Assembly (NCBI GenBank): GCA_951406725.2 | Contig: CATOCA020000014.1 | Span: 1 to 64,000 of the forward strand | Length of the DNA: 64,000 bases | Origin: Octopus vulgaris | Taxonomy: Eukaryota | Direction of reading: 5' to 3' | Shown here: positions 1 to 64,000 of the stretch, piece after piece | Layout of the letters: each line of letters starts with the position of its first letter | Numbering within the stretch: the stretch's first letter is position 1 | The notes under the pieces: model-generated | Database searches by the model: none | Told to the model about the DNA's origin: nothing | Seen by the model: only the letters and a program-made list of their open reading frames with translations | Made by a program: the position numbers and the translations under genes

Positions 1-479
1 AAAGTCACCCATGAAGAATACACTGTTGTGCTGTTCAAGGTTGGTGAGGACTTCTCCTATTTTTGTTAGGCAGTCTTCAAACATGCCTGAGTGTTTTGGG
101 GCGTCTGGTGGGCGATATGTAGTGCATATGACGATATTCAGTTGTCTTATGTGTACAATTTGAGTTTCACATACTGAGTTTGAATATGACAGCAGGACCT
201 GGGGCGTGAGGTCATCTCGGATGTACATTGCAACTCCACCATGGCTCCTCCCTTTTCTATCTGTGCGTATGACTGCATATTGCGGCATGTGTATTTCTGC
301 ATCACCTATATCGGGTTCAAGATGCGTTTCTGTGAGTGCATGCATATAGCTTGATTGCATGTCACAAGGTCTCTCAGGAATGAAATTTTCTTTTTACAGT
401 TTCCGCGCAGCAGCCCTCCTACATTCAGTAGAAATATTTTTGTGGTGTGTGTGTTGGTGTTGGTGTCTGTGGTGGCCAT
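1..479 (-). CDS. LINE ORF2 N-terminus, AP endonuclease domain (1-nt frameshift near 340)
   Basis: Manual translation: MATT..KIFLLNVGGL..AIC[fs]ALTETHL..RTDRKGRSHGGVAMYIRDD..TYRPPD..VFFMGDF. These are the canonical APE motifs NVxGL, TETHL, GGV, YRPP and GDF. Confidence 0.88.
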
Positions 480-1321
480 CCTGCATCTGTTGGAGGTGGC
501 CTTATGTGGTGGTAGTTCCAGCTTTGTGCTTGTAGCCAGGTCAGCTGCTGAACAATTTTTTGTGCCATGCACAAAAAAGACTGCTGTTCAGCTGCCGCCC
601 TTCTCACATCTGGGTGAAGCTGGCCACCTGTTGGGTTTCCGCGCACCACATCTGCATACCGTCTTTCAGTAGTGGTCAGTGCGCTTTTTTCCCTTCTTTT
701 AACTTTTTGTTTTTGTTCTCCCTGAGGGAGGGACCTCTGTCTCGCGTCCGTGCGGTTTTGGTAGGGCCTCCGATGTGCAAAGCGACAGTTTGCACCTTCA
801 ACGCCGTACCAGCAGTCCCCCCTCAGGTAGAATTTGCAGGTGTTTCTTTCCCTGCCCTTACAGTTTTTGCTGGGGTCCCTCTGCTTTCTCTGGACAGGGC
901 TTCCTTTAGCCTTGATTCTGTCACCCTTTACCTCCTGCTTCCCATCAATTCCAGGGTGCCTTTCCTTTCTTGCGGCCATCGCACCTCTTTGGTCTTCAGT
1001 TGTGGTGTTGGAAGCTGGACATGTGTCATCGTTTCCCTGTGTTCCAGGCTTCTCCATTTGGCTCTGGATGCTTTCCTCATCCTTTTGGCCCTCCCTGCTG
1101 CCGTCACCTCCCAGGATGATGTCCAGGGTGTCCACATGTTGCCTGATTAGAGCGTACGAACGGATAACTTCTCTCTTCTTTCGCTCTATCTGGGCGGTGG
1201 TTCTCGAAAAATTGTTGCTTTTCAGCGCCGCAGCAATAATGTCGTTCGGCGAGTCGTCCTCAGCGATCCTCCAAGCGCGGACGAACAATTGCACCTCTCT
1301 CGCAGACCAGTTTCTTGCCAT
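425..1321 (-). CDS. LINE ORF1 protein (298 aa) with an N-terminal Myb/SANT-like segment and a CCCH zinc finger
   Basis: Intact ORF directly upstream of and overlapping ORF2. CKFYLRGDCWYGVEGANCRFAH is C-x7-C-x8-C-x3-H. WSAREVQLFVRAW...RTTAQIERK resembles Myb/SANT-like helices. Confidence 0.75.
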   Translation of the reverse strand: MARNWSAREVQLFVRAWRIAEDDSPNDIIAAALKSNNFSRTTAQIERKKREVIRSYALIRQHVDTLDIILGGDGSREGQKDEESIQSQMEKPGTQGNDDTCPASNTTTEDQRGAMAARKERHPGIDGKQEVKGDRIKAKGSPVQRKQRDPSKNCKGRERNTCKFYLRGDCWYGVEGANCRFAHRRPYQNRTDARQRSLPQGEQKQKVKRREKSALTTTERRYADVVRGNPTGGQLHPDVRRAAAEQQSFLCMAQKIVQQLTWLQAQSWNYHHIRPPPTDAGWPPQTPTPTHTPQKYFY

Positions 1322-1339
1322 TTTCTTCTAGTGAAATAT

Positions 1340-2120
1340 AGGAACAGAGAGAGAGATAGAGAAGGAGAGATATGGAGAGGGAGAAGAGAAAGGAGAAAAG
1401 CCAGGGGGGGATAGAGAGAGAGACGAGGGGATTGTCCTGAGAGAAGAGAGAAAGAGAGAAAATAAGAGGGAAAAAAGAGAAAGGTGAAGAATGGCAGGTC
1501 AGCAGGGGGAGAGTGAGCGGGATAGAGGTGTAGTAGAAAGGGACAGGGTGGAAAAGTGAGACAAGAGGGTGGACCCTAGGGGGAGCAGGGAGAAGAAAGG
1601 CGGAGAGATAAAATGGAGAGGAAGAGAGAGATGAAATGGAGAGGGAGAGAGAGAGAGAGGGCAGGATAGAGGTACCAGGGAGTGAAGTAAAGGGACAGAG
1701 AGGGTGGTGTGGAGGAAGGAGACAGAGAGAGGAAAAAAGAGACAGGGGGTGGTGAGCCTTAGAGGGAACAGGGAGAGGAAAGGTAGGAAGAAAAAAGGGG
1801 GAAGAGGAAGAGAGGGGGCGCAACAGAGTGTAGTAAAGGGACAGGGAGGGTGGTGTAGAGAAAGAAATAAGGGGACAGAAGGGGAAGAGGAAAAGGGGTT
1901 TGACCTGTGAAGGAGCGGAGAGGAAAGAGGCAGAGAGAGGGAGGGGGAGTAACAGAGAGAGAGAGAGAGAAAGAGGGCGGTATATAGATACAAGAGAGAA
2001 TGAGTGAAGTTGAGGAACTGAGAGAGGGGGTGAGGTGAGAGAAAGTTGATCTGAGAGAGATGCAGAAAGAGAAACGATTGCAGAGGGAGAGAGAGGGAGG
2101 AGGGGAGAGTGAGAGCGGAA
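1340..2120. repeat. GA-rich low-complexity tract (polypyrimidine on the LINE sense strand)
   Basis: Visible purine-rich stretches and (GA)n runs. Confidence 0.9.
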
Positions 2121-2161
2121 ATAGAGGGTCTGGTGGATGGGGAGACAGATAAGGTATAAAC

Positions 2162-2470
2162 TGTATGAGAGAGATAGAAATAGAAATGTAAGAAAGAGAG
2201 GGAGAGATTATAAAGATAGAATAGCGCGTATTTTTATATCTTTTTAATTATTATTTTCTGTTTGAAAGAACACTAATGATAACAAATAATAAAAATGTAT
2301 GAGAGAGATAGAAATAGAAATGTAAAAAAGAGAAAGAGAGAGTGCGTGGCAGGCACGAAATTATAAAGATTATAAAGATAGAATACCGCGTATTTTTATA
2401 TTTTTATATCTTTTTTGTTTTTTTAATTATTTTCTGTTTGAAAGAACACTAATGATAACAAGATAAATAA
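2162..2470. repeat. Imperfect tandem duplication, about 130-170 bp x2
   Basis: gagagagatagaaatagaaatgtaa...ttataaagatagaata...ttttctgtttgaaagaacactaatgataaca occurs twice. Confidence 0.85.
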
Positions 2471-2986
2471 TATCTTACCTTACCGGCTGACAGAGAGTAC
2501 TTACGTGATTCCTTTTTATAAGAAAGGAAGATAGATAGACAAGACAGACCTTTTATATTCCTCCCCAAGCGCACTTTGTAAATAAAAGGGGTTTGAGTTT
2601 CGATTTAGCACATGCAACAGTTTCACGATACTTTCTATATTTTCCTAAGCGATTTGGTATTAAGCAGCAAATTTTTCAGAGGCTTTTTTCAGGACACGCA
2701 GATATACATCAAAAACGAAAATATCCTGTGTCTTGTTGATTCACAGACGAAGAATAAAATTCACTTCGATTTCGGGAAGTAACACACGTGCGTTTTAACA
2801 CGCGAGTATGTTCTAGTTGCAAATACTACATCAAAAGCGAAAATATTCTTCTCAAATACAGTGACTTGTTGTACTAACACTTATATTCGCTTTGCAGACA
2901 ATTTCGCTTCTGATAACATCGATCTCTGGAAGGACTTCTTTAATATTTAGGAGAGACACGTTAACACACTTGTTGTTAGTTCAGCG

Positions 2987-9450
<6,464 letters not shown>

Positions 9451-12400
9451 TCTCCTTACCCCAACCTTCCCCACTGGTTGCTCCCCTACCCGCCTCAACT
9501 GGACCTCCCCAACTCAACTCTAGAATATCTGTATTTCTTTCCTCTACCTAATTACGTTACTCAGAGACGATAACAAATGTCCACTGCTAACACCAGCTCC
9601 TGCCCACGGCGTGGTCAGGTTGGAAGAGAGATCAAAAGAAAAATACCACGAAAACTATCACCACCACTACAACCCTCCTCTTCTCAGGCGCCGAATCCCC
9701 CCTGTCCCCCCCACATCTCCTTCCCAGTTTTCAGAGTTGGCACTATCAATGTTGGTACATTGACAGGCAAGTCTAGTGAGATTGTAGAGATGCTAGAGAG
9801 AAGACAGGTTGATGTATGCTGTATACAAGAGGTAAGATGGAGAGATGCTTCGGCTAGGGTCCTCACGGGCAAGGCACTTAGATACAAACTCTACTGGCAA
9901 GGTAACGCGGAAGGTGTAGGGGGTGTAGGCATTCTCCTTGCGGAGGAATGGGTGGATAAGGTCATAGAGGTTGTCAGGGTTTGTGATAGAGTGCTTAAGC
10001 TCAGGTTGGTCCTACAGAGTGGCACAGCTATGATTATCTCAGCCTATGCCCCACAAGCGGGACTACCAAATGATCAGAAGGACAACTTTTATGATACCCT
10101 TCTGCAGGCTACTTCAAAGACTAGTAACAAGGACCTAATCTTTGTAGGTGGAGATTTTAACGGGCATGTTGGGCGGGAATCGGGTATCTTCACTGGGGTA
10201 CATGGTGGATATGGTATTGGCACCAGAAACGATGAGGGAACTAGACTACTGGAATTCTGTGATGCATGTAACCTTTCAATCTGCAACACTAACTTCAAGA
10301 AGCCAGTCTGCCACCTTATAACTTATCAGTCAGGAGACTCAGCTAGCCAAATAGACTTCATCCTCACCAGACAACGGGATGCAGGGTTGCTCTTGAATAC
10401 AAAGACCCTTCCGGGTGAAGAATGTATCCCTCAGCATAGACTAATCATCAGTGACTTTAAGCTTGAGGCCAGAAGGACTCCAAGAAACAAACCAATCCAG
10501 AAAAGAAGGATTTGGAGGCTAAAGAACCCTTCGCATGGTCAGAAATTTAGGGACATACTCATCAAGAAATTTGATGAGAGGGAAGAGGAGCTTCAGACGT
10601 CAGACATAGAAGGTAGCTGGGAATTCCTACGGGACAGCTTGTTGAGTGCCACAGACCAAGTTTGTGGATGGTGCAAAGTCCCTTCCAGACCTAGAATTAC
10701 GTGGTGGTGGAATAGTGCAGTAGATAAAGCCATCTGTGAAAAGAGACGGGCCTGGAAAGCCTGGAAGGAGGGGGCAGCAGGGAACTGTACCAGATAGCCA
10801 AAAGGGAGGCTGGGCGGCAGGTATACATTGCCAAAGATGTAGCAGAAAAGAAGAAGTTTGCCAATGTCCAGCGTCGCGAGGATCAAAGAGCTGAAGTATT
10901 TCGGATTGCCAGACAGTGTGTCAGAGAAAATAGCGATGTTATAGGAGAGAAATGTGTCCGCATGGATGATGGGGCACTTGCTTTTACTACTAGTGAAAAG
11001 AAAGAGGCTTGGAGAAGCCATTATGAAAGACTGCTAAATGAGGAGAATGAATGGGAGGAGGAGAGCCTGCCAAATGTTGACCCAGTAGAGGGACCAGCTA
11101 CCCGAATAGACAGCTCCCTTGTAGATAAGGCAATTAAGGATATGAAACCAGGCAAAGCCCCTGGCCTATCAGGAATCACTGCTGAGATGCTTAAAACAGC
11201 TGGCTATGTGGGCCATGCCATAGTCACCCGCATTGTAAACCAGGTAGTTCACAATGGAGCCATACCCAATGACTGGTGCAGCAGTACCATAGTCAACTGC
11301 TACAAGGGTAAGGGTGATGCTCTAGATAGAAATAACTACAGAGGTATCAAACTGTTGGACCAGGTGATGAAGGTCTCAGAGAAGGTCATAACCAATCTCA
11401 TTAGGAGAGAATTTGTTTAGATGAAATGCAGTTCGGTTTTGTACCAGGTAGAAGCACCACTGATGCTATATTCCTGGTCCGACAACTGCAGGAGAAGTAC
11501 CTAGCTAAAGATAAACCCCTCTACATAGCTTTTGTAGACTTGGAGAAAGCCTTTGACAGGGTTCCCCGTTCCCTTATCTGGTGGTCGATGCGGAAACTGG
11601 AGATTGAAGAATGGCTAATAAGGGCTGTACAGGCTCTATACAGAGAGGCTGTTAGCAAGGTTAGGATTGGCAACGAATATAGTGAAGAATTCCGAGTAGA
11701 AGTAGGTGTGCACCAGGGCTCAGCCCTCAGTCCCCTTTTGTTCATCATAGTACTTCAAGCAATAACAGAGGAATTCAAAACGGGATGCCCCTGGGAGCTC
11801 CTCTATGCCGATGACCTAGCTCTCATAGCAGAATCACTACCGGAACTAGAAGAGAAATTTCGGGTATGGAAGCAAGGGTTGGAATCAAAGGGCCTTAGAA
11901 TAAATGTAGCAAAGACCAAAGTATTAGTAAGCAGCAAGAGGTACTCAACACACATCCCCTCGGGTAGGTGGCCCTGCTCAACCTGTAGGAAAGGTACAGG
12001 TAGAAACTCCATAAGATGCACCCAATGTAAGTTATGGACACATAAGAGGTGCAGCAACATTAAAGGGAAATTAACAGATAAGATAGCTTTCATGTGCGGC
12101 AGATGCACAGGGACAATAGACACAACAGACACTCAGAAAACAGATTCCATCACACTCCAGGGAGAGAAACTAGAAGTAGTTGATAGTTTCCGCTACCTGG
12201 GAGACCAAGTTAGTAGCGGAGGTGGATGCACAGAGAGTATCACCACTAGAATACGAATAGCCTGGGCAAAGTTCAGAAAGCTCCTACCCCTACTGGCAAC
12301 AAAAGGCCTCTCCCTCAGAGCAAAAGGTAGATTATATGATGCATGTGTGCGAACTGCCATGCTTCACGGTAATGAAACATGGGCTGTGACTGCAGAAGAC

Positions 12401-13146
12401 ATGCGTAGACTTGAAAGAAATGAAGCTAGCATGATCCGCTGGATGTGTAGTGTCAGTGTGCACGCAAAACAGAGTGTAAGTATCCTGAGAGAAATGCTGG
12501 ATATAAGAAGCATCAGATGTGGTGTGCAAGAGCGACGCTTGCGATGGTATGGTCATGTGCTGCGGATGGATGAAGAGAGATGTGTGAAGAAGTGCCACTC
12601 CCAAACAGTTGAAGGTATCAGGGGGAGAGGTAGACCCAGGAAGACATGGGATGAGGTGGTCAAGCATGACCTCAGAGCATTGGGCCTCACTGATGCAATG
12701 GCGAAGGACCGAGATCTCTGGAGATATGCTGTGACTACAAAGACCCGGGCTGCTTTCTGCAGCAATTCCACATACCCCCTACCCATTCTAAGTACCCCCC
12801 TACCCATTCTAAGTACCCCGGATCCCCAAAGTACCCTGGATCCCCAAAATACCCCAATCCCCAAAGTACCCCGGACCTCGTTGCCCCCGTGCCGCTGACA
12901 CGTTAAAATGCTCGAATCCGATCGTGACGATGCCGGACCCTCCGGCCCCTGTGCAGGTGGCACGTAAAAGCACCCAATCCACTCACGGAGTGGTTGGCGT
13001 TAGGAAGGGCATCCAGCCGTAGAAACTCTGCCAGATTCAGACTGGAGCCTGGAGCGGCCCCTGGCTTCCCAGACCCGGTCAAACCGTCCAACCCGTGCTA
13101 GCGCGGAAAGCGGACGTTAAACGATGATGATGATGATGATGATGAT
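9451..13146 (+). mobile_element. Full-length RTE-clade LINE (about 3.7 kb) with short 5' UTR, single ORF and (GAT)n tail
   Basis: APE and RT domains in one ORF. (GAT)n tail at 13123-13146. Probable TSD atatacgtatatatatat at 9434-9451 and 13145-13162. Confidence 0.95.
9577..12898 (+). CDS. RTE polyprotein: AP endonuclease, reverse transcriptase and embedded PHD finger (two 1-nt frameshifts near 10772 and 11404)
   Basis: APE motifs GTINVGTL, CIQEVRW, SAYAPQ, GGDFNGHVG, SQIDFIL and QHRL. RT motifs KAPG, NYRGIKLL, QFGF, FVDLEKAFDRV, GVHQGSALSPLLF, YADDL and FRYLG. RTE C-terminal motifs RLRWYGHV and RGRPRKTW. Confidence 0.93.
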
Positions 13147-15165
<2,019 letters not shown>

Positions 15166-15582
15166 TAGACAAAGAAAAGTGAAGTTGCTTACTGATCAAC
15201 CCATCATGCCCACTTGATTCCAGGATTGTAAAGAAAAAGGATGAGATACAAAAAAACATACAATCCCTTAAAATTTGAAATAGGAAGAATTTGGAGCATA
15301 AGAACGGTAAAGGTGGTGCCTATAATAATTGGTGCATTGGGAAGAGTAAGCAAAGATATAGACATATGGCTAAAGGAGATTGAAATAGAATGCTCAGTGG
15401 AGCCCCTACAGAAAGTTTATCTCTTAAGGGCAGCAAGGATTATCAGGAGGGTTCTAAGCACTTGAAAAATAGCTAGAAACTTGTGGATACCTAAGGTTAC
15501 ACAGAGTAATCCGCTACCCACATAAATCCTACCTGGAATAAAACCGAACTGGATCCAAACCAAAATAATAATGATGATGATA
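15166..15582 (+). mobile_element. 3' end of an R4/Dong-like LINE (restriction-like endonuclease C-terminus, 3' UTR, TAA/TGA tail)
   Basis: [43 protein letters not shown] followed by the tail aataataatgatgatgataa. Confidence 0.8.
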
Positions 15583-16970
15583 AGAATGAAAGACAAAAGC
15601 AAGGGCAATATAGCTAGTAATTATAGACCAATCACTTGCTTACCATTAGACTGGAAGCCATTAACAGGAATACTCTCAGAAAGCATTTATGAGCACCTTA
15701 ACAACCAGAATTTGCAGCCAGAAGAATAGAAAGTTTAAAAGCAGGCTAGAGGAATTAATGGCCAAAACTTTAACAATGGCAAGAATAGGTAAGAAAGCCT
15801 ATAACATGATTGCACACTCATGGATAAGTGAATGTTTGAGTATATTCAGTATTGCAGACAACACAAGAAAATTGATTAGTTACAGCATGAAGATATCTAC
15901 TCAGGTAACACAGCCTTAGTGAAAGTTAATATCAAGAGAGGAATTTTCTAAGGAGACTGGTTATCCCTTTTGATATATGTGCTATGCTTAATCCTCCTCA
16001 GTTTACTATTAAGAAAGGCAAATGCAGAGTATTGGTTTTAAGATAGTAAAGGGAAAATTAACCATTTGCTCTTCATGGATGATCTGAAGCTTTTTAAGTA
16101 AGAATAAAAAAAAGAGATAGATTACTTTATACAAACTGTAAGAATCTTCAGCAAAGATATAGGTATGGAAGTTGGCATAGATAAGTGTGCAATATTTGTC
16201 ATAAAATGGGGCAGGTAGTCAGCAGTGAAGGCATCCAATTATCTGACAAAGTACTAACTGCAGAAATGAAAATGAAATTGAGAAGGAGTCTATCAGAAGG
16301 ATGAAGAAGCTAATGAAGTCAAAACCAAATGGTCTGAATCTAGTGAATGCTGTAGATTGGACAAAATCTGAATTAGCAAATCCAAACAGAAGAACTAGGA
16401 AGGAGTTCAATATGAATGGAAGACTTCAGCCAAGAGTAGGAGTAACAGGATTATACTTATCTAGAAAAGAAGGCGGAAGAGGGTTAATGTCATCAGAAGA
16501 TTTCATTGAGTTAGCTAGAGTAGATATAGCTTCTTATGTAGGTAATAGTGAAGAAAGTTTATTCAGAGCTGCTAGAGTAACAGAAGGACATGGGGAAACC
16601 GAAAAGCCAAATCAGTAAATTATTTGACTCGCAAAAGAAGGCTTTGCATGGCAGATTCTCAAAGATAGTTGCAAGAAATAGTAATAATGAAACAGGTTGT
16701 GGTTGCAGACAGAGGGCTGAAAAGGGAGACAGAAACTTTGTTAGCAGCAGCACAAGATCAAGCATTGAGAACTAAATGGATAAAAACCAGGTAGATTCCC
16801 AATGTAGGTTATGTAAATCAAAAGAGAAAAGTGTTAGTTATATAGTAATTGAATGTAGCAAGCTGGCACAGAAAGAATATAAAGACACAAAAGCTAGGGA
16901 TTTGACCATACTGATAAATGATATGAACATGAACCCAGTAAAATGCTACAAAAGTAAGAAGACATAAGAT
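15583..16970 (+). mobile_element. Degenerate internal fragment of an R4/Dong-like LINE (RT to CCHC finger)
   Basis: SNYRPITCLP, RGIF*GD.LS, NHLLFMDDLKL, LYLSRKEGGRGL and CRLC...IECSKLAQKEYK, with many stops and frameshifts. Confidence 0.82.
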
Positions 16971-17744
16971 AAAATTTTTAAGATAAAGTTTTAGAAAGGA
17001 TTGCGATGATTAATGACATGCAGTGCTGGAGAAAACTGAACTAGCAACGCAAGCATGGTGTGGCAAATGATAAATTGATATTAGGGGTGGAAATTGGGAG
17101 GTATATTTCTACATTTGAGCTTATAACTAAATATAACTCTGTTAAACCAACATCTGCTCTTTGATACTCACCTCTGAGATACCTCTACATCTCTTGATCA
17201 CTAATTCTCTAACACTAAGTCTTTCTCCTAACCACTGTACCATCAGTTTTCCCCCATCACATTTTCACCAACACCCTCAACAATGCATGTCTTCCATTAT
17301 TCTCTCCTCTATATCCTTTACACTCCAATTACTTGTTTCCCATCATCCATATTCTTGCTCTCCATCTTGTCATCTCTTCAACCTCTTGGCTATGTTACCT
17401 TTAATAGACATCCTAGCGTAATGATGGCTTTAATTGTGTGAAGAAGGACATCAAGTGTGCTGGTTTCACAATAAAATGCAACCAGTACACCCTGTAAAGT
17501 GAATAGTGAATGAGTAGAGATAATGTGAAGTTGACAGGACTCTTTAGTTTGTCAGAAATCAGGACAGCCTCTCTATGTTGCTACCTTGATAATATGCACT
17601 TTGCACACACTGTACAGTAGGTGGTGTTATGAAGGGTATTCAGCTGTTAAGACCAAGCCAAAATGGAATGTTTTCTGCAAAACCTGATCCTATAACTTGT
17701 CTGAAGAGCAGTAACTTTAAATAACTCAGATTGTGAGGATCCAT

Positions 17745-17995
17745 CCAACCCACAATAGCATGGAAATCATCATCATCATCATTTTAACATCCACTTTTTT
17801 ATGCTTGCATGGGTTGGACAGAATTTGTTAAGGTGGATTTTCCATGGTTGGATGCTCTTCTTGTTGCCAACTCACACTTGTTTCCAAGTGAGGTGATATT
17901 CCCCATGACCAGACATATTTTCATGGAAGATTGGAAATGAAGGACACTATTTTCATGAGTGTAATACTTGTTTACAGCTACCATGTGATGTCATG
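17745..17995. mobile_element. Two RTE-tail/SINE 3' ends joined tail-to-tail in opposite orientation
   Basis: Plus-strand catccaaccc..agcatggaaa is followed by (cat)n ttaacatccac..gcatgggttgga on the minus strand. Both match the 3' end of the full-length RTE. Confidence 0.65.
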
Positions 17996-18563
17996 GCAAG
18001 GAGTTTATAAATTTGGTATTTGAAGTAATTAGGGGTTGCATATGACAATTTCACTGTATGCTAAAAATCTTGTGGTATTTATAAACTCAATATTACAAAG
18101 ATAAACCAGGAGATTACTAACACCATTAATAGGGGTAAAAATTAAAATAATCCTTCAACTAAGGACTGCAACAGTAAAGAAATAATGATATTGGCAATGG
18201 CAAAAACAATATGAATAATAATCAAAATGCTGAAAATCCCAATGATAATAGTACTGGAAAGAGCAACAATGAATATCTAGAGAATGAATAACCTGAGATA
18301 AAAGTAGGTGAAATTAGGAATAGAAGAAAGATTGGTGAAATTGGGGTGATTCAATAATGAAAGTGAAATCAAAACACATTATAAAATTTGTTTCAAGTGG
18401 GACTTTAGGTTTAGCTTCATCATTTGAAACTTAGCATCTGACTTAAATTTATAACAAATTTTATTCTACTTTTAGTAATTGAGTCTCCCCATCAAATATG
18501 TTATTATTATTCTTAAAATGACTATAAAATAACACCTTAAAAAAACATTTGTATATGTGTATA

Positions 18564-19110
18564 TCATCATCATTTAACATCCGTTTTCCATGCTGGCATG
18601 GGTTGGATGGTTTGACAGGAGCTGGCAAGCCCAGATGCTGCACCAGTTTCCACAGCTTATTTTGGCTTAACATCTAGTCAGATGTCCTTCCTAAGGCTAA
18701 TCACTTTACAGAAGGAACTGGGTGCTTTTTACATGGCACCATCACCAGTGCTTTTTATGTGGCACCAGCCTGAGAATTTTATGTGGCACCAGCACCAGTG
18801 CTCTTCATAGGCAAGCATTATCAAGGTAGTTTTAAGATGCTAATTCTGTTGTGATGAGTGGGTTGCCTTGACTACAGCAATGCATCATATATCTTGGTTC
18901 TTTGTCATCTCCTTTGTAAGGGTCAACATTCTGAGATCAGCCTTCAATGATTCATGTCATATACTCCTGGGTCTTCTTCGTTTATCTTCGTGATCATCAC
19001 TCCTTTACGCAAAAGTCCTTATCCATACACACTACATTACCAAACAAGCTGTCTGCTCTTTTGCACACTGCATCTAATTTCTCTTATGCTTAACTTTTTT
19101 CTCATGCACT
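18564..19110 (-). mobile_element. Degenerate RTE 3' end / RTE-tailed SINE
   Basis: (cat)n ttaacatccgttttccatgctggcatgggttggatggtttgac is the reverse complement of the RTE 3' terminus, followed by degraded ORF-end similarity. Confidence 0.7.
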
Positions 19111-19349
19111 AGTGCTGTGTCACACAAGTGTGAGAGAACATATGAAAAAATGTAGTACTCAACGTGTTGCAGGAGTTACATGCATTCATAATAACAGTTT
19201 GCTTTTAGCATTTGATAAGATGGACATGTCCTACATATCCACAAAACATTAAATCATGTGGAGCTGAGTCATAGATTTCAATTTACTCCCAAGAATGATC
19301 TAAAATCAATTTCATCCTACCCCCTTATGGCTTCAGGTTATTTAGGTTT

Positions 19350-20820
19350 CAGGGCTGGTTATCCATATTGACAATAGCTTAGTAGATAAAGCAATTAAGG
19401 ATACTTAAGGTCATAGCTCAATTAATTAGAAAGAGAGTTAGCCTAGATGACATGCAGCTTGGTTCTGTGACAGGAAGAAACATTACTTGTACTATCTTTC
19501 TGGTGAGGCAACTGCAAGAGAAGTATTCAGCCAAATATAAATATCTGTATTTAGCTTTTGTTGACATGGAGAAAGCCTTTGACAGGATCCCCCACACCCT
19601 TATCTGGTGGGCAATGCAGAAGCTAAGGATAGATGAGTGATAGGTGAGAGCTGTACAAGCCATGTACATGGATGCTGTCAGTAAGGTGAAAGTCAGCAAC
19701 GAGTATAGCAAGGAATTGCTGTACAGGTAGGAGTTCACCAAGGAGCAGTTTTCAGCACTCCCTTGTTTATCATAGTCCTCCAAGCCAAAATGTTAATTTT
19801 GTAAAACCCAAAGTCCTAGTAAGTAGGAAATCAGACAAATTGCTGATCCCTTCAGGGAGATGGCCATACTTGATATGTAGAAAAGGAAGATGATTGAAAC
19901 TTCATACAGTGTACCTAGCACAAGCTATGGATTATATAAGAGGTGCAACAGTATCACAGGAAGGTTAACAGAAAGTAATTTTTGTGTGTGGCAGATGTGC
20001 AGGTACATTAAACACTAGGAATGTACAGAAAACAGACTCCATCAAATGTTTGGGAGTGTCCTTAAAAGTAGTAGATAGTTTCCATTACTTAAGTGACCAA
20101 GTTAGCAACTAGAATAAGAACAGGCTGAGCAAAGTGAAGAGAGCTAATACTTTTGTTGGTAATAAAGAGCTTCTCTCTCAAAGTGAAAAGCAGATTGTGT
20201 GATGCCTGTGTATGAACAACTGTGTTACATTGCAGTGAGAAACAGGATGTGACTACTGAGGACATGTGAAAGCTTGAAAGAAATGCAGCCAGCATGCTCT
20301 GCCGGATGGGTAATGTCAGTGTGCATCAGTTGTAGTGTGCAAGAGAGACAAGACTATACTGGAACGGGTAGACCCAGGAAAACATGGGACAAAATGGTAA
20401 GAAAGGATCTTCAGACATTTGGGCTTCACAGAGGAAATGATAGGGGATCAAGGTGTTAGGTAGTTTGCTGTGCTTGTGAAGACACATCAAGCTAGGTAAG
20501 ATCATGGCCATCCATACATACAGGTATGTTTTCTACATCCCTGTCTCAGAGCTGAGAGATCCTAGTCTTGCAGGCTTGTAGATGCTGGGATCACATAAAA
20601 GCACTTCTGCCAGTGCCACATAAAAATGTCCATACTAGTATTCACTTTAAAGCAGCCATGTTAAAAGCATTCAGTCCACTCTGCAAAGTGGTTGGCATTA
20701 GGAAGGGCATATAAGCCTAGAAACCATGCGAGGAGCTCAGGTAGCGCTCCAGCTGGCCAACTCCAGTCAAATCATCCAGTCTATGTCAACATGGAGAACT
20801 GATGTTTAATGATGATGATA
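19350..20820 (+). mobile_element. Degenerate, internally deleted RTE LINE
   Basis: IFLVRQLQEKY..FVDMEKAFDRIP, a PHD remnant, GRPRKTWD and a (GAT)n tail near 20810. Confidence 0.85.
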
Positions 20821-21031
20821 TATATACAACAAACACACACACAGCAAATGATAGACAGAAAATGGAATATACAAGAAACTTTATTGCTCACAATATATAT
20901 ATATATGTCATCACACACACAAACACATGCAAATATGAATAGATACATTGCATGGTGGTTGTGGTAACAGATTGGTAAGATTCGTTGAAACAATACACCC
21001 GAGTGTATTCATATGCATGTGAAGAACTTAC

Positions 21032-21130
21032 CTTTGTAACGTCTAAGTATTGCACGTTGAACAACAGCTTTACAGACAGCACTGTTACCAGTATTCAGCT
21101 CAATGGCTTTATCTAGATCCTCTAAAGCCC
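21032..21130 (-). CDS. TTC36: TTC36 coding exon 3 (99 bp)
   Basis: ttttag|GG GCT TTA...AAA G|gtaagt encodes (G)ALEDLDKAIELNTGNSAVCKAVVQRAILRRYK. This matches vertebrate TTC36 GALEDLERAVELSGG..SFVQRGLLARLQG. Phase agrees with exon 2. Confidence 0.88.
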
Positions 21131-21182
21131 CTAAAAGATAAAGACAGAGTGCGTATGTTTTGTTCAGTTAATGCAACCATAT

Positions 21183-21254
21183 AGTCAAACCGTCCAACCC
21201 ATGCTAGCATGGAAAGCGGACGTTAATCAATGATGATGATGATGATGATGATGA
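21183..21254 (+). mobile_element. Very short, 5'-truncated RTE 3' terminus in TTC36 intron 2
   Basis: gtcaaaccgtccaacccatgctagcatggaaagcggacgttaa plus (gat)n, nearly identical to 13078-13146. Confidence 0.8.
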
Positions 21255-21421
21255 TACAATGCAGGGAGCAATGAAAAAAAAAGGGGTTGTCTAGAAATAG
21301 TGTGTGCGTGTGAACATGTGCATGCACGAGCATGAATGCATGTATGTGTGTATCTATGTATAATAATTTACACACATCAACTTCCTATATTTCAGGAGTA
21401 AACAACTAAATTCAGGTTTAC

Positions 21422-21610
21422 CTTGTATATCACCCTTCAAACGGAGTGCTTGGGCTCGATTATTATAACCAGAAGACAATTGCGGAGCAAGTTGTATAGC
21501 CTGAGTAAACATGTGAATTGAAGAATCTAGGTTTCCATCTTCAGCTTCCTGAACTCCTCGAACCTCCCAAGACTTAGCTTCTTGCTCAAAAGCAGTCAAT
21601 ATTTTAGGTT
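21422..21610 (-). CDS. TTC36: TTC36 coding exon 2 (189 bp), TPR motifs
   Basis: tttcag|AA CCT...CAA G|gtaaac encodes AKSWEVRGVQEAEDGNLDSSIHMFTQAIQLAPQLSSGYNNRAQALRLKGD, containing the TTC36 signature YNNRAQAxRLxGD. Confidence 0.92.
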
Positions 21611-22085
21611 CTGAAAAATAAAATATCAATATACCACTGTTTTCCTGATTATTATTATTATTGTAATTATTTCACAACAGTAGAAACAGAAACACAAACA
21701 ATTAGCTGAATTAATTGCATCTTACAATTCCTGGAGTCGGATGATATTAACTGACTTTCGGTTAGATTATTTTTTATTTTGTTTCACACATTCAACCACA
21801 AGTTTTTGTGGCAAATAAAAGATATATGTTGGGGGAAGTTGGGTTTAGTAGCTAAGTGATAAGACCTTTGAATGACAAAAGAGAGCTGAAGAAAAGGAAA
21901 TAAGTAGCAAAAAGTAAGGAAATATTAGATATTTTGAATATCACTGCAGCTGCTTCTGGATGGGGATGCATTAGCTAAAGGTACCAGAATAGCTAGAGAG
22001 TAGTGGCGTTAGCTGTTATATTAGGGTTATGAAGGAGTTTCACGTTGATGGCATCATATATATGTGTTATTGAATGTGTTGACAT

Positions 22086-22914
22086 TAAGATGCATTCCAG
22101 AAGTTTTGAGACCTTTATTAGTGTCAAAGTACAAAATATCCTTCAAATTAGGATTCACTGACTCCAATGCATTTGTTGTAACACTCCAACCACTTCATGA
22201 AGACCCCCTTGGAAGTCTTCCAAGGTGAAGGTGTCCAGGACCCTTGTTACAGCCTCCTTCATCTTTTCAATTCTTCAAAACCACTACCCAAGAGGTTCTC
22301 CTTTAGCTGGGGGAACAGTCGAAAGCAGAGAGCAAGGTCTGGACTGTAGGGATGGTGAGAGACAGTGTTTGTCAGGATAGAACTGTGGACTGGCATTTTT
22401 CCTTGTATAGGTGCTCTGACCTTTTGAGACAAAATCTCTTCCTGAACACACTAAAAGCCTTCACAAGGAACTCTTTGTTAACTATGTAGCTAGAGGGAAT
22501 CCTGTGGCTGTAGATGATGCCCTTGCAGGATCATCATGAGCTTCCTGGTAGACTTGCTTTACCTGCCCTCTTGTGCCAGCAAAAAACAGATGCTCAAGTC
22601 ATATGAGCAGTCTGGACCATTTCAGAAGTTTCTGTAGTGTTTTTTTCCAGTTTAACAAAACTTTATTACATAGTGAGCTTCCCAAATTGTCTTCATGTCC
22701 TGATAGCATTTTGCAAAATAGTTAGCTGTAACAAGCAATGTTTAGTAAGATGCTTTCAAAGTGTTGTTACAGCCATCTCCTTTAATCTGAAATAACAAAA
22801 GTTGACAAGTCAGCTTATTAGTTGTATAGTAACGATGTGCTAAAGTCACAATAATCTAGGGTAGTTATAACTGCCTCTCCTAAAAAGTTTCAAAATTTCT
22901 GGAATACACTTTGT
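22086..22914 (-). mobile_element. Degenerate mariner (Tc1/mariner) element
   Basis: Imperfect TIRs (aagatgcattccagaagttttga ... tcaaaatttctggaatacactt). The minus strand near 22305-22360 gives HHPYSPDLA..FPQLK, the mariner YSPDLAP motif. Confidence 0.72.
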
Positions 22915-23329
22915 ACATATTGTTTAACAACAGGTGAACACTGATTGAGCAGACCTATGAGTAAAAGCACTCCAACCATGACCATCCTGTCTAATTATTT
23001 TCTGCAAAAATAGTGCATCTAGTAGTGTATTATCTAATATATCCATTTTTAATAGTGACTGTAGAACTAAAAAACGAAAGATAACTTTAAAATGTTTGAT
23101 TATATTTTCTGATAATGTCCCAGAATGAACTGCTGTTTTATCATAAGTTTTGTAAATAAAAGACAAACAGCTGTGACTTTACATAATCTCCACTGATAAC
23201 AGAAAAACTTTCATGCCTTATAGATTTCATTTAAAAGTAAATTCATTATAATTGCATCATAATCAATTATGTATATACATATGTTTGCATGTATGTTCTT
23301 ATTTAGTTTTATTTCTAGATTTCTTATCA

Positions 23330-24825
23330 ATGAAGGAAAAAAACCAATTTCTAACCTAGATCCAAGGCTCTTTCACTGAAATTTTTAACCTCAACAGGGT
23401 ATTCGTGCTTGATTGTGTATATAAGTGGAATATTTGGGGTCAGTGCATCAACAGATTTGTATGCTTTGTTTCATGTTGCATACTTAGATATATGCAGGTG
23501 TATTGAAATGCTTAACTTTCGGAAAGTTTTACCTACTTTCACAATTTCATTGATGCCTGTAATATTTTAATAAGCTTTCTCCTTTAGAATCCTAATTTCT
23601 CAAGATTGGTGTTGAGGCAGTGCTCCAACAGTTATGGGGGGAAATCTGAACTTGTAATCCAGGTAGAGTAGCTATAAATAGCTCAGAAGAGATATTTTTT
23701 ACTTTGTCACTGATCTTTAGTTTTACACTGGACAACTGATTTTCACTAATGTACTTAGTTTCTTTTCTCTGTCTGAAATCAACATGTCTGCTTTATGTTT
23801 GCATTTTCTTGAGGTTTTCACAGGGATATTGCACCAGTACTCTTTCATATTACAGGTGGTATGACCTCTACCATACTATAGGTTCTTATCTCTTTGGCCT
23901 TTTGATTATTCTTCCAACAGATCCCATACAGTTTCTTGGCTACAACATCATGTCTCATTGTGAGATAATAACATGATGAAATTTTGGGATGTATGCTTAT
24001 GATGTGGGTGTTATCTTTAGTGTTAACTCCACTTTATCAATGAATTCACTTCAACACTTGGTGCTTAAAATATGTTGCAAAAGGGATATGACATAAGACT
24101 GAAGAGCAAGTAGTCTGGATTAATGTTAAGCCTCTGCCTCCTCCTTTTCATTTTAGGTTAGAGGTGGTCTACATCACTACTGATGTGAAAATTATTTGTG
24201 CCAGTCAGTACTTGCTGGGTTCTCACATCAATGGCTTGAGTCTCGTCAAGCAACCAATCAAGTGCTCCAAATGTTGGTATGAGCACCGGTGCTGCAAACA
24301 CATTGTGGACCGCTGTTCTATTGAACACAGAAAGTTCCAAGGTTCATAATTTTCTTATCTGGCTGTTACATCCTTTAGTGATGCATTCCTTGTCACAGAT
24401 ATGCTTTCATCTATCCCTAGATACCGGTAACATTCCCCATCAGACTTTGAAGAAACAGTCAAGCCATTGATGAAGATGCTGCTAGTCTGGTTTACAGTTT
24501 AGCCTTATTGCACAACCATATAGAAACAGTCTGGCCAAACTCTAACCTTATAGCCTTTGAGAATGTTGTCACTGGGTCAATGCTCTTTTTCATCTCATGC
24601 ATATACCTGGCATACAGCTTCAAGTCATCTACAAATATAAAGCAGTGTGTAATTTTGATATTTCTGCCTCTATCAACCAATGAGATATCCTTCATACTTG
24701 CCCAATCTGATTGACAAGGGGTTTATGGAAAGTATGAGCAGCATCACAAAGAAAGAGAGAGAAACTGTCTCCTTGAAATATACCTCTGTGATATTGTATT
24801 TTATCAGTTATAATACCATCATTCT
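23330..24825 (-). mobile_element. Degenerate RLE-type (R4/Dong-like) LINE
   Basis: IFQGDS, THCFIFVDDLKLYA and ELSVFN..HNVFAAPVLIPTFG. Boundaries are approximate. Confidence 0.72.
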
Positions 24826-25079
24826 TTGTATTTAACTTCAATTAGGTGGCCTAGGATCAAGTCAGGTCAGCTATGGCTTCTGATTATGCTCCCAGGAACT
24901 TTAGCAAACCGATGGGGAGGGGGACAGGGTCACAGGCTTACTTATAGTTCATCAGTATTGAAACCAGGCACCTATGGCATTAGTTTTGTTTATCAACACT
25001 TGCTTGGCACATCCCCAAATTCCCTTCTTCCCAGTTGCTTGTTCTGTTGTGGTATGTATGAATGTCTCTTCTATTTTTT

Positions 25080-26830
25080 AATTATTATAAATATTCCACT
25101 GAGAAGGGAGCTGGTTTCCAACAAAAATGCAGGACTCCATATTTGGCAATAGTTAACACAGACAAATTCACATTTGGAACTTGAGAAAAGTCTTGCATAT
25201 TTTTACCGTTCCACTCACAGATTGCACTTGTACAAATCTGCCGGTCGATTTCTCTTTCTGAAAATCCCAGTTTATCCAGATTCTCCTTTAAGCATTTACT
25301 AACGAAACCTAGTTCCCCAATTACAATTGGTATGAATAAGAATTCATATTCTGGATATGGATTTTCAAAGAGATATTTATATCTGCAGGGCAGCTAACCT
25401 CTATGACAGAACATACCTTTGTCCCTCTGTCCTAAACAACGATATCTGGCCTGTTATGTTTATATTTGACAGAAGGAATATTCCACCAGTATTCCTTGAG
25501 ATGGTGTTTATGAATGTATACCATAACAGAGGGATTTTCAAAGTTTATTTCAGGACAATTTTTTTTGTGGATGGTATTGTAAATTGTTTTAGTGACAACA
25601 TCGTGCTGCATAGGGAGGTAGTGCCATGACGACATTTTAGGACAGCTGCTAATCACATGTCTTCCACAGAAATGACATAGCCTACACATGCGGTTGCACC
25701 TCGGGATTATAAGAGCGTCACTGTCTCTTTTGATCACCAGGAACTTTGTGGCAATCTTTTGTTCCTGGATTGCAAATGCATAGCCTTCAAAGTGTGGTGT
25801 GATGTAGTGGTCTTGTGTCCAAGAGCGGCTGTGCTTTGTGTCAATTCTACTGTCTTTTTCAAGCTTCCAGGCAACATACCCATGCCTAGTCTTTTTTTTT
25901 TTTGTATGCTGAGTGCTTTCCATCCAGATTTTCTCTGAGGTAAGAGAGCTGTTTTGGGGCTTTATAGATCATCAGGAAGAGAATGCTTCTTGAGCAGCTC
26001 ACTGCCAATTCATACAATGTTGCTTACTTCACTTTTCAGCACTGCATTTATATATTTATTTTTGCTGCTGTTGTTCAGCAGGTGCTGCCTGAGTGATACC
26101 ATACAGCATTTGAAGGCCATCTGCACTGACCTCAGGCCTCTACTACCTCCATTTCTTCTTAGGTAGAGCCTGTCAACAGCACTGTTTCTGTGGAAGTTCC
26201 CAGTTGTCAGGATTTTGTAGGTTTTGATATCAATGGAGTGGATTTCCTCTACAGACCAATCAAGTATCCCAAATGTTGGGATCAGCACTGGTACTGAAAA
26301 TGCATTGTGGGATATTATTTTGTTGTAAGAGGAGAGTTCCAACAGTCATATTTTCCTAAGTTTTGTGTAATATTCTTGGGTCACTTTACCTTTATTCACA
26401 ATGCCTTTGATACATTTTCATCTATGCCAAGGTACTTGTAACATTCTTTATGTGGAATGGGGGAGATAGAGAGACCATTGATGCACAGATTTTGGGTTTG
26501 GGAGACTGACTTTCCTCGTTCTTTAACCAAATATAAACATTTCTTTTGGCTAAATTCCATGACTATATCAGCTGAAAATGTTGTTATTAATTTCAGTTGC
26601 TTTTTGGCATTGTTAACACTTTTAGCATAAATCTTGAGGTTGTCTACAAAAAAATTATGAGTTACATTGATATTTCTAGCAGTTAAAGATCCTAGCATGT
26701 AACCATTTGTTTTCTGCAGTAGGAACGATAATGGATTCAGTGCCAAAATGAAAAGAAGTACAGAAAGACTATCTCCCTGGAATATTTCCTTTGAAATGCT
26801 TATAGTATCTGAAACAATTATTCTATTCTC
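25080..26830 (-). mobile_element. 5'-truncated RLE-type (R4/Dong-like) LINE, RT to 3' end
   Basis: IFQGDSLSVLLFILALNPLS, HNFFVDNLKIYA, YKYLGIDE, RLYLRRNGGSRGL, CRLC..HVISSC and HNRPDIVV, with a TAA-rich tail near 25082. Confidence 0.82.
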
Positions 26831-27345
26831 AGTTGAAGGGTGAGAATTGTTGTCCATGTCTTTGTCTCTCAATAGCAGCAATTAGGATGGTAGGTACTTT
26901 TGCCAGATGAAGGATAGAGTTAAATGCCTTCCTATAGTCAAGCCATACTGTCACAAGGTTTCTACACTGTTTTCTTATTTCAGACAGTACAACTTTGTTT
27001 ATGAAAAGTTATTCGACACATCCCGACACTACCTTCTTTCCACCAACCTGTTTGTTAATCACAATGATGTATGTATGTATGTATGCATGCATGTATAATA
27101 CATAGTCTGTTTTAAACCACATTTGAGAGGACAAAAGAAAATATTATTTACATTTGACAGATATTTGTCCTCATCTTGTTTGTTGTTAATACATAATTCC
27201 TCATTTCTTAAATGTAGAACTTAAAAGAAAATATATTTAGAATTTTAGTGAATGAACACTTAACAGTGCAATGTCTGGTAGTGGGAATACACAAGGATAC
27301 CTGCTGCATAAAACATAGCAAAAACAGATGCTTACATATTTGGCA

Positions 27346-29105
27346 TACTCTCAGGCCCCAAATAATAGGTGGGGTTGGAATAAGCAGGGTGGGTTGGATA
27401 TTTGATTAAATTCTTATAAGCGGGTGGGTTGAAGTAAACGGGGGGTTTGGAAAATCGGTAATTGTATAGTGGTAATTTCAAAATTTTCTACGTTGTCTCC
27501 TTTGATTTTTTAAAACCAGCTATTTACTCTCAGGTCCCAAATAATGGGGGTTGGTGCTGGAATAAGCGGGTGGTTTGGGCATTTGTTTAAATTCATCTGC
27601 ATCGTCTTGGATCGATTATGCGTGGTTATTTTCTTTCGCGTTTAAACTAACTTTTCTAGCATCTTTACTTTCTCTATTTTGTGATATTTTAGTTTCAGTT
27701 CTTTGTTCAAGTGCATATTGTTAACTTGAACAAATCCGCCAATGATGACTAGCACATAACCCCTTTTCCAGAGGGCATCTTTCACCTCCAGCATCAAGCA
27801 CATAAATGACAAAGTTTGCATGTGAAAACATTTTGAATCAGTTTGGAAGGTTTTCAATAGTATAGAGCAGCTGTTTGAATTTATAAAAAAGCTTTAGGAG
27901 ACCATTGATATTTCATTGTAGGCAGAGCATTCAGTAGTGGTGGTCTTTTTCCAGTTCCTTTAAATACAAACTTTGGGATAAGATTGATTTTGGTATCATT
28001 GCTAACCTTGGTGAACACTATATGTTCCCTAGACTAAAGGTATTTTCTTTGACAAACATATTTTAATTTTTGAATGATAGGGTAGCTTTTCCGCTACTTC
28101 CATTCTGTTGCAATAGCATTGATAATTAGGATGATCTACACCAAATTTGTCAAGGAAATAATGACACACACTCCATATTTTCTTCAAATAATCATGAATG
28201 CACTAAACATATTGCTCTTTGGAGATTAAAATGCATTTGTTTGGAAATTTCAGTGATACCCCATGGCCAACCTTTCATCCAGCTTTTCCTCACTTGGTGT
28301 GTCTAAGTGTTGGCAAATTCACACCTCAAAATTTCTCAGCCTGTAATAGGAAAAGAGCTTATGGTAATCTTGCAGCGATGTTTTAACATCCACAAACCTT
28401 TCAGGCGTCTCTCACACCTGATGCTTTTGTTTTACGACCTCTTCCAGTGACTCTGAAACGTTTCATTGGATTTTTTTCAGTGCTGTCAAGTTCACTTTCA
28501 GATATTTCCCATTTAGCTACTTTAACAGCAGAATCAAATAGTCAGTCAGAGTTTTTAACACCAACCAAATTGGAGTAAAACAAACAAACTGCTTTGGCGA
28601 AATATCCGTTGGGATATGGCGTTTCCTTTTAGCATCCCAATGGGTTTTCCCTTTCATTCACTCTAATTCAGAATCATACTCCTCTTTACATTTGTTCACC
28701 ATGATAGCAGGTGCTTGCTTTTCTTCTATAGAATAATTTCCATATGTCACACCACAAAATACTCTTTTCTCTGCCAAGATGTTATGGAAAAATAAAATTA
28801 TTAGTAGATTCTCCAGCTGTTGTATCACTATGAAAAGCTTACAATTATATTTCACTGGAGACAGATTAGCAAGATTTAATAAGGGGGAGGGGAATCTTAA
28901 AAATTAAATAAGCGAGGAGGGGGTGCCAAAAAATCTGAAAAAGGCAAGACTTCCTTTTGTACACCCCAAAAACACCCCTTTTTTCCAGAATCTCCTTACC
29001 CCAAAACGTAGGTTTTTGGCAAAATAATACTAATAATAATTTGCGAGAAAATGAGTTGAGGACGGGAGTACGAGGGAATCTGAAAAATTAATAAGCGGGG
29101 AGGGG
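27346..29105 (-). mobile_element. Degenerate pogo-like (Tc1/mariner superfamily) DNA transposon
   Basis: Minus-strand remnants PKFVFKGTGKR and EVKDALWKRGYVLVIIGGFVQVNNMHLNKELK resemble DDE_1. Repeated taataagcgggg-type terminal motifs at about 27350-27580 and 28870-29105. Confidence 0.55.
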
Positions 29106-29130
29106 ACAAGATATGATATAAAGGTGATTT

Positions 29131-32100
29131 GGTTAAACTAAAGCGTTAAACCCGGTCAAAAAAACAAAAAAAAATGTCTGTAATAGGTGTAAAACAACTT
29201 GCTCTAAACGAATATGACATAAGAAATGCGCACTCACGAAAGGGGAGTAGGGGAGAGGCCTCGGAAATTTCACATCTTCAGTCCACGGCCTTTAAACTAG
29301 GACAAAAATAGTGTAATTGGTGTTGTAGGAAATACGACCGTATGTGGAGGTTGATGATGTAGGTAAGTCACACGGTCGCATTCCTAACGAAATAAGATAA
29401 GCCATAAATACAATTTATACAATGCAGTGCCAACAGAATATAGATGAATTGACGACATGATGTTCCACTGTTTGAGAGAAGAGAAGATTTTATTTACAAT
29501 GGTGTTAATGTTAGAAGGTTGTGAGTGCTAGCAAGTGTGTGTGTGTGTGTGTGCATGCAACACGTGTTTGTGTCTGTGTGTTCGTGTGTGTGACAGATAC
29601 AATAAGGGTGAAAGCGTGTGACATAGTAGGTACAGAGCATAGAGTTAATGATGGAAATTGGTTTACAGTTCATAAGGTACACGATATGTAAGAGTTCAAT
29701 ATCAAGATGTTGTGTCTCGGGCGGAGGCCGGTTGGGCGAATTATTGTCGAGCCGCGGTCGTGGTCTCAATCGACGAGCGGGTTCTCTTAATATAGAATTC
29801 TTCAGATGGACTGTTTCTACTTGGTGAAGGGATTCACTCTAACAGCGTGGTTCTGTGAAGTTGGTGTGTACATGTCTGAAGTGGACGATGGTGATGGCGA
29901 CTTGAAGTTGGTACAATGATGGTGACGACGGCGTCGGAGATAGAAGGCTTTCTGTGGTGAGTGTACATTAGCGTCGTCGTGGGTGATCGTCTGTCGCTGT
30001 GACTGGAACATGTTGAGTAGCTCTGTGGTCAGAGGTTTAGTTGAGTCACTTGTGCTTATTTTTCTCTTGATATAGATATTCTTTCAGATATATATACTGC
30101 AACTGTTTTTCCGTGGTGAGATATTCACACTAACAGCATGAGTTGAATCTGTAGTTATCTTGTGTACAAGTTGAAATCTTCGGAGATGCAGACGATGTTG
30201 GTGATGGCGTTATGTCTGTCGCTTGGTTTACAATAGCGTCTTCATATTATGTTTCGCTTGGTTGTCATCTGCCTTTCGAACCGGAACATGGTTGAGTAAG
30301 CTCTGTGTGGTTTCCGACCAAGACCTTAAAAGGTCTCAAGCCAAAAGACATGAATCGTGAAATGATCAGCCTATTTAAAGAGTTAAGATGGCTCAAATGA
30401 AAAGTCCTATCCGAAAGCCGTGATTGGTCAGTTTACACACTGGCGCGAAGTAAGTAGAGAGACAGACCGTGCTTAGATGCTAACCAATCAAAATAGTGGA
30501 CACAACAACGTTAAACTAGCCAAAGATGTTTGTAATCTCAAACGAGATCATTCTTAATATTTTTCTCAAACAGTGAAGATAGCACTGAAGAAAACAATAT
30601 TGCTACAGTGTAAAACTACTTGTTCTAAACGATTATGAAGAACACACACTCACACATGAATCATAAACTCTGTATTTTGTTGATCCTACAAACGCGTCGG
30701 TGCACACACAGACGATAGACAGATTGTGAGGGTCAGTTAAGAGATCGGTTGTTCGCCCAGGCATTCGTGCCTGTTACTTAAAGCAATACCACGCCAAGTT
30801 CCTCTTTATGGAAAGCATCAAACCTACTGCCAAGAGAATACACGTATTCTTATTGGCAGCAGCAAGTCTTTATCCTGGCCCGAGATAATTTTTTCCTCCA
30901 AACGCAACCCATCTCATTTCTTTATCATCACTGTCGATGGACCACTCAAAGAGATACGTATACATTATCATTTTCGTAACATAATTTCTGTAGTATTTCA
31001 AGATGTTTCTGACACGTATTTTGATTCACATGGCGGAGATCCAACATTTCTTCACTTTTTCCAGAATTTCTTCTCTTTTTTTTTTATGGCGTAACGCTTT
31101 AGTTTAACCTAAATTTTCCACGACTAATGCATTAGTCGTGGAAAATTTGAACATTTCGTATCCGACCTCAATTGATTGGCGATCCTTCTGCTCCGAGGTT
31201 TGTCAGCATTGGGTAGAGAATTACCAGGACCAAATCGGTGGACCAGGAGTTGAAGTAGAGATTAATGAAACAGTTATTGTAAGGAGAAAATACAATCATG
31301 GAAGACTCACAAAAACTATCTGGCTTTTCGGTGGGATAGAGCGAATAGGCAAAAAAAAGTTTTGATACCTCTTTCATCTGAGTGTGGTGAAGAGGAAAAG
31401 CGAGATGCCGCCACACTGATCCCCTTAATTACCCGATATATACGCCAAGGGTCGGTAGTATATAGCGATTTTTGGGCTGCGTATAACTCTCTTGGAAATC
31501 TCGGGTATACCCACTTCCGCAGCAACCACAGTGAAAACTTTGTTGATCCGACAAACACGTCGGTGCACACACAGACGATAGAGAGATTGTGGGGGTCAGT
31601 TAAGAGATCGGTTGTTCGCCCAGGCATTCGTGCCTGTTACTTAAAACAATACCTCCCATCTCGTTTCTTTATCATCACTGTCGATGGACCACTCAAAGAG
31701 GTATGTATACATTATCATTTTCGTAACATAATTTCTGTAGTATTTCAAGAAGTTTCTGACACTTATTTTGATTCACATGGCGGAGATCCAACATTTCTTC
31801 ACTTTTTCCAGAATTTCTTCTCTTTATTTTTTTTTTTTTTGCGAAATATGTACAAAAATACGGAGTTTATGATTCATGTGTGAGTGTGTGTTCTTGATAC
31901 TCGTTTAGAACAAGTAGTTTTACACCAATGACACTATTTTTTCTTAGTTTAAAGGCCGTGGACTGAAGATGTGAAATTTCCGAAGCCTCTCCCCCACCCC
32001 CCTTTCGCGAGCGCGCATTTTCTTCATCATATTCGTTTAGAGCAAGTTGTTTTACACCTATTACGCTGTTTTTGTGCCCGGGTCAGACGCTTTCGGAAAT

Positions 32101-32403
32101 TCCCGATATAAATTTTCCGAGGCCTCTCCCCAACCCCCTTTCGCGAGTGCGCATTTTTTTTGTCATATTCGTTTAGAGCAAGTTGTTTTACACATATTAC
32201 ACTATTTTTTTTTTGTTTTGGTGCCCGGGTCAGCCCCTCAGACGCTTTCGGAAATTCCCGATGTGAATTTTCCGAGGCCTCTCCCCACCCCCCTTTCGCG
32301 TGCGGGCATTTTTTTTTTCATATTCATTCATAGGAAGTTATTTTACACCTATTACACACATTTTTTTTGTTTTTTTGACCGGGTTTAACGCTTTAGTTTA
32401 ACC
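29131..32403 (+). mobile_element. Composite Merlin (IS1595/ISXO2-like) DNA transposon
   Basis: TIRs ggttaaactaaagcgttaaacccggtcaaaaaaac...gtttttttgaccgggtttaacgctttagtttaacc. Exact 8-bp TSD ggtgattt at 29123-29130 and 32404-32411. Subterminal tandem repeats and a transposase remnant. Confidence 0.92.
31138..31660 (+). pseudogene. Merlin DDE transposase remnant (5'-truncated, frameshift near 31355, first catalytic D changed to N)
   Basis: IGGPGVEVEINET..RKYNHGR..WLFGGIER [fs] RDAATLIPLI..VYSDFWAAY..NHSENFVDP..VHTQTIERLWGSVK are DDE_Tnp_IS1595 motifs. Confidence 0.9.
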
Positions 32404-32759
32404 GGTGATTTGACTGCTATTTCTAGCAGGCTAGCTAACTACGTAGAAGCTACTTTAGTTGCTCGTATGCGTGGTGTATGCATGCTTGAATTTGTATCTG
32501 TATATTGATGGTTTGAAAAGACTCTTCTTTTCACAATACCAATAGTCATGATTTTAGTAATAAAGAGACACAAATGTAAATAGTTGTCGTAAAAGCTGTA
32601 TATCATGAGCTAAGCGAAAAATAAAAACCTCATCTTAGCGGCTCAAAGAATGGGCTTCCATCAACACTGAATTGATTTCCATCAACATGTATGTATTTAC
32701 GTGAATATGTAGAATAGTAAACAAAAGAAACGCTTTCAGAAAAGTTATTTGGAGGTTAC

Positions 32760-32886
32760 CTTCATTCGAGTTAATTATTTCAATATCTTCGGTAGTGTTG
32801 TGCGGATTTTCAGGATTGAAAACTCTATTAAGCACTGCCGTGTCATAGTCGCTGATTGCTACACGGTCGCTTTTCTCTTCATGCAT
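32760..32886 (-). CDS. TTC36: TTC36 coding exon 1 (ATG at 32886; 127 bp)
   Basis: MHEEKSDRVAISDYDTAVLNRVFNPENP matches TTC36 N-terminal DQAVLQAIFNPDTP. The donor GAA G|gtaacc is in phase with exon 2. Confidence 0.85.
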
Positions 32887-33009
32887 AATGGCTTGCAAGC
32901 AAATAAAAATATAATAAACAAAAACCTTCTGATAAGCACGATAATACACAAATCGATTACGAAGATTGTTAACAATGGGGCAGAGCAAGAAGGAGACTTT
33001 CTGAAACGA

Positions 33010-33050
33010 TTTTTGATTGGACAAAAGTTATTGTGGGCGGGGCGTCATTT
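33010..33050. promoter_or_regulatory. Putative promoter, possibly bidirectional: CCAAT box and GC box between TTC36 and the TICRR-like gene
   Basis: gattgg at 33015-33020 (CCAAT on the minus strand) and gggcggggc at 33035-33043, about 130-150 bp upstream of the TTC36 ATG. Confidence 0.55.
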
Positions 33051-33357
33051 CCAGTTGTTTAACCGCATCTCACCCACTAATTGAGATGAAAAGCTTTCCG
33101 TCCACGACATCTGTTTTGTGTAGAGTATCTAGAATTGTTTTATCTAATATGTGTCCTTCCTTTTTTTAAAGCTGAGGAGTGTGATATGAGAGGAATTTGA
33201 CTGATATTTCTAGCAGTTCGGACGAGCATGTAGAGGTTTTCTAATCTTTAGTAATTGTTTAGCGAGGTCAGTGCTGATAAAGCAGGTAGTACCAAGGACG
33301 TTCTAGTCTTCTTTATTATCTGATGTGTCCATCCTATTTGTTTTAAACCTTAATGTT

Positions 33358-33699
33358 AATAAATTTTTTGATTCTGGAAAACTTACTGAACATCACAAAT
33401 TCAACGATTTCAAACTTAGACGTTTCGAAGAATTCGAAAAAGAATTACAAAGAGAGTTCGAAGGTGATGGTTCCAGCGTGCCGAAGGTCAACAGTGGAGA
33501 TTCTTCCGAAAGGAGGAAGTCAAACACTCCATCAGCAGCTGAATGTTTGAAAAGGACTTTATCCTACGCTGTCTACGACTTCCATTGGGAAAGTCCAGAC
33601 ATCACATCTCCTGCCAGGAAGATCGGAAGGAGTAGTATTCGGTCTTCCAGAAAACACAGTGCCGTTGTTTCAAGTGAGATTTCTCCACACAACCTTGTA
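33358..33699 (+). pseudogene. TICRR: TICRR/Treslin-like exon 1 remnant, truncated at both ends
   Basis: KFFDSGKL..DFKLRRFEEFEKEL..YDFHWESPDITSPARK..HNLV matches human Treslin KFFDSQG..DFRELGSRSWEDFEEEL..DYQWDRPEITSPTK..NAV. There is no in-frame ATG upstream and the frame stops at the palindrome junction. Confidence 0.8.
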
Positions 33700-33789
33700 T
33701 AAGTAGTTATATGCTTATATTATCCATTATAGTAATATTTGTCTGTTGAAACCTGTTTTAAGGCGGTCAATAGTTTAATTAAAGATGTA

Positions 33790-33838
<49 letters not shown>

Positions 33839-34983
33839 GTGTATATATACATGTGTATACATATATATATATATATACATGTATAGACACATCTTTAATT
33901 AAACTATTGACCGCCTTAAAACGGGTTTCAACAGACAAATATTACTATAATGGATAATGTAATGGATAAAATTCAGACAAACTTACCTCTTGCTGTCAAA
34001 AAAAGTGGATTAATTCTCAGCAAAACATACTGTTATGCTAGACCAGTGGTTTTCAACCAGGGTTCCGCAAGAAGTTGCAAAACTGCTAAAATCGGCAGTA
34101 ATTTTTAATTCTCCTGTGCAGATATGCGTGCATAAGACTATTAAATTATTGCACAGGGGTTCCTCGAGCCAGTGGAATGTTTGAATTACGCTCTGTGATA
34201 GCGTCAGGTTCTAATTTTTGCTTCTGATCTCTCTCTGTGCCGCCCTCTCTATCTCAAACTAATTTTTGTGTAGGTGGAGGTGTGGTGGGGAGACAGATGA
34301 ACAATGTCTCATGAACCATTTCTTAAACATACACGATATAGTCTATAAATTTGGGATGTTTTTGAAAGATAATATATTTTATCATCAGAATATATATACT
34401 TTCTCACACTACAATTAAGGTATATTTATTTTAAATCGTTCATCTTTTCCCGCCCACAACAAAACTTGGCGCGAAAACTTTTCTAAATATCAGCAGAATG
34501 AACAACTGAGATAGAGAGGGGGTGGGCAAAGAGAGATCAGAAGCAAAAATTAGAAACTGAAACCACACAGCGTAATTCAAACATTCCACTGGCTCGAGGA
34601 ACCCCTGTGCAATAATTTAATAGTCTTATGCACGCATATCTGCACAGGAGAATTAAAAATTACTGCCGATTTTAGCAGTTTTGCAACTTCTTGCGGAACC
34701 CTGGTTGAAAACCACTGGTCTAGCATAACAGTATGTTTTGCTGAGAATTAATCCACTTTTTTTGACAGCAAGAGGTAAGTTTGTCTGAATTTTATCCATT
34801 ACATTATCCATTATAGTAATATTTGTCTGTTGAAACCCGTTTTAAGGCGGTCAATAGTTTAATTAAAGATGTGTCTATACATGTATATATATATATATAT
34901 ATACATGTGTATATATATATATTTATATATACATGTGTATATATATAGACATGTGTATATATATATATATATATATACATTAT

Positions 34984-35036
<53 letters not shown>

Positions 35037-35133
35037 AGATACATCTTTAATTAAACTATTGACCGCCTTAAAACAGGTTTCAACAGACAAATATTACTAT
35101 AATGGATAATATAAGCATATAACTACTTATACA
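33696..35133. repeat. 1.44-kb nested palindrome (foldback): arms 33696-34256 and 34507-35133, each arm containing its own hairpin
   Basis: tgtataagtagttatatgc... is the reverse complement of ...gcatataactacttataca. Inner hairpins lie at 33719-33958 and 34803-35110 with (TA)n loops. Confidence 0.95.
34044..34717. mobile_element. Non-autonomous hAT (Charlie/Buster-like) element with long inverted arms
   Basis: Termini cagtggttttcaacc...ggttgaaaaccactg. The flank gtctagca resembles the nTCTAGAn target, but the two flanks are inverted rather than directly repeated. Confidence 0.65.
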
Positions 35134-36565
35134 CACATACAATAAATACAGACACACACATTAGTCAGACATATAGCCACATATACACACACTGCAAGAA
35201 TATATTTATTTATAAAGTTTAAACAGAACATGGAATGAAATGTATTTATTTATAAACTTTAAACTGAACTTCAATTGTTTTATAAGCCTAACGGCGAACC
35301 TCACGCAAATACACGAAGTTGACGACTTTCACTTCTGACAGCTAAAAGCATGACAGTATGCCAAATCTTCTTTTGCCCAATGATTTGTTCACACTTCAAT
35401 TTACTATCTTCTAGAAATGTTTCTTTTCTAAATTATTGATTTGTTATTTTTTTTTCCTTGTGAAAATTCCGGGGGAGGGGGTTACCCCCCTTTCCGGAGC
35501 AATTCCGGACCAAAATATGGGATTTGCAGCATATTAGGAGGTCAGGGTACTTGATCCCACGCAAAAAATCCGAGTTTTTTTTTTTTCTTAGTGAAAATCG
35601 TGCGGGTGTTAATCTGTAATTTTACCGTCAATTCTGACCTTTCCCCACCTAAAATTGCGGGCCTTGTGTTGACTGGATTAAAATCTCTCTGAAAATGCTC
35701 AACTATTGTTTTTCATAAAGCATTTATCTTCGTAAGTTTTGTGTCAATTATGATGTATTGGGATAAATATATTGATTCTTAAACCAGAGACCTTTTTCTA
35801 CCACCTACAATCCACACACACACACTTTTAAAAAAAAAAGGTCTATTACTTCAAATGTTAATGGTTTCTGTTAAGACTCAGCAACTTTTAACGAGTTCTT
35901 GACTAGAATTTGGTTTGTCAACTGTTAATAACTTTCAGTTCTTTAGACGTTCACATGATTGGGTAACAAGGCTAACGTGGGTGAGTAGAGGGGCTTATAC
36001 GTGTCACTCGGCTAGCTAGAAATAGCAGTCAAATTACTCTCGGATCCATACTAAACCTCTTTAAAAGAAAGAGAGAAGGGCGTATTCAGTAAAGTAGTCC
36101 AAGAAAAAATAAGTGAGAGTAGTTGGTCACGATGTAAAGATCATGCAGTTGTTCAGTCTAGGAGCCCAATAACAAATCAACTTATTTGTTTATGAAAGAA
36201 ATCGGTACTTGGAGAGTGAAAACGTTTTTTTCTCTCTTTTTGTTTTCTAAACTTTTCTCATTGAATACTTTCCCTCTTTATTGTAGTCCTGTAAACTCCT
36301 TATCCACTTTTTCATGCTTGCATATGTGTCACACGGAATTTGTAAAAGCAGATTTTCTACGACTGGATGCCCTTGTTGACAACCCCTACCTGTTTCCGAG
36401 CAAAGTAACTGATCCCCGTGGCTAGACATGTTTTTCACGGAAGACGAGAAACGAACATAATCTATATGACATGGTGTCAACACCAGGACACATTCTGTAT
36501 ATATATATCATCATCATCGTTTAACGTCCGTCCGCCTTCCGTGCTGGCATGGATGTATATATATA

Positions 36566-37687
36566 CTCTTTTACTTGTTTCAGTCGTGACTGTGGCCATG
36601 CTGGAGCACCGCCTTTAGTCGAGCAAATCGACCCCGGGACTTATTCTTTGTAAGCCTAGTACTTATTTTATCGGTCTCTTTTGTCGTAAACACAGCATCG
36701 GTTGCCAAGCGATGTTGGGGGAACAAACATATACATACACACACTCACAAATATATATATATATATATATATGGCATAGTTTCGGTTGGATTTCCGTCGA
36801 TTTCCGTAAAAAACTTTTATTTTTTTACATAAGTAATGAGAGCGAAAGAGACTAAGAGGAAGCGATTTTACGACGAGAAGGTTTCACTTTGAAGTCGGCC
36901 TGTGTGTGTTTGATGGGGTGTGGGAGACAGACAGTATGTTGTGTAAGTGAAGTGCTTCTGTTAGTGTGTGTGAAGAGACAGACATACATATACACATACA
37001 CCGAGTAAAAGATTACTATGAATCGGCCATACATACATACATACACACACACACATACATAGATACATACACACACACACATACATACATACATACATAC
37101 ACACACACATACTTACACACACACACACACACATAGATACATACACACACACACATACATGCAGACATACATATACACATACACCGAGTAAAAAATTACA
37201 CTGAATCGACCATACATACATACACACATACATACATACACATACACACATACATAGATACATAACATACACACACACACATACATGCAGACATACATAT
37301 ACACATACACCGAGTAAAAAATTACGATGAATCGGCCATACATACATACATACACACACACATACTTACACACACACATACTTACACACACACACACATA
37401 CATGCATACATACATATACACATACACCGAGTAAAAAATCAGTTATCTCTCTCTTTCACACATTACTCTCTCTGTCTCTTCGCACACACTAACAGAAGCA
37501 CTTCACTTACACAACATACTGTCTGTCTCCCACACCCCATCAAACACACACAGGCCGACTTCAAAGTGAAACCTTCTCGTCGTAAAATCGCTTCCTCTTA
37601 GTCTCTTTCGCTCTCATTACTTATGTAAAAAAATAAAAGTTTTTTACGGAAATCGACGGAAATCTGTGCTACGACATGCGAAACTTC

Positions 37688-37762
<75 letters not shown>

Positions 37763-37912
37763 GACGGGCTTCCTTCAGTTTCTGTCTACCAAATCCACTC
37801 ACAAGGCTTTGGTCGGCCCAAGGCTATAGTAGAAGACACTTACCCAAGGTGCCATGCAGTGGGATAGAACCCGGAACCATGTGGTTGGTAAGCAAGCTAC
37901 TTACCACACAGC

Positions 37913-37916
<4 letters not shown>
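36566..37916 (-). mobile_element. tRNA-derived SINE interrupted by a TIR element
   Basis: Minus-strand head gtggctgtgtggtaag (A-box) ... ggttctatccc (B-box) at about 37860-37915. Body and tail at 36566-36740; a similar tail occurs at 50870-51120. Confidence 0.75.
36773..37690. mobile_element. Non-autonomous DNA transposon with about 200-bp TIRs, inserted in (TA)n
   Basis: 36789-36982 is a nearly perfect reverse complement of 37472-37664. Termini are ggc...gcc with (TA)n on both sides. The interior has four accgagtaaaa-anchored repeats. Confidence 0.85.
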
Positions 37917-37961
<45 letters not shown>

Positions 37962-38351
37962 CACATATACACACACACACACACACACACGACTGATTTT
38001 ATTCAATTTCCAGGTACCCAATAAACTCAAAATGTCATGTAATGGGATAATAGTGATAATTCAGAGATTTAAAAGAAATAAGGATGATTATAGTTGGAAG
38101 GGCAACTCTTCTGAAACAAAAAGTATTTAGTCCCCAATACTTTTTGGTAGCAGCAACATTAGCATTTTGGATATAATTCATCTGTTTTTGTGGATCATAG
38201 AATCATCAGTGAAGAACGTGTAGAAGTCAGTTATGTCTACTAAAAAAAAATAGCAACATCATTTAACGTCTGTCTTCCTATAACAGTTGACTACAATGCT
38301 GCTATGCCAGTCATTGGGTATAATACCTTTCTATACATCCTGATTAACTAT

Positions 38352-40825
38352 ATGGGTGAAGTGTATCAGACTGCCAGAAGGGAAGCTAGGAGGCAGGTTC
38401 ATTTAGCCATAGGAGAAGCAGATAAGAAAAAATCTGCCAATGTTCTGCGTCGTGAGGACGAAAGAATTAAGGCATTTCGTGTTGCAAGACAGTGTGTGAG
38501 AGAGAATCCTGATGTGGTAGGAGAGAAATGTGTCCACATGGATGATGGCTCACTTGCATTTAATGAGGCTGAAAAGAGAGAGACTTGGAGAAGCCACTAT
38601 GAAAGGTTGCTGAATAAAGAAAATGAATGGGCGAAAAAGAGTCTGCCGAATGTCGACCCAACAGAGGGACCAGCTATCCGAGTTGACAGTACCTTGGTAG
38701 ATAAGGCAATTAGAAGTATGAAGACAGGGAAAGCCCCAGGCCCATCAGGAATCACTGCAGAGATGCTCAAAATATCTGGCAGTGTCGGCTATAGCCTAGT
38801 CACCCGTATTGTAAACCAGGTGATACACAAAGGAGTCATTCCCAATGACTGGTGTAGCAGCATAATAGTTAACTGCTACAAAGGTAAAGGTGACACTTTA
38901 GATATAAATAATTACAGAGGTAACAAGCTGTTGGATCAGGTAATGAAGGTCACGTAGAGGGTCATAGCCCAACTGATTAGGGAGAGAGTCAGCTTGGATG
39001 AGATGCAGTTTGGTTTCATGCCAGGGAAAAGCACCACTGATGCCATATTTCTGGTAAGACAGCTGCAGGAGAAATACCTAGCCAAACATAAGCCCCTGTA
39101 CCTGGCTTTTCGTTGACATGAAGAAAGCCTTTGACAGGGTCCCTCAATCCCTTATCCGGTGGTCAATGAAGAAACTAAGGATAGATGAATGGTTAGTGAG
39201 AGCTGTGCAAGCCATGTACAGGGGTGCTGTAAGGTGAGGGTTGGCAACGAGCACACTGAAGAATTCAGGGTAGAGGTAGGGGTCCACCAAGGTTCAGTCC
39301 TCAGTCCCCACCTATCTATCTTAGTCCTCCAGGCAATAATGGAGGAATTCAAGACAGGATGCCCCTGGGAGTGCCTCTATGCTGATGCCCTTGCACTAAT
39401 TGCTGAGTCACTATCAGAACTGGAGGAGAAGTTTCAGGTGTGGAAACAAGGATTAGAATTGAAGGGCCTTAGAGTCAACCTAGCTAAAACCAAAGTCTTA
39501 ATAAGTAGGAAAGCAGGCAAACCACAAATCCCTTCAGGTAGATGGCCCTGCTCGATCTGTTGTAGAGGCATAGGTAGAAACTCTTATAAGATGTACTAAG
39601 TGTAAACTATAGACACATAAGAGGTGCAGTAATATCAAAGGAAGGCTAACTAGGAAGATAGTTTTTGTATGTGGCAGATGCTTGGGAGCAATAAACACTG
39701 AAAATGCACTGAGAACAACTTCCGCCACATTCCAGGGAGGAAAACTAGAAGTGGTTGATAGCTTCCATTACTTAGGTGACCAAGTCAGTAGCAGGGGAGG
39801 GTGCGATAAAAATAGCTTGGGCAAAGTTCAGAGAGCTCTTACTTCTGCTGGTGACAAAGGACCTCTCGCTCAGAGTAAAAGGTAGACTGTATGACATGTG
39901 TACGAACAGCCATGCTACATGGCAGTGAAACATGGGCTGTGACTGCTGAGGACATGCGTAAGCTTGCAAGGAATGAAGCCAGTATGATCAGATGGATGTG
40001 TAATGTCAGTGTGCATACTCGACAGAGTGTAAGTACCTTGAGAGAAAAGTTGGACCTAAGAAGCATCAGATGTGGTGTGCAAGAGAGACGTTTGCGCTGG
40101 TATGGTCATGTGGCGAGAATGGATGAGGACAACTGTGTGAAAAAGTGCCACACCCTAGCGGTTGAGGGAACCTGTGGAAGAGGTAGACCCAGGAAAACCT
40201 GGGATGAAGTGGTGAAGCACAACCTTCAAACCTCACCAAGGAAATGACTAGCGACTGAGACTTTTGGAAATATGCCGTGTGTGAGAAGACCCGGCAAGCC
40301 AAATGAGACCATAATCTGAAGGCCTATGCCAGGGGCATTACCAGCCCTCTTATGTGTACCTTTTCCTTCTTTGGACACTAAAACTCTGCTTGCGAAGACC
40401 TGTTGAGGCAAGTGAAATCAAATTCGATGACTGGCGTCCGTGCTAGCAGGGTGCAAAGAGAACCGTTCGAGCATGATCGTTACCAGCGTCACCTTACTGG
40501 CACTCGAGCCCCGTGCAAGTAGGGTATTGAGAGCACCATCCGAGCGTGATCGTTACCAGCATCGCCTTACTGGCATCTGTGCTGGTGGCATGTGTAAAAG
40601 ATTTGAGCAAGGTCGTTGCCAGTACTACCTGATTGGTTTCATGCTGGTGGCACGTAAAAGTACCCACTACACTCTCGGAGTGGTTGGCATTAGGAAGGGC
40701 ATGCAGCTGTAGAAACTCTGCCAGATCAAGATTGAAGCCTGGTGCAGCCATCTGGTTCGCCAGCCCTTAGTCATTCGTCCAACCCATGCTAGCATGGAAA
40801 GCGGACGTTAAACGATGATGATGAT
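38352..40825 (+). mobile_element. 5'-truncated, degenerate RTE LINE with a longer 3' UTR
   Basis: Close protein similarity to the 9577-12898 ORF, with frameshifts, stops and YADA in place of YADD. (GAT)n tail near 40813. Confidence 0.92.
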
Positions 40826-41029
40826 GTTGTGACTAGGCTGTATCCTACTCTGCCAGATATTTTAAGCATCTTGGAGGTAATTCCTGATGGACTAAGGGCT
40901 TTCTCTGCCATCATATCCTAAATTGCTCTACCTTCTATGCTTCTGTCAACTACAATAGCTATTTTCTTTATTTGGTTCACATTGGAAAGACCTTTTTTTC
41001 TTCCACACATTATCCTAATAGCATTTCAT

Positions 41030-41850
41030 AGTAGCATTCACATCTATTTTCCAAATCACTAATATTAAATGTTCCATCATCCATCCAAACACTTCTTGCC
41101 CACAACATGTTGATTCCCTCTGATACACTGTTTTACAATCTCGATCATTTCATGCCTCTGATGTCATCATGCTGCAGAACATTGGCAGACCTCTTACTTT
41201 CTGCTCCTCCCTTTGCTCTATATATACCTGTTGCCTAGCTTCTTTTCTAGCTACTTTAATTCTTTGCAGCCTCCATTTTTCTAGTGTTTCCAAGCCTGTC
41301 TCTTAGTTTTAATGACCGTTCACCTCATTGCTCCACCTATTTCAGCCAGCTACACATTTGATCTGTTGCTCAAATGTGATCATTTCTCTTCTATATTATA
41401 TGTCTCTATCTCCTCATCATCAGATGCTTCAATTAGTACTTTTCTGCATTTCTGTCTGTTCATTGTATTTTTAAGCTTCCGTAACATCCTTTTCCAAACT
41501 GGTTGTTTTATATCTAAGCCTGAAGTCACTAGCCACTAACCTTTGTTGAGTTGTACATTCTTCACTCAAAAATGTACAAGCATCTGTCTGTCCCATTTTC
41601 TGGTGAAAATGTAGTCAACCTGGCTTGTGTACCCACAAGATTGATAGTGATCAGATAAATGGTTGGTTTCTTGAAGTTAATGTTACAGGTCATCTAATCA
41701 TTTGCATCAAAGCTTTGATCCCTCCTCAATTCTAGGACCAAAGTTTGTGTTTCTGTGTACTCTATGGAATCCAAGTCCCAATATGTTTGTTGAAGTCTCC
41801 AGACATTCATCATCAAGGAATGTGTGTAAGGGCTTCATAAAATTGGTCTG
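41030..41850 (-). mobile_element. Old RTE endonuclease-region fragment
   Basis: The minus strand near 41590-41700 gives CNINFKKPT..LIT..SQVDYIFTRK. Confidence 0.6.
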
Positions 41851-43095
41851 TTGTACACTCATCTGTGTATGTATATATATTTATATATATACATACCAAC
41901 CCATGCTAGCATGGAAAACAGATGTTAAACAATGATGATGATGATGACATATGCATATATTGTATGTGTGTGTGTGTATATATATATATATATACACACA
42001 CACATACATACATGCATACATGTGTGTGTGTGTGTGTGTGTGTGTCCTTGTATTCATATAACATGACAGTTCCGAACATGCGTCATTGCCATGCTAGTGA
42101 AGTCATTTGTTTTCAGTCTTCTGTGAAAAACATGTCTGACCATGGGGAAATTATTATTTTGCTTGGAAACAGGTGAGGGTTGGCAACAGGAAGGGCATCC
42201 AGCTGTACAAAATCTGCCTTAATAAACTCGGGCAAGCATGGAAAAGTGGACAGTCAAATGAAGATGATGATAACATCATTAATTTTAAATCTGTTTTTCC
42301 ATGCTATCATGGGTAAGATGGAAGTTTATTTGGGACACCATTTTAGGGCTGGATGCTCTTTCTGTCACCACCTTTTAACCTGTTTTCTTGTATGGTAAAT
42401 GTGAGAGATCAGATATGGCCTGTTTGAACATAAAACAGGTAGAATATTAGGGCAGAATATGGCCAGTTTCCTTCCACCAAATTTTTCTCATTAGATATTG
42501 GTCAGCCTCTAGCTATGGTAGAAAATAGCTTTGCTGCTGCACAGACTGAAGTCAAACCACATGGCTATGACATGGATTTATTAACCACAAGATATATCAC
42601 ATAATGATACCTTGAAGAAACATCAATGTGGTCATTTGACCTGGTAGAAAAACAACCAAATGTCCTACAAATCACATCTGCCTTAAACAAAGAAGGACAC
42701 ATTGGATAATGTAGTTCTAGATACCCTTCTAAAGACTGGGAGCTCACAGCTGGAATGCTTTTGGTCATAAATTTGCTTGGTTGACTTCAGAGTTAAACAA
42801 CAATCAATATATTTATACTAGTGAAGTTATGTCTCCCATAGTCAAGTAACCAAATTACATCTTAACCTCTATCAATAATTAAAATTGTATAAATTGTATG
42901 TTAAATAATTTTAGTACCTGTTTTGTAAGAAATAATGAGATAACTTAGTTAAGATAATGTTTACTTAGAAAAAGCATGTGGATTGCAGAATTAATAAATG
43001 CTCAGCCAAAATGTGTTGCTTTATCCACTGTACCCTGCTGCCTGTGAAATTAGGATTCACTTTCGATGCTCTCTCTCTCTCTTTCTATCTATCTA

Positions 43096-43134
<39 letters not shown>

Positions 43135-44851
43135 ATGATGATGATATATATATATATATATATATATAAATATATATATATATCCTATTCACTGCATTAC
43201 ATCACCCATGTAATGAGTGATGACATTAGACTTGTGCATATGCCACCAACATCCTTAACACCCTATCTCCCTTTCATTCTCTCTTACTCTCTTTGTCACC
43301 ACGCCATGATAACTAAAACCATGGGCACTCTGTCAACTGGTTGGCAAATGAGTGGTAGTAATGGAGGTTTGATAGGATCTCATCTAGTGTTGGTAGCCAG
43401 AGTAAAGAGCACCCAATACACTGTAAAGTGGTTGGTGTTGGGAAGAGCACCTAGCTGTAGAAACCATTCCAAAATGGAACATGCAAATGAGATGTGATCC
43501 TCAACAACTTAGAATTACAGTCTGTGCTGTATAGAATGCAGTCCATCCTTAGCAACATAGAATGCATTTTATGGAAAGTGGATGTGAGATGGTGATGACA
43601 ATGACATCATTGTTGTCTTTTTGTTTTGAGTTCAACTCTTACCCAGATCCACTTTGCTTTCAATCCATCTAGGGTTTATAAAGTAAGTGCTAGGGTCAAT
43701 GTACTCAACTATTACCAAGAAAGTAATAACTCAGCATAGCCAATATATTTTGAAACTGTATTACAACAACTAGAATCACTTTTTCAATCCTCAGTCAACA
43801 CTTACTTGAGACTAGAAAAGTGAAATATAATCTTCCACTAAGTTATCCCCTTTCTTGTAATATGTGAAGTTTCAGCATTCAAATATAAATTTGAACTTTT
43901 TTTTTTTTTATATATATATATATATATATATCTACTTTGAAGCACAGTCACCATCCTCATTTAACATCCATTTTCTGTGTTGACATGAGTTGGATGGTTA
44001 GTAAACTGGGGAGCTGCACCAGGTTCCAATCTCATTTGGCATGGTTTCTACAGCTGGATGCCCTTCCTCATGCCAACCATTCCAAGAGTGTAGTGGGTGC
44101 TTTTTACACACCACCAGCACAGGTACCAGTTGTGAAACACCATCATTAGCCATGACTTCTCAAACACAGTATATTGCCAGAGGTCTTGGCCACTTGTCAC
44201 TGCCTCTGTGAGGCCCAAAGTTGAAAGGGTGCCTTTTACGGGCCACCCAGCATGGGTGCCAGTTACGCAACACTGGCATCAGTTGCAACTACAATTTCCT
44301 GTGGCTTGATGGGTCTTCTCAAGCATGGTATACTGCCCAACGTTCAAAGGGTGCTTTTAATGTGCCCTCAGCACAGGAGCTAGTTATATGACACTGTTCC
44401 TTAATGCTTTTGATACAAACCTGTCCAAGACCAACTCTGGTTCCTTAATACAAACTTGAGCTTTCAGATCACTCTGTCAAATATGATGCTTATTTATTCA
44501 CATTATTTTTTAATTAATGCTGCAATATTTCGTAACTTTAAGATTTTGAGGATATGGTTATTTTTAGAATGGCCTTGTGGACCAGATCTTGCTGGTTTGA
44601 ACATAAAACAGGTACAATATTTAGTTTAAATGCAGAAGGGTTAATGTGATTTAAGGACCTTCCCTCAAAATTTCATGTTAATTTATGTTCCAAACTCTAA
44701 AGTTTGTTGCTATTTTCAAAGTTAGTGGAAATAACAGCAGTGCATTTCAAAAGCAATCTAGCAACAAAGAGGTGAAGAGTTTGGTGTGTGTATGGGAAAG
44801 TTATAAATAACAGCAGTGTTCAATTTCTTTTAAATATCTTAATCTTTTTAG

Positions 44852-45302
44852 ATTTCCAGGGAAATGGCAGATTCAATCAATATTGTATCTGAAGCTTTAA
44901 CTCAACTTGGAGGAAAACTTATTCCATTAGATGCCTTAGTAAATACTGGCAAAACATACTGGTCCTCTGTACATACAGTTACAAGGCAGATTGAGGAAAA
45001 GTCTTCTCTAACAAAAAATGAACATCCAAAACCAAGTGAACAGCCTGCAGGTTTCCAAAGTATGAGTGGTACAGATGATAAGGAAGACACACCAAAAATC
45101 AATGATATCCCTCATTCTCCAGATAGTATTGGTAACATATGTTATAATCAACCATCAAGATGTATCCTCCCTGTAACCTGTTTACTTGACTATTTCATCT
45201 CCAAACCAAACAACTCTAATGTTACACCAGTTAACAATTCCAGCCAAATTTGCAACCCAAGTAGCTTAGGCTCCATTCAGGCTAGATTAACTTATCACAA
45301 AG
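44852..45302 (+). CDS. TICRR: TICRR/Treslin-like internal exon
   Basis: ttttag|ATT TCC AGG...CAC AAA G|gtaagc. IVSEALTQLGGKLIP resembles TVCELLHHGGGTVLP, and ILPVTCLLDYF resembles MLPTDATLNRL. Confidence 0.75.
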
Positions 45303-46410
45303 GTAAGCTTCTCACTTAAATATTATTGTTCGTTTTTACATTTATTTTCTTTCACAGTTGATAAAATATCCTTGTTCCTTTTTGTAGTTTGTTTCTACAG
45401 TTAACAAAATAAAGAAAGGGGATAACTTAGTGGAAGATTATATTTACTTAGTAAAAGGTGGGTGGATGGTAAAATTTGTCAATCAGAGGTGAAGAAAAAT
45501 CTTGTTTGTATCTATTGTTCTATGCTGCCTGTGTAGTAAGAGATAGCAGTGGGCTTCTCCTCTCCACTGTACTGCTCTGCATGTGTAACTAGAGATGGCA
45601 ATGAATTTGTCCGTTTCTCATCTCTCTGTCACCTTCTCCTGTTCATTGCACTTTGTCCATTCAATGAGAGATAGCATTGAACTTATGCATATTCCACCAC
45701 CGTCTCGATCACTCTACCTCTACCACCATCAAGGCACCTATGTATGAGGAACTGTTCTTATCTGATGCTTTTCATCATCACCCGTCTTCACTTCCTCTTC
45801 TCAAGCCACTTGCTGTTTATACCTACCACCGTCTTGCTCCATCTCTCATCTTTATTACCAGTCATCATGTGTCACTTAATGATCATCCTCCAAAATTTGT
45901 GGGTTGTACTTTTGTTAGAACTCTATTTCATTATATTATATCGAAGTGGTTAGTGGAAGAAACAGTAGATTAAATGCCTTACAGTACTGACTTACATCTC
46001 TATACATTCTAAGTTCAAATCTCGCTGAAGTCATTATAATGAACTGTACTCTTCCATTAAATGCCTGAGCTTGGACCAATGTTTAACAATCAATATTTCC
46101 ACAAACTTTTTAAGATTGCATCTGGCAGACTCGGTGGCATTTTGTCTGTCTTTACTTTCTGAGTCCAAATTCTGCAGTGGTAAACTTTACCTTTCATTTT
46201 CTTGTGCCGATAAAATAAATACCAGCTGGTTAATGTAATCAACTGAACTCCTCCTCCCAAAATTGCTGGCCCAAAAAATTAGAAACCAGTATTTCCATGA
46301 ACTGTGGTCAGGCGAGATGACAAAGGACCAAGGTGTCTGGTGCCTTGCTGTACTGAAGAAGACTCATACTCTGCAGAAGTGTTAAGATCAGTCCTTCTGG
46401 TGGTGTAGAG

Positions 46411-49248
46411 CAGGGGTCTCCAAAGTTTTCCAGCGGAGGGCCACATTGCTGAATTTTTAAAGCTACGGGGGCCAAGGTTCTAAATTATTTATTTTACCAA
46501 AATAATATAAATAAATAGTGAATTAATAATTAAAAAAGGTTATTTATTCAGTACATAATCACAATGTATATAATATCAGTAACAATCAACATGTTTTTTT
46601 AAACTTTGATCAATAGGGGAAACATGAAATTGTTTCATTTCTGACAAAATTTTGTCCAACTGAGGTTCAAAATGAGTGGTTCCAATAACAAGCAATGCAT
46701 TTAAATGTTCATCAGACAATTGTGATCTGTAGCAGGATTTTGTGTATTTCATCTTTGAAAAAGTCTTCTCACACAAATATGTGGTGCCAAAAACTGAAAT
46801 GAATTCACAGGCAAACCTCCTTAAATGAAGAAATTGGTCGGATGGAAGGCATTTGTAGAATTCAATCAAATTTCCCTCTTTATATTTGTCCTTCAGGATG
46901 TCATTGGATTGCAAATCAATAACTTCCATTTGTAACTCAGAATTATAGTCTCCAATAACAGAGTTAAATGGATTTTCAAAAATTCTTAGTTTTGAAGAAC
47001 ATGCATCAAGATCAGAAAAACGTTCTTCAAACTGTTGTTTCAAAGCTAAAATGACATCTTGAGCAAACAAGTTTGGAAATGGAGTGGCAGCTTCCTGTCT
47101 ATATTTGTCACATCATGAAAAATGAGTAAAGCAGCTTCTTGTTAACTGACTTTCAAATAGTATTAATTTCTTACGAAAAGCTTTCACCTTTGAGTACAAA
47201 TCACAGATGAGTGAAGTTTCACCTTGTATCCGTAGGTTGAAATCATTGAGATGCATAGTTAAATCGGCTGAAAATGCTAATTTCCAGAGCCATTCACTGT
47301 CTTTGAGCAACACCTGTGAATGGTTTTTCTCATTTAAAAATATTTCAATTTCAGTTCGAAGCTCAAAAAATCTAGCCAGAATTTTTCCATAGCTAAGCCA
47401 TCTTACTGAAGTATAGTAAGGTAGGTCTGGAAACTCAGCATTCATTTCCTCCAAGAAATCATGAAATTGGCGATGTTTGAGTCCATGAGATCTTATGTAG
47501 TTAACAGTGGAAATCACAGGATCTAATACAGATGATAAATCAAGATGCTTTCCACACAGTGCTTGCTGATGAAGAATACAATGCAATACCAAAGGTTTCA
47601 ATCCACCGGAATTCTCAATTACTTTGTTAATTTGCCCAACTAAGCCCTTTTTGGTTCCACACATATTTCTGCCACCATCTGTTGTTATGCATTTTAGTTT
47701 TTTCCATTCCAAATTATACTCAGCCACTGACTTTTCCACTTCTCTAAAAATATCTATGCCTGTTGTTGTTCCATGCATGCTGTGCACAGATACAAGTTCC
47801 TCAGTAATCTCAAAATTGGCATTTATTCCTCTGATGAACAATAACAATTGGGATGTGTCTGATACATCAATTGACTCATCAAGTGCAACAGAAAAGCATA
47901 CAAACTTGCTGGCTTTGTCTTTTAGCTGTGATTTAATATTTCTTTCAATATGTTCAACCCTACGAGCAACAGTGTTCGCAGAAAGAGTAATTGCGGAAAA
48001 TAAATCTACGTTTTCTGGACACATTTCCTTAGCTACCTCATTCAAGCACTTTTTAATAAGTTCACCATCTGTAAATGGCTTACCTTTCTTCGCCAAAAGG
48101 TTAGCAACATGGAAGCTTGCTCTTGTTGCTCTCTCTTTTTCTACAGCCTTCTTCTTGAAAACAAACTGCATTGATGATAAATTCTTCTTTAATTTGTCAA
48201 ATTTCTCTTTACGTAGCTGTCCAATGAATTGGTAGTACTGTGATGAATGCTTTTTTTCATAATGTCTCCGAATGTTGTACTCTTTAAGTACTGCAATTGT
48301 GTCGGTGCATATAACGCATAGTGCCTTGTTGTTTGACTCTATGACAAAATAGTCTATGTTCCATTGTTCCTTAAAAACTCTACACTCAGAGTCGATTTTT
48401 CGTTTTCTTCCTTGAGCTAACATTTTTACCATGGGTCGACAGATTTTGCTCGACGATATATGTAAAAGGACGAAACAAGTAAAAACAATATTCACAGGTC
48501 ACTCGATACGTGCATTCACTTCGGCAGCGACGACGACAAATGACTCACACTTGTGCACAACGAAAACGCCAAGTCTGTGCTGACTGACGGAATGCGCATC
48601 GAACTTTACTCCACGCTGATTGGCGACTGCACCAGGATTAGAAACCACCACACAACGTCAGGCTCAACCCTCTCTATTCATCGCTCGTGAGATGTAGGTA
48701 ACATCGATAAATCGATATTTGTCTTCTTTTATTATACTAGGCACGGGACTTTTATTAACGTCATACTTGTCGTATCTGCTCTCTCGACAGTTGACGGAAT
48801 AGGTTGACTTTTCTGCGACATCAATAAAGCTAGAAATTGAATCTCTGCTTCATTGTAAGCAGCACCATCCATCTCACTGACAATCGCCTATTATCTAAGA
48901 TGAATGATAGGTAGCTCCATAGCGAAGTTAATTCATTTTATGGTGGTTCTGATGGGTCAGTTAAAACGGGGGAGTGGAAAAGAACCTATATTTACACTAA
49001 AGTTTAGTGTATAAATTTTTAATTCGCCGGCGCAATTTAAAGACATTAATTGATGGCAAATCAATTAGCGTCGTCTTGCGTCTATTTGCTGTACTATATT
49101 TGTCAAACGTATTAAAAGGGGTGTAAAGTATATTTGTTTTTGTATGATTTCGGCAAGGCTTGTTTTTCGACATTTGTTTTATAATTTTGGAGGACAGCTC
49201 GGCGGGCCGGATTAAAAACCTTGGCGGGCCGTACTTTGGAGACCCCTG
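46411..49248 (-). mobile_element. Full-length hAT DNA transposon (SPIN/Buster group)
   Basis: Perfect 16-bp TIRs caggggtctccaaagt / actttggagacccctg. Exact 8-bp TSD gtgtagag at 46403-46410 and 49249-49256. Confidence 0.96.
46576..48432 (-). pseudogene. hAT transposase (about 618 codons) with a single in-frame TGA at 47113-47115
   Basis: RKRKIDSECRVFKEQW, BED-like CVIC..RRHY..H, SVALDES, TTDGG, HCILHQQALC, VRWLS and FGTTYLCEKTFS. The two ORF pieces are in the same frame. Confidence 0.93.
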
Positions 49249-49954
49249 GTGTAGAGCATTCATGATGATGCCATGTAAAAGCAGCCAGCCATAGAAACCA
49301 AGCCAAGTTCAGACTGGAGTGTGTTGTAGCTTGCCAGTTCTGGTCAAACAATCCAACCCATGCCAGCATGGACAATGAACATTTAATGATGATGATGTGA
49401 TAATATATTAGCTTTAATATTAAATTAGTGTCCCATTACCAGTGTATTTCTTGCCATTATTAATAATGTAATGCCTTTTCATTTATTCACCTGTCTGGAA
49501 CTGCCCCTGTCTCTATAATACAAACTTCCTATTTTAAAGTGATCTAAATTAAAACCTTTCATCAAAATTTCCTAATAATTAATGTTCCAAACACTATCTT
49601 AATAATTACAGTTATTTTACTAAATTCTTCATTATTTAAAAAATTGAAACGCAGACAGAACTACAGTAACAAAAGAGGTAATAAACAAACAACTATTTGC
49701 TATGCATTAACGATAATTGATGTTGAAAGAGAAGGCATTAAATTTCACTACTTTTATTGGATTCAATTTGATTCAGTTGCCTACTGGATGAAAACCTCAG
49801 CATGTTCTCTCCACCAATCACTGTCTGATGTGGAGGTCATGAATTTGAACTTGAGATCATTACTCCTATTGTATAAACTATTAAATTCTGAAGTTTTAAA
49901 CTTTCATTCTCATCTTTAAACTCTATTAACTTGGTCTTTCTTGCTGTCTTTCAG

Positions 49955-50024
49955 ACGAACAGGTTCAAGATTTGTGCTCTCTGCTACTTGTGCCTTCTAA
50001 CAATTCTTTTAAGGAAACTTTAAC
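49955..50024 (+). CDS. TICRR: TICRR/Treslin-like short internal exon (70 bp)
   Basis: ctttcag|AC GAA CAG...TTA AC|gtaagt is in phase with the previous exon. DEQVQDLCSLLLVP resembles KEIQETWTVTLEP. Confidence 0.65.
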
Positions 50025-50869
50025 GTAAGTAATCTATTCTATGAATATTTATACTTCAATGTATTTATTTATTTAATTTGTTTGACTTGCAGACTAGAAT
50101 TGTTTTCTAATTTATCTTTCTATCATTTAAGTGGTTTTTTTATTCGGTTTATACAAATAGAAGCAAGCAAACTAATTACGTCATGCATATAATTGTAACA
50201 AGATTTGAAATGAGATTTTAAACTATAGCCCAGCACATTCAGTCACAGATTTTAATGAAATTATATTACTTTCTACAAATGGGAAAAAAAATTCCTTGAT
50301 TCAGCTTTCATGTATTTTAGTTTCACCTTACCTTTATATAACAAGAAAAGTCAATTCACTATATGAAGTCAATATTGCTAGCATTCCATCAAGCAAAGCC
50401 GAAAGCTACATTTCTGTTGATAAAGTCATTCGAAGTTATTTCCCTTGTTGTTTTTTGCTCTTTTTTTTTATAGGTTTAGTTCTCACTTCAGCATTATAGT
50501 GATTTTTTTCTGACAGCGAATAAAGCTCGTTAATTTATTTTATTACTTACAAATGTGATCAGTGTCTCTTCGAAATTGAATGATCGGTCAATCTTATTTT
50601 TTAGCACTTCTTTAAGTTTTTATGAACACTTCTGAGCACTTATTTGTTTTAGCATGGAATTTTAAACCCATCTCTTCATTATGACTTTTTTAAAGACAGT
50701 CTTCAGATTTTCAAATTTTGAATCTGCTAAAGTAAATTAAACACAAGAAATTTTCTTGTAAGAGAAAGTTAATAGTATTAAGATATCTTGATCCAATGTG
50801 GTATGGTTGTATTATATACTAGCAAAGATACCCGGCATTGCTCGGGGTTAAAATGGCATAGTTTTTTAT

Positions 50870-51360
50870 TGTTTTACTTGTTTCGGTCATGTGGCTGCAG
50901 CCATGATAGAGCATCACCTGTCGTCAAAGAAATCGACCCCAGGATTTATTCTTTGTAAGCCTAGTACTTATTCTATCAGTGTGTTTTGCCAAACGGCTAT
51001 TTTATGGAGACGTAAACACAACAACATTGGTTGTCAAGCGATGGTAGCGGTACAGACACACACAAATATACACATGTATACGACAGTCTTCTTTCGGTTT
51101 CCATGTACGAAATCCACTAACATATAGAAAGGAACACAGAAGGTGGTGAGCTGGCAGAAACATAAGCACGCCTGGTGAAATGCTTAGCGGTATTTCATCT
51201 GCCACTATGTTCTGAATTCAAATTCCGCTGAGGTTGATTTTGCCTTTCATCCTTTTGGGGGTCGATTAAATAAGTACCAGTTACGCACTGGGGTCGATAT
51301 AATCGACTTAATCCGTTTGTCTGTCCTTGTGTGTCCTCTCTGTGTGTATCCCCTTGGAAC
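50870..51360. mobile_element. Two adjacent SINEs (minus-strand 50870-51120; plus-strand 51141-51360)
   Basis: The first matches the 36566 SINE tail. The second matches the units of the array at 54645-55330 (gcctttcatcc..gtcgattaaataagtaccag). Confidence 0.7.
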
Positions 51361-54128
51361 ACAGAAATAAACAGGGAGAGAAATAGAAAAAATGGCTAGC
51401 GATCTATCATGGCGAATGCCAGGCAGAGGGGTCACACAGGAGAGCTAAGAAGAAGGGGAGATAATAAAGTAGTGGTGATCCCAAAACGAAGGCGTATGTG
51501 AGAGCATGTATGTGACCTTGATATGTGCATGTGTAGGTGTGTGGATGATGGTGTAGCTGCTGGGAAGTGGTCAGTGCTAGTGTGTGCGGTGTGGTGTCTA
51601 AGGGGTGGGATGGAACATATAGGGATGGTGGGGTTGGAATGTGTAGGGATGAAGGGTGAAAATGAAAACGCAGTGCTTTCAAATAAAAATGTCTTGTATT
51701 TCTTTGCACCAAATTCTGCTGACAATCTCTTGTCACTCTCATTAGAAATGTTGTGGACCAACGATTGTCCCATTGGAAACATGTTACTAACATTGCCTTT
51801 GTTCAACAAATGCAGTCATCATAATTTAAAATCCATCATCCATGCTGGCATGAGCTGGACAAGTTCTGATGGGCCAAAGGACTGCTTTGGCATGGATTCT
51901 GTGGCTGGATGCTCTTCCTAATTCCAACAACTTCACAGTATGTGCTGAGGCCATCAAGAAGTTTGCAAGGCTATGAAGATGAAGTGGGGTGGGATGCAAA
52001 GTTTTTAAAAACAAAAAGTGGAATAGATATGTTTTGAGACTGGGTATTAAGAATTGAAAGGAACGTTATATGTAATACAATTAAATCCAGAAGGTTCTGG
52101 AATAGAGTTGGTTTGATCAAAATCATTCAGAACTAGCTGTAATTTAACAGCAGCTTGAAACCTCAAGTATTTTCTTACTGCTAATGCAGAAGCCCAATTT
52201 TTCTTATATCAGTCGCTGTTAATACAGTTAGGAATCCCAACCTCACCTGTACAGGTGAAAATTATTTTTTTTTTCATTGCGTTACATGCAATTTTTTAGG
52301 TGCTGTATGGCTTAATGGTTAAGGAGTTGGCTTCGCAAGCACATGGTCAGGTATTCAATCCCACTGTGTGGTTTCTTAGATAAATGTTATTTTCTAAAGC
52401 CTCCAGTCAACCCATACCTTGTGACTGATATTAGGAAGGTAGTAACTGCCCATTAAGTGACTTGTACTTGTAATTCAAATGGTGTGACTTCATCCTATTT
52501 TGTGTCATACTGGTTCTGAGAATTACATTAAGGGTACATATGTCTGTGATTTGACTGCTTGCTCACTTACACATTAATTCAAGAGCAGGTTATTCAGTTA
52601 GTCAAACAAGTGAATCCTCCTTGTCAAAGGACAAAGATCAACCACCTCCACATACAGTTTGATTTCCCAATCATTATCAGGTGTTTCATTAGTACCAGGC
52701 TCGATTTGAACTAGAAACCTTTATTTCTAAACTAAAAGTAAGAACAGCATCAACCACCAGAGTACTGATTCATTATCATCATACGTCTGCCTTCCATGCT
52801 GACATGGGTTGGTCAGTGTGACAGGAGCTGGCCAGACAGAAGACTGCACTAGACCTCTGCATCTGTTTTGGCATGGTTTGTATAGTCGGATGCCCTTCCA
52901 AATGTCAAACACTGGCAGGAATCACCAAGTAACTTGCAAGGCAAAGAATCTTTGAGAGTGGGGGGCATTCGAGGAGGTGATCTTGTATCAAATGATGAAA
53001 GATTAAAGTGTGTTCCATGTACTTTAGAAATAAAGGTTCTTAGTTTGAATCCAGTCAGTAATATACCTGATTATGATGAGGTCAAACCAATTGAAATGTA
53101 ATTGTAAATATCAAAATACGTTGGACCTTTAAAGAATAGAGTGATTTGGAAAATTATAAACCTTTGAAATTTTCTTGATAAAAGTTTTTTTATTATTGAT
53201 GTTGCCTTATTTTAGTGAAAGAGATTGTTTTTAGTTGAATTTCCTTCAAGCACAATAACTGTATAATGTGATTAAGATTTGTTTTTGATGTCATTAAACA
53301 TTATTGCAATATGAGCTGTTAAGTGGCAGATGTAATGGAGATATCTGCTACAGATAAAATGTCTGAAGAATGGAAGTATGTCATCTGCATATATTTGTAT
53401 TGGTTTATGGTTATTGATGAAGGGTGAGATGGAAAATGAACAGATTAATGCACGAGAAGATATGGTCCAGCTTGTGTAGTCATTTTGGATCCATGTAATT
53501 AATTTTGGGCTTGTACTTTAGGAAAAGGTCTGACCTGGATGCTTTTATGTTATATTGAGTAAAATAGCTTTGGTGTTTTGACATGTATTTCAATCATTTT
53601 GTTTTGTAGATTACCAATTAATTTTAGTATCTTTGAATGTACTGTTAGTGACTTCAAGAGAAGAAATTTTCAAGTTTTGTAAGGATGATAGCACAATAAT
53701 TAACAAGGTCTGAATGCTTTTCTTTCATGTGGGTGAAACAAGATGGAAATAGAAAAGATTAGAATATGAATTAGTTCTGGACTGCATTGATGATAATAAT
53801 GAGCTTGCTGCTATGGCATATAGCAAACCTGGGCAACCTTTTCCAAGAAATTAGTTGCATGAGACATGGCTCATCATAAGGTAGGCTGCACTATTAAAAG
53901 AATTCAAGGTAATTTTTCACTTGATACACTATTCAGAAAGTTCTGTCTTATAGTAAGTAGGAAGGAAGATTGTCCAATGTTACCAGTCCATACTGACTTT
54001 CATAACAGCCTATATAGTATTTTATAGTTAATTCTATATATTTTATCTCATCTGAAATGTTTGAGTAGGATTTTTTTCCTTTTGAATTCTTAATTTATTC
54101 CTATAAAACTTTTTTTTCTTTTTTGCAG

Positions 54129-54544
54129 TAGAAATAACTTAACAGATCATGGACAAACACAATGAACACAGCTTAGATAAAATGATGCCTCCTTTTGAAT
54201 TTGTTGTTGAAAATCCTGAGAAACTGCCATCCAATTCTTCAGCTTCCACTTCTAAAAATAAGTTTTTAACTCGATCTACACAACAGCCATTATCATTACA
54301 AATGGAAATATATGGTTATCTCGAAACTTCTGATCTCAACAACTGCTCCGATCATGTGTTTTTCTGTACACCACTTTCAGAACATTTAACCTTGTATCCA
54401 ACCAGTTCTACTCACATTAAGCAATCTCTGAGAACAGCACACAAAGGAACTTCACCAAAGAAAAACATCAAAGAAAGAGCATCCTCAAAAATAGCCTTGT
54501 TCCAGAATTTACTCCACAGTTTGACTAAAACTAATTTTCGCTTG
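54129..54544 (+). CDS. TICRR: TICRR/Treslin-like internal exon (frame problem in the first 35 nt or so)
   Basis: Strong acceptor ttttgcag| and donor TTG|gtatgg. IALFQNLLHSLTKTNFRL resembles LLFQQLVSRLTAEELHL. A TAA in the main frame at 54140-54142 implies an indel or an alternative acceptor at 54145. Confidence 0.68.
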
Positions 54545-54626
54545 GTATGGCATAATAATAATATTTATTCTTTGTGTAAGGTGTTGAGCTAATGATTCTG
54601 ACAGCTCATGACCCTAAAGTTTGTCA

Positions 54627-55345
54627 ATGTTAATTCTGTGTATAAGGCAGCAAACTGGCAGAAATGTTAGCATGCCAGGCAAAATGCTTAGCAGTATTTC
54701 GTCTGTCTTTACGTTCTGAGTTCAAATTCCGCCAAGGTTGATTTTGCCTTTCATTCTTTCAGGGTTAATAAATTAAGTACCAGTTGTGTACTGGGGACGA
54801 TCTAATCAACTGGCCTCCTCCCTAAAAGTTTCAGGCCTTGTGCCTGGAGTAGAAAAGAATATTAATTCTCTGTATAAAGGTGGCGAGCTGGTAGAATTGT
54901 TAGCATGCTGGGCAAAACGCTTAGTGACATTTCGTCTGTCTGCACATTCTGGGTTCAAATTCCGCTGAAGGTCGACTTTGCTTACATCCCTTTGGAGTCA
55001 ATAAATTAAGTACCAGTTGATCACTGGGGTCAATGTAATCGACTGACACCTTCCCCCTAAATTTCTGTCCTTGTGCCAAAATTTGAAACCTATATTAATT
55101 CTGTGTATAGTGACAAGCTGGCAGGATCATTAGCAAGTCAGGCAAAATGTATAGTGGTATTTCATCCATTTTTACATTCTGAGTCCAAACTATGTCGAGG
55201 TCAACTTTGCCTTTCATCCTTTTGGGGTTGATCAAGTAAATATAAGTTAAGTTAAGCACTTGGGTTGATGTAATCGATTTATCCCCTCCCCCGAAATTGC
55301 TGGCCTTGTGCCAAAATTTGAAACCAATATTAATGCTGTGTGGAA
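54627..55345 (+). mobile_element. Three head-to-tail SINE copies separated by a repeated spacer of about 16 bp
   Basis: Units of about 230 bp, each preceded by ttaattct(g/c)tgtata. Confidence 0.85.
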
Positions 55346-55907
55346 TTAGGATGGTGAGCTGAAGAAAAACGACAGTATTATTTATGTGAACTGTTTTAAT
55401 TCTTTCTGAATCTGTTGAATCAACAATGCTGGGGGAAATAAAATGGGGTTTGGCAGTTGTTAAGTCTATTTCATCCCAAAAGCTGTTTTTTTTTTTTTTT
55501 TTTAATTAATGAAAATCACATTTTCACATGAAATGTATCACAAATATCACATCAAGAAAGCTTGTACTGTAGAAGTCAAGAGAGGTAAATATTCTGTCAT
55601 TTCCTAATGAACCAGCAGAAGGACCTAGAGTCCACATGGGATAAATAGTGAGTGGAAATGTCAATTCCACATTGAAATTTAGCCTGACCAGGGACCCTGA
55701 AAGTGTAATCCCCTTTCTGTGACCTTGAGACAATCCAAACCAAGGGACACCAATTGGCTTACCTGTTATTGGATTCTTTTTGTTAGTGTGATTTCAGAAA
55801 TATACTATGAATGTGTGATATTGCATAAAAAAGTGAAAATATTTTATGTAAACACATGTTTACACTTACAGTCACATCTTACTTAATTCCTTCTTGTTGA
55901 ATTTCAG

Positions 55908-56169
55908 ATGGTACAAATTAAAATTGAAGAGGAAACTACACCTTATATAGGTGTCCTAGAACCTATCACTATCAATCTAGCTGCTGTGACAATTCTTCCA
56001 ATGGGCCTCAATAGACAACTGAAAGAGCTTTTCCCTGTTTTTCCAGTTTATGGACATTGTTCTAATTCAAAGATTTCTAGTGCTTGTGATTTTGACAAAC
56101 TAGATTCCGTTTTACAGCGATATTCCACCAAGATAATGCATTCAAAACATTTCACCAAGGATCAGTCAG
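55908..56169 (+). CDS. TICRR: TICRR/Treslin-like internal exon
   Basis: atttcag|ATG GTA...TCA G|gtaaat is in phase 0 with the previous exon. TPYIGVLEPITINLAAVTIL resembles PPITGVISPLSASAMILTV. Confidence 0.75.
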
Positions 56170-56608
56170 GTAAATTAAGTTTTCGCTTCAATTTCTCCTT
56201 GTTTCCACATGGTATTGTTATCTTGTCTGCACATGATATTTTTATGTACAAGAGAGTGGCGAAAGACAGAAGTGAAAGTGATTTTAATAGATCTCTAGGT
56301 TAACGAACCCCTGGCAACTGTTGATTGATACTGAGACCAGTTATAACTTGTATACAATTCAACTTACTTAATTTAACAATAATAACATCAATCATTATTT
56401 GGTTCCTGCAACTCTCCTTTAATTGATCTGCTTCCGTCTATTCGTCCCCTCTAATGAATAGTTACCGTAAAGACAACTATCAGATAACACTTGCCTAAAC
56501 CCTGCAAATGTCTAAATATGCATAACTATACAATACATGGAGACATGGAAAGTAGAGCTCAGATTATTAAAATTTAAATTTTTTCTTGTAATTCTGTTCA
56601 ATATTACT

Positions 56609-57812
56609 CATCATCATCATCGTTTAACGTCCACTTTCCATGCTACCATGGGTTGAACGGTTCGACTGGGGTCTGGGAAGCCAGGAGGTTGCACCAGGCC
56701 CAGTCTAATCTGGCAGTGTTTCTACAGCTGGATGCCCTTCCTAACGCCAACCACTCCGTGAGTGTAGTGGGCGCTTTTTGCATGCCACCGGCACAGGTGC
56801 CAGGCGAGGCTGGCAAAGGTCACAATAGGTTGGTGCTTTTTACGTGCCACCGGCATGGAGGCCAGTCGAGGCAGCGCTGGTAATGGCCAAGTTCGGATCG
56901 TTTTTTTTACATGACATCGGCACTGGTATTACAACTGCAATTTCCATTGATTTTTTGATCGATTTCGATTTCACTTGTCTCGACAGGTCTTCGCAAGTAG
57001 AGTTTTGTGTCCCAAGAAGGGAAGGTATGCATAAGTGGACTGGCTACATCCCAGGTAGAGGCCACGGGTTATGGTCTCATTTGTCCTGCCAGATCTTCTC
57101 ACGCACAGCATACTTCCAAAGGTCTCGGTCTCTAGTCATTGCCTTGGTGAGACCTAATGTTTGAAGGTCGTGCTTCACCACCTCGTCCCAGGTTTTCCTG
57201 GGTCTACCTCTTCCACAGGTTCCCTCAACCACTAGGGTGTGGCACATTTTCACACAACTATCTTCATCCATTCTCGCCACATGACCATACCAGTGCAAAT
57301 GTCTCTCTTGCACACAACTGATGCTTCTTAGGTCCAACTTTTCTCTCAAGGTGCTTATACTCTGTTGAGTATGAACACTGACATTACACATCCATCGGAG
57401 CATACTGGCTTCATTTCTTGTGAGCTTACGCATATCCCCATCAGTCATGGCCCATGTTTCACTGCCATGTAGCATGGCTGTTCGTACACATGCTTCATAC
57501 GGTGCCTTTTGTCACCAGCAGAGGTAAGAGCTCTTTGAACTTTGTCCAGGCTATTCTTATTCTAGCAGTTACACTTTCAGCACACCCGCCCCTGCTACTG
57601 ACTTGGTCACCTAGGTAATGGAAGCTATCAGCTACTTCTAGTTTTTCTCCCTGGAATGTGGCAGAAGTTGTTATCTGCACATTTTCAGTGTTTATTGCTC
57701 CTGAGCATCTGCACAAAAAAACTATCTTCCTAGTTAGCCTCCCTTTGATATTGCTGCACCTCTTATGTATCCATAGCTTACACTTGGTGCAACTTATAGA
57801 GTTTCTACATAC
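56609..57812 (-). mobile_element. 3' fragment of an RTE LINE
   Basis: (cat)n tail at 56609. MLHGSETWA..WYGHVARMDE..GRGRPRKTWDEVVKHDL. Same subfamily as 38352-40825. Confidence 0.92.
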
Positions 57813-57817
57813 GCTTT

Positions 57818-59444
<1,627 letters not shown>

Positions 59445-60237
59445 GGGGGCTTTTCGATGCCCCCATTGGCGGCGTTACACTTATCTGGCTTTTAAATAGC
59501 GTTTATAAATAATACCGGCACCCATAGCCCTTGGTAACAAATTCTGAAATAGCCTTTAAGATATCTACGATTAACCACTGCAAGGGGAATTACTCCTGTA
59601 AGACAAACGGGGCTTGGTTTTTTCACAGCGGGGGGTTTCCTTGACAAGGCAGGCTTAGATGAACACACACACACATAAAACATAATATATATATATTTTT
59701 TTCTTTCTGCCACCCAACGGTTATCACGGCAGTAGCCACTGACAGCCGAACGATCAAACGCACACACGTACACAAAAAATGTTTTCTACCCCTACGCCAA
59801 CACACACATATATAGAACAGTATACACACACACACGTCTCTAAGTAGATTTTTTCTCGCCCCTTATTAAACATCCAATATTCCTTAAATAGTCAGAACTT
59901 TATTCTCGGTCACAAAGAACATCTATACACCCTCACCCACATGATTGACCGATGCCTGACCCGTTGAATTCTTCAGCCACCGGTTCTCAACATACACTGA
60001 TAAACAGTTTCGCCATGGGCTCTTAGGAGCATAGTTCGATTTGTTTTTGCTCCGCCTCTGTTCTGTTTTTGTTTTTCCAACGGATTTCCTTTTTCTTCCT
60101 GAAGAGAAAGACACAATATGGTCCCATTATTCAATCGGATTTTGGTAATTTGTGCCTTTCGAAACACGTGTAGAATGAAATAAAACGATTTCTGTTCAAT
60201 CTGCGTTCAACTCCATTTCTTCAATTCACCAATAATG

Positions 60238-60476
<239 letters not shown>

Positions 60477-60575
60477 AACGGGAAGCTTTATGAAAATAAA
60501 CAAAAGACGAAGGCAGGTGGAAAACAAACGAACAATTGTATTAGTATGGCGCTCAGGAAATATAAATAAAACAAG

Positions 60576-60613
60576 TCTTTAACGTTTCGAGCCTACGCTC
60601 TTCAACAGAAAGA
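60576..60613 (-). ncRNA. Minimal type I hammerhead ribozyme motif with a variant core
   Basis: Minus strand reads TCTTT-CTGTTGA-A-GAGC(GTAG)GCTC-GAAAC-GTT-AAAGA. Stem I is TCTTT/AAAGA, stem II is GAGC/GCTC and stem III is palindromic. The core reads CUGUUGA instead of CUGANGA. Confidence 0.7.
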
Positions 60614-61086
60614 TACACAGAGAGAGAAAAACACAGAAAGAAGGAGAGAAAAAAATGCGTGCAGTAGCTAACGAATCAACATGGCGATCTGATTTCGGCC
60701 AGAGGTCAAAGATCAAACATGAGACGCGAGAGCGAAATAAGGGGAGATAATGGGGTTGAGGGACCAGCTAAAAGTGCGTGGGAGGGGTCTGGATGTGTGT
60801 ATGTATAGGGTTGGTGTATGTATTAGTATGTATAAGGGTGTGTGTGTGTGTGTGTGTGTGTATGAGAGAGTATTAGTGCGTAGGATTGGTCTGGACGTGC
60901 GTATGTATGGGGTTGGTGTATGTATTAGTATGTATTAGTATGTATTAGTACGTATTGGTATGTATAGGTGTGTGTGTGTGTGTGTGAGAGAGTATAAGTG
61001 CGTATGCGGGGTCTGGACGTGTGTATGTATAGGGTTGGTGTAAGTATTAGTATGTACTAGTATGTATTAGTACGTATTAGTATGTA

Positions 61087-64000
61087 TTAGTTGGTGTGTG
61101 TATTAGTATGGCACATCATATGTGATGTGATGTGTAAAGTCATGTGGTGTAGTGAGGAGAAGAGGGGAGGGGAGAGGGGAGGGGAAGGGGAGGGTGAAGA
61201 GGAGAGGATGGGGAGAAGGAAGGGGAGGAGAGGGATGAAGGAGGAAAGAGGGAGAGGGGGAGATAGAAGGGGAGAGAGGGAGTGAGGGAGCAGAGGGAAG
61301 GGGAAGAGGGAGGGAGAAAGGGAAGAAGGGAAGGGGAGTAGGGGTGAAAGGATGAAGGACTGAAGAAGTAGGGGTCGGGGGAGAAAGGATAGGTGAGGAG
61401 GGGGAGAGGGGGTTAGATGAGGAGGGGGAGAGTTGAGACCAAATGGCGTATAAGAGCGAAGAGAGAAGATTAATTCCTGTTCACGGCGCAAACGGGAATC
61501 CGGATGGCCTCTGTGTAAGGACAAACCGAACACAGATAGGTGTTGCAAGGAGTGACCGGTGGAGCGGAAATGGCGTGAGACCGGTGTGTCGTTCGCAAGG
61601 TGGATGTCACGAAGGTGTTCCGCGAACTGGTCAGCCAAGCGGCGTCCCGTTTGTCCGATGTACAAGGAATTGCAGAGAGAGCAAGAGATGCAATAGATAA
61701 TATTGCTGGAGGTGCAGGTGAAGGAGTGGATGATGGGATAGGGTCGATGGTGGGTGCTAGTGAGGCGGGTGGTGTTGGAGAGGTAAGGGCAAGTGCGGCA
61801 ACGTGGGCGGGAGCAGGGGAACGAGCCGGGTTGGGAGGTAGGGTCAGGGAAGGAGCTATGGACCAAAAGGTCTCGAAGGTTGTGGGCTCGTTTGAAAGAG
61901 GGGAGGGGTCGGTTAGGGAAGAGGTGTGAAGTGGACGGGTCGGACTGGAGATGACGGAAAGCTCGAAGAATGGTGCGTTGGAGACGTAGGGTCGTGGGGT
62001 GGTAAGTGAGGGGAAAAGGGAGGCGGGAGACTACAGGGCGGGTTCGGGGAGAGAGAGCAGATACACGGTCCACGGACCGTGCTCTGGCAAGGGCGGTGTG
62101 GATAGTGGTGAGGGGGTATCCACGTAGGGTGAAGTGGTGAGCCATACGTTGAGACTGAGTCTCAAAGTCATGGTCGTCACTACAGAGCCTACGTAGACGG
62201 AGGAATTGGGAATAGGGGATGGAAAGCTTGGTGTGTTCTGGGTGGGAGGAAGAGAAGTTGAGGTATGAGTGTGAGTCTGTGTGTTTGTAGTGAATGGAGG
62301 TGGTAAGAGTGGAGTCAAGAATGCTAACCGAAATGTCGAGGAAGGAGACAGAGGTGTTGGAGATAGTGGAAGTGAAGTGGAGGGCTGGATGGAAAGATTG
62401 GACGAAAGAGAGGAAGGAATCTAGATGTTCGCGGGAGAGTGAGGTGGCACCGATAATGTCGTCAATATAACGACCATATAGTTCAGGAGTGGGACCAGTG
62501 AAAGTAGAGAATATTTGGGCCTCAACATAGCCAACGAACAGGTTCGCATAGTTGGGGCCCATTCGCGTTCCCATGGCCACTCCCGAGACCTGATGGTAGA
62601 ACTCGCCCGCGAACGAGAAGCAGTTCAGAGTAAGGACAAGTTCGGCCAGACGAATGAGTGTGGAGGTGTCAGGTACAGGGTTAGAGCGGAGGTCAAGAAA
62701 GTGTCGAAGGGCCTGCAGTCCTTCGTGGTGAGGGATAACAGTATAGAGGCTTTGAATGTCCATAGTAAAAAGGATTTTGGAGGAGCCGGGAGGAAAGGAG
62801 AAAGAGTTGAAAAGCCGGAGAGCATGGTTGGTATCGTGGATGTGGGAGGGAAGAGATGCCACTAGGGGGGCAAGGACACGGTCGAGGTATTTAGAGATGA
62901 GCTCCGTGGGGCAGTTACAGGCGGAGACGATGGGGCGGCCAGGGTTGTTGGGTTTGTGGATTTTGGGGAGGAAGTAAATGGTGGGGGTACGTGGGGTTCG
63001 CACAATTAGGTTGGATGCGGTGCGGGGGAGACGGGAGGACGAGATGAGGTCTTGGACAGTAGAAGATACCGTCTGTTGGTAGCTACGTGTGGGGTTAGAG
63101 GGCAGAGGGGAATAGAAGGAGGTGTCATTGAGTTGGCGGAAAGCCTCGGCCCTATAGAGGTCCGCGCGCCACACCACTACAGCTCCACCCTTGTCAGCCG
63201 GTTTGATGATAATGTCAGCGCGCCGTTGGAGGGAACGAAGAGCCAAGAGCTCAGCCGGGGAGATGTTGAGGCGGCGTTGGCGCCTGGAGAAGTTGAACCG
63301 CTCCAATGCACGCTGACAAGCGCCCGCGAAAAGATCCACTGCTAGGATCTGGCCAGGGGCAGGCGTCCACGGGGATGGTCGGCGGCCCAGGCCAGTGAAG
63401 CAGTCGTCCTCTTCGTTGGGTGTGGGTGGCGAGTCGTGGTAATGCGCACCCAACCGGACACGGCGTACAAAGCTGTGGACATCAACTCGCGTCTGGAATT
63501 CCTTACAGGATGGAGTGAGGGGGATGAAACGCAGACCCCTACCAAGGACGGAGCGTTCAGCCGCAGAGGGGGGAAGATCGGGGGGAATGGTAACAACAGA
63601 CGGAAGTGGAGAAGGGGTGGGTGGAATAGAAGTAGGAGGGGTGGTAGGTCTCGTGGAGGTCTGAGGGGGAGGGATTGGGGAGGTGTGTGGGGGGTGGTTG
63701 GGCGGGGCAGTAGGGTTAGGTGTAGGTGGATGGAGACTAACGGGAGGGGAGAAGGAGTTGTAGGGAGGGGCAGTGGGGTTAGGTGTGGGTGGATGGAGCC
63801 TATCGGGAGGGGAGAAGGGTGGTGGAGGAGTTGGGGTAGTGGCGTCGGGTAGGGTGGAATGGAAGAGTGATTGGAGTTTACGAAGTTTGGTATCAGAAAG
63901 AGATTGATGGAAGAGTTGATTCAAATGGATAATGAAGCGTAGCGTGTTTGGAGCATAGAGAGGCGGCAGAGAGGAGAAGAAGGTGGAGAAAGCAGGAGGA
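61087..64000 (-). CDS. Penelope-like polyprotein: reverse transcriptase and GIY-YIG endonuclease (frame open to the window edge)
   Basis: IKPADKGGAVVV, YFLPKIHKPNNPGRPIVS, TMDIQSLYTVI, GVAMGTRMGPNYANLF, RYIDDI, FLDI, CSRPRCRTC and NIIYCISCSLCNSLYIGQT..EH..RE..GLN. Confidence 0.94.
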   Translation of the reverse strand, partial: PPAFSTFFSSLPPLYAPNTLRFIIHLNQLFHQSLSDTKLRKLQSLFHSTLPDATTPTPPPPFSPPDRLHPPTPNPTAPPYNSFSPPVSLHPPTPNPTAPPNHPPHTSPIPPPQTSTRPTTPPTSIPPTPSPLPSVVTIPPDLPPSAAERSVLGRGLRFIPLTPSCKEFQTRVDVHSFVRRVRLGAHYHDSPPTPNEEDDCFTGLGRRPSPWTPAPGQILAVDLFAGACQRALERFNFSRRQRRLNISPAELLALRSLQRRADIIIKPADKGGAVVVWRADLYRAEAFRQLNDTSFYSPLPSNPTRSYQQTVSSTVQDLISSSRLPRTASNLIVRTPRTPTIYFLPKIHKPNNPGRPIVSACNCPTELISKYLDRVLAPLVASLPSHIHDTNHALRLFNSFSFPPGSSKILFTMDIQSLYTVIPHHEGLQALRHFLDLRSNPVPDTSTLIRLAELVLTLNCFSFAGEFYHQVSGVAMGTRMGPNYANLFVGYVEAQIFSTFTGPTPELYGRYIDDIIGATSLSREHLDSFLSFVQSFHPALHFTSTISNTSVSFLDISVSILDSTLTTSIHYKHTDSHSYLNFSSSHPEHTKLSIPYSQFLRLRRLCSDDHDFETQSQRMAHHFTLRGYPLTTIHTALARARSVDRVSALSPRTRPVVSRLPFPLTYHPTTLRLQRTILRAFRHLQSDPSTSHLFPNRPLPSFKRAHNLRDLLVHSSFPDPTSQPGSFPCSRPRCRTCPYLSNTTRLTSTHHRPYPIIHSFTCTSSNIIYCISCSLCNSLYIGQTGRRLADQFAEHLRDIHLANDTPVSRHFRSTGHSLQHLSVFGLSLHRGHPDSRLRREQELIFSLRSYTPFGLNSPPPHLTPSPPPHLSFLPRPLLLQSFILSPLLPFPSSLSPSLFPFPLLPHSLSPLLSPPLPLSSFIPLLPFLLPILSSSPSPSPPLSPPLFSSLHHMTLHITSHMMCHTNTHTN

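Follow-up and report, generated by a model that had tools for sequence, protein, structure and literature searches.

A partial, intron-containing and probably non-functional duplicate of the Treslin (TICRR) gene in Octopus vulgaris

Introduction

Exons of Treslin (TICRR), an essential replication gene that is normally present in single copy, can be recognized in a stretch of octopus DNA in which the gene is visibly damaged, and the locus raises the question of whether the animal has lost an essential gene or carries a second, expendable copy of it. The stretch analysed here (the window) comprises 64,000 nucleotides of contig C44, which is 96,345 bp long. The initial annotation of the window announced an essential gene broken by four lesions and offered four readings: a decaying duplicate, a disrupted haplotype, a misassembly, or an N-terminally truncated Treslin. 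Its headline is misleading because a complete Treslin gene exists on contig C3, and the decaying duplicate is the correct reading among the four. The window locus is almost certainly a partial, intron-containing duplicate of the complete C3 gene that has no start, is frameshifted, lacks the Sld3 core and is likely to be a non-functional pseudogene.

Results and discussion

Identity of the locus and its complete parent

The peptide encoded at 33307-33699 matches the Pfam profile Treslin_N (PF21854) with 32.6 bits in a profile search (cut-off 26.5 bits), one of six candidate Treslin peptides from the window to do so, and the profile match on which the initial annotation had staked its gene assignment was thereby obtained. 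A tblastn comparison of the window contig with the Octopus bimaculoides protein P0001 reveals five shared collinear segments, from part of exon 1 to exon 5, that are 77-96% identical. The exon-1 peptide has six matches in the animal's own genome: near-identical ones on C44 (the window), C35, C36 and C21, and others with longer open frames on C3 and C22.

The search for a second TICRR locus that had been proposed leads to a complete seven-exon gene on the minus strand of C3 (C3:182,342,150-182,319,395), modelled with P0001 as a guide. Its exons 1-7 (990, 451, 70, 451, 262, 1,638 and 1,139 nt) join to 5,001 nt, or 1,666 codons, with a single terminal stop and no internal stop; the product is 91.2% identical to P0001 over the full length and 99.1% identical to the O. 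sinensis protein P0053 over residues 523-1666. All splice acceptors are AG, and the donors are five GT and, at the first intron, one GC. Intron 1 begins AAG/GCAAGA on both C3 (C3:182,341,161) and C22 and is a GC-AG intron by protein homology, the join of exons 1 and 2 being based on alignments to P0001 and to P0002 of Argonauta hians, not on a spliced contig. The Sld3-Treslin domain (STD) is encoded by exon 6; exon 6 and the Pfam profile Treslin_STD (PF21855) have one match each genome-wide, both on C3, and exons 2 and 5 have six and four matches, respectively. The start of the gene lies ~78 kb from the contig end, and its exon 1 is peculiar in having a 12-nt gap and in reading KLFDS where relatives have KFFDS.

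In human cells, the essential core of Treslin consists of the M domain, STD and TDIN, the STD is needed for replication, and removal of the N-terminal CIT alone has mild effects, if any (PMC8807876). The window copy retains about 30% of the C3 coding sequence, and absent from it are a start codon, a complete N-terminal CIT/vWA region, an in-frame M region, and the STD with the downstream TopBP1-binding region. Compared with Treslin of O. bimaculoides, O. sinensis and A. hians, it has no start, no exon-1 ends, no exons 6-7, no STD and no C-terminal region, and its exon 4 is frameshifted. Origin firing would depend on the C3 gene alone.

The exon-1 remnant and the foldback transposon

Treslin homology begins in the window with a remnant of exon 1 on the plus strand (33359..33695), which corresponds approximately to codons 148-268 of the C3 gene, contains no ATG and has in-frame gaps of 9 nt and 27 nt. 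The absence of a start codon before KFFDS, as initially described, is borne out: the frame has a stop just before 33307 and contains no ATG as far as 33360, and the remnant lacks the initial 442 coding nt of C3 exon 1. Restoration of the 5' end by A-to-I editing or an alternative start is rejected, since what lies upstream of 33359 is not Treslin sequence. The loop of exon 1 at 33463-33484 occurs in three lengths: long (C22 and O. bimaculoides), with a 12-nt gap (C3) and with a 27-nt gap (window). The 27-nt gap is also found in contig 15 of sequencing run X13, with the 9 nt present and with flanks unlike those of the window, and could thus be allelic variation in the working gene and not a lesion.

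At the other edge of the remnant, homology to C3 ends at 33695 and restarts at 35632, with the loss of 647 bp of C3 sequence (187 of exon 1 and 460 of intron 1). The initial annotation thus placed the cut correctly, after HNLV at the edge of a palindrome, but misread the missing text, which is FLFQKCP...WLKHEEK and not FLLxPCP..LLP. The lost sequence is replaced by a left-truncated, Merlin-like foldback transposon (33696..35626, unstranded), which holds both the palindrome and a supposed end of exon 1 at 34718-34774. This supposed end is the one lesion among the four claimed that fails: it matches the C3 gene over 13 nt at most, has a mirror copy at 33987 and is present with 0-1 mismatches in all seven other copies of the element that were examined, as befits an arm of a dispersed foldback transposon, not Treslin.

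Seven further full-length copies of the palindrome stretch 33960-34790, 97-99% identical, are found on C2, C3, C4, C6, C13 (two) and C20 among the 40 candidates scored of 1,171, and their presence on six chromosome-sized contigs rejects the palindrome as an assembly foldback. The whole element measures 2.8-3.2 kb in the three of five wide-flank copies with both ends found, its arms being ~1.4 kb; an 8-bp target duplication flanks two of these three, and GG stands at every end found in the five copies. Target duplications of 8 bp are also consistent with hAT or P elements. Merlin elements likewise have GG termini and 8-bp target duplications (PMC8101967), and differ in their terminal inverted repeats of 24-462 bp from the octopus element, which is non-coding and has far longer arms. 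On its termini and target duplications, the element may tentatively be called a Merlin-type non-autonomous element. Its left part is gone together with the 647 bp of Treslin, which suggests that it inserted in intron 1 and that a one-sided deletion then removed both. The centre of the palindrome (34045-34717) has ends resembling a hAT-type MITE, which we take to be nested in the larger foldback element. Within 29131-32394, a remnant of a Merlin/IS1595-type transposase (DDE_Tnp_IS1595 profile) lies at 31269-31880, beside tandem units of 155 bp.

Exons 2-5, the frameshift and the missing Sld3 core

Intron 1 of the window copy contains ~7 kb of repeat-rich sequence (36773..43725, unstranded) that is absent from this place in C3. 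It is followed on the plus strand by exon 2 (44852..45302; 451 nt, one substitution relative to C3), exon 3 (49955..50024; 70 nt, identical to C3), exon 4 (54129..54544; seven substitutions) and exon 5 (55908..56169; 262 nt, one substitution), the last exon present. Homology to C3 ends on the same strand at 57800..57822 within intron 5, where it runs into a (TA)n tract. Introns 1-5 of the window align to C3 at 95-99%, and the good splice sites initially ascribed to the downstream exons are confirmed, all those of exons 2-5 being intact. Their integrity counts against the pseudogene reading, though a divergence of 0.8% leaves little time for decay. Intron 2 contains a near-intact hAT transposon on the minus strand (46411..49248), flanked by an 8-bp target duplication; the corresponding site in C3 is empty. 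The transposon encodes a Spin-doc zinc finger and a hAT dimerisation domain, and its transposase has one in-frame stop near 47113 that is common to the window and C21 copies.

The frame conflict reported at 54129-54165 is real and consists of a 35-nt frameshift deletion at 54147, flanked by two TCATG repeats. The largest lesion, loss of the Sld3 core, had escaped notice: exons 6-7 (2,777 coding nt) are nowhere on the window contig, in which tblastn detects no trace of residues 763-1672, and searches covering all of C36, 230 kb of the 232-kb C35 and 150 kb of C21 likewise failed to find them.

The exons of the window and C3 differ by 12 substitutions, which is too few for dN/dS; two are silent and ten change amino acids (six on the window side, three on the C3 side and one unresolved). 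Letters that set the window apart from C3 include 45219 A, 54183 T and 54188 C. Because the window-side change at 54393 is also carried by the spliced contig of run X20, and the 27-nt gap in exon 1 by X13, some of the differences may represent allelic variants of the working gene instead of lesions. The 'treslin-like' model of O. sinensis (P0053) begins at Met523, the methionine immediately after the site of the 35-nt deletion; a similar duplicate or a fragmented assembly may have led to a truncated annotation.

Association with TTC36

The Treslin remnant lies head-to-head with TTC36, whose exon 1 (32760..32886, ATG at 32886), exon 2 (21422..21610) and exon 3 (21032..21130) are on the minus strand of the window; the ATG is ~470 bp from the remnant, and exon 4 is absent from the window contig. 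CCAAT-like and GC-box-like motifs at 33016..33043 (unstranded) probably mark the TTC36 promoter. Among the regions examined, TTC36 is whole only on C21 (four exons, 193 aa, C21:996,452-978,094); exon 4 is missing on C44 and C35, and only exon 1 is present on C36. TTC36 is thus also broken in the window contig. Its exon 1 on C35 carries a 3-nt insertion, and a partial match of 81% occurs at C18:64.9 Mb.

The position of the broken copy beside TTC36 in C21-type sequence, together with the absence of TTC36 from the 170 kb examined around the C3 gene, rejects the earlier reading of a disrupted haplotype of the real locus.

Evidence from sequencing-run contigs

Contigs of seven of the 24 listed sequencing runs were compared with the window over 32500-33790 and 44700-56300; such contigs show neither strand, level nor absence of RNA. 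The join at 33359 is bridged by contigs of X5 and X7 (studies P3 and P4, neither of them flagged as a possible source) that extend 56 letters into Treslin, and by an X12 contig that has another organism label and 23 substitutions. The lack of X13 cover at 33248-33335 does not show that this run is without the join. At 33696, X5 extends only 30 letters into the element, one short of the bridging rule, so that this join is not counted as bridged, and the X7 contig continues into an intact exon-1 tail. Within 44700-56300, contigs of X5 and X1 bridge the 35-nt deletion with no differences, and X1 covers the introns continuously in a DNA-like manner. Because they recur in runs from other studies, the 5' join and the 35-nt deletion are not assembly errors, contrary to the misassembly reading.

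Runs X15 and X20, guessed to be RNA, yield contigs of 4.1 and 3.9 kb that skip intron 4 exactly. Since the spacing in these contigs fits the presence of exon 3 and the 35 nt, they extend 2.8-2.9 kb past exon 5, and each has the C3 letter at six of seven listed sites, the spliced form of Treslin seen in these contigs is the intact one. X20 also contains unspliced contigs of low depth that match the window in introns and could derive from DNA, from pre-mRNA of the real gene or from RNA of the pseudogene. In the X12 contig (32588-33414), the listed differences are confined to 32588-33108, the part around TTC36 exon 1, and are lacking from 33109-33414, possibly as a result of recombination or gene conversion.

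Copies, divergence and order of events

The segment consisting of TTC36 and broken Treslin is present once on C21, where it shares 15166-58262 of the window, and a further four copies lie on three small contigs (two on C35 and one each on C36 and C44). Both C35 copies, ~87 kb apart, end in exon 4 at 54182 and then jump to the sequence found at 59449 of the window; the C36 copy breaks at 32257. Over 5,559 ungapped columns from four alignment blocks, with C3 as the sole root, the distance of each broken copy from C3 is 0.76-0.85%, that of the small-contig copies from C21 is 0.50-0.56%, and that among the small-contig copies is 0-0.07% (0-4 sites). All five broken copies are split from C3 by 29 sites, the four small-contig copies are united by 15, and 13 are private to C21. 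From these sites we infer the branching (C3,(C21,(C35a,C35b,C36,C44))), which would correspond to one duplication, a period of shared decay and a very recent multiplication. The duplication of Treslin is itself likely to be recent, because the copies differ from C3 by only about 0.8%.

Another fragment, at C22:50,783,500-50,793,400, was rejected as a second intact Treslin: it comprises only a 5'-cut part of exon 1 in two frames and an inverted exon-7 end with 3' flank. It differs from C3 by ~2% (31 mismatches in 1,616 nt) and lies near the end of its contig, which finishes in CCAGG satellite.

The order of events may be reconstructed as follows: the part of the C3 gene from mid-exon 1 to intron 5 would have been copied, near the C21 tip, to a place beside the promoter of TTC36; this copy would then have gained the foldback transposon with its adjacent deletion, the hAT element, other repeats and the 35-nt microhomology deletion; and the segment of TTC36 plus pseudogene would finally have given rise, by multiplication, to the near-identical copies, two on C35 and one each on C36 and C44. 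C35, C36 and C44 are mosaics of repeated blocks of 15-40 kb that are also found in the first megabase of C21, which suggests an amplified or unresolved chromosome tip.

Alternative explanations

The number of copies is less secure than the nature of the locus. It is possible, though somewhat doubtful, that the pseudogene is real on C21 and that C44, C35 and C36 represent the C21 tip again, as redundant or alternate-haplotype assemblies, which would change the copy number and leave the verdict on the window unchanged. The 0-4 differences among the small-contig copies, their allele-like distance of 0.5% from C21, the mapping of other C44 sequence to C21:32 kb and an assembly gap in C21 ~20 kb past its Treslin copy fit such redundancy; however, the copies are unlike in structure, with their different endpoints and the two on C35 well separated, and five copies are more than two haplotypes of a single locus can account for. 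That the lesions arose as assembly errors in a real Treslin locus is very improbable. C44 is a small contig with long low-complexity tracts, but the same lesions recur on C21, C35 and C36, two of them are bridged in runs from other studies, and the insertions are accompanied by target duplications and by an unoccupied site in C3.

A functional role for the fragment can be pictured in two ways. An N-terminally truncated Treslin that starts at MADS (44864) and works as such is extremely improbable: the mild outcome of CIT deletion in human cells would permit it in principle, but MADS is an internal methionine of exon 2, spliced exons 2-5 read from it reach a stop after 181 aa, and there is no STD exon on the contig to splice to, the single match genome-wide being elsewhere. 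Transcription of the copy from the far side of the TTC36 promoter, giving a short product (for example, 263 aa from the methionine at 54149 through exons 4-5 and into intron 5) or an RNA that regulates Treslin, is improbable. The head-to-head arrangement with promoter-like motifs in between, the intact splice sites, the sparing of Met523 by the deletion, and the overlap of exons 4-5 with a weak Treslin_M match in P0001 (residues 637-691; 17 bits against a cut-off of 27) are in its favour, but both long spliced contigs represent the intact form, six of the ten amino-acid changes are on the window side, and the C35 copies lose exons 4-5 altogether. More speculative still, and very unlikely, would be a young Treslin fragment captured by the far side of the TTC36 promoter, amplified at the C21 tip and expressed as a truncated middle-domain MTBP decoy or regulatory RNA that tunes origin firing by copy number in this octopus lineage. 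The reading as a non-functional duplicate of the C3 gene accords with what the window copy displays: an intact parent elsewhere, introns kept collinear, and disabling lesions in real DNA, as in an unprocessed pseudogene.

Relation to known pseudogenes and significance

Duplicated pseudogenes in segmental duplications near chromosome ends are a known category. The window copy resembles other duplicated (unprocessed) pseudogenes in its kept introns, intact parent, disabling lesions, transposon insertions and several near-identical copies, and the Treslin parent and copies likewise lie near contig ends. There is no difference in kind from the usual members of this class, but here the parent is an essential replication gene normally found in single copy, and the window copy is very young (0.8%) for its number of structural changes. 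No published account of an octopus Treslin duplicate was found in the accessible literature on octopus Treslin, TICRR pseudogenes or duplication, and octopus segmental duplication, in which subscription titles are sparsely represented.

The biological weight of the locus is small, as the animal keeps a complete Treslin, and would be greater only if the copies are expressed. Its practical consequences are more immediate: six near-identical copies of exon 2 invite confusion in annotation, read mapping and variant calling for both Treslin and TTC36 in this genome, and Treslin guides or probes are best aimed at exons 6-7. The segment also offers a datable case, near the ends of octopus chromosomes, of a recent duplication that underwent rapid structural decay.

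Other features of the window

A TA-rich tract of 6.5 kb occupies 2987-9451, and a 450-bp (TA)n tract and an 814-bp poly-A tract occupy 57821-59083; these tracts may be poorly resolved sequence. An open frame of 970 aa on the minus strand (61090-63999) is presumably a Penelope-type retroelement, with a reverse transcriptase and a GIY-YIG-like end.

What the first reader, a model, noticed from the sequence alone, without database searches (positions are those of the whole stretch)
33696..35133. Palindrome within a palindrome: flank of a hAT element copied in inverted orientation over an exon
Seen: outer arms of about 560 and 630 bp. They appear identical outside the TA loops up to 34192/34569 but are clearly diverged in the innermost 65 bp or so. 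Each arm holds a hairpin with a stem of about 76 bp and two diagnostic mismatches (acctg/acccg, gtatc/gtgtc) that the other arm mirrors exactly, so the small hairpin predates the large duplication. The hAT ends (34044, 34717) are flanked by inverted 8-mers (tgctagac / gtctagca) rather than direct ones. Known: alternative (sister-chromatid) transposition of hAT elements such as Ac/Ds, and template switching at hairpins, both create deletions with inverted duplications. Inference: two successive fold-back events, one centred on (TA)n and one on a TIR element, suggest a recurring palindrome-generating process in this genome.
Basis: partly seen in the sequence, partly recalled or inferred. Interest (0 to 1): 0.75.

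Follow-up and report, generated by a model that had tools for sequence, protein, structure and literature searches.

The report
Merlin foldback transposon with mosaic arms
The nested palindrome is the inner part of a small jumping-gene family scattered across this genome, whose two mirror-image arms are patchworks of older transposon pieces that were likely copied from one arm to the other in a family ancestor, not built at this spot.

Summary
The nested palindrome is real and as described. It is not a local rearrangement. It is the inner 1.44 kb of a dispersed, young, non-coding foldback transposon whose right end is at 35626. Eight two-armed copies elsewhere are 2.8-5.4 kb long, the longest single arm alignments reach 1.4 kb, and 6 of 8 have exact 8-bp target duplications. 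All carry the same hairpins, diagnostic bases and inverted 8-mers. GG ends, 8-bp duplications and decayed IS1595-type transposases in relatives point to Merlin.

The pieces are traceable. The small hairpin is the centre of an older Merlin-type MITE. The 'hAT ends' are the same end of one 179-bp hAT MITE, found elsewhere with its direct TGCTAGAC duplication and as an empty site. Variants shared by both arms of a copy indicate arm-to-arm conversion (p=0.012 and 0.033).

The window copy lost its left end plus about 640 bp of a Treslin-like exon and intron by deletion. Closest precedent: TIR extension in Galileo. New variant of a known kind; modest interest.

The parts
33696..35626 (.). Surviving part (1,931 bp) of a non-autonomous foldback transposon; right end intact, left end deleted
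35441..35626 (-). Terminal module: starts GGTAAAATTACAGATT, with ~130-bp subterminal tandem repeats (2 here, 2-4 in other copies)
   Evidence: 140 exact terminal 23-mers in the genome, 0 for the reversed control
35627..35634 (+). GTCAATTC, presumed right half of the 8-bp target duplication; its left partner is lost
   Evidence: position by analogy with paired copies; unpaired among the ends fetched
35363..35431 (-). Scrap of Merlin transposase coding sequence (90% over 52 nt to four intact GGCACTG-ended Merlins; longer in L152)
34799..35362 (-). Remnant of an older GGCACTG-ended Merlin-type foldback MITE: one arm, outer stem 35040-35114, TA loop 34876-35041, inner stem 34799-34875
   Evidence: L149 is an intact 984-bp relative with direct TSD AAAGTTTT; diagnostic bases
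34718..34798 (-). Segment X: subterminal sequence of the transposase-bearing parent, ending in the hAT target 8-mer (34718-34725)
   Evidence: 85-89% to X in L280, L283, L284
34579..34717 (-). First 139 bp of a 179-bp hAT-type MITE
   Evidence: free copies with direct 8-bp TSDs
34183..34578 (.). Centre: diverged inner arms D (34183-34256, 34507-34578; ~84% alike) around a 250-bp core; homologous to the region upstream of the transposase in the parent and to the centre of sister elements L065/L074
34044..34182 (+). Mirror copy of the same 139-bp hAT MITE end
33963..34043 (+). Mirror copy of X including TGCTAGAC (34036-34043)
33696..33962 (+). Mirror copy of the hairpin (outer stem from 33715, TA loop 33788-33885, inner stem to 33962); truncated at 33696
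33307..33695 (+). Host Treslin (TICRR)-like exon fragment cut at the deletion junction; intact-exon relatives on two other chromosomes
   Evidence: Pfam Treslin_N E=7.7e-8

Best explanation
The region is a left-truncated copy of a dispersed non-coding transposon with long inverted arms and 8-bp target duplications, likely moved by a Merlin transposase supplied in trans, whose nested palindrome was likely assembled once in a family ancestor by nested insertions, deletions and arm-to-arm copying.

Proposed order. (1) A long-TIR Merlin with GGTAAAATT ends received a 179-bp hAT MITE in its subterminal segment X. Shown: empty site L284, filled site L280 with direct TGCTAGAC. (2) A GGCACTG-ended foldback MITE with a stem-(TA)n-stem centre came to lie in the same arm. 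Shown as an arrangement in L152, and as a free element with its own TSD in L149. (3) Deletions joined the inner stem to X, and the hAT end to the parent's 5' region (D-core-D). Junctions are seen; the order is inferred. (4) One arm was copied onto the other, the tract ending about 10 bp inside the older D-D homology at 34192/34569 (inferred). (5) The composite spread, with continuing exchange between arms. Spread is shown; exchange is statistically supported. (6) One copy inserted into an intron of a Treslin-like duplicate, and a deletion removed its left end and about 640 bp of host DNA. The deletion is shown against paralogues; that insertion came first is inferred.
For: Dispersal: 11 loci match 34044-34717 over its full length at 97-100% (window, 3 near-identical duplicates of this locus, 7 dispersed), and in all 11 both flanks continue as the inverted X sequence.

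TSDs: exact 8-bp direct TSD in 12 of 15, 5 of 7 and 14 of 20 loci where both termini were found, and in 6 of 8 two-armed dispersed copies of this subfamily, with one more at 1 mismatch.

Inherited hairpin: among 28 loci typed, family copies have CCTG/TATC outer stems (one TATA) and CCCG/TGTC inner stems. None of five older relatives (L148-L152) has the outer alleles.

hAT source: 8 of 11 free copies fetched have exact direct TSDs; filled and empty X sites.

Merlin link: L214, L280 and L284 carry the terminal module plus a DDE_Tnp_IS1595 match, and L280/L284 also carry X and core homology.

Arm exchange: arms within a copy differ by 0.40-0.42%, against 0.66-0.85% between copies. No column separates left from right arms. 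Private variants occur in both arms of the window lineage, L063, L066 and L156. Permutation p=0.012 and 0.033, 9 copies each.

Deletion: paralogues have ~640 bp more host DNA at this place.
Against: No intact autonomous element with these ends was found; the three relatives with terminal module and transposase are broken and gave no TSD. The arm also holds a scrap of a different Merlin's transposase, so which transposase moves the family is not shown.

11 of 42 paired loci lack an exact TSD. The arm-exchange test is small, and the outer-arm signal leans on L156. Conversion cannot be told from crossover between arms, or from exchange in a donor copy before it jumped.

Searches scored only 40 of up to 1,628 candidates, so copy counts are lower bounds.
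Confidence: 0.9

Rival explanations
1. Local fold-back or hAT alternative transposition made this palindrome at this locus.
For: Inverted 8-mers at hAT-type ends and perfect arm identity in the window; host DNA is missing next to it.
Against: The same structure sits at unrelated loci inside a larger unit with its own TSDs. The duplicated flank is not local host DNA: the Treslin paralogues lack it and the transposase-bearing parent has it.
Confidence: 0.02
2. The element is a long-TIR element of another superfamily (Mutator/foldback, P/Galileo or hAT) that merely swallowed Merlin pieces.
For: Kilobase arms with internal tandem repeats are typical of Galileo and MULEs (PMC3573991, PMC3310237). 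The 8-bp TSD is shared with hAT (recalled). No intact partner was found.
Against: GG termini plus 8-bp TSD fit the Merlin definition (PMC8101967). Three relatives with this terminal module hold IS1595-type transposase, and X, D and core map to their non-coding regions.
Confidence: 0.06
3. Fold-back chimeric reads or mis-assembly created the palindrome.
For: The window is on a small contig with near-identical duplicates and very long TA and poly-A runs. No contig from public runs spanned the whole structure; only the two junctions were laid.
Against: Arms have fixed left/right differences in D across copies, unequal TA loops and copy-specific substitutions. Copies on many chromosomes have distinct TSDs. 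Contigs from two studies run 28-30 bases across the left junction, and from two studies across the right junction, just under the tool's 31-base bar.
Confidence: 0.02

Closest known systems
Galileo '2RT' and chimeric copies, Drosophila mojavensis (P superfamily; PMC3573991, passages and part of the Discussion read)
   Same: Non-autonomous copies with TIRs up to ~1.25 kb, internal tandem repeats, internal sequence recruited into both arms, centres swapped between subfamilies; explained by repair of one TIR from the other.
   Different: Galileo has 7-bp TSDs and, in the passages read, recruits its own internal sequence. Here the TSD is 8 bp, the parent is Merlin-type, and the arms also mirror relics of two other transposons, one bringing its own hairpin.
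Merlin/IS1016 superfamily (PMC8101967, passages read)
   Same: 5'-GG ends, 8-bp TSD, internal tandem repeats, DDE_Tnp_IS1595 transposase in relatives.
   Different: Reported Merlin TIRs are 24-462 bp. These arms align over up to 1.4 kb and are mosaics; this copy has no ORF.
MULEs with multiple TIRs in plants (PMC3310237, passages read)
   Same: Extra, internal terminal sequences without their own TSD carried inside an element that still transposes.
   Different: There the extra TIRs resemble the element's own; here they come from other families (a hAT MITE and a second Merlin-type MITE).
Ac/Ds alternative transposition (recalled, no paper read)
   Same: Can leave inverted duplications next to hAT ends.
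   Different: It duplicates local host DNA up to an element end. Here the duplicated flank is transposon DNA inherited by all copies.

Membership tests
Merlin (IS1016/IS1595-like) DNA transposon, non-autonomous | Terminal 5'-GG-3' in inverted repeats | tested here: met
   GGTAAAATT at both ends of paired copies (1 of 15 starts GA)
Merlin (IS1016/IS1595-like) DNA transposon, non-autonomous | 8- or 9-bp TSD | tested here: met
   exact 8 bp in 31 of 42 paired loci; 9 bp did not fit exactly in any of 15. Not testable for the window copy itself, whose left end is lost
Merlin (IS1016/IS1595-like) DNA transposon, non-autonomous | DDE_Tnp_IS1595 transposase in a relative sharing the ends | tested here: met
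   L214, L280, L284: Pfam matches E=1.8e-15, 3.0e-7, 1.2e-9 next to the terminal module; all broken
Merlin (IS1016/IS1595-like) DNA transposon, non-autonomous | Intact autonomous partner with the same ends and a TSD | tested here: inconclusive
   none among 38 loci and 9 loci; searches are capped
Merlin (IS1016/IS1595-like) DNA transposon, non-autonomous | TIR length 24-462 bp as reported | tested here: not met
   arm alignments up to 1,438 columns; small relatives have short arms. PMC3573991 notes that TIR length is unreliable for classification
hAT element spanning 34044-34717 | Two different ends flanked by a direct 8-bp TSD, moving as a unit | tested here: not met
   0 of 11 full-length matches has a direct TSD; both ends are the same end of a 179-bp MITE
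hAT-type MITE (179 bp donor of 34044-34182) | CAGTG ends and direct 8-bp TSD | tested here: met
   8 of 11 free copies exact, 1 with one mismatch, 2 none; filled and empty site. The hAT label rests on recalled end and target motifs; no transposase was linked
Foldback-type (Galileo-like) architecture | Long internally repetitive TIRs extended by recruited internal sequence and kept alike within a copy | tested here: met
Product of hAT alternative transposition | Inverted duplication of local host DNA unique to the locus | tested here: not met

The most novel reading that the evidence does not exclude
A recently active Merlin lineage behaves as a Galileo-like foldback: its arms keep absorbing and mirroring other transposons' ends and hairpins, stay mobile at 1.4 kb, and act as rearrangement hotspots in this genome. 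Candidates are the deletion in the Treslin-like duplicate, a second 8.5-kb deletion in a duplicate of this locus, and possibly a 58-Mb inversion between two relatives that share a reciprocal 8-mer.
Probability: 0.25. Interest if true: 0.55.

Novelty: new variant of a known kind. Interest (0 to 1): 0.3.

Why it matters
It extends foldback-type arm growth, described for Galileo, to a Merlin-type family with arms about three times the reported Merlin maximum. The intermediates (empty site, filled site, free MITEs, precursor arrangement) survive in one genome, so the build-up can be read step by step. It also warns that inverted 'TSDs' beside hAT ends can be inherited cargo, not signs of alternative transposition. 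The searches listed no paper on a foldback-type Merlin (titles and abstract starts only; subscription journals and Repbase not covered), so absence from print is not established.

Tried and rejected
Local fold-back/alternative transposition and read chimera: rejected (see rivals).

X as a captured host exon/intron (it holds a splice-donor-like motif): rejected. The search with 34718-34880 returned 46 matches, and those examined were family copies or older transposon relatives; X maps to the parent element.

Intact autonomous partner: not found. A de novo TIR/TSD scan of 30 Merlin transposase loci recovered mostly GGCACTG/GGCACAG-ended elements, in 6 loci; 38 terminus loci and 9 transposase loci gave broken relatives only. 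The stem was not found in four intact GGCACTG Merlins, so where the first hairpin arose is open; it lies beside a Merlin transposase in L245 and L246.

One search's motif scan returned nothing because of an offset error and was redone. Paper search returned nothing.

The flank search for the possible inversion found no second full copy of the flank, so contiguity could not be tested. Cross-locus 8-mer matches also occurred by chance for two other target sequences.

Public runs were contigs only: depth was not used, and uncovered stretches are not taken as evidence. Folding energies had no shuffle control and are not used.

Full report
Observation. Aligning 33660-34400 with the reverse complement of 34401-35170 shows arms from 33696/35133 inward. 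They are identical outside the TA loops as far as 34192/34569, then about 84% alike over the last 70 bp. The hAT-type ends are flanked by inverted 8-mers. The description is accurate.

It is a dispersed family. The window lies in a 2.8-Gb genome. A search with 34044-34717 gave 11 full-length matches at 97-100%: the window, three near-identical duplicates of this locus and seven dispersed copies (40 of 995 candidates scored). In all 11, both flanks continue as the same inverted sequence seen here. Homology extends to window 35626 on both sides of the dispersed copies, where the element ends in GGTAAAATTACAGATT. Exact 8-bp direct TSDs flank 12 of 15 paired loci (20 loci examined), 5 of 7 and 14 of 20 (38 examined). 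Eight dispersed copies keep both arms with the nested hairpins. They are 2.8-5.4 kb long, single arm alignments reach about 1.4 kb in three of them, and six have exact TSDs, one has a single mismatch and one has none. The terminal 23-mer occurs 140 times, its reversed control 0 times; many of these belong to short relatives of 50-500 bp.

Superfamily. Merlin elements are defined by GG ends, 8-9-bp TSDs, TIRs of 24-462 bp and an IS1595-type transposase (PMC8101967, 12 passages read). The genome holds at least 150 such domain matches. Three loci with this family's terminal module carry a broken one (L214, L280, L284). In L280 and L284, segment X and the core map to the non-coding regions around the ORF, the core at 92% over 139 bp in L284. 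No intact autonomous copy was found, so mobilisation by a Merlin transposase is inferred.

Where the pieces come from. (a) The 'hAT element' is not one. Its first 139 bp match a free 179-bp MITE; 8 of 11 fetched copies have exact direct 8-bp TSDs. L284 has X with a single TGCTAGAC; L280 has X with the whole MITE between two direct TGCTAGAC; L152 has the same with one mismatch. The window's inverted 8-mers are therefore one half of that old TSD, present twice. (b) The small hairpin is the centre of an older GGCACTG-ended foldback MITE. L149 is an intact 984-bp example with its own TSD, and its terminus survives, with a 2-bp insertion, near window 35362. Among 28 loci typed, family copies share the outer alleles CCTG/TATC (one TATA) and the inner alleles CCCG/TGTC, while five older relatives lack the outer alleles. 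The two diagnostic changes thus arose once, in the outer stem, before the arm was mirrored. (c) L152 keeps the precursor order: terminal module, transposase scrap, whole hairpin MITE, X, whole hAT MITE. (d) The junction of hAT end to D has a 3-base overlap (TTT), and the junction of stem to X has a short tandem duplication; both are identical in the two arms. The D-core-D centre is shared with sister elements that have other arms, and its left/right differences are fixed across most copies.

Mechanism of mirroring. In the arms outside D and the TA loops, the two arms of one copy differ by 0.40-0.42%, and arms of different copies by 0.66-0.85%, whether same-side or opposite-side. No column separates left from right arms. 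Private variants occur in both arms of the window lineage, L063 (12-bp deletion), L066 and L156; permutation p=0.012 (inner) and 0.033 (outer), nine copies each, with the duplicate L075 left out. A 29-bp deletion is on the right arm in three lineages and on the left in one. This is what repair of one arm from the other predicts, the model proposed for TIR extension in Galileo (PMC3573991, passages and second part of the Discussion read). The edge of identity at 34192/34569 is best read as the end of such a tract inside older D-D homology. Whether the TA tract triggered the first fold-back is not shown.

This locus. The left flank is a Treslin_N exon fragment. Two relatives on other chromosomes match 33359-33698 and resume at 35632 after about 640 bp that the window lacks: the rest of the exon and part of an intron. 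The window copy thus lost at least 493 bp of its left arm together with host DNA, at a junction without evident microhomology. In contigs of four public runs from four studies, two cross the left junction by 28-30 bases, and two continue into the intact exon instead. Two cross the right junction by 28-30 bases, one of them a run with the intact exon, and one run has a contig that starts in the flank and leaves the window before the element. These overlaps are just under the tool's 31-base bar and are unphased, so polymorphism and insertion-before-deletion are suggested, not shown.

Verdict. The structure is real, but it is an inherited, truncated transposon copy, not a local event. It works like Galileo's extended-TIR copies, and by ends, TSD and relatives it is most likely a Merlin derivative. 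Its arm length exceeds the reported Merlin range, and it mirrors relics of two other transposons, as multi-TIR MULEs do with their own ends (PMC3310237, passages read). Searches for a foldback-type Merlin (listings only) showed none. No supplements were read; Repbase entries could not be checked. Earlier notes on this genome call it an octopus and describe other palindromes homogenised after insertion; none matched this sequence.

Noticed in passing
L228:5963 (G000:C7 37.38 Mb) and L214:7346 (G000:C7 95.19 Mb): Two transposase-bearing relatives 58 Mb apart on one chromosome have outer flanks that are reverse complements (CGAATATC), the swapped-TSD pattern expected of an inversion between copies. 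Chance matches of other 8-mers also occurred; untested.
   Followed up: partly
G000:C35 ~143 kb (L076/L209): A further duplicate of this region joins window 26082 directly to 34597, an 8.5-kb deletion ending inside the element; real or assembly-derived is not known.
   Followed up: partly
window 31269-31883 and 31977-32404: A different Merlin remnant: DDE_Tnp_IS1595 fragment (E=2e-13), 155-bp subterminal tandem repeats, with an inverted partner near 29131-29323.
   Followed up: partly
window 25000-45000 vs G000 C21 (~1 Mb), C35, C36; paralogues at the ends of C3 and C22: The region is duplicated at about 99% on one chromosome start and two small contigs, and the Treslin-like exon has 90% relatives within 100 kb of two chromosome ends: likely subtelomeric duplication or redundant haplotypes.
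   Followed up: partly
window 46576-48498 (-): Long hAT/SPIN-like transposase frames (461 + 178 aa; Spin-doc zinc finger).
   Followed up: no
window 2987-9451, 13152-15164, 58270-59083: 6.4-kb and 2-kb TA-rich arrays and an 814-base poly-A-like run, the last possibly a sequencing artefact.
   Followed up: no
L287:2517 and L287:8758 (G000:C21 40.76 Mb): Two tandem intact 327-aa Merlin-like ORFs with EIGE where relatives have EIDE; possibly domesticated.
   Followed up: no
L198 (G000:C28 3.94 Mb): Tandem array of longer variants of the 179-bp hAT MITE.
   Followed up: no
window 21354-21671 (-); 38244-40247 (+); 25432-26881 (-): A TPR-containing exon (weak Pfam matches) and two sets of retroelement-like reverse-transcriptase fragments, labelled from recall.
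   Followed up: no
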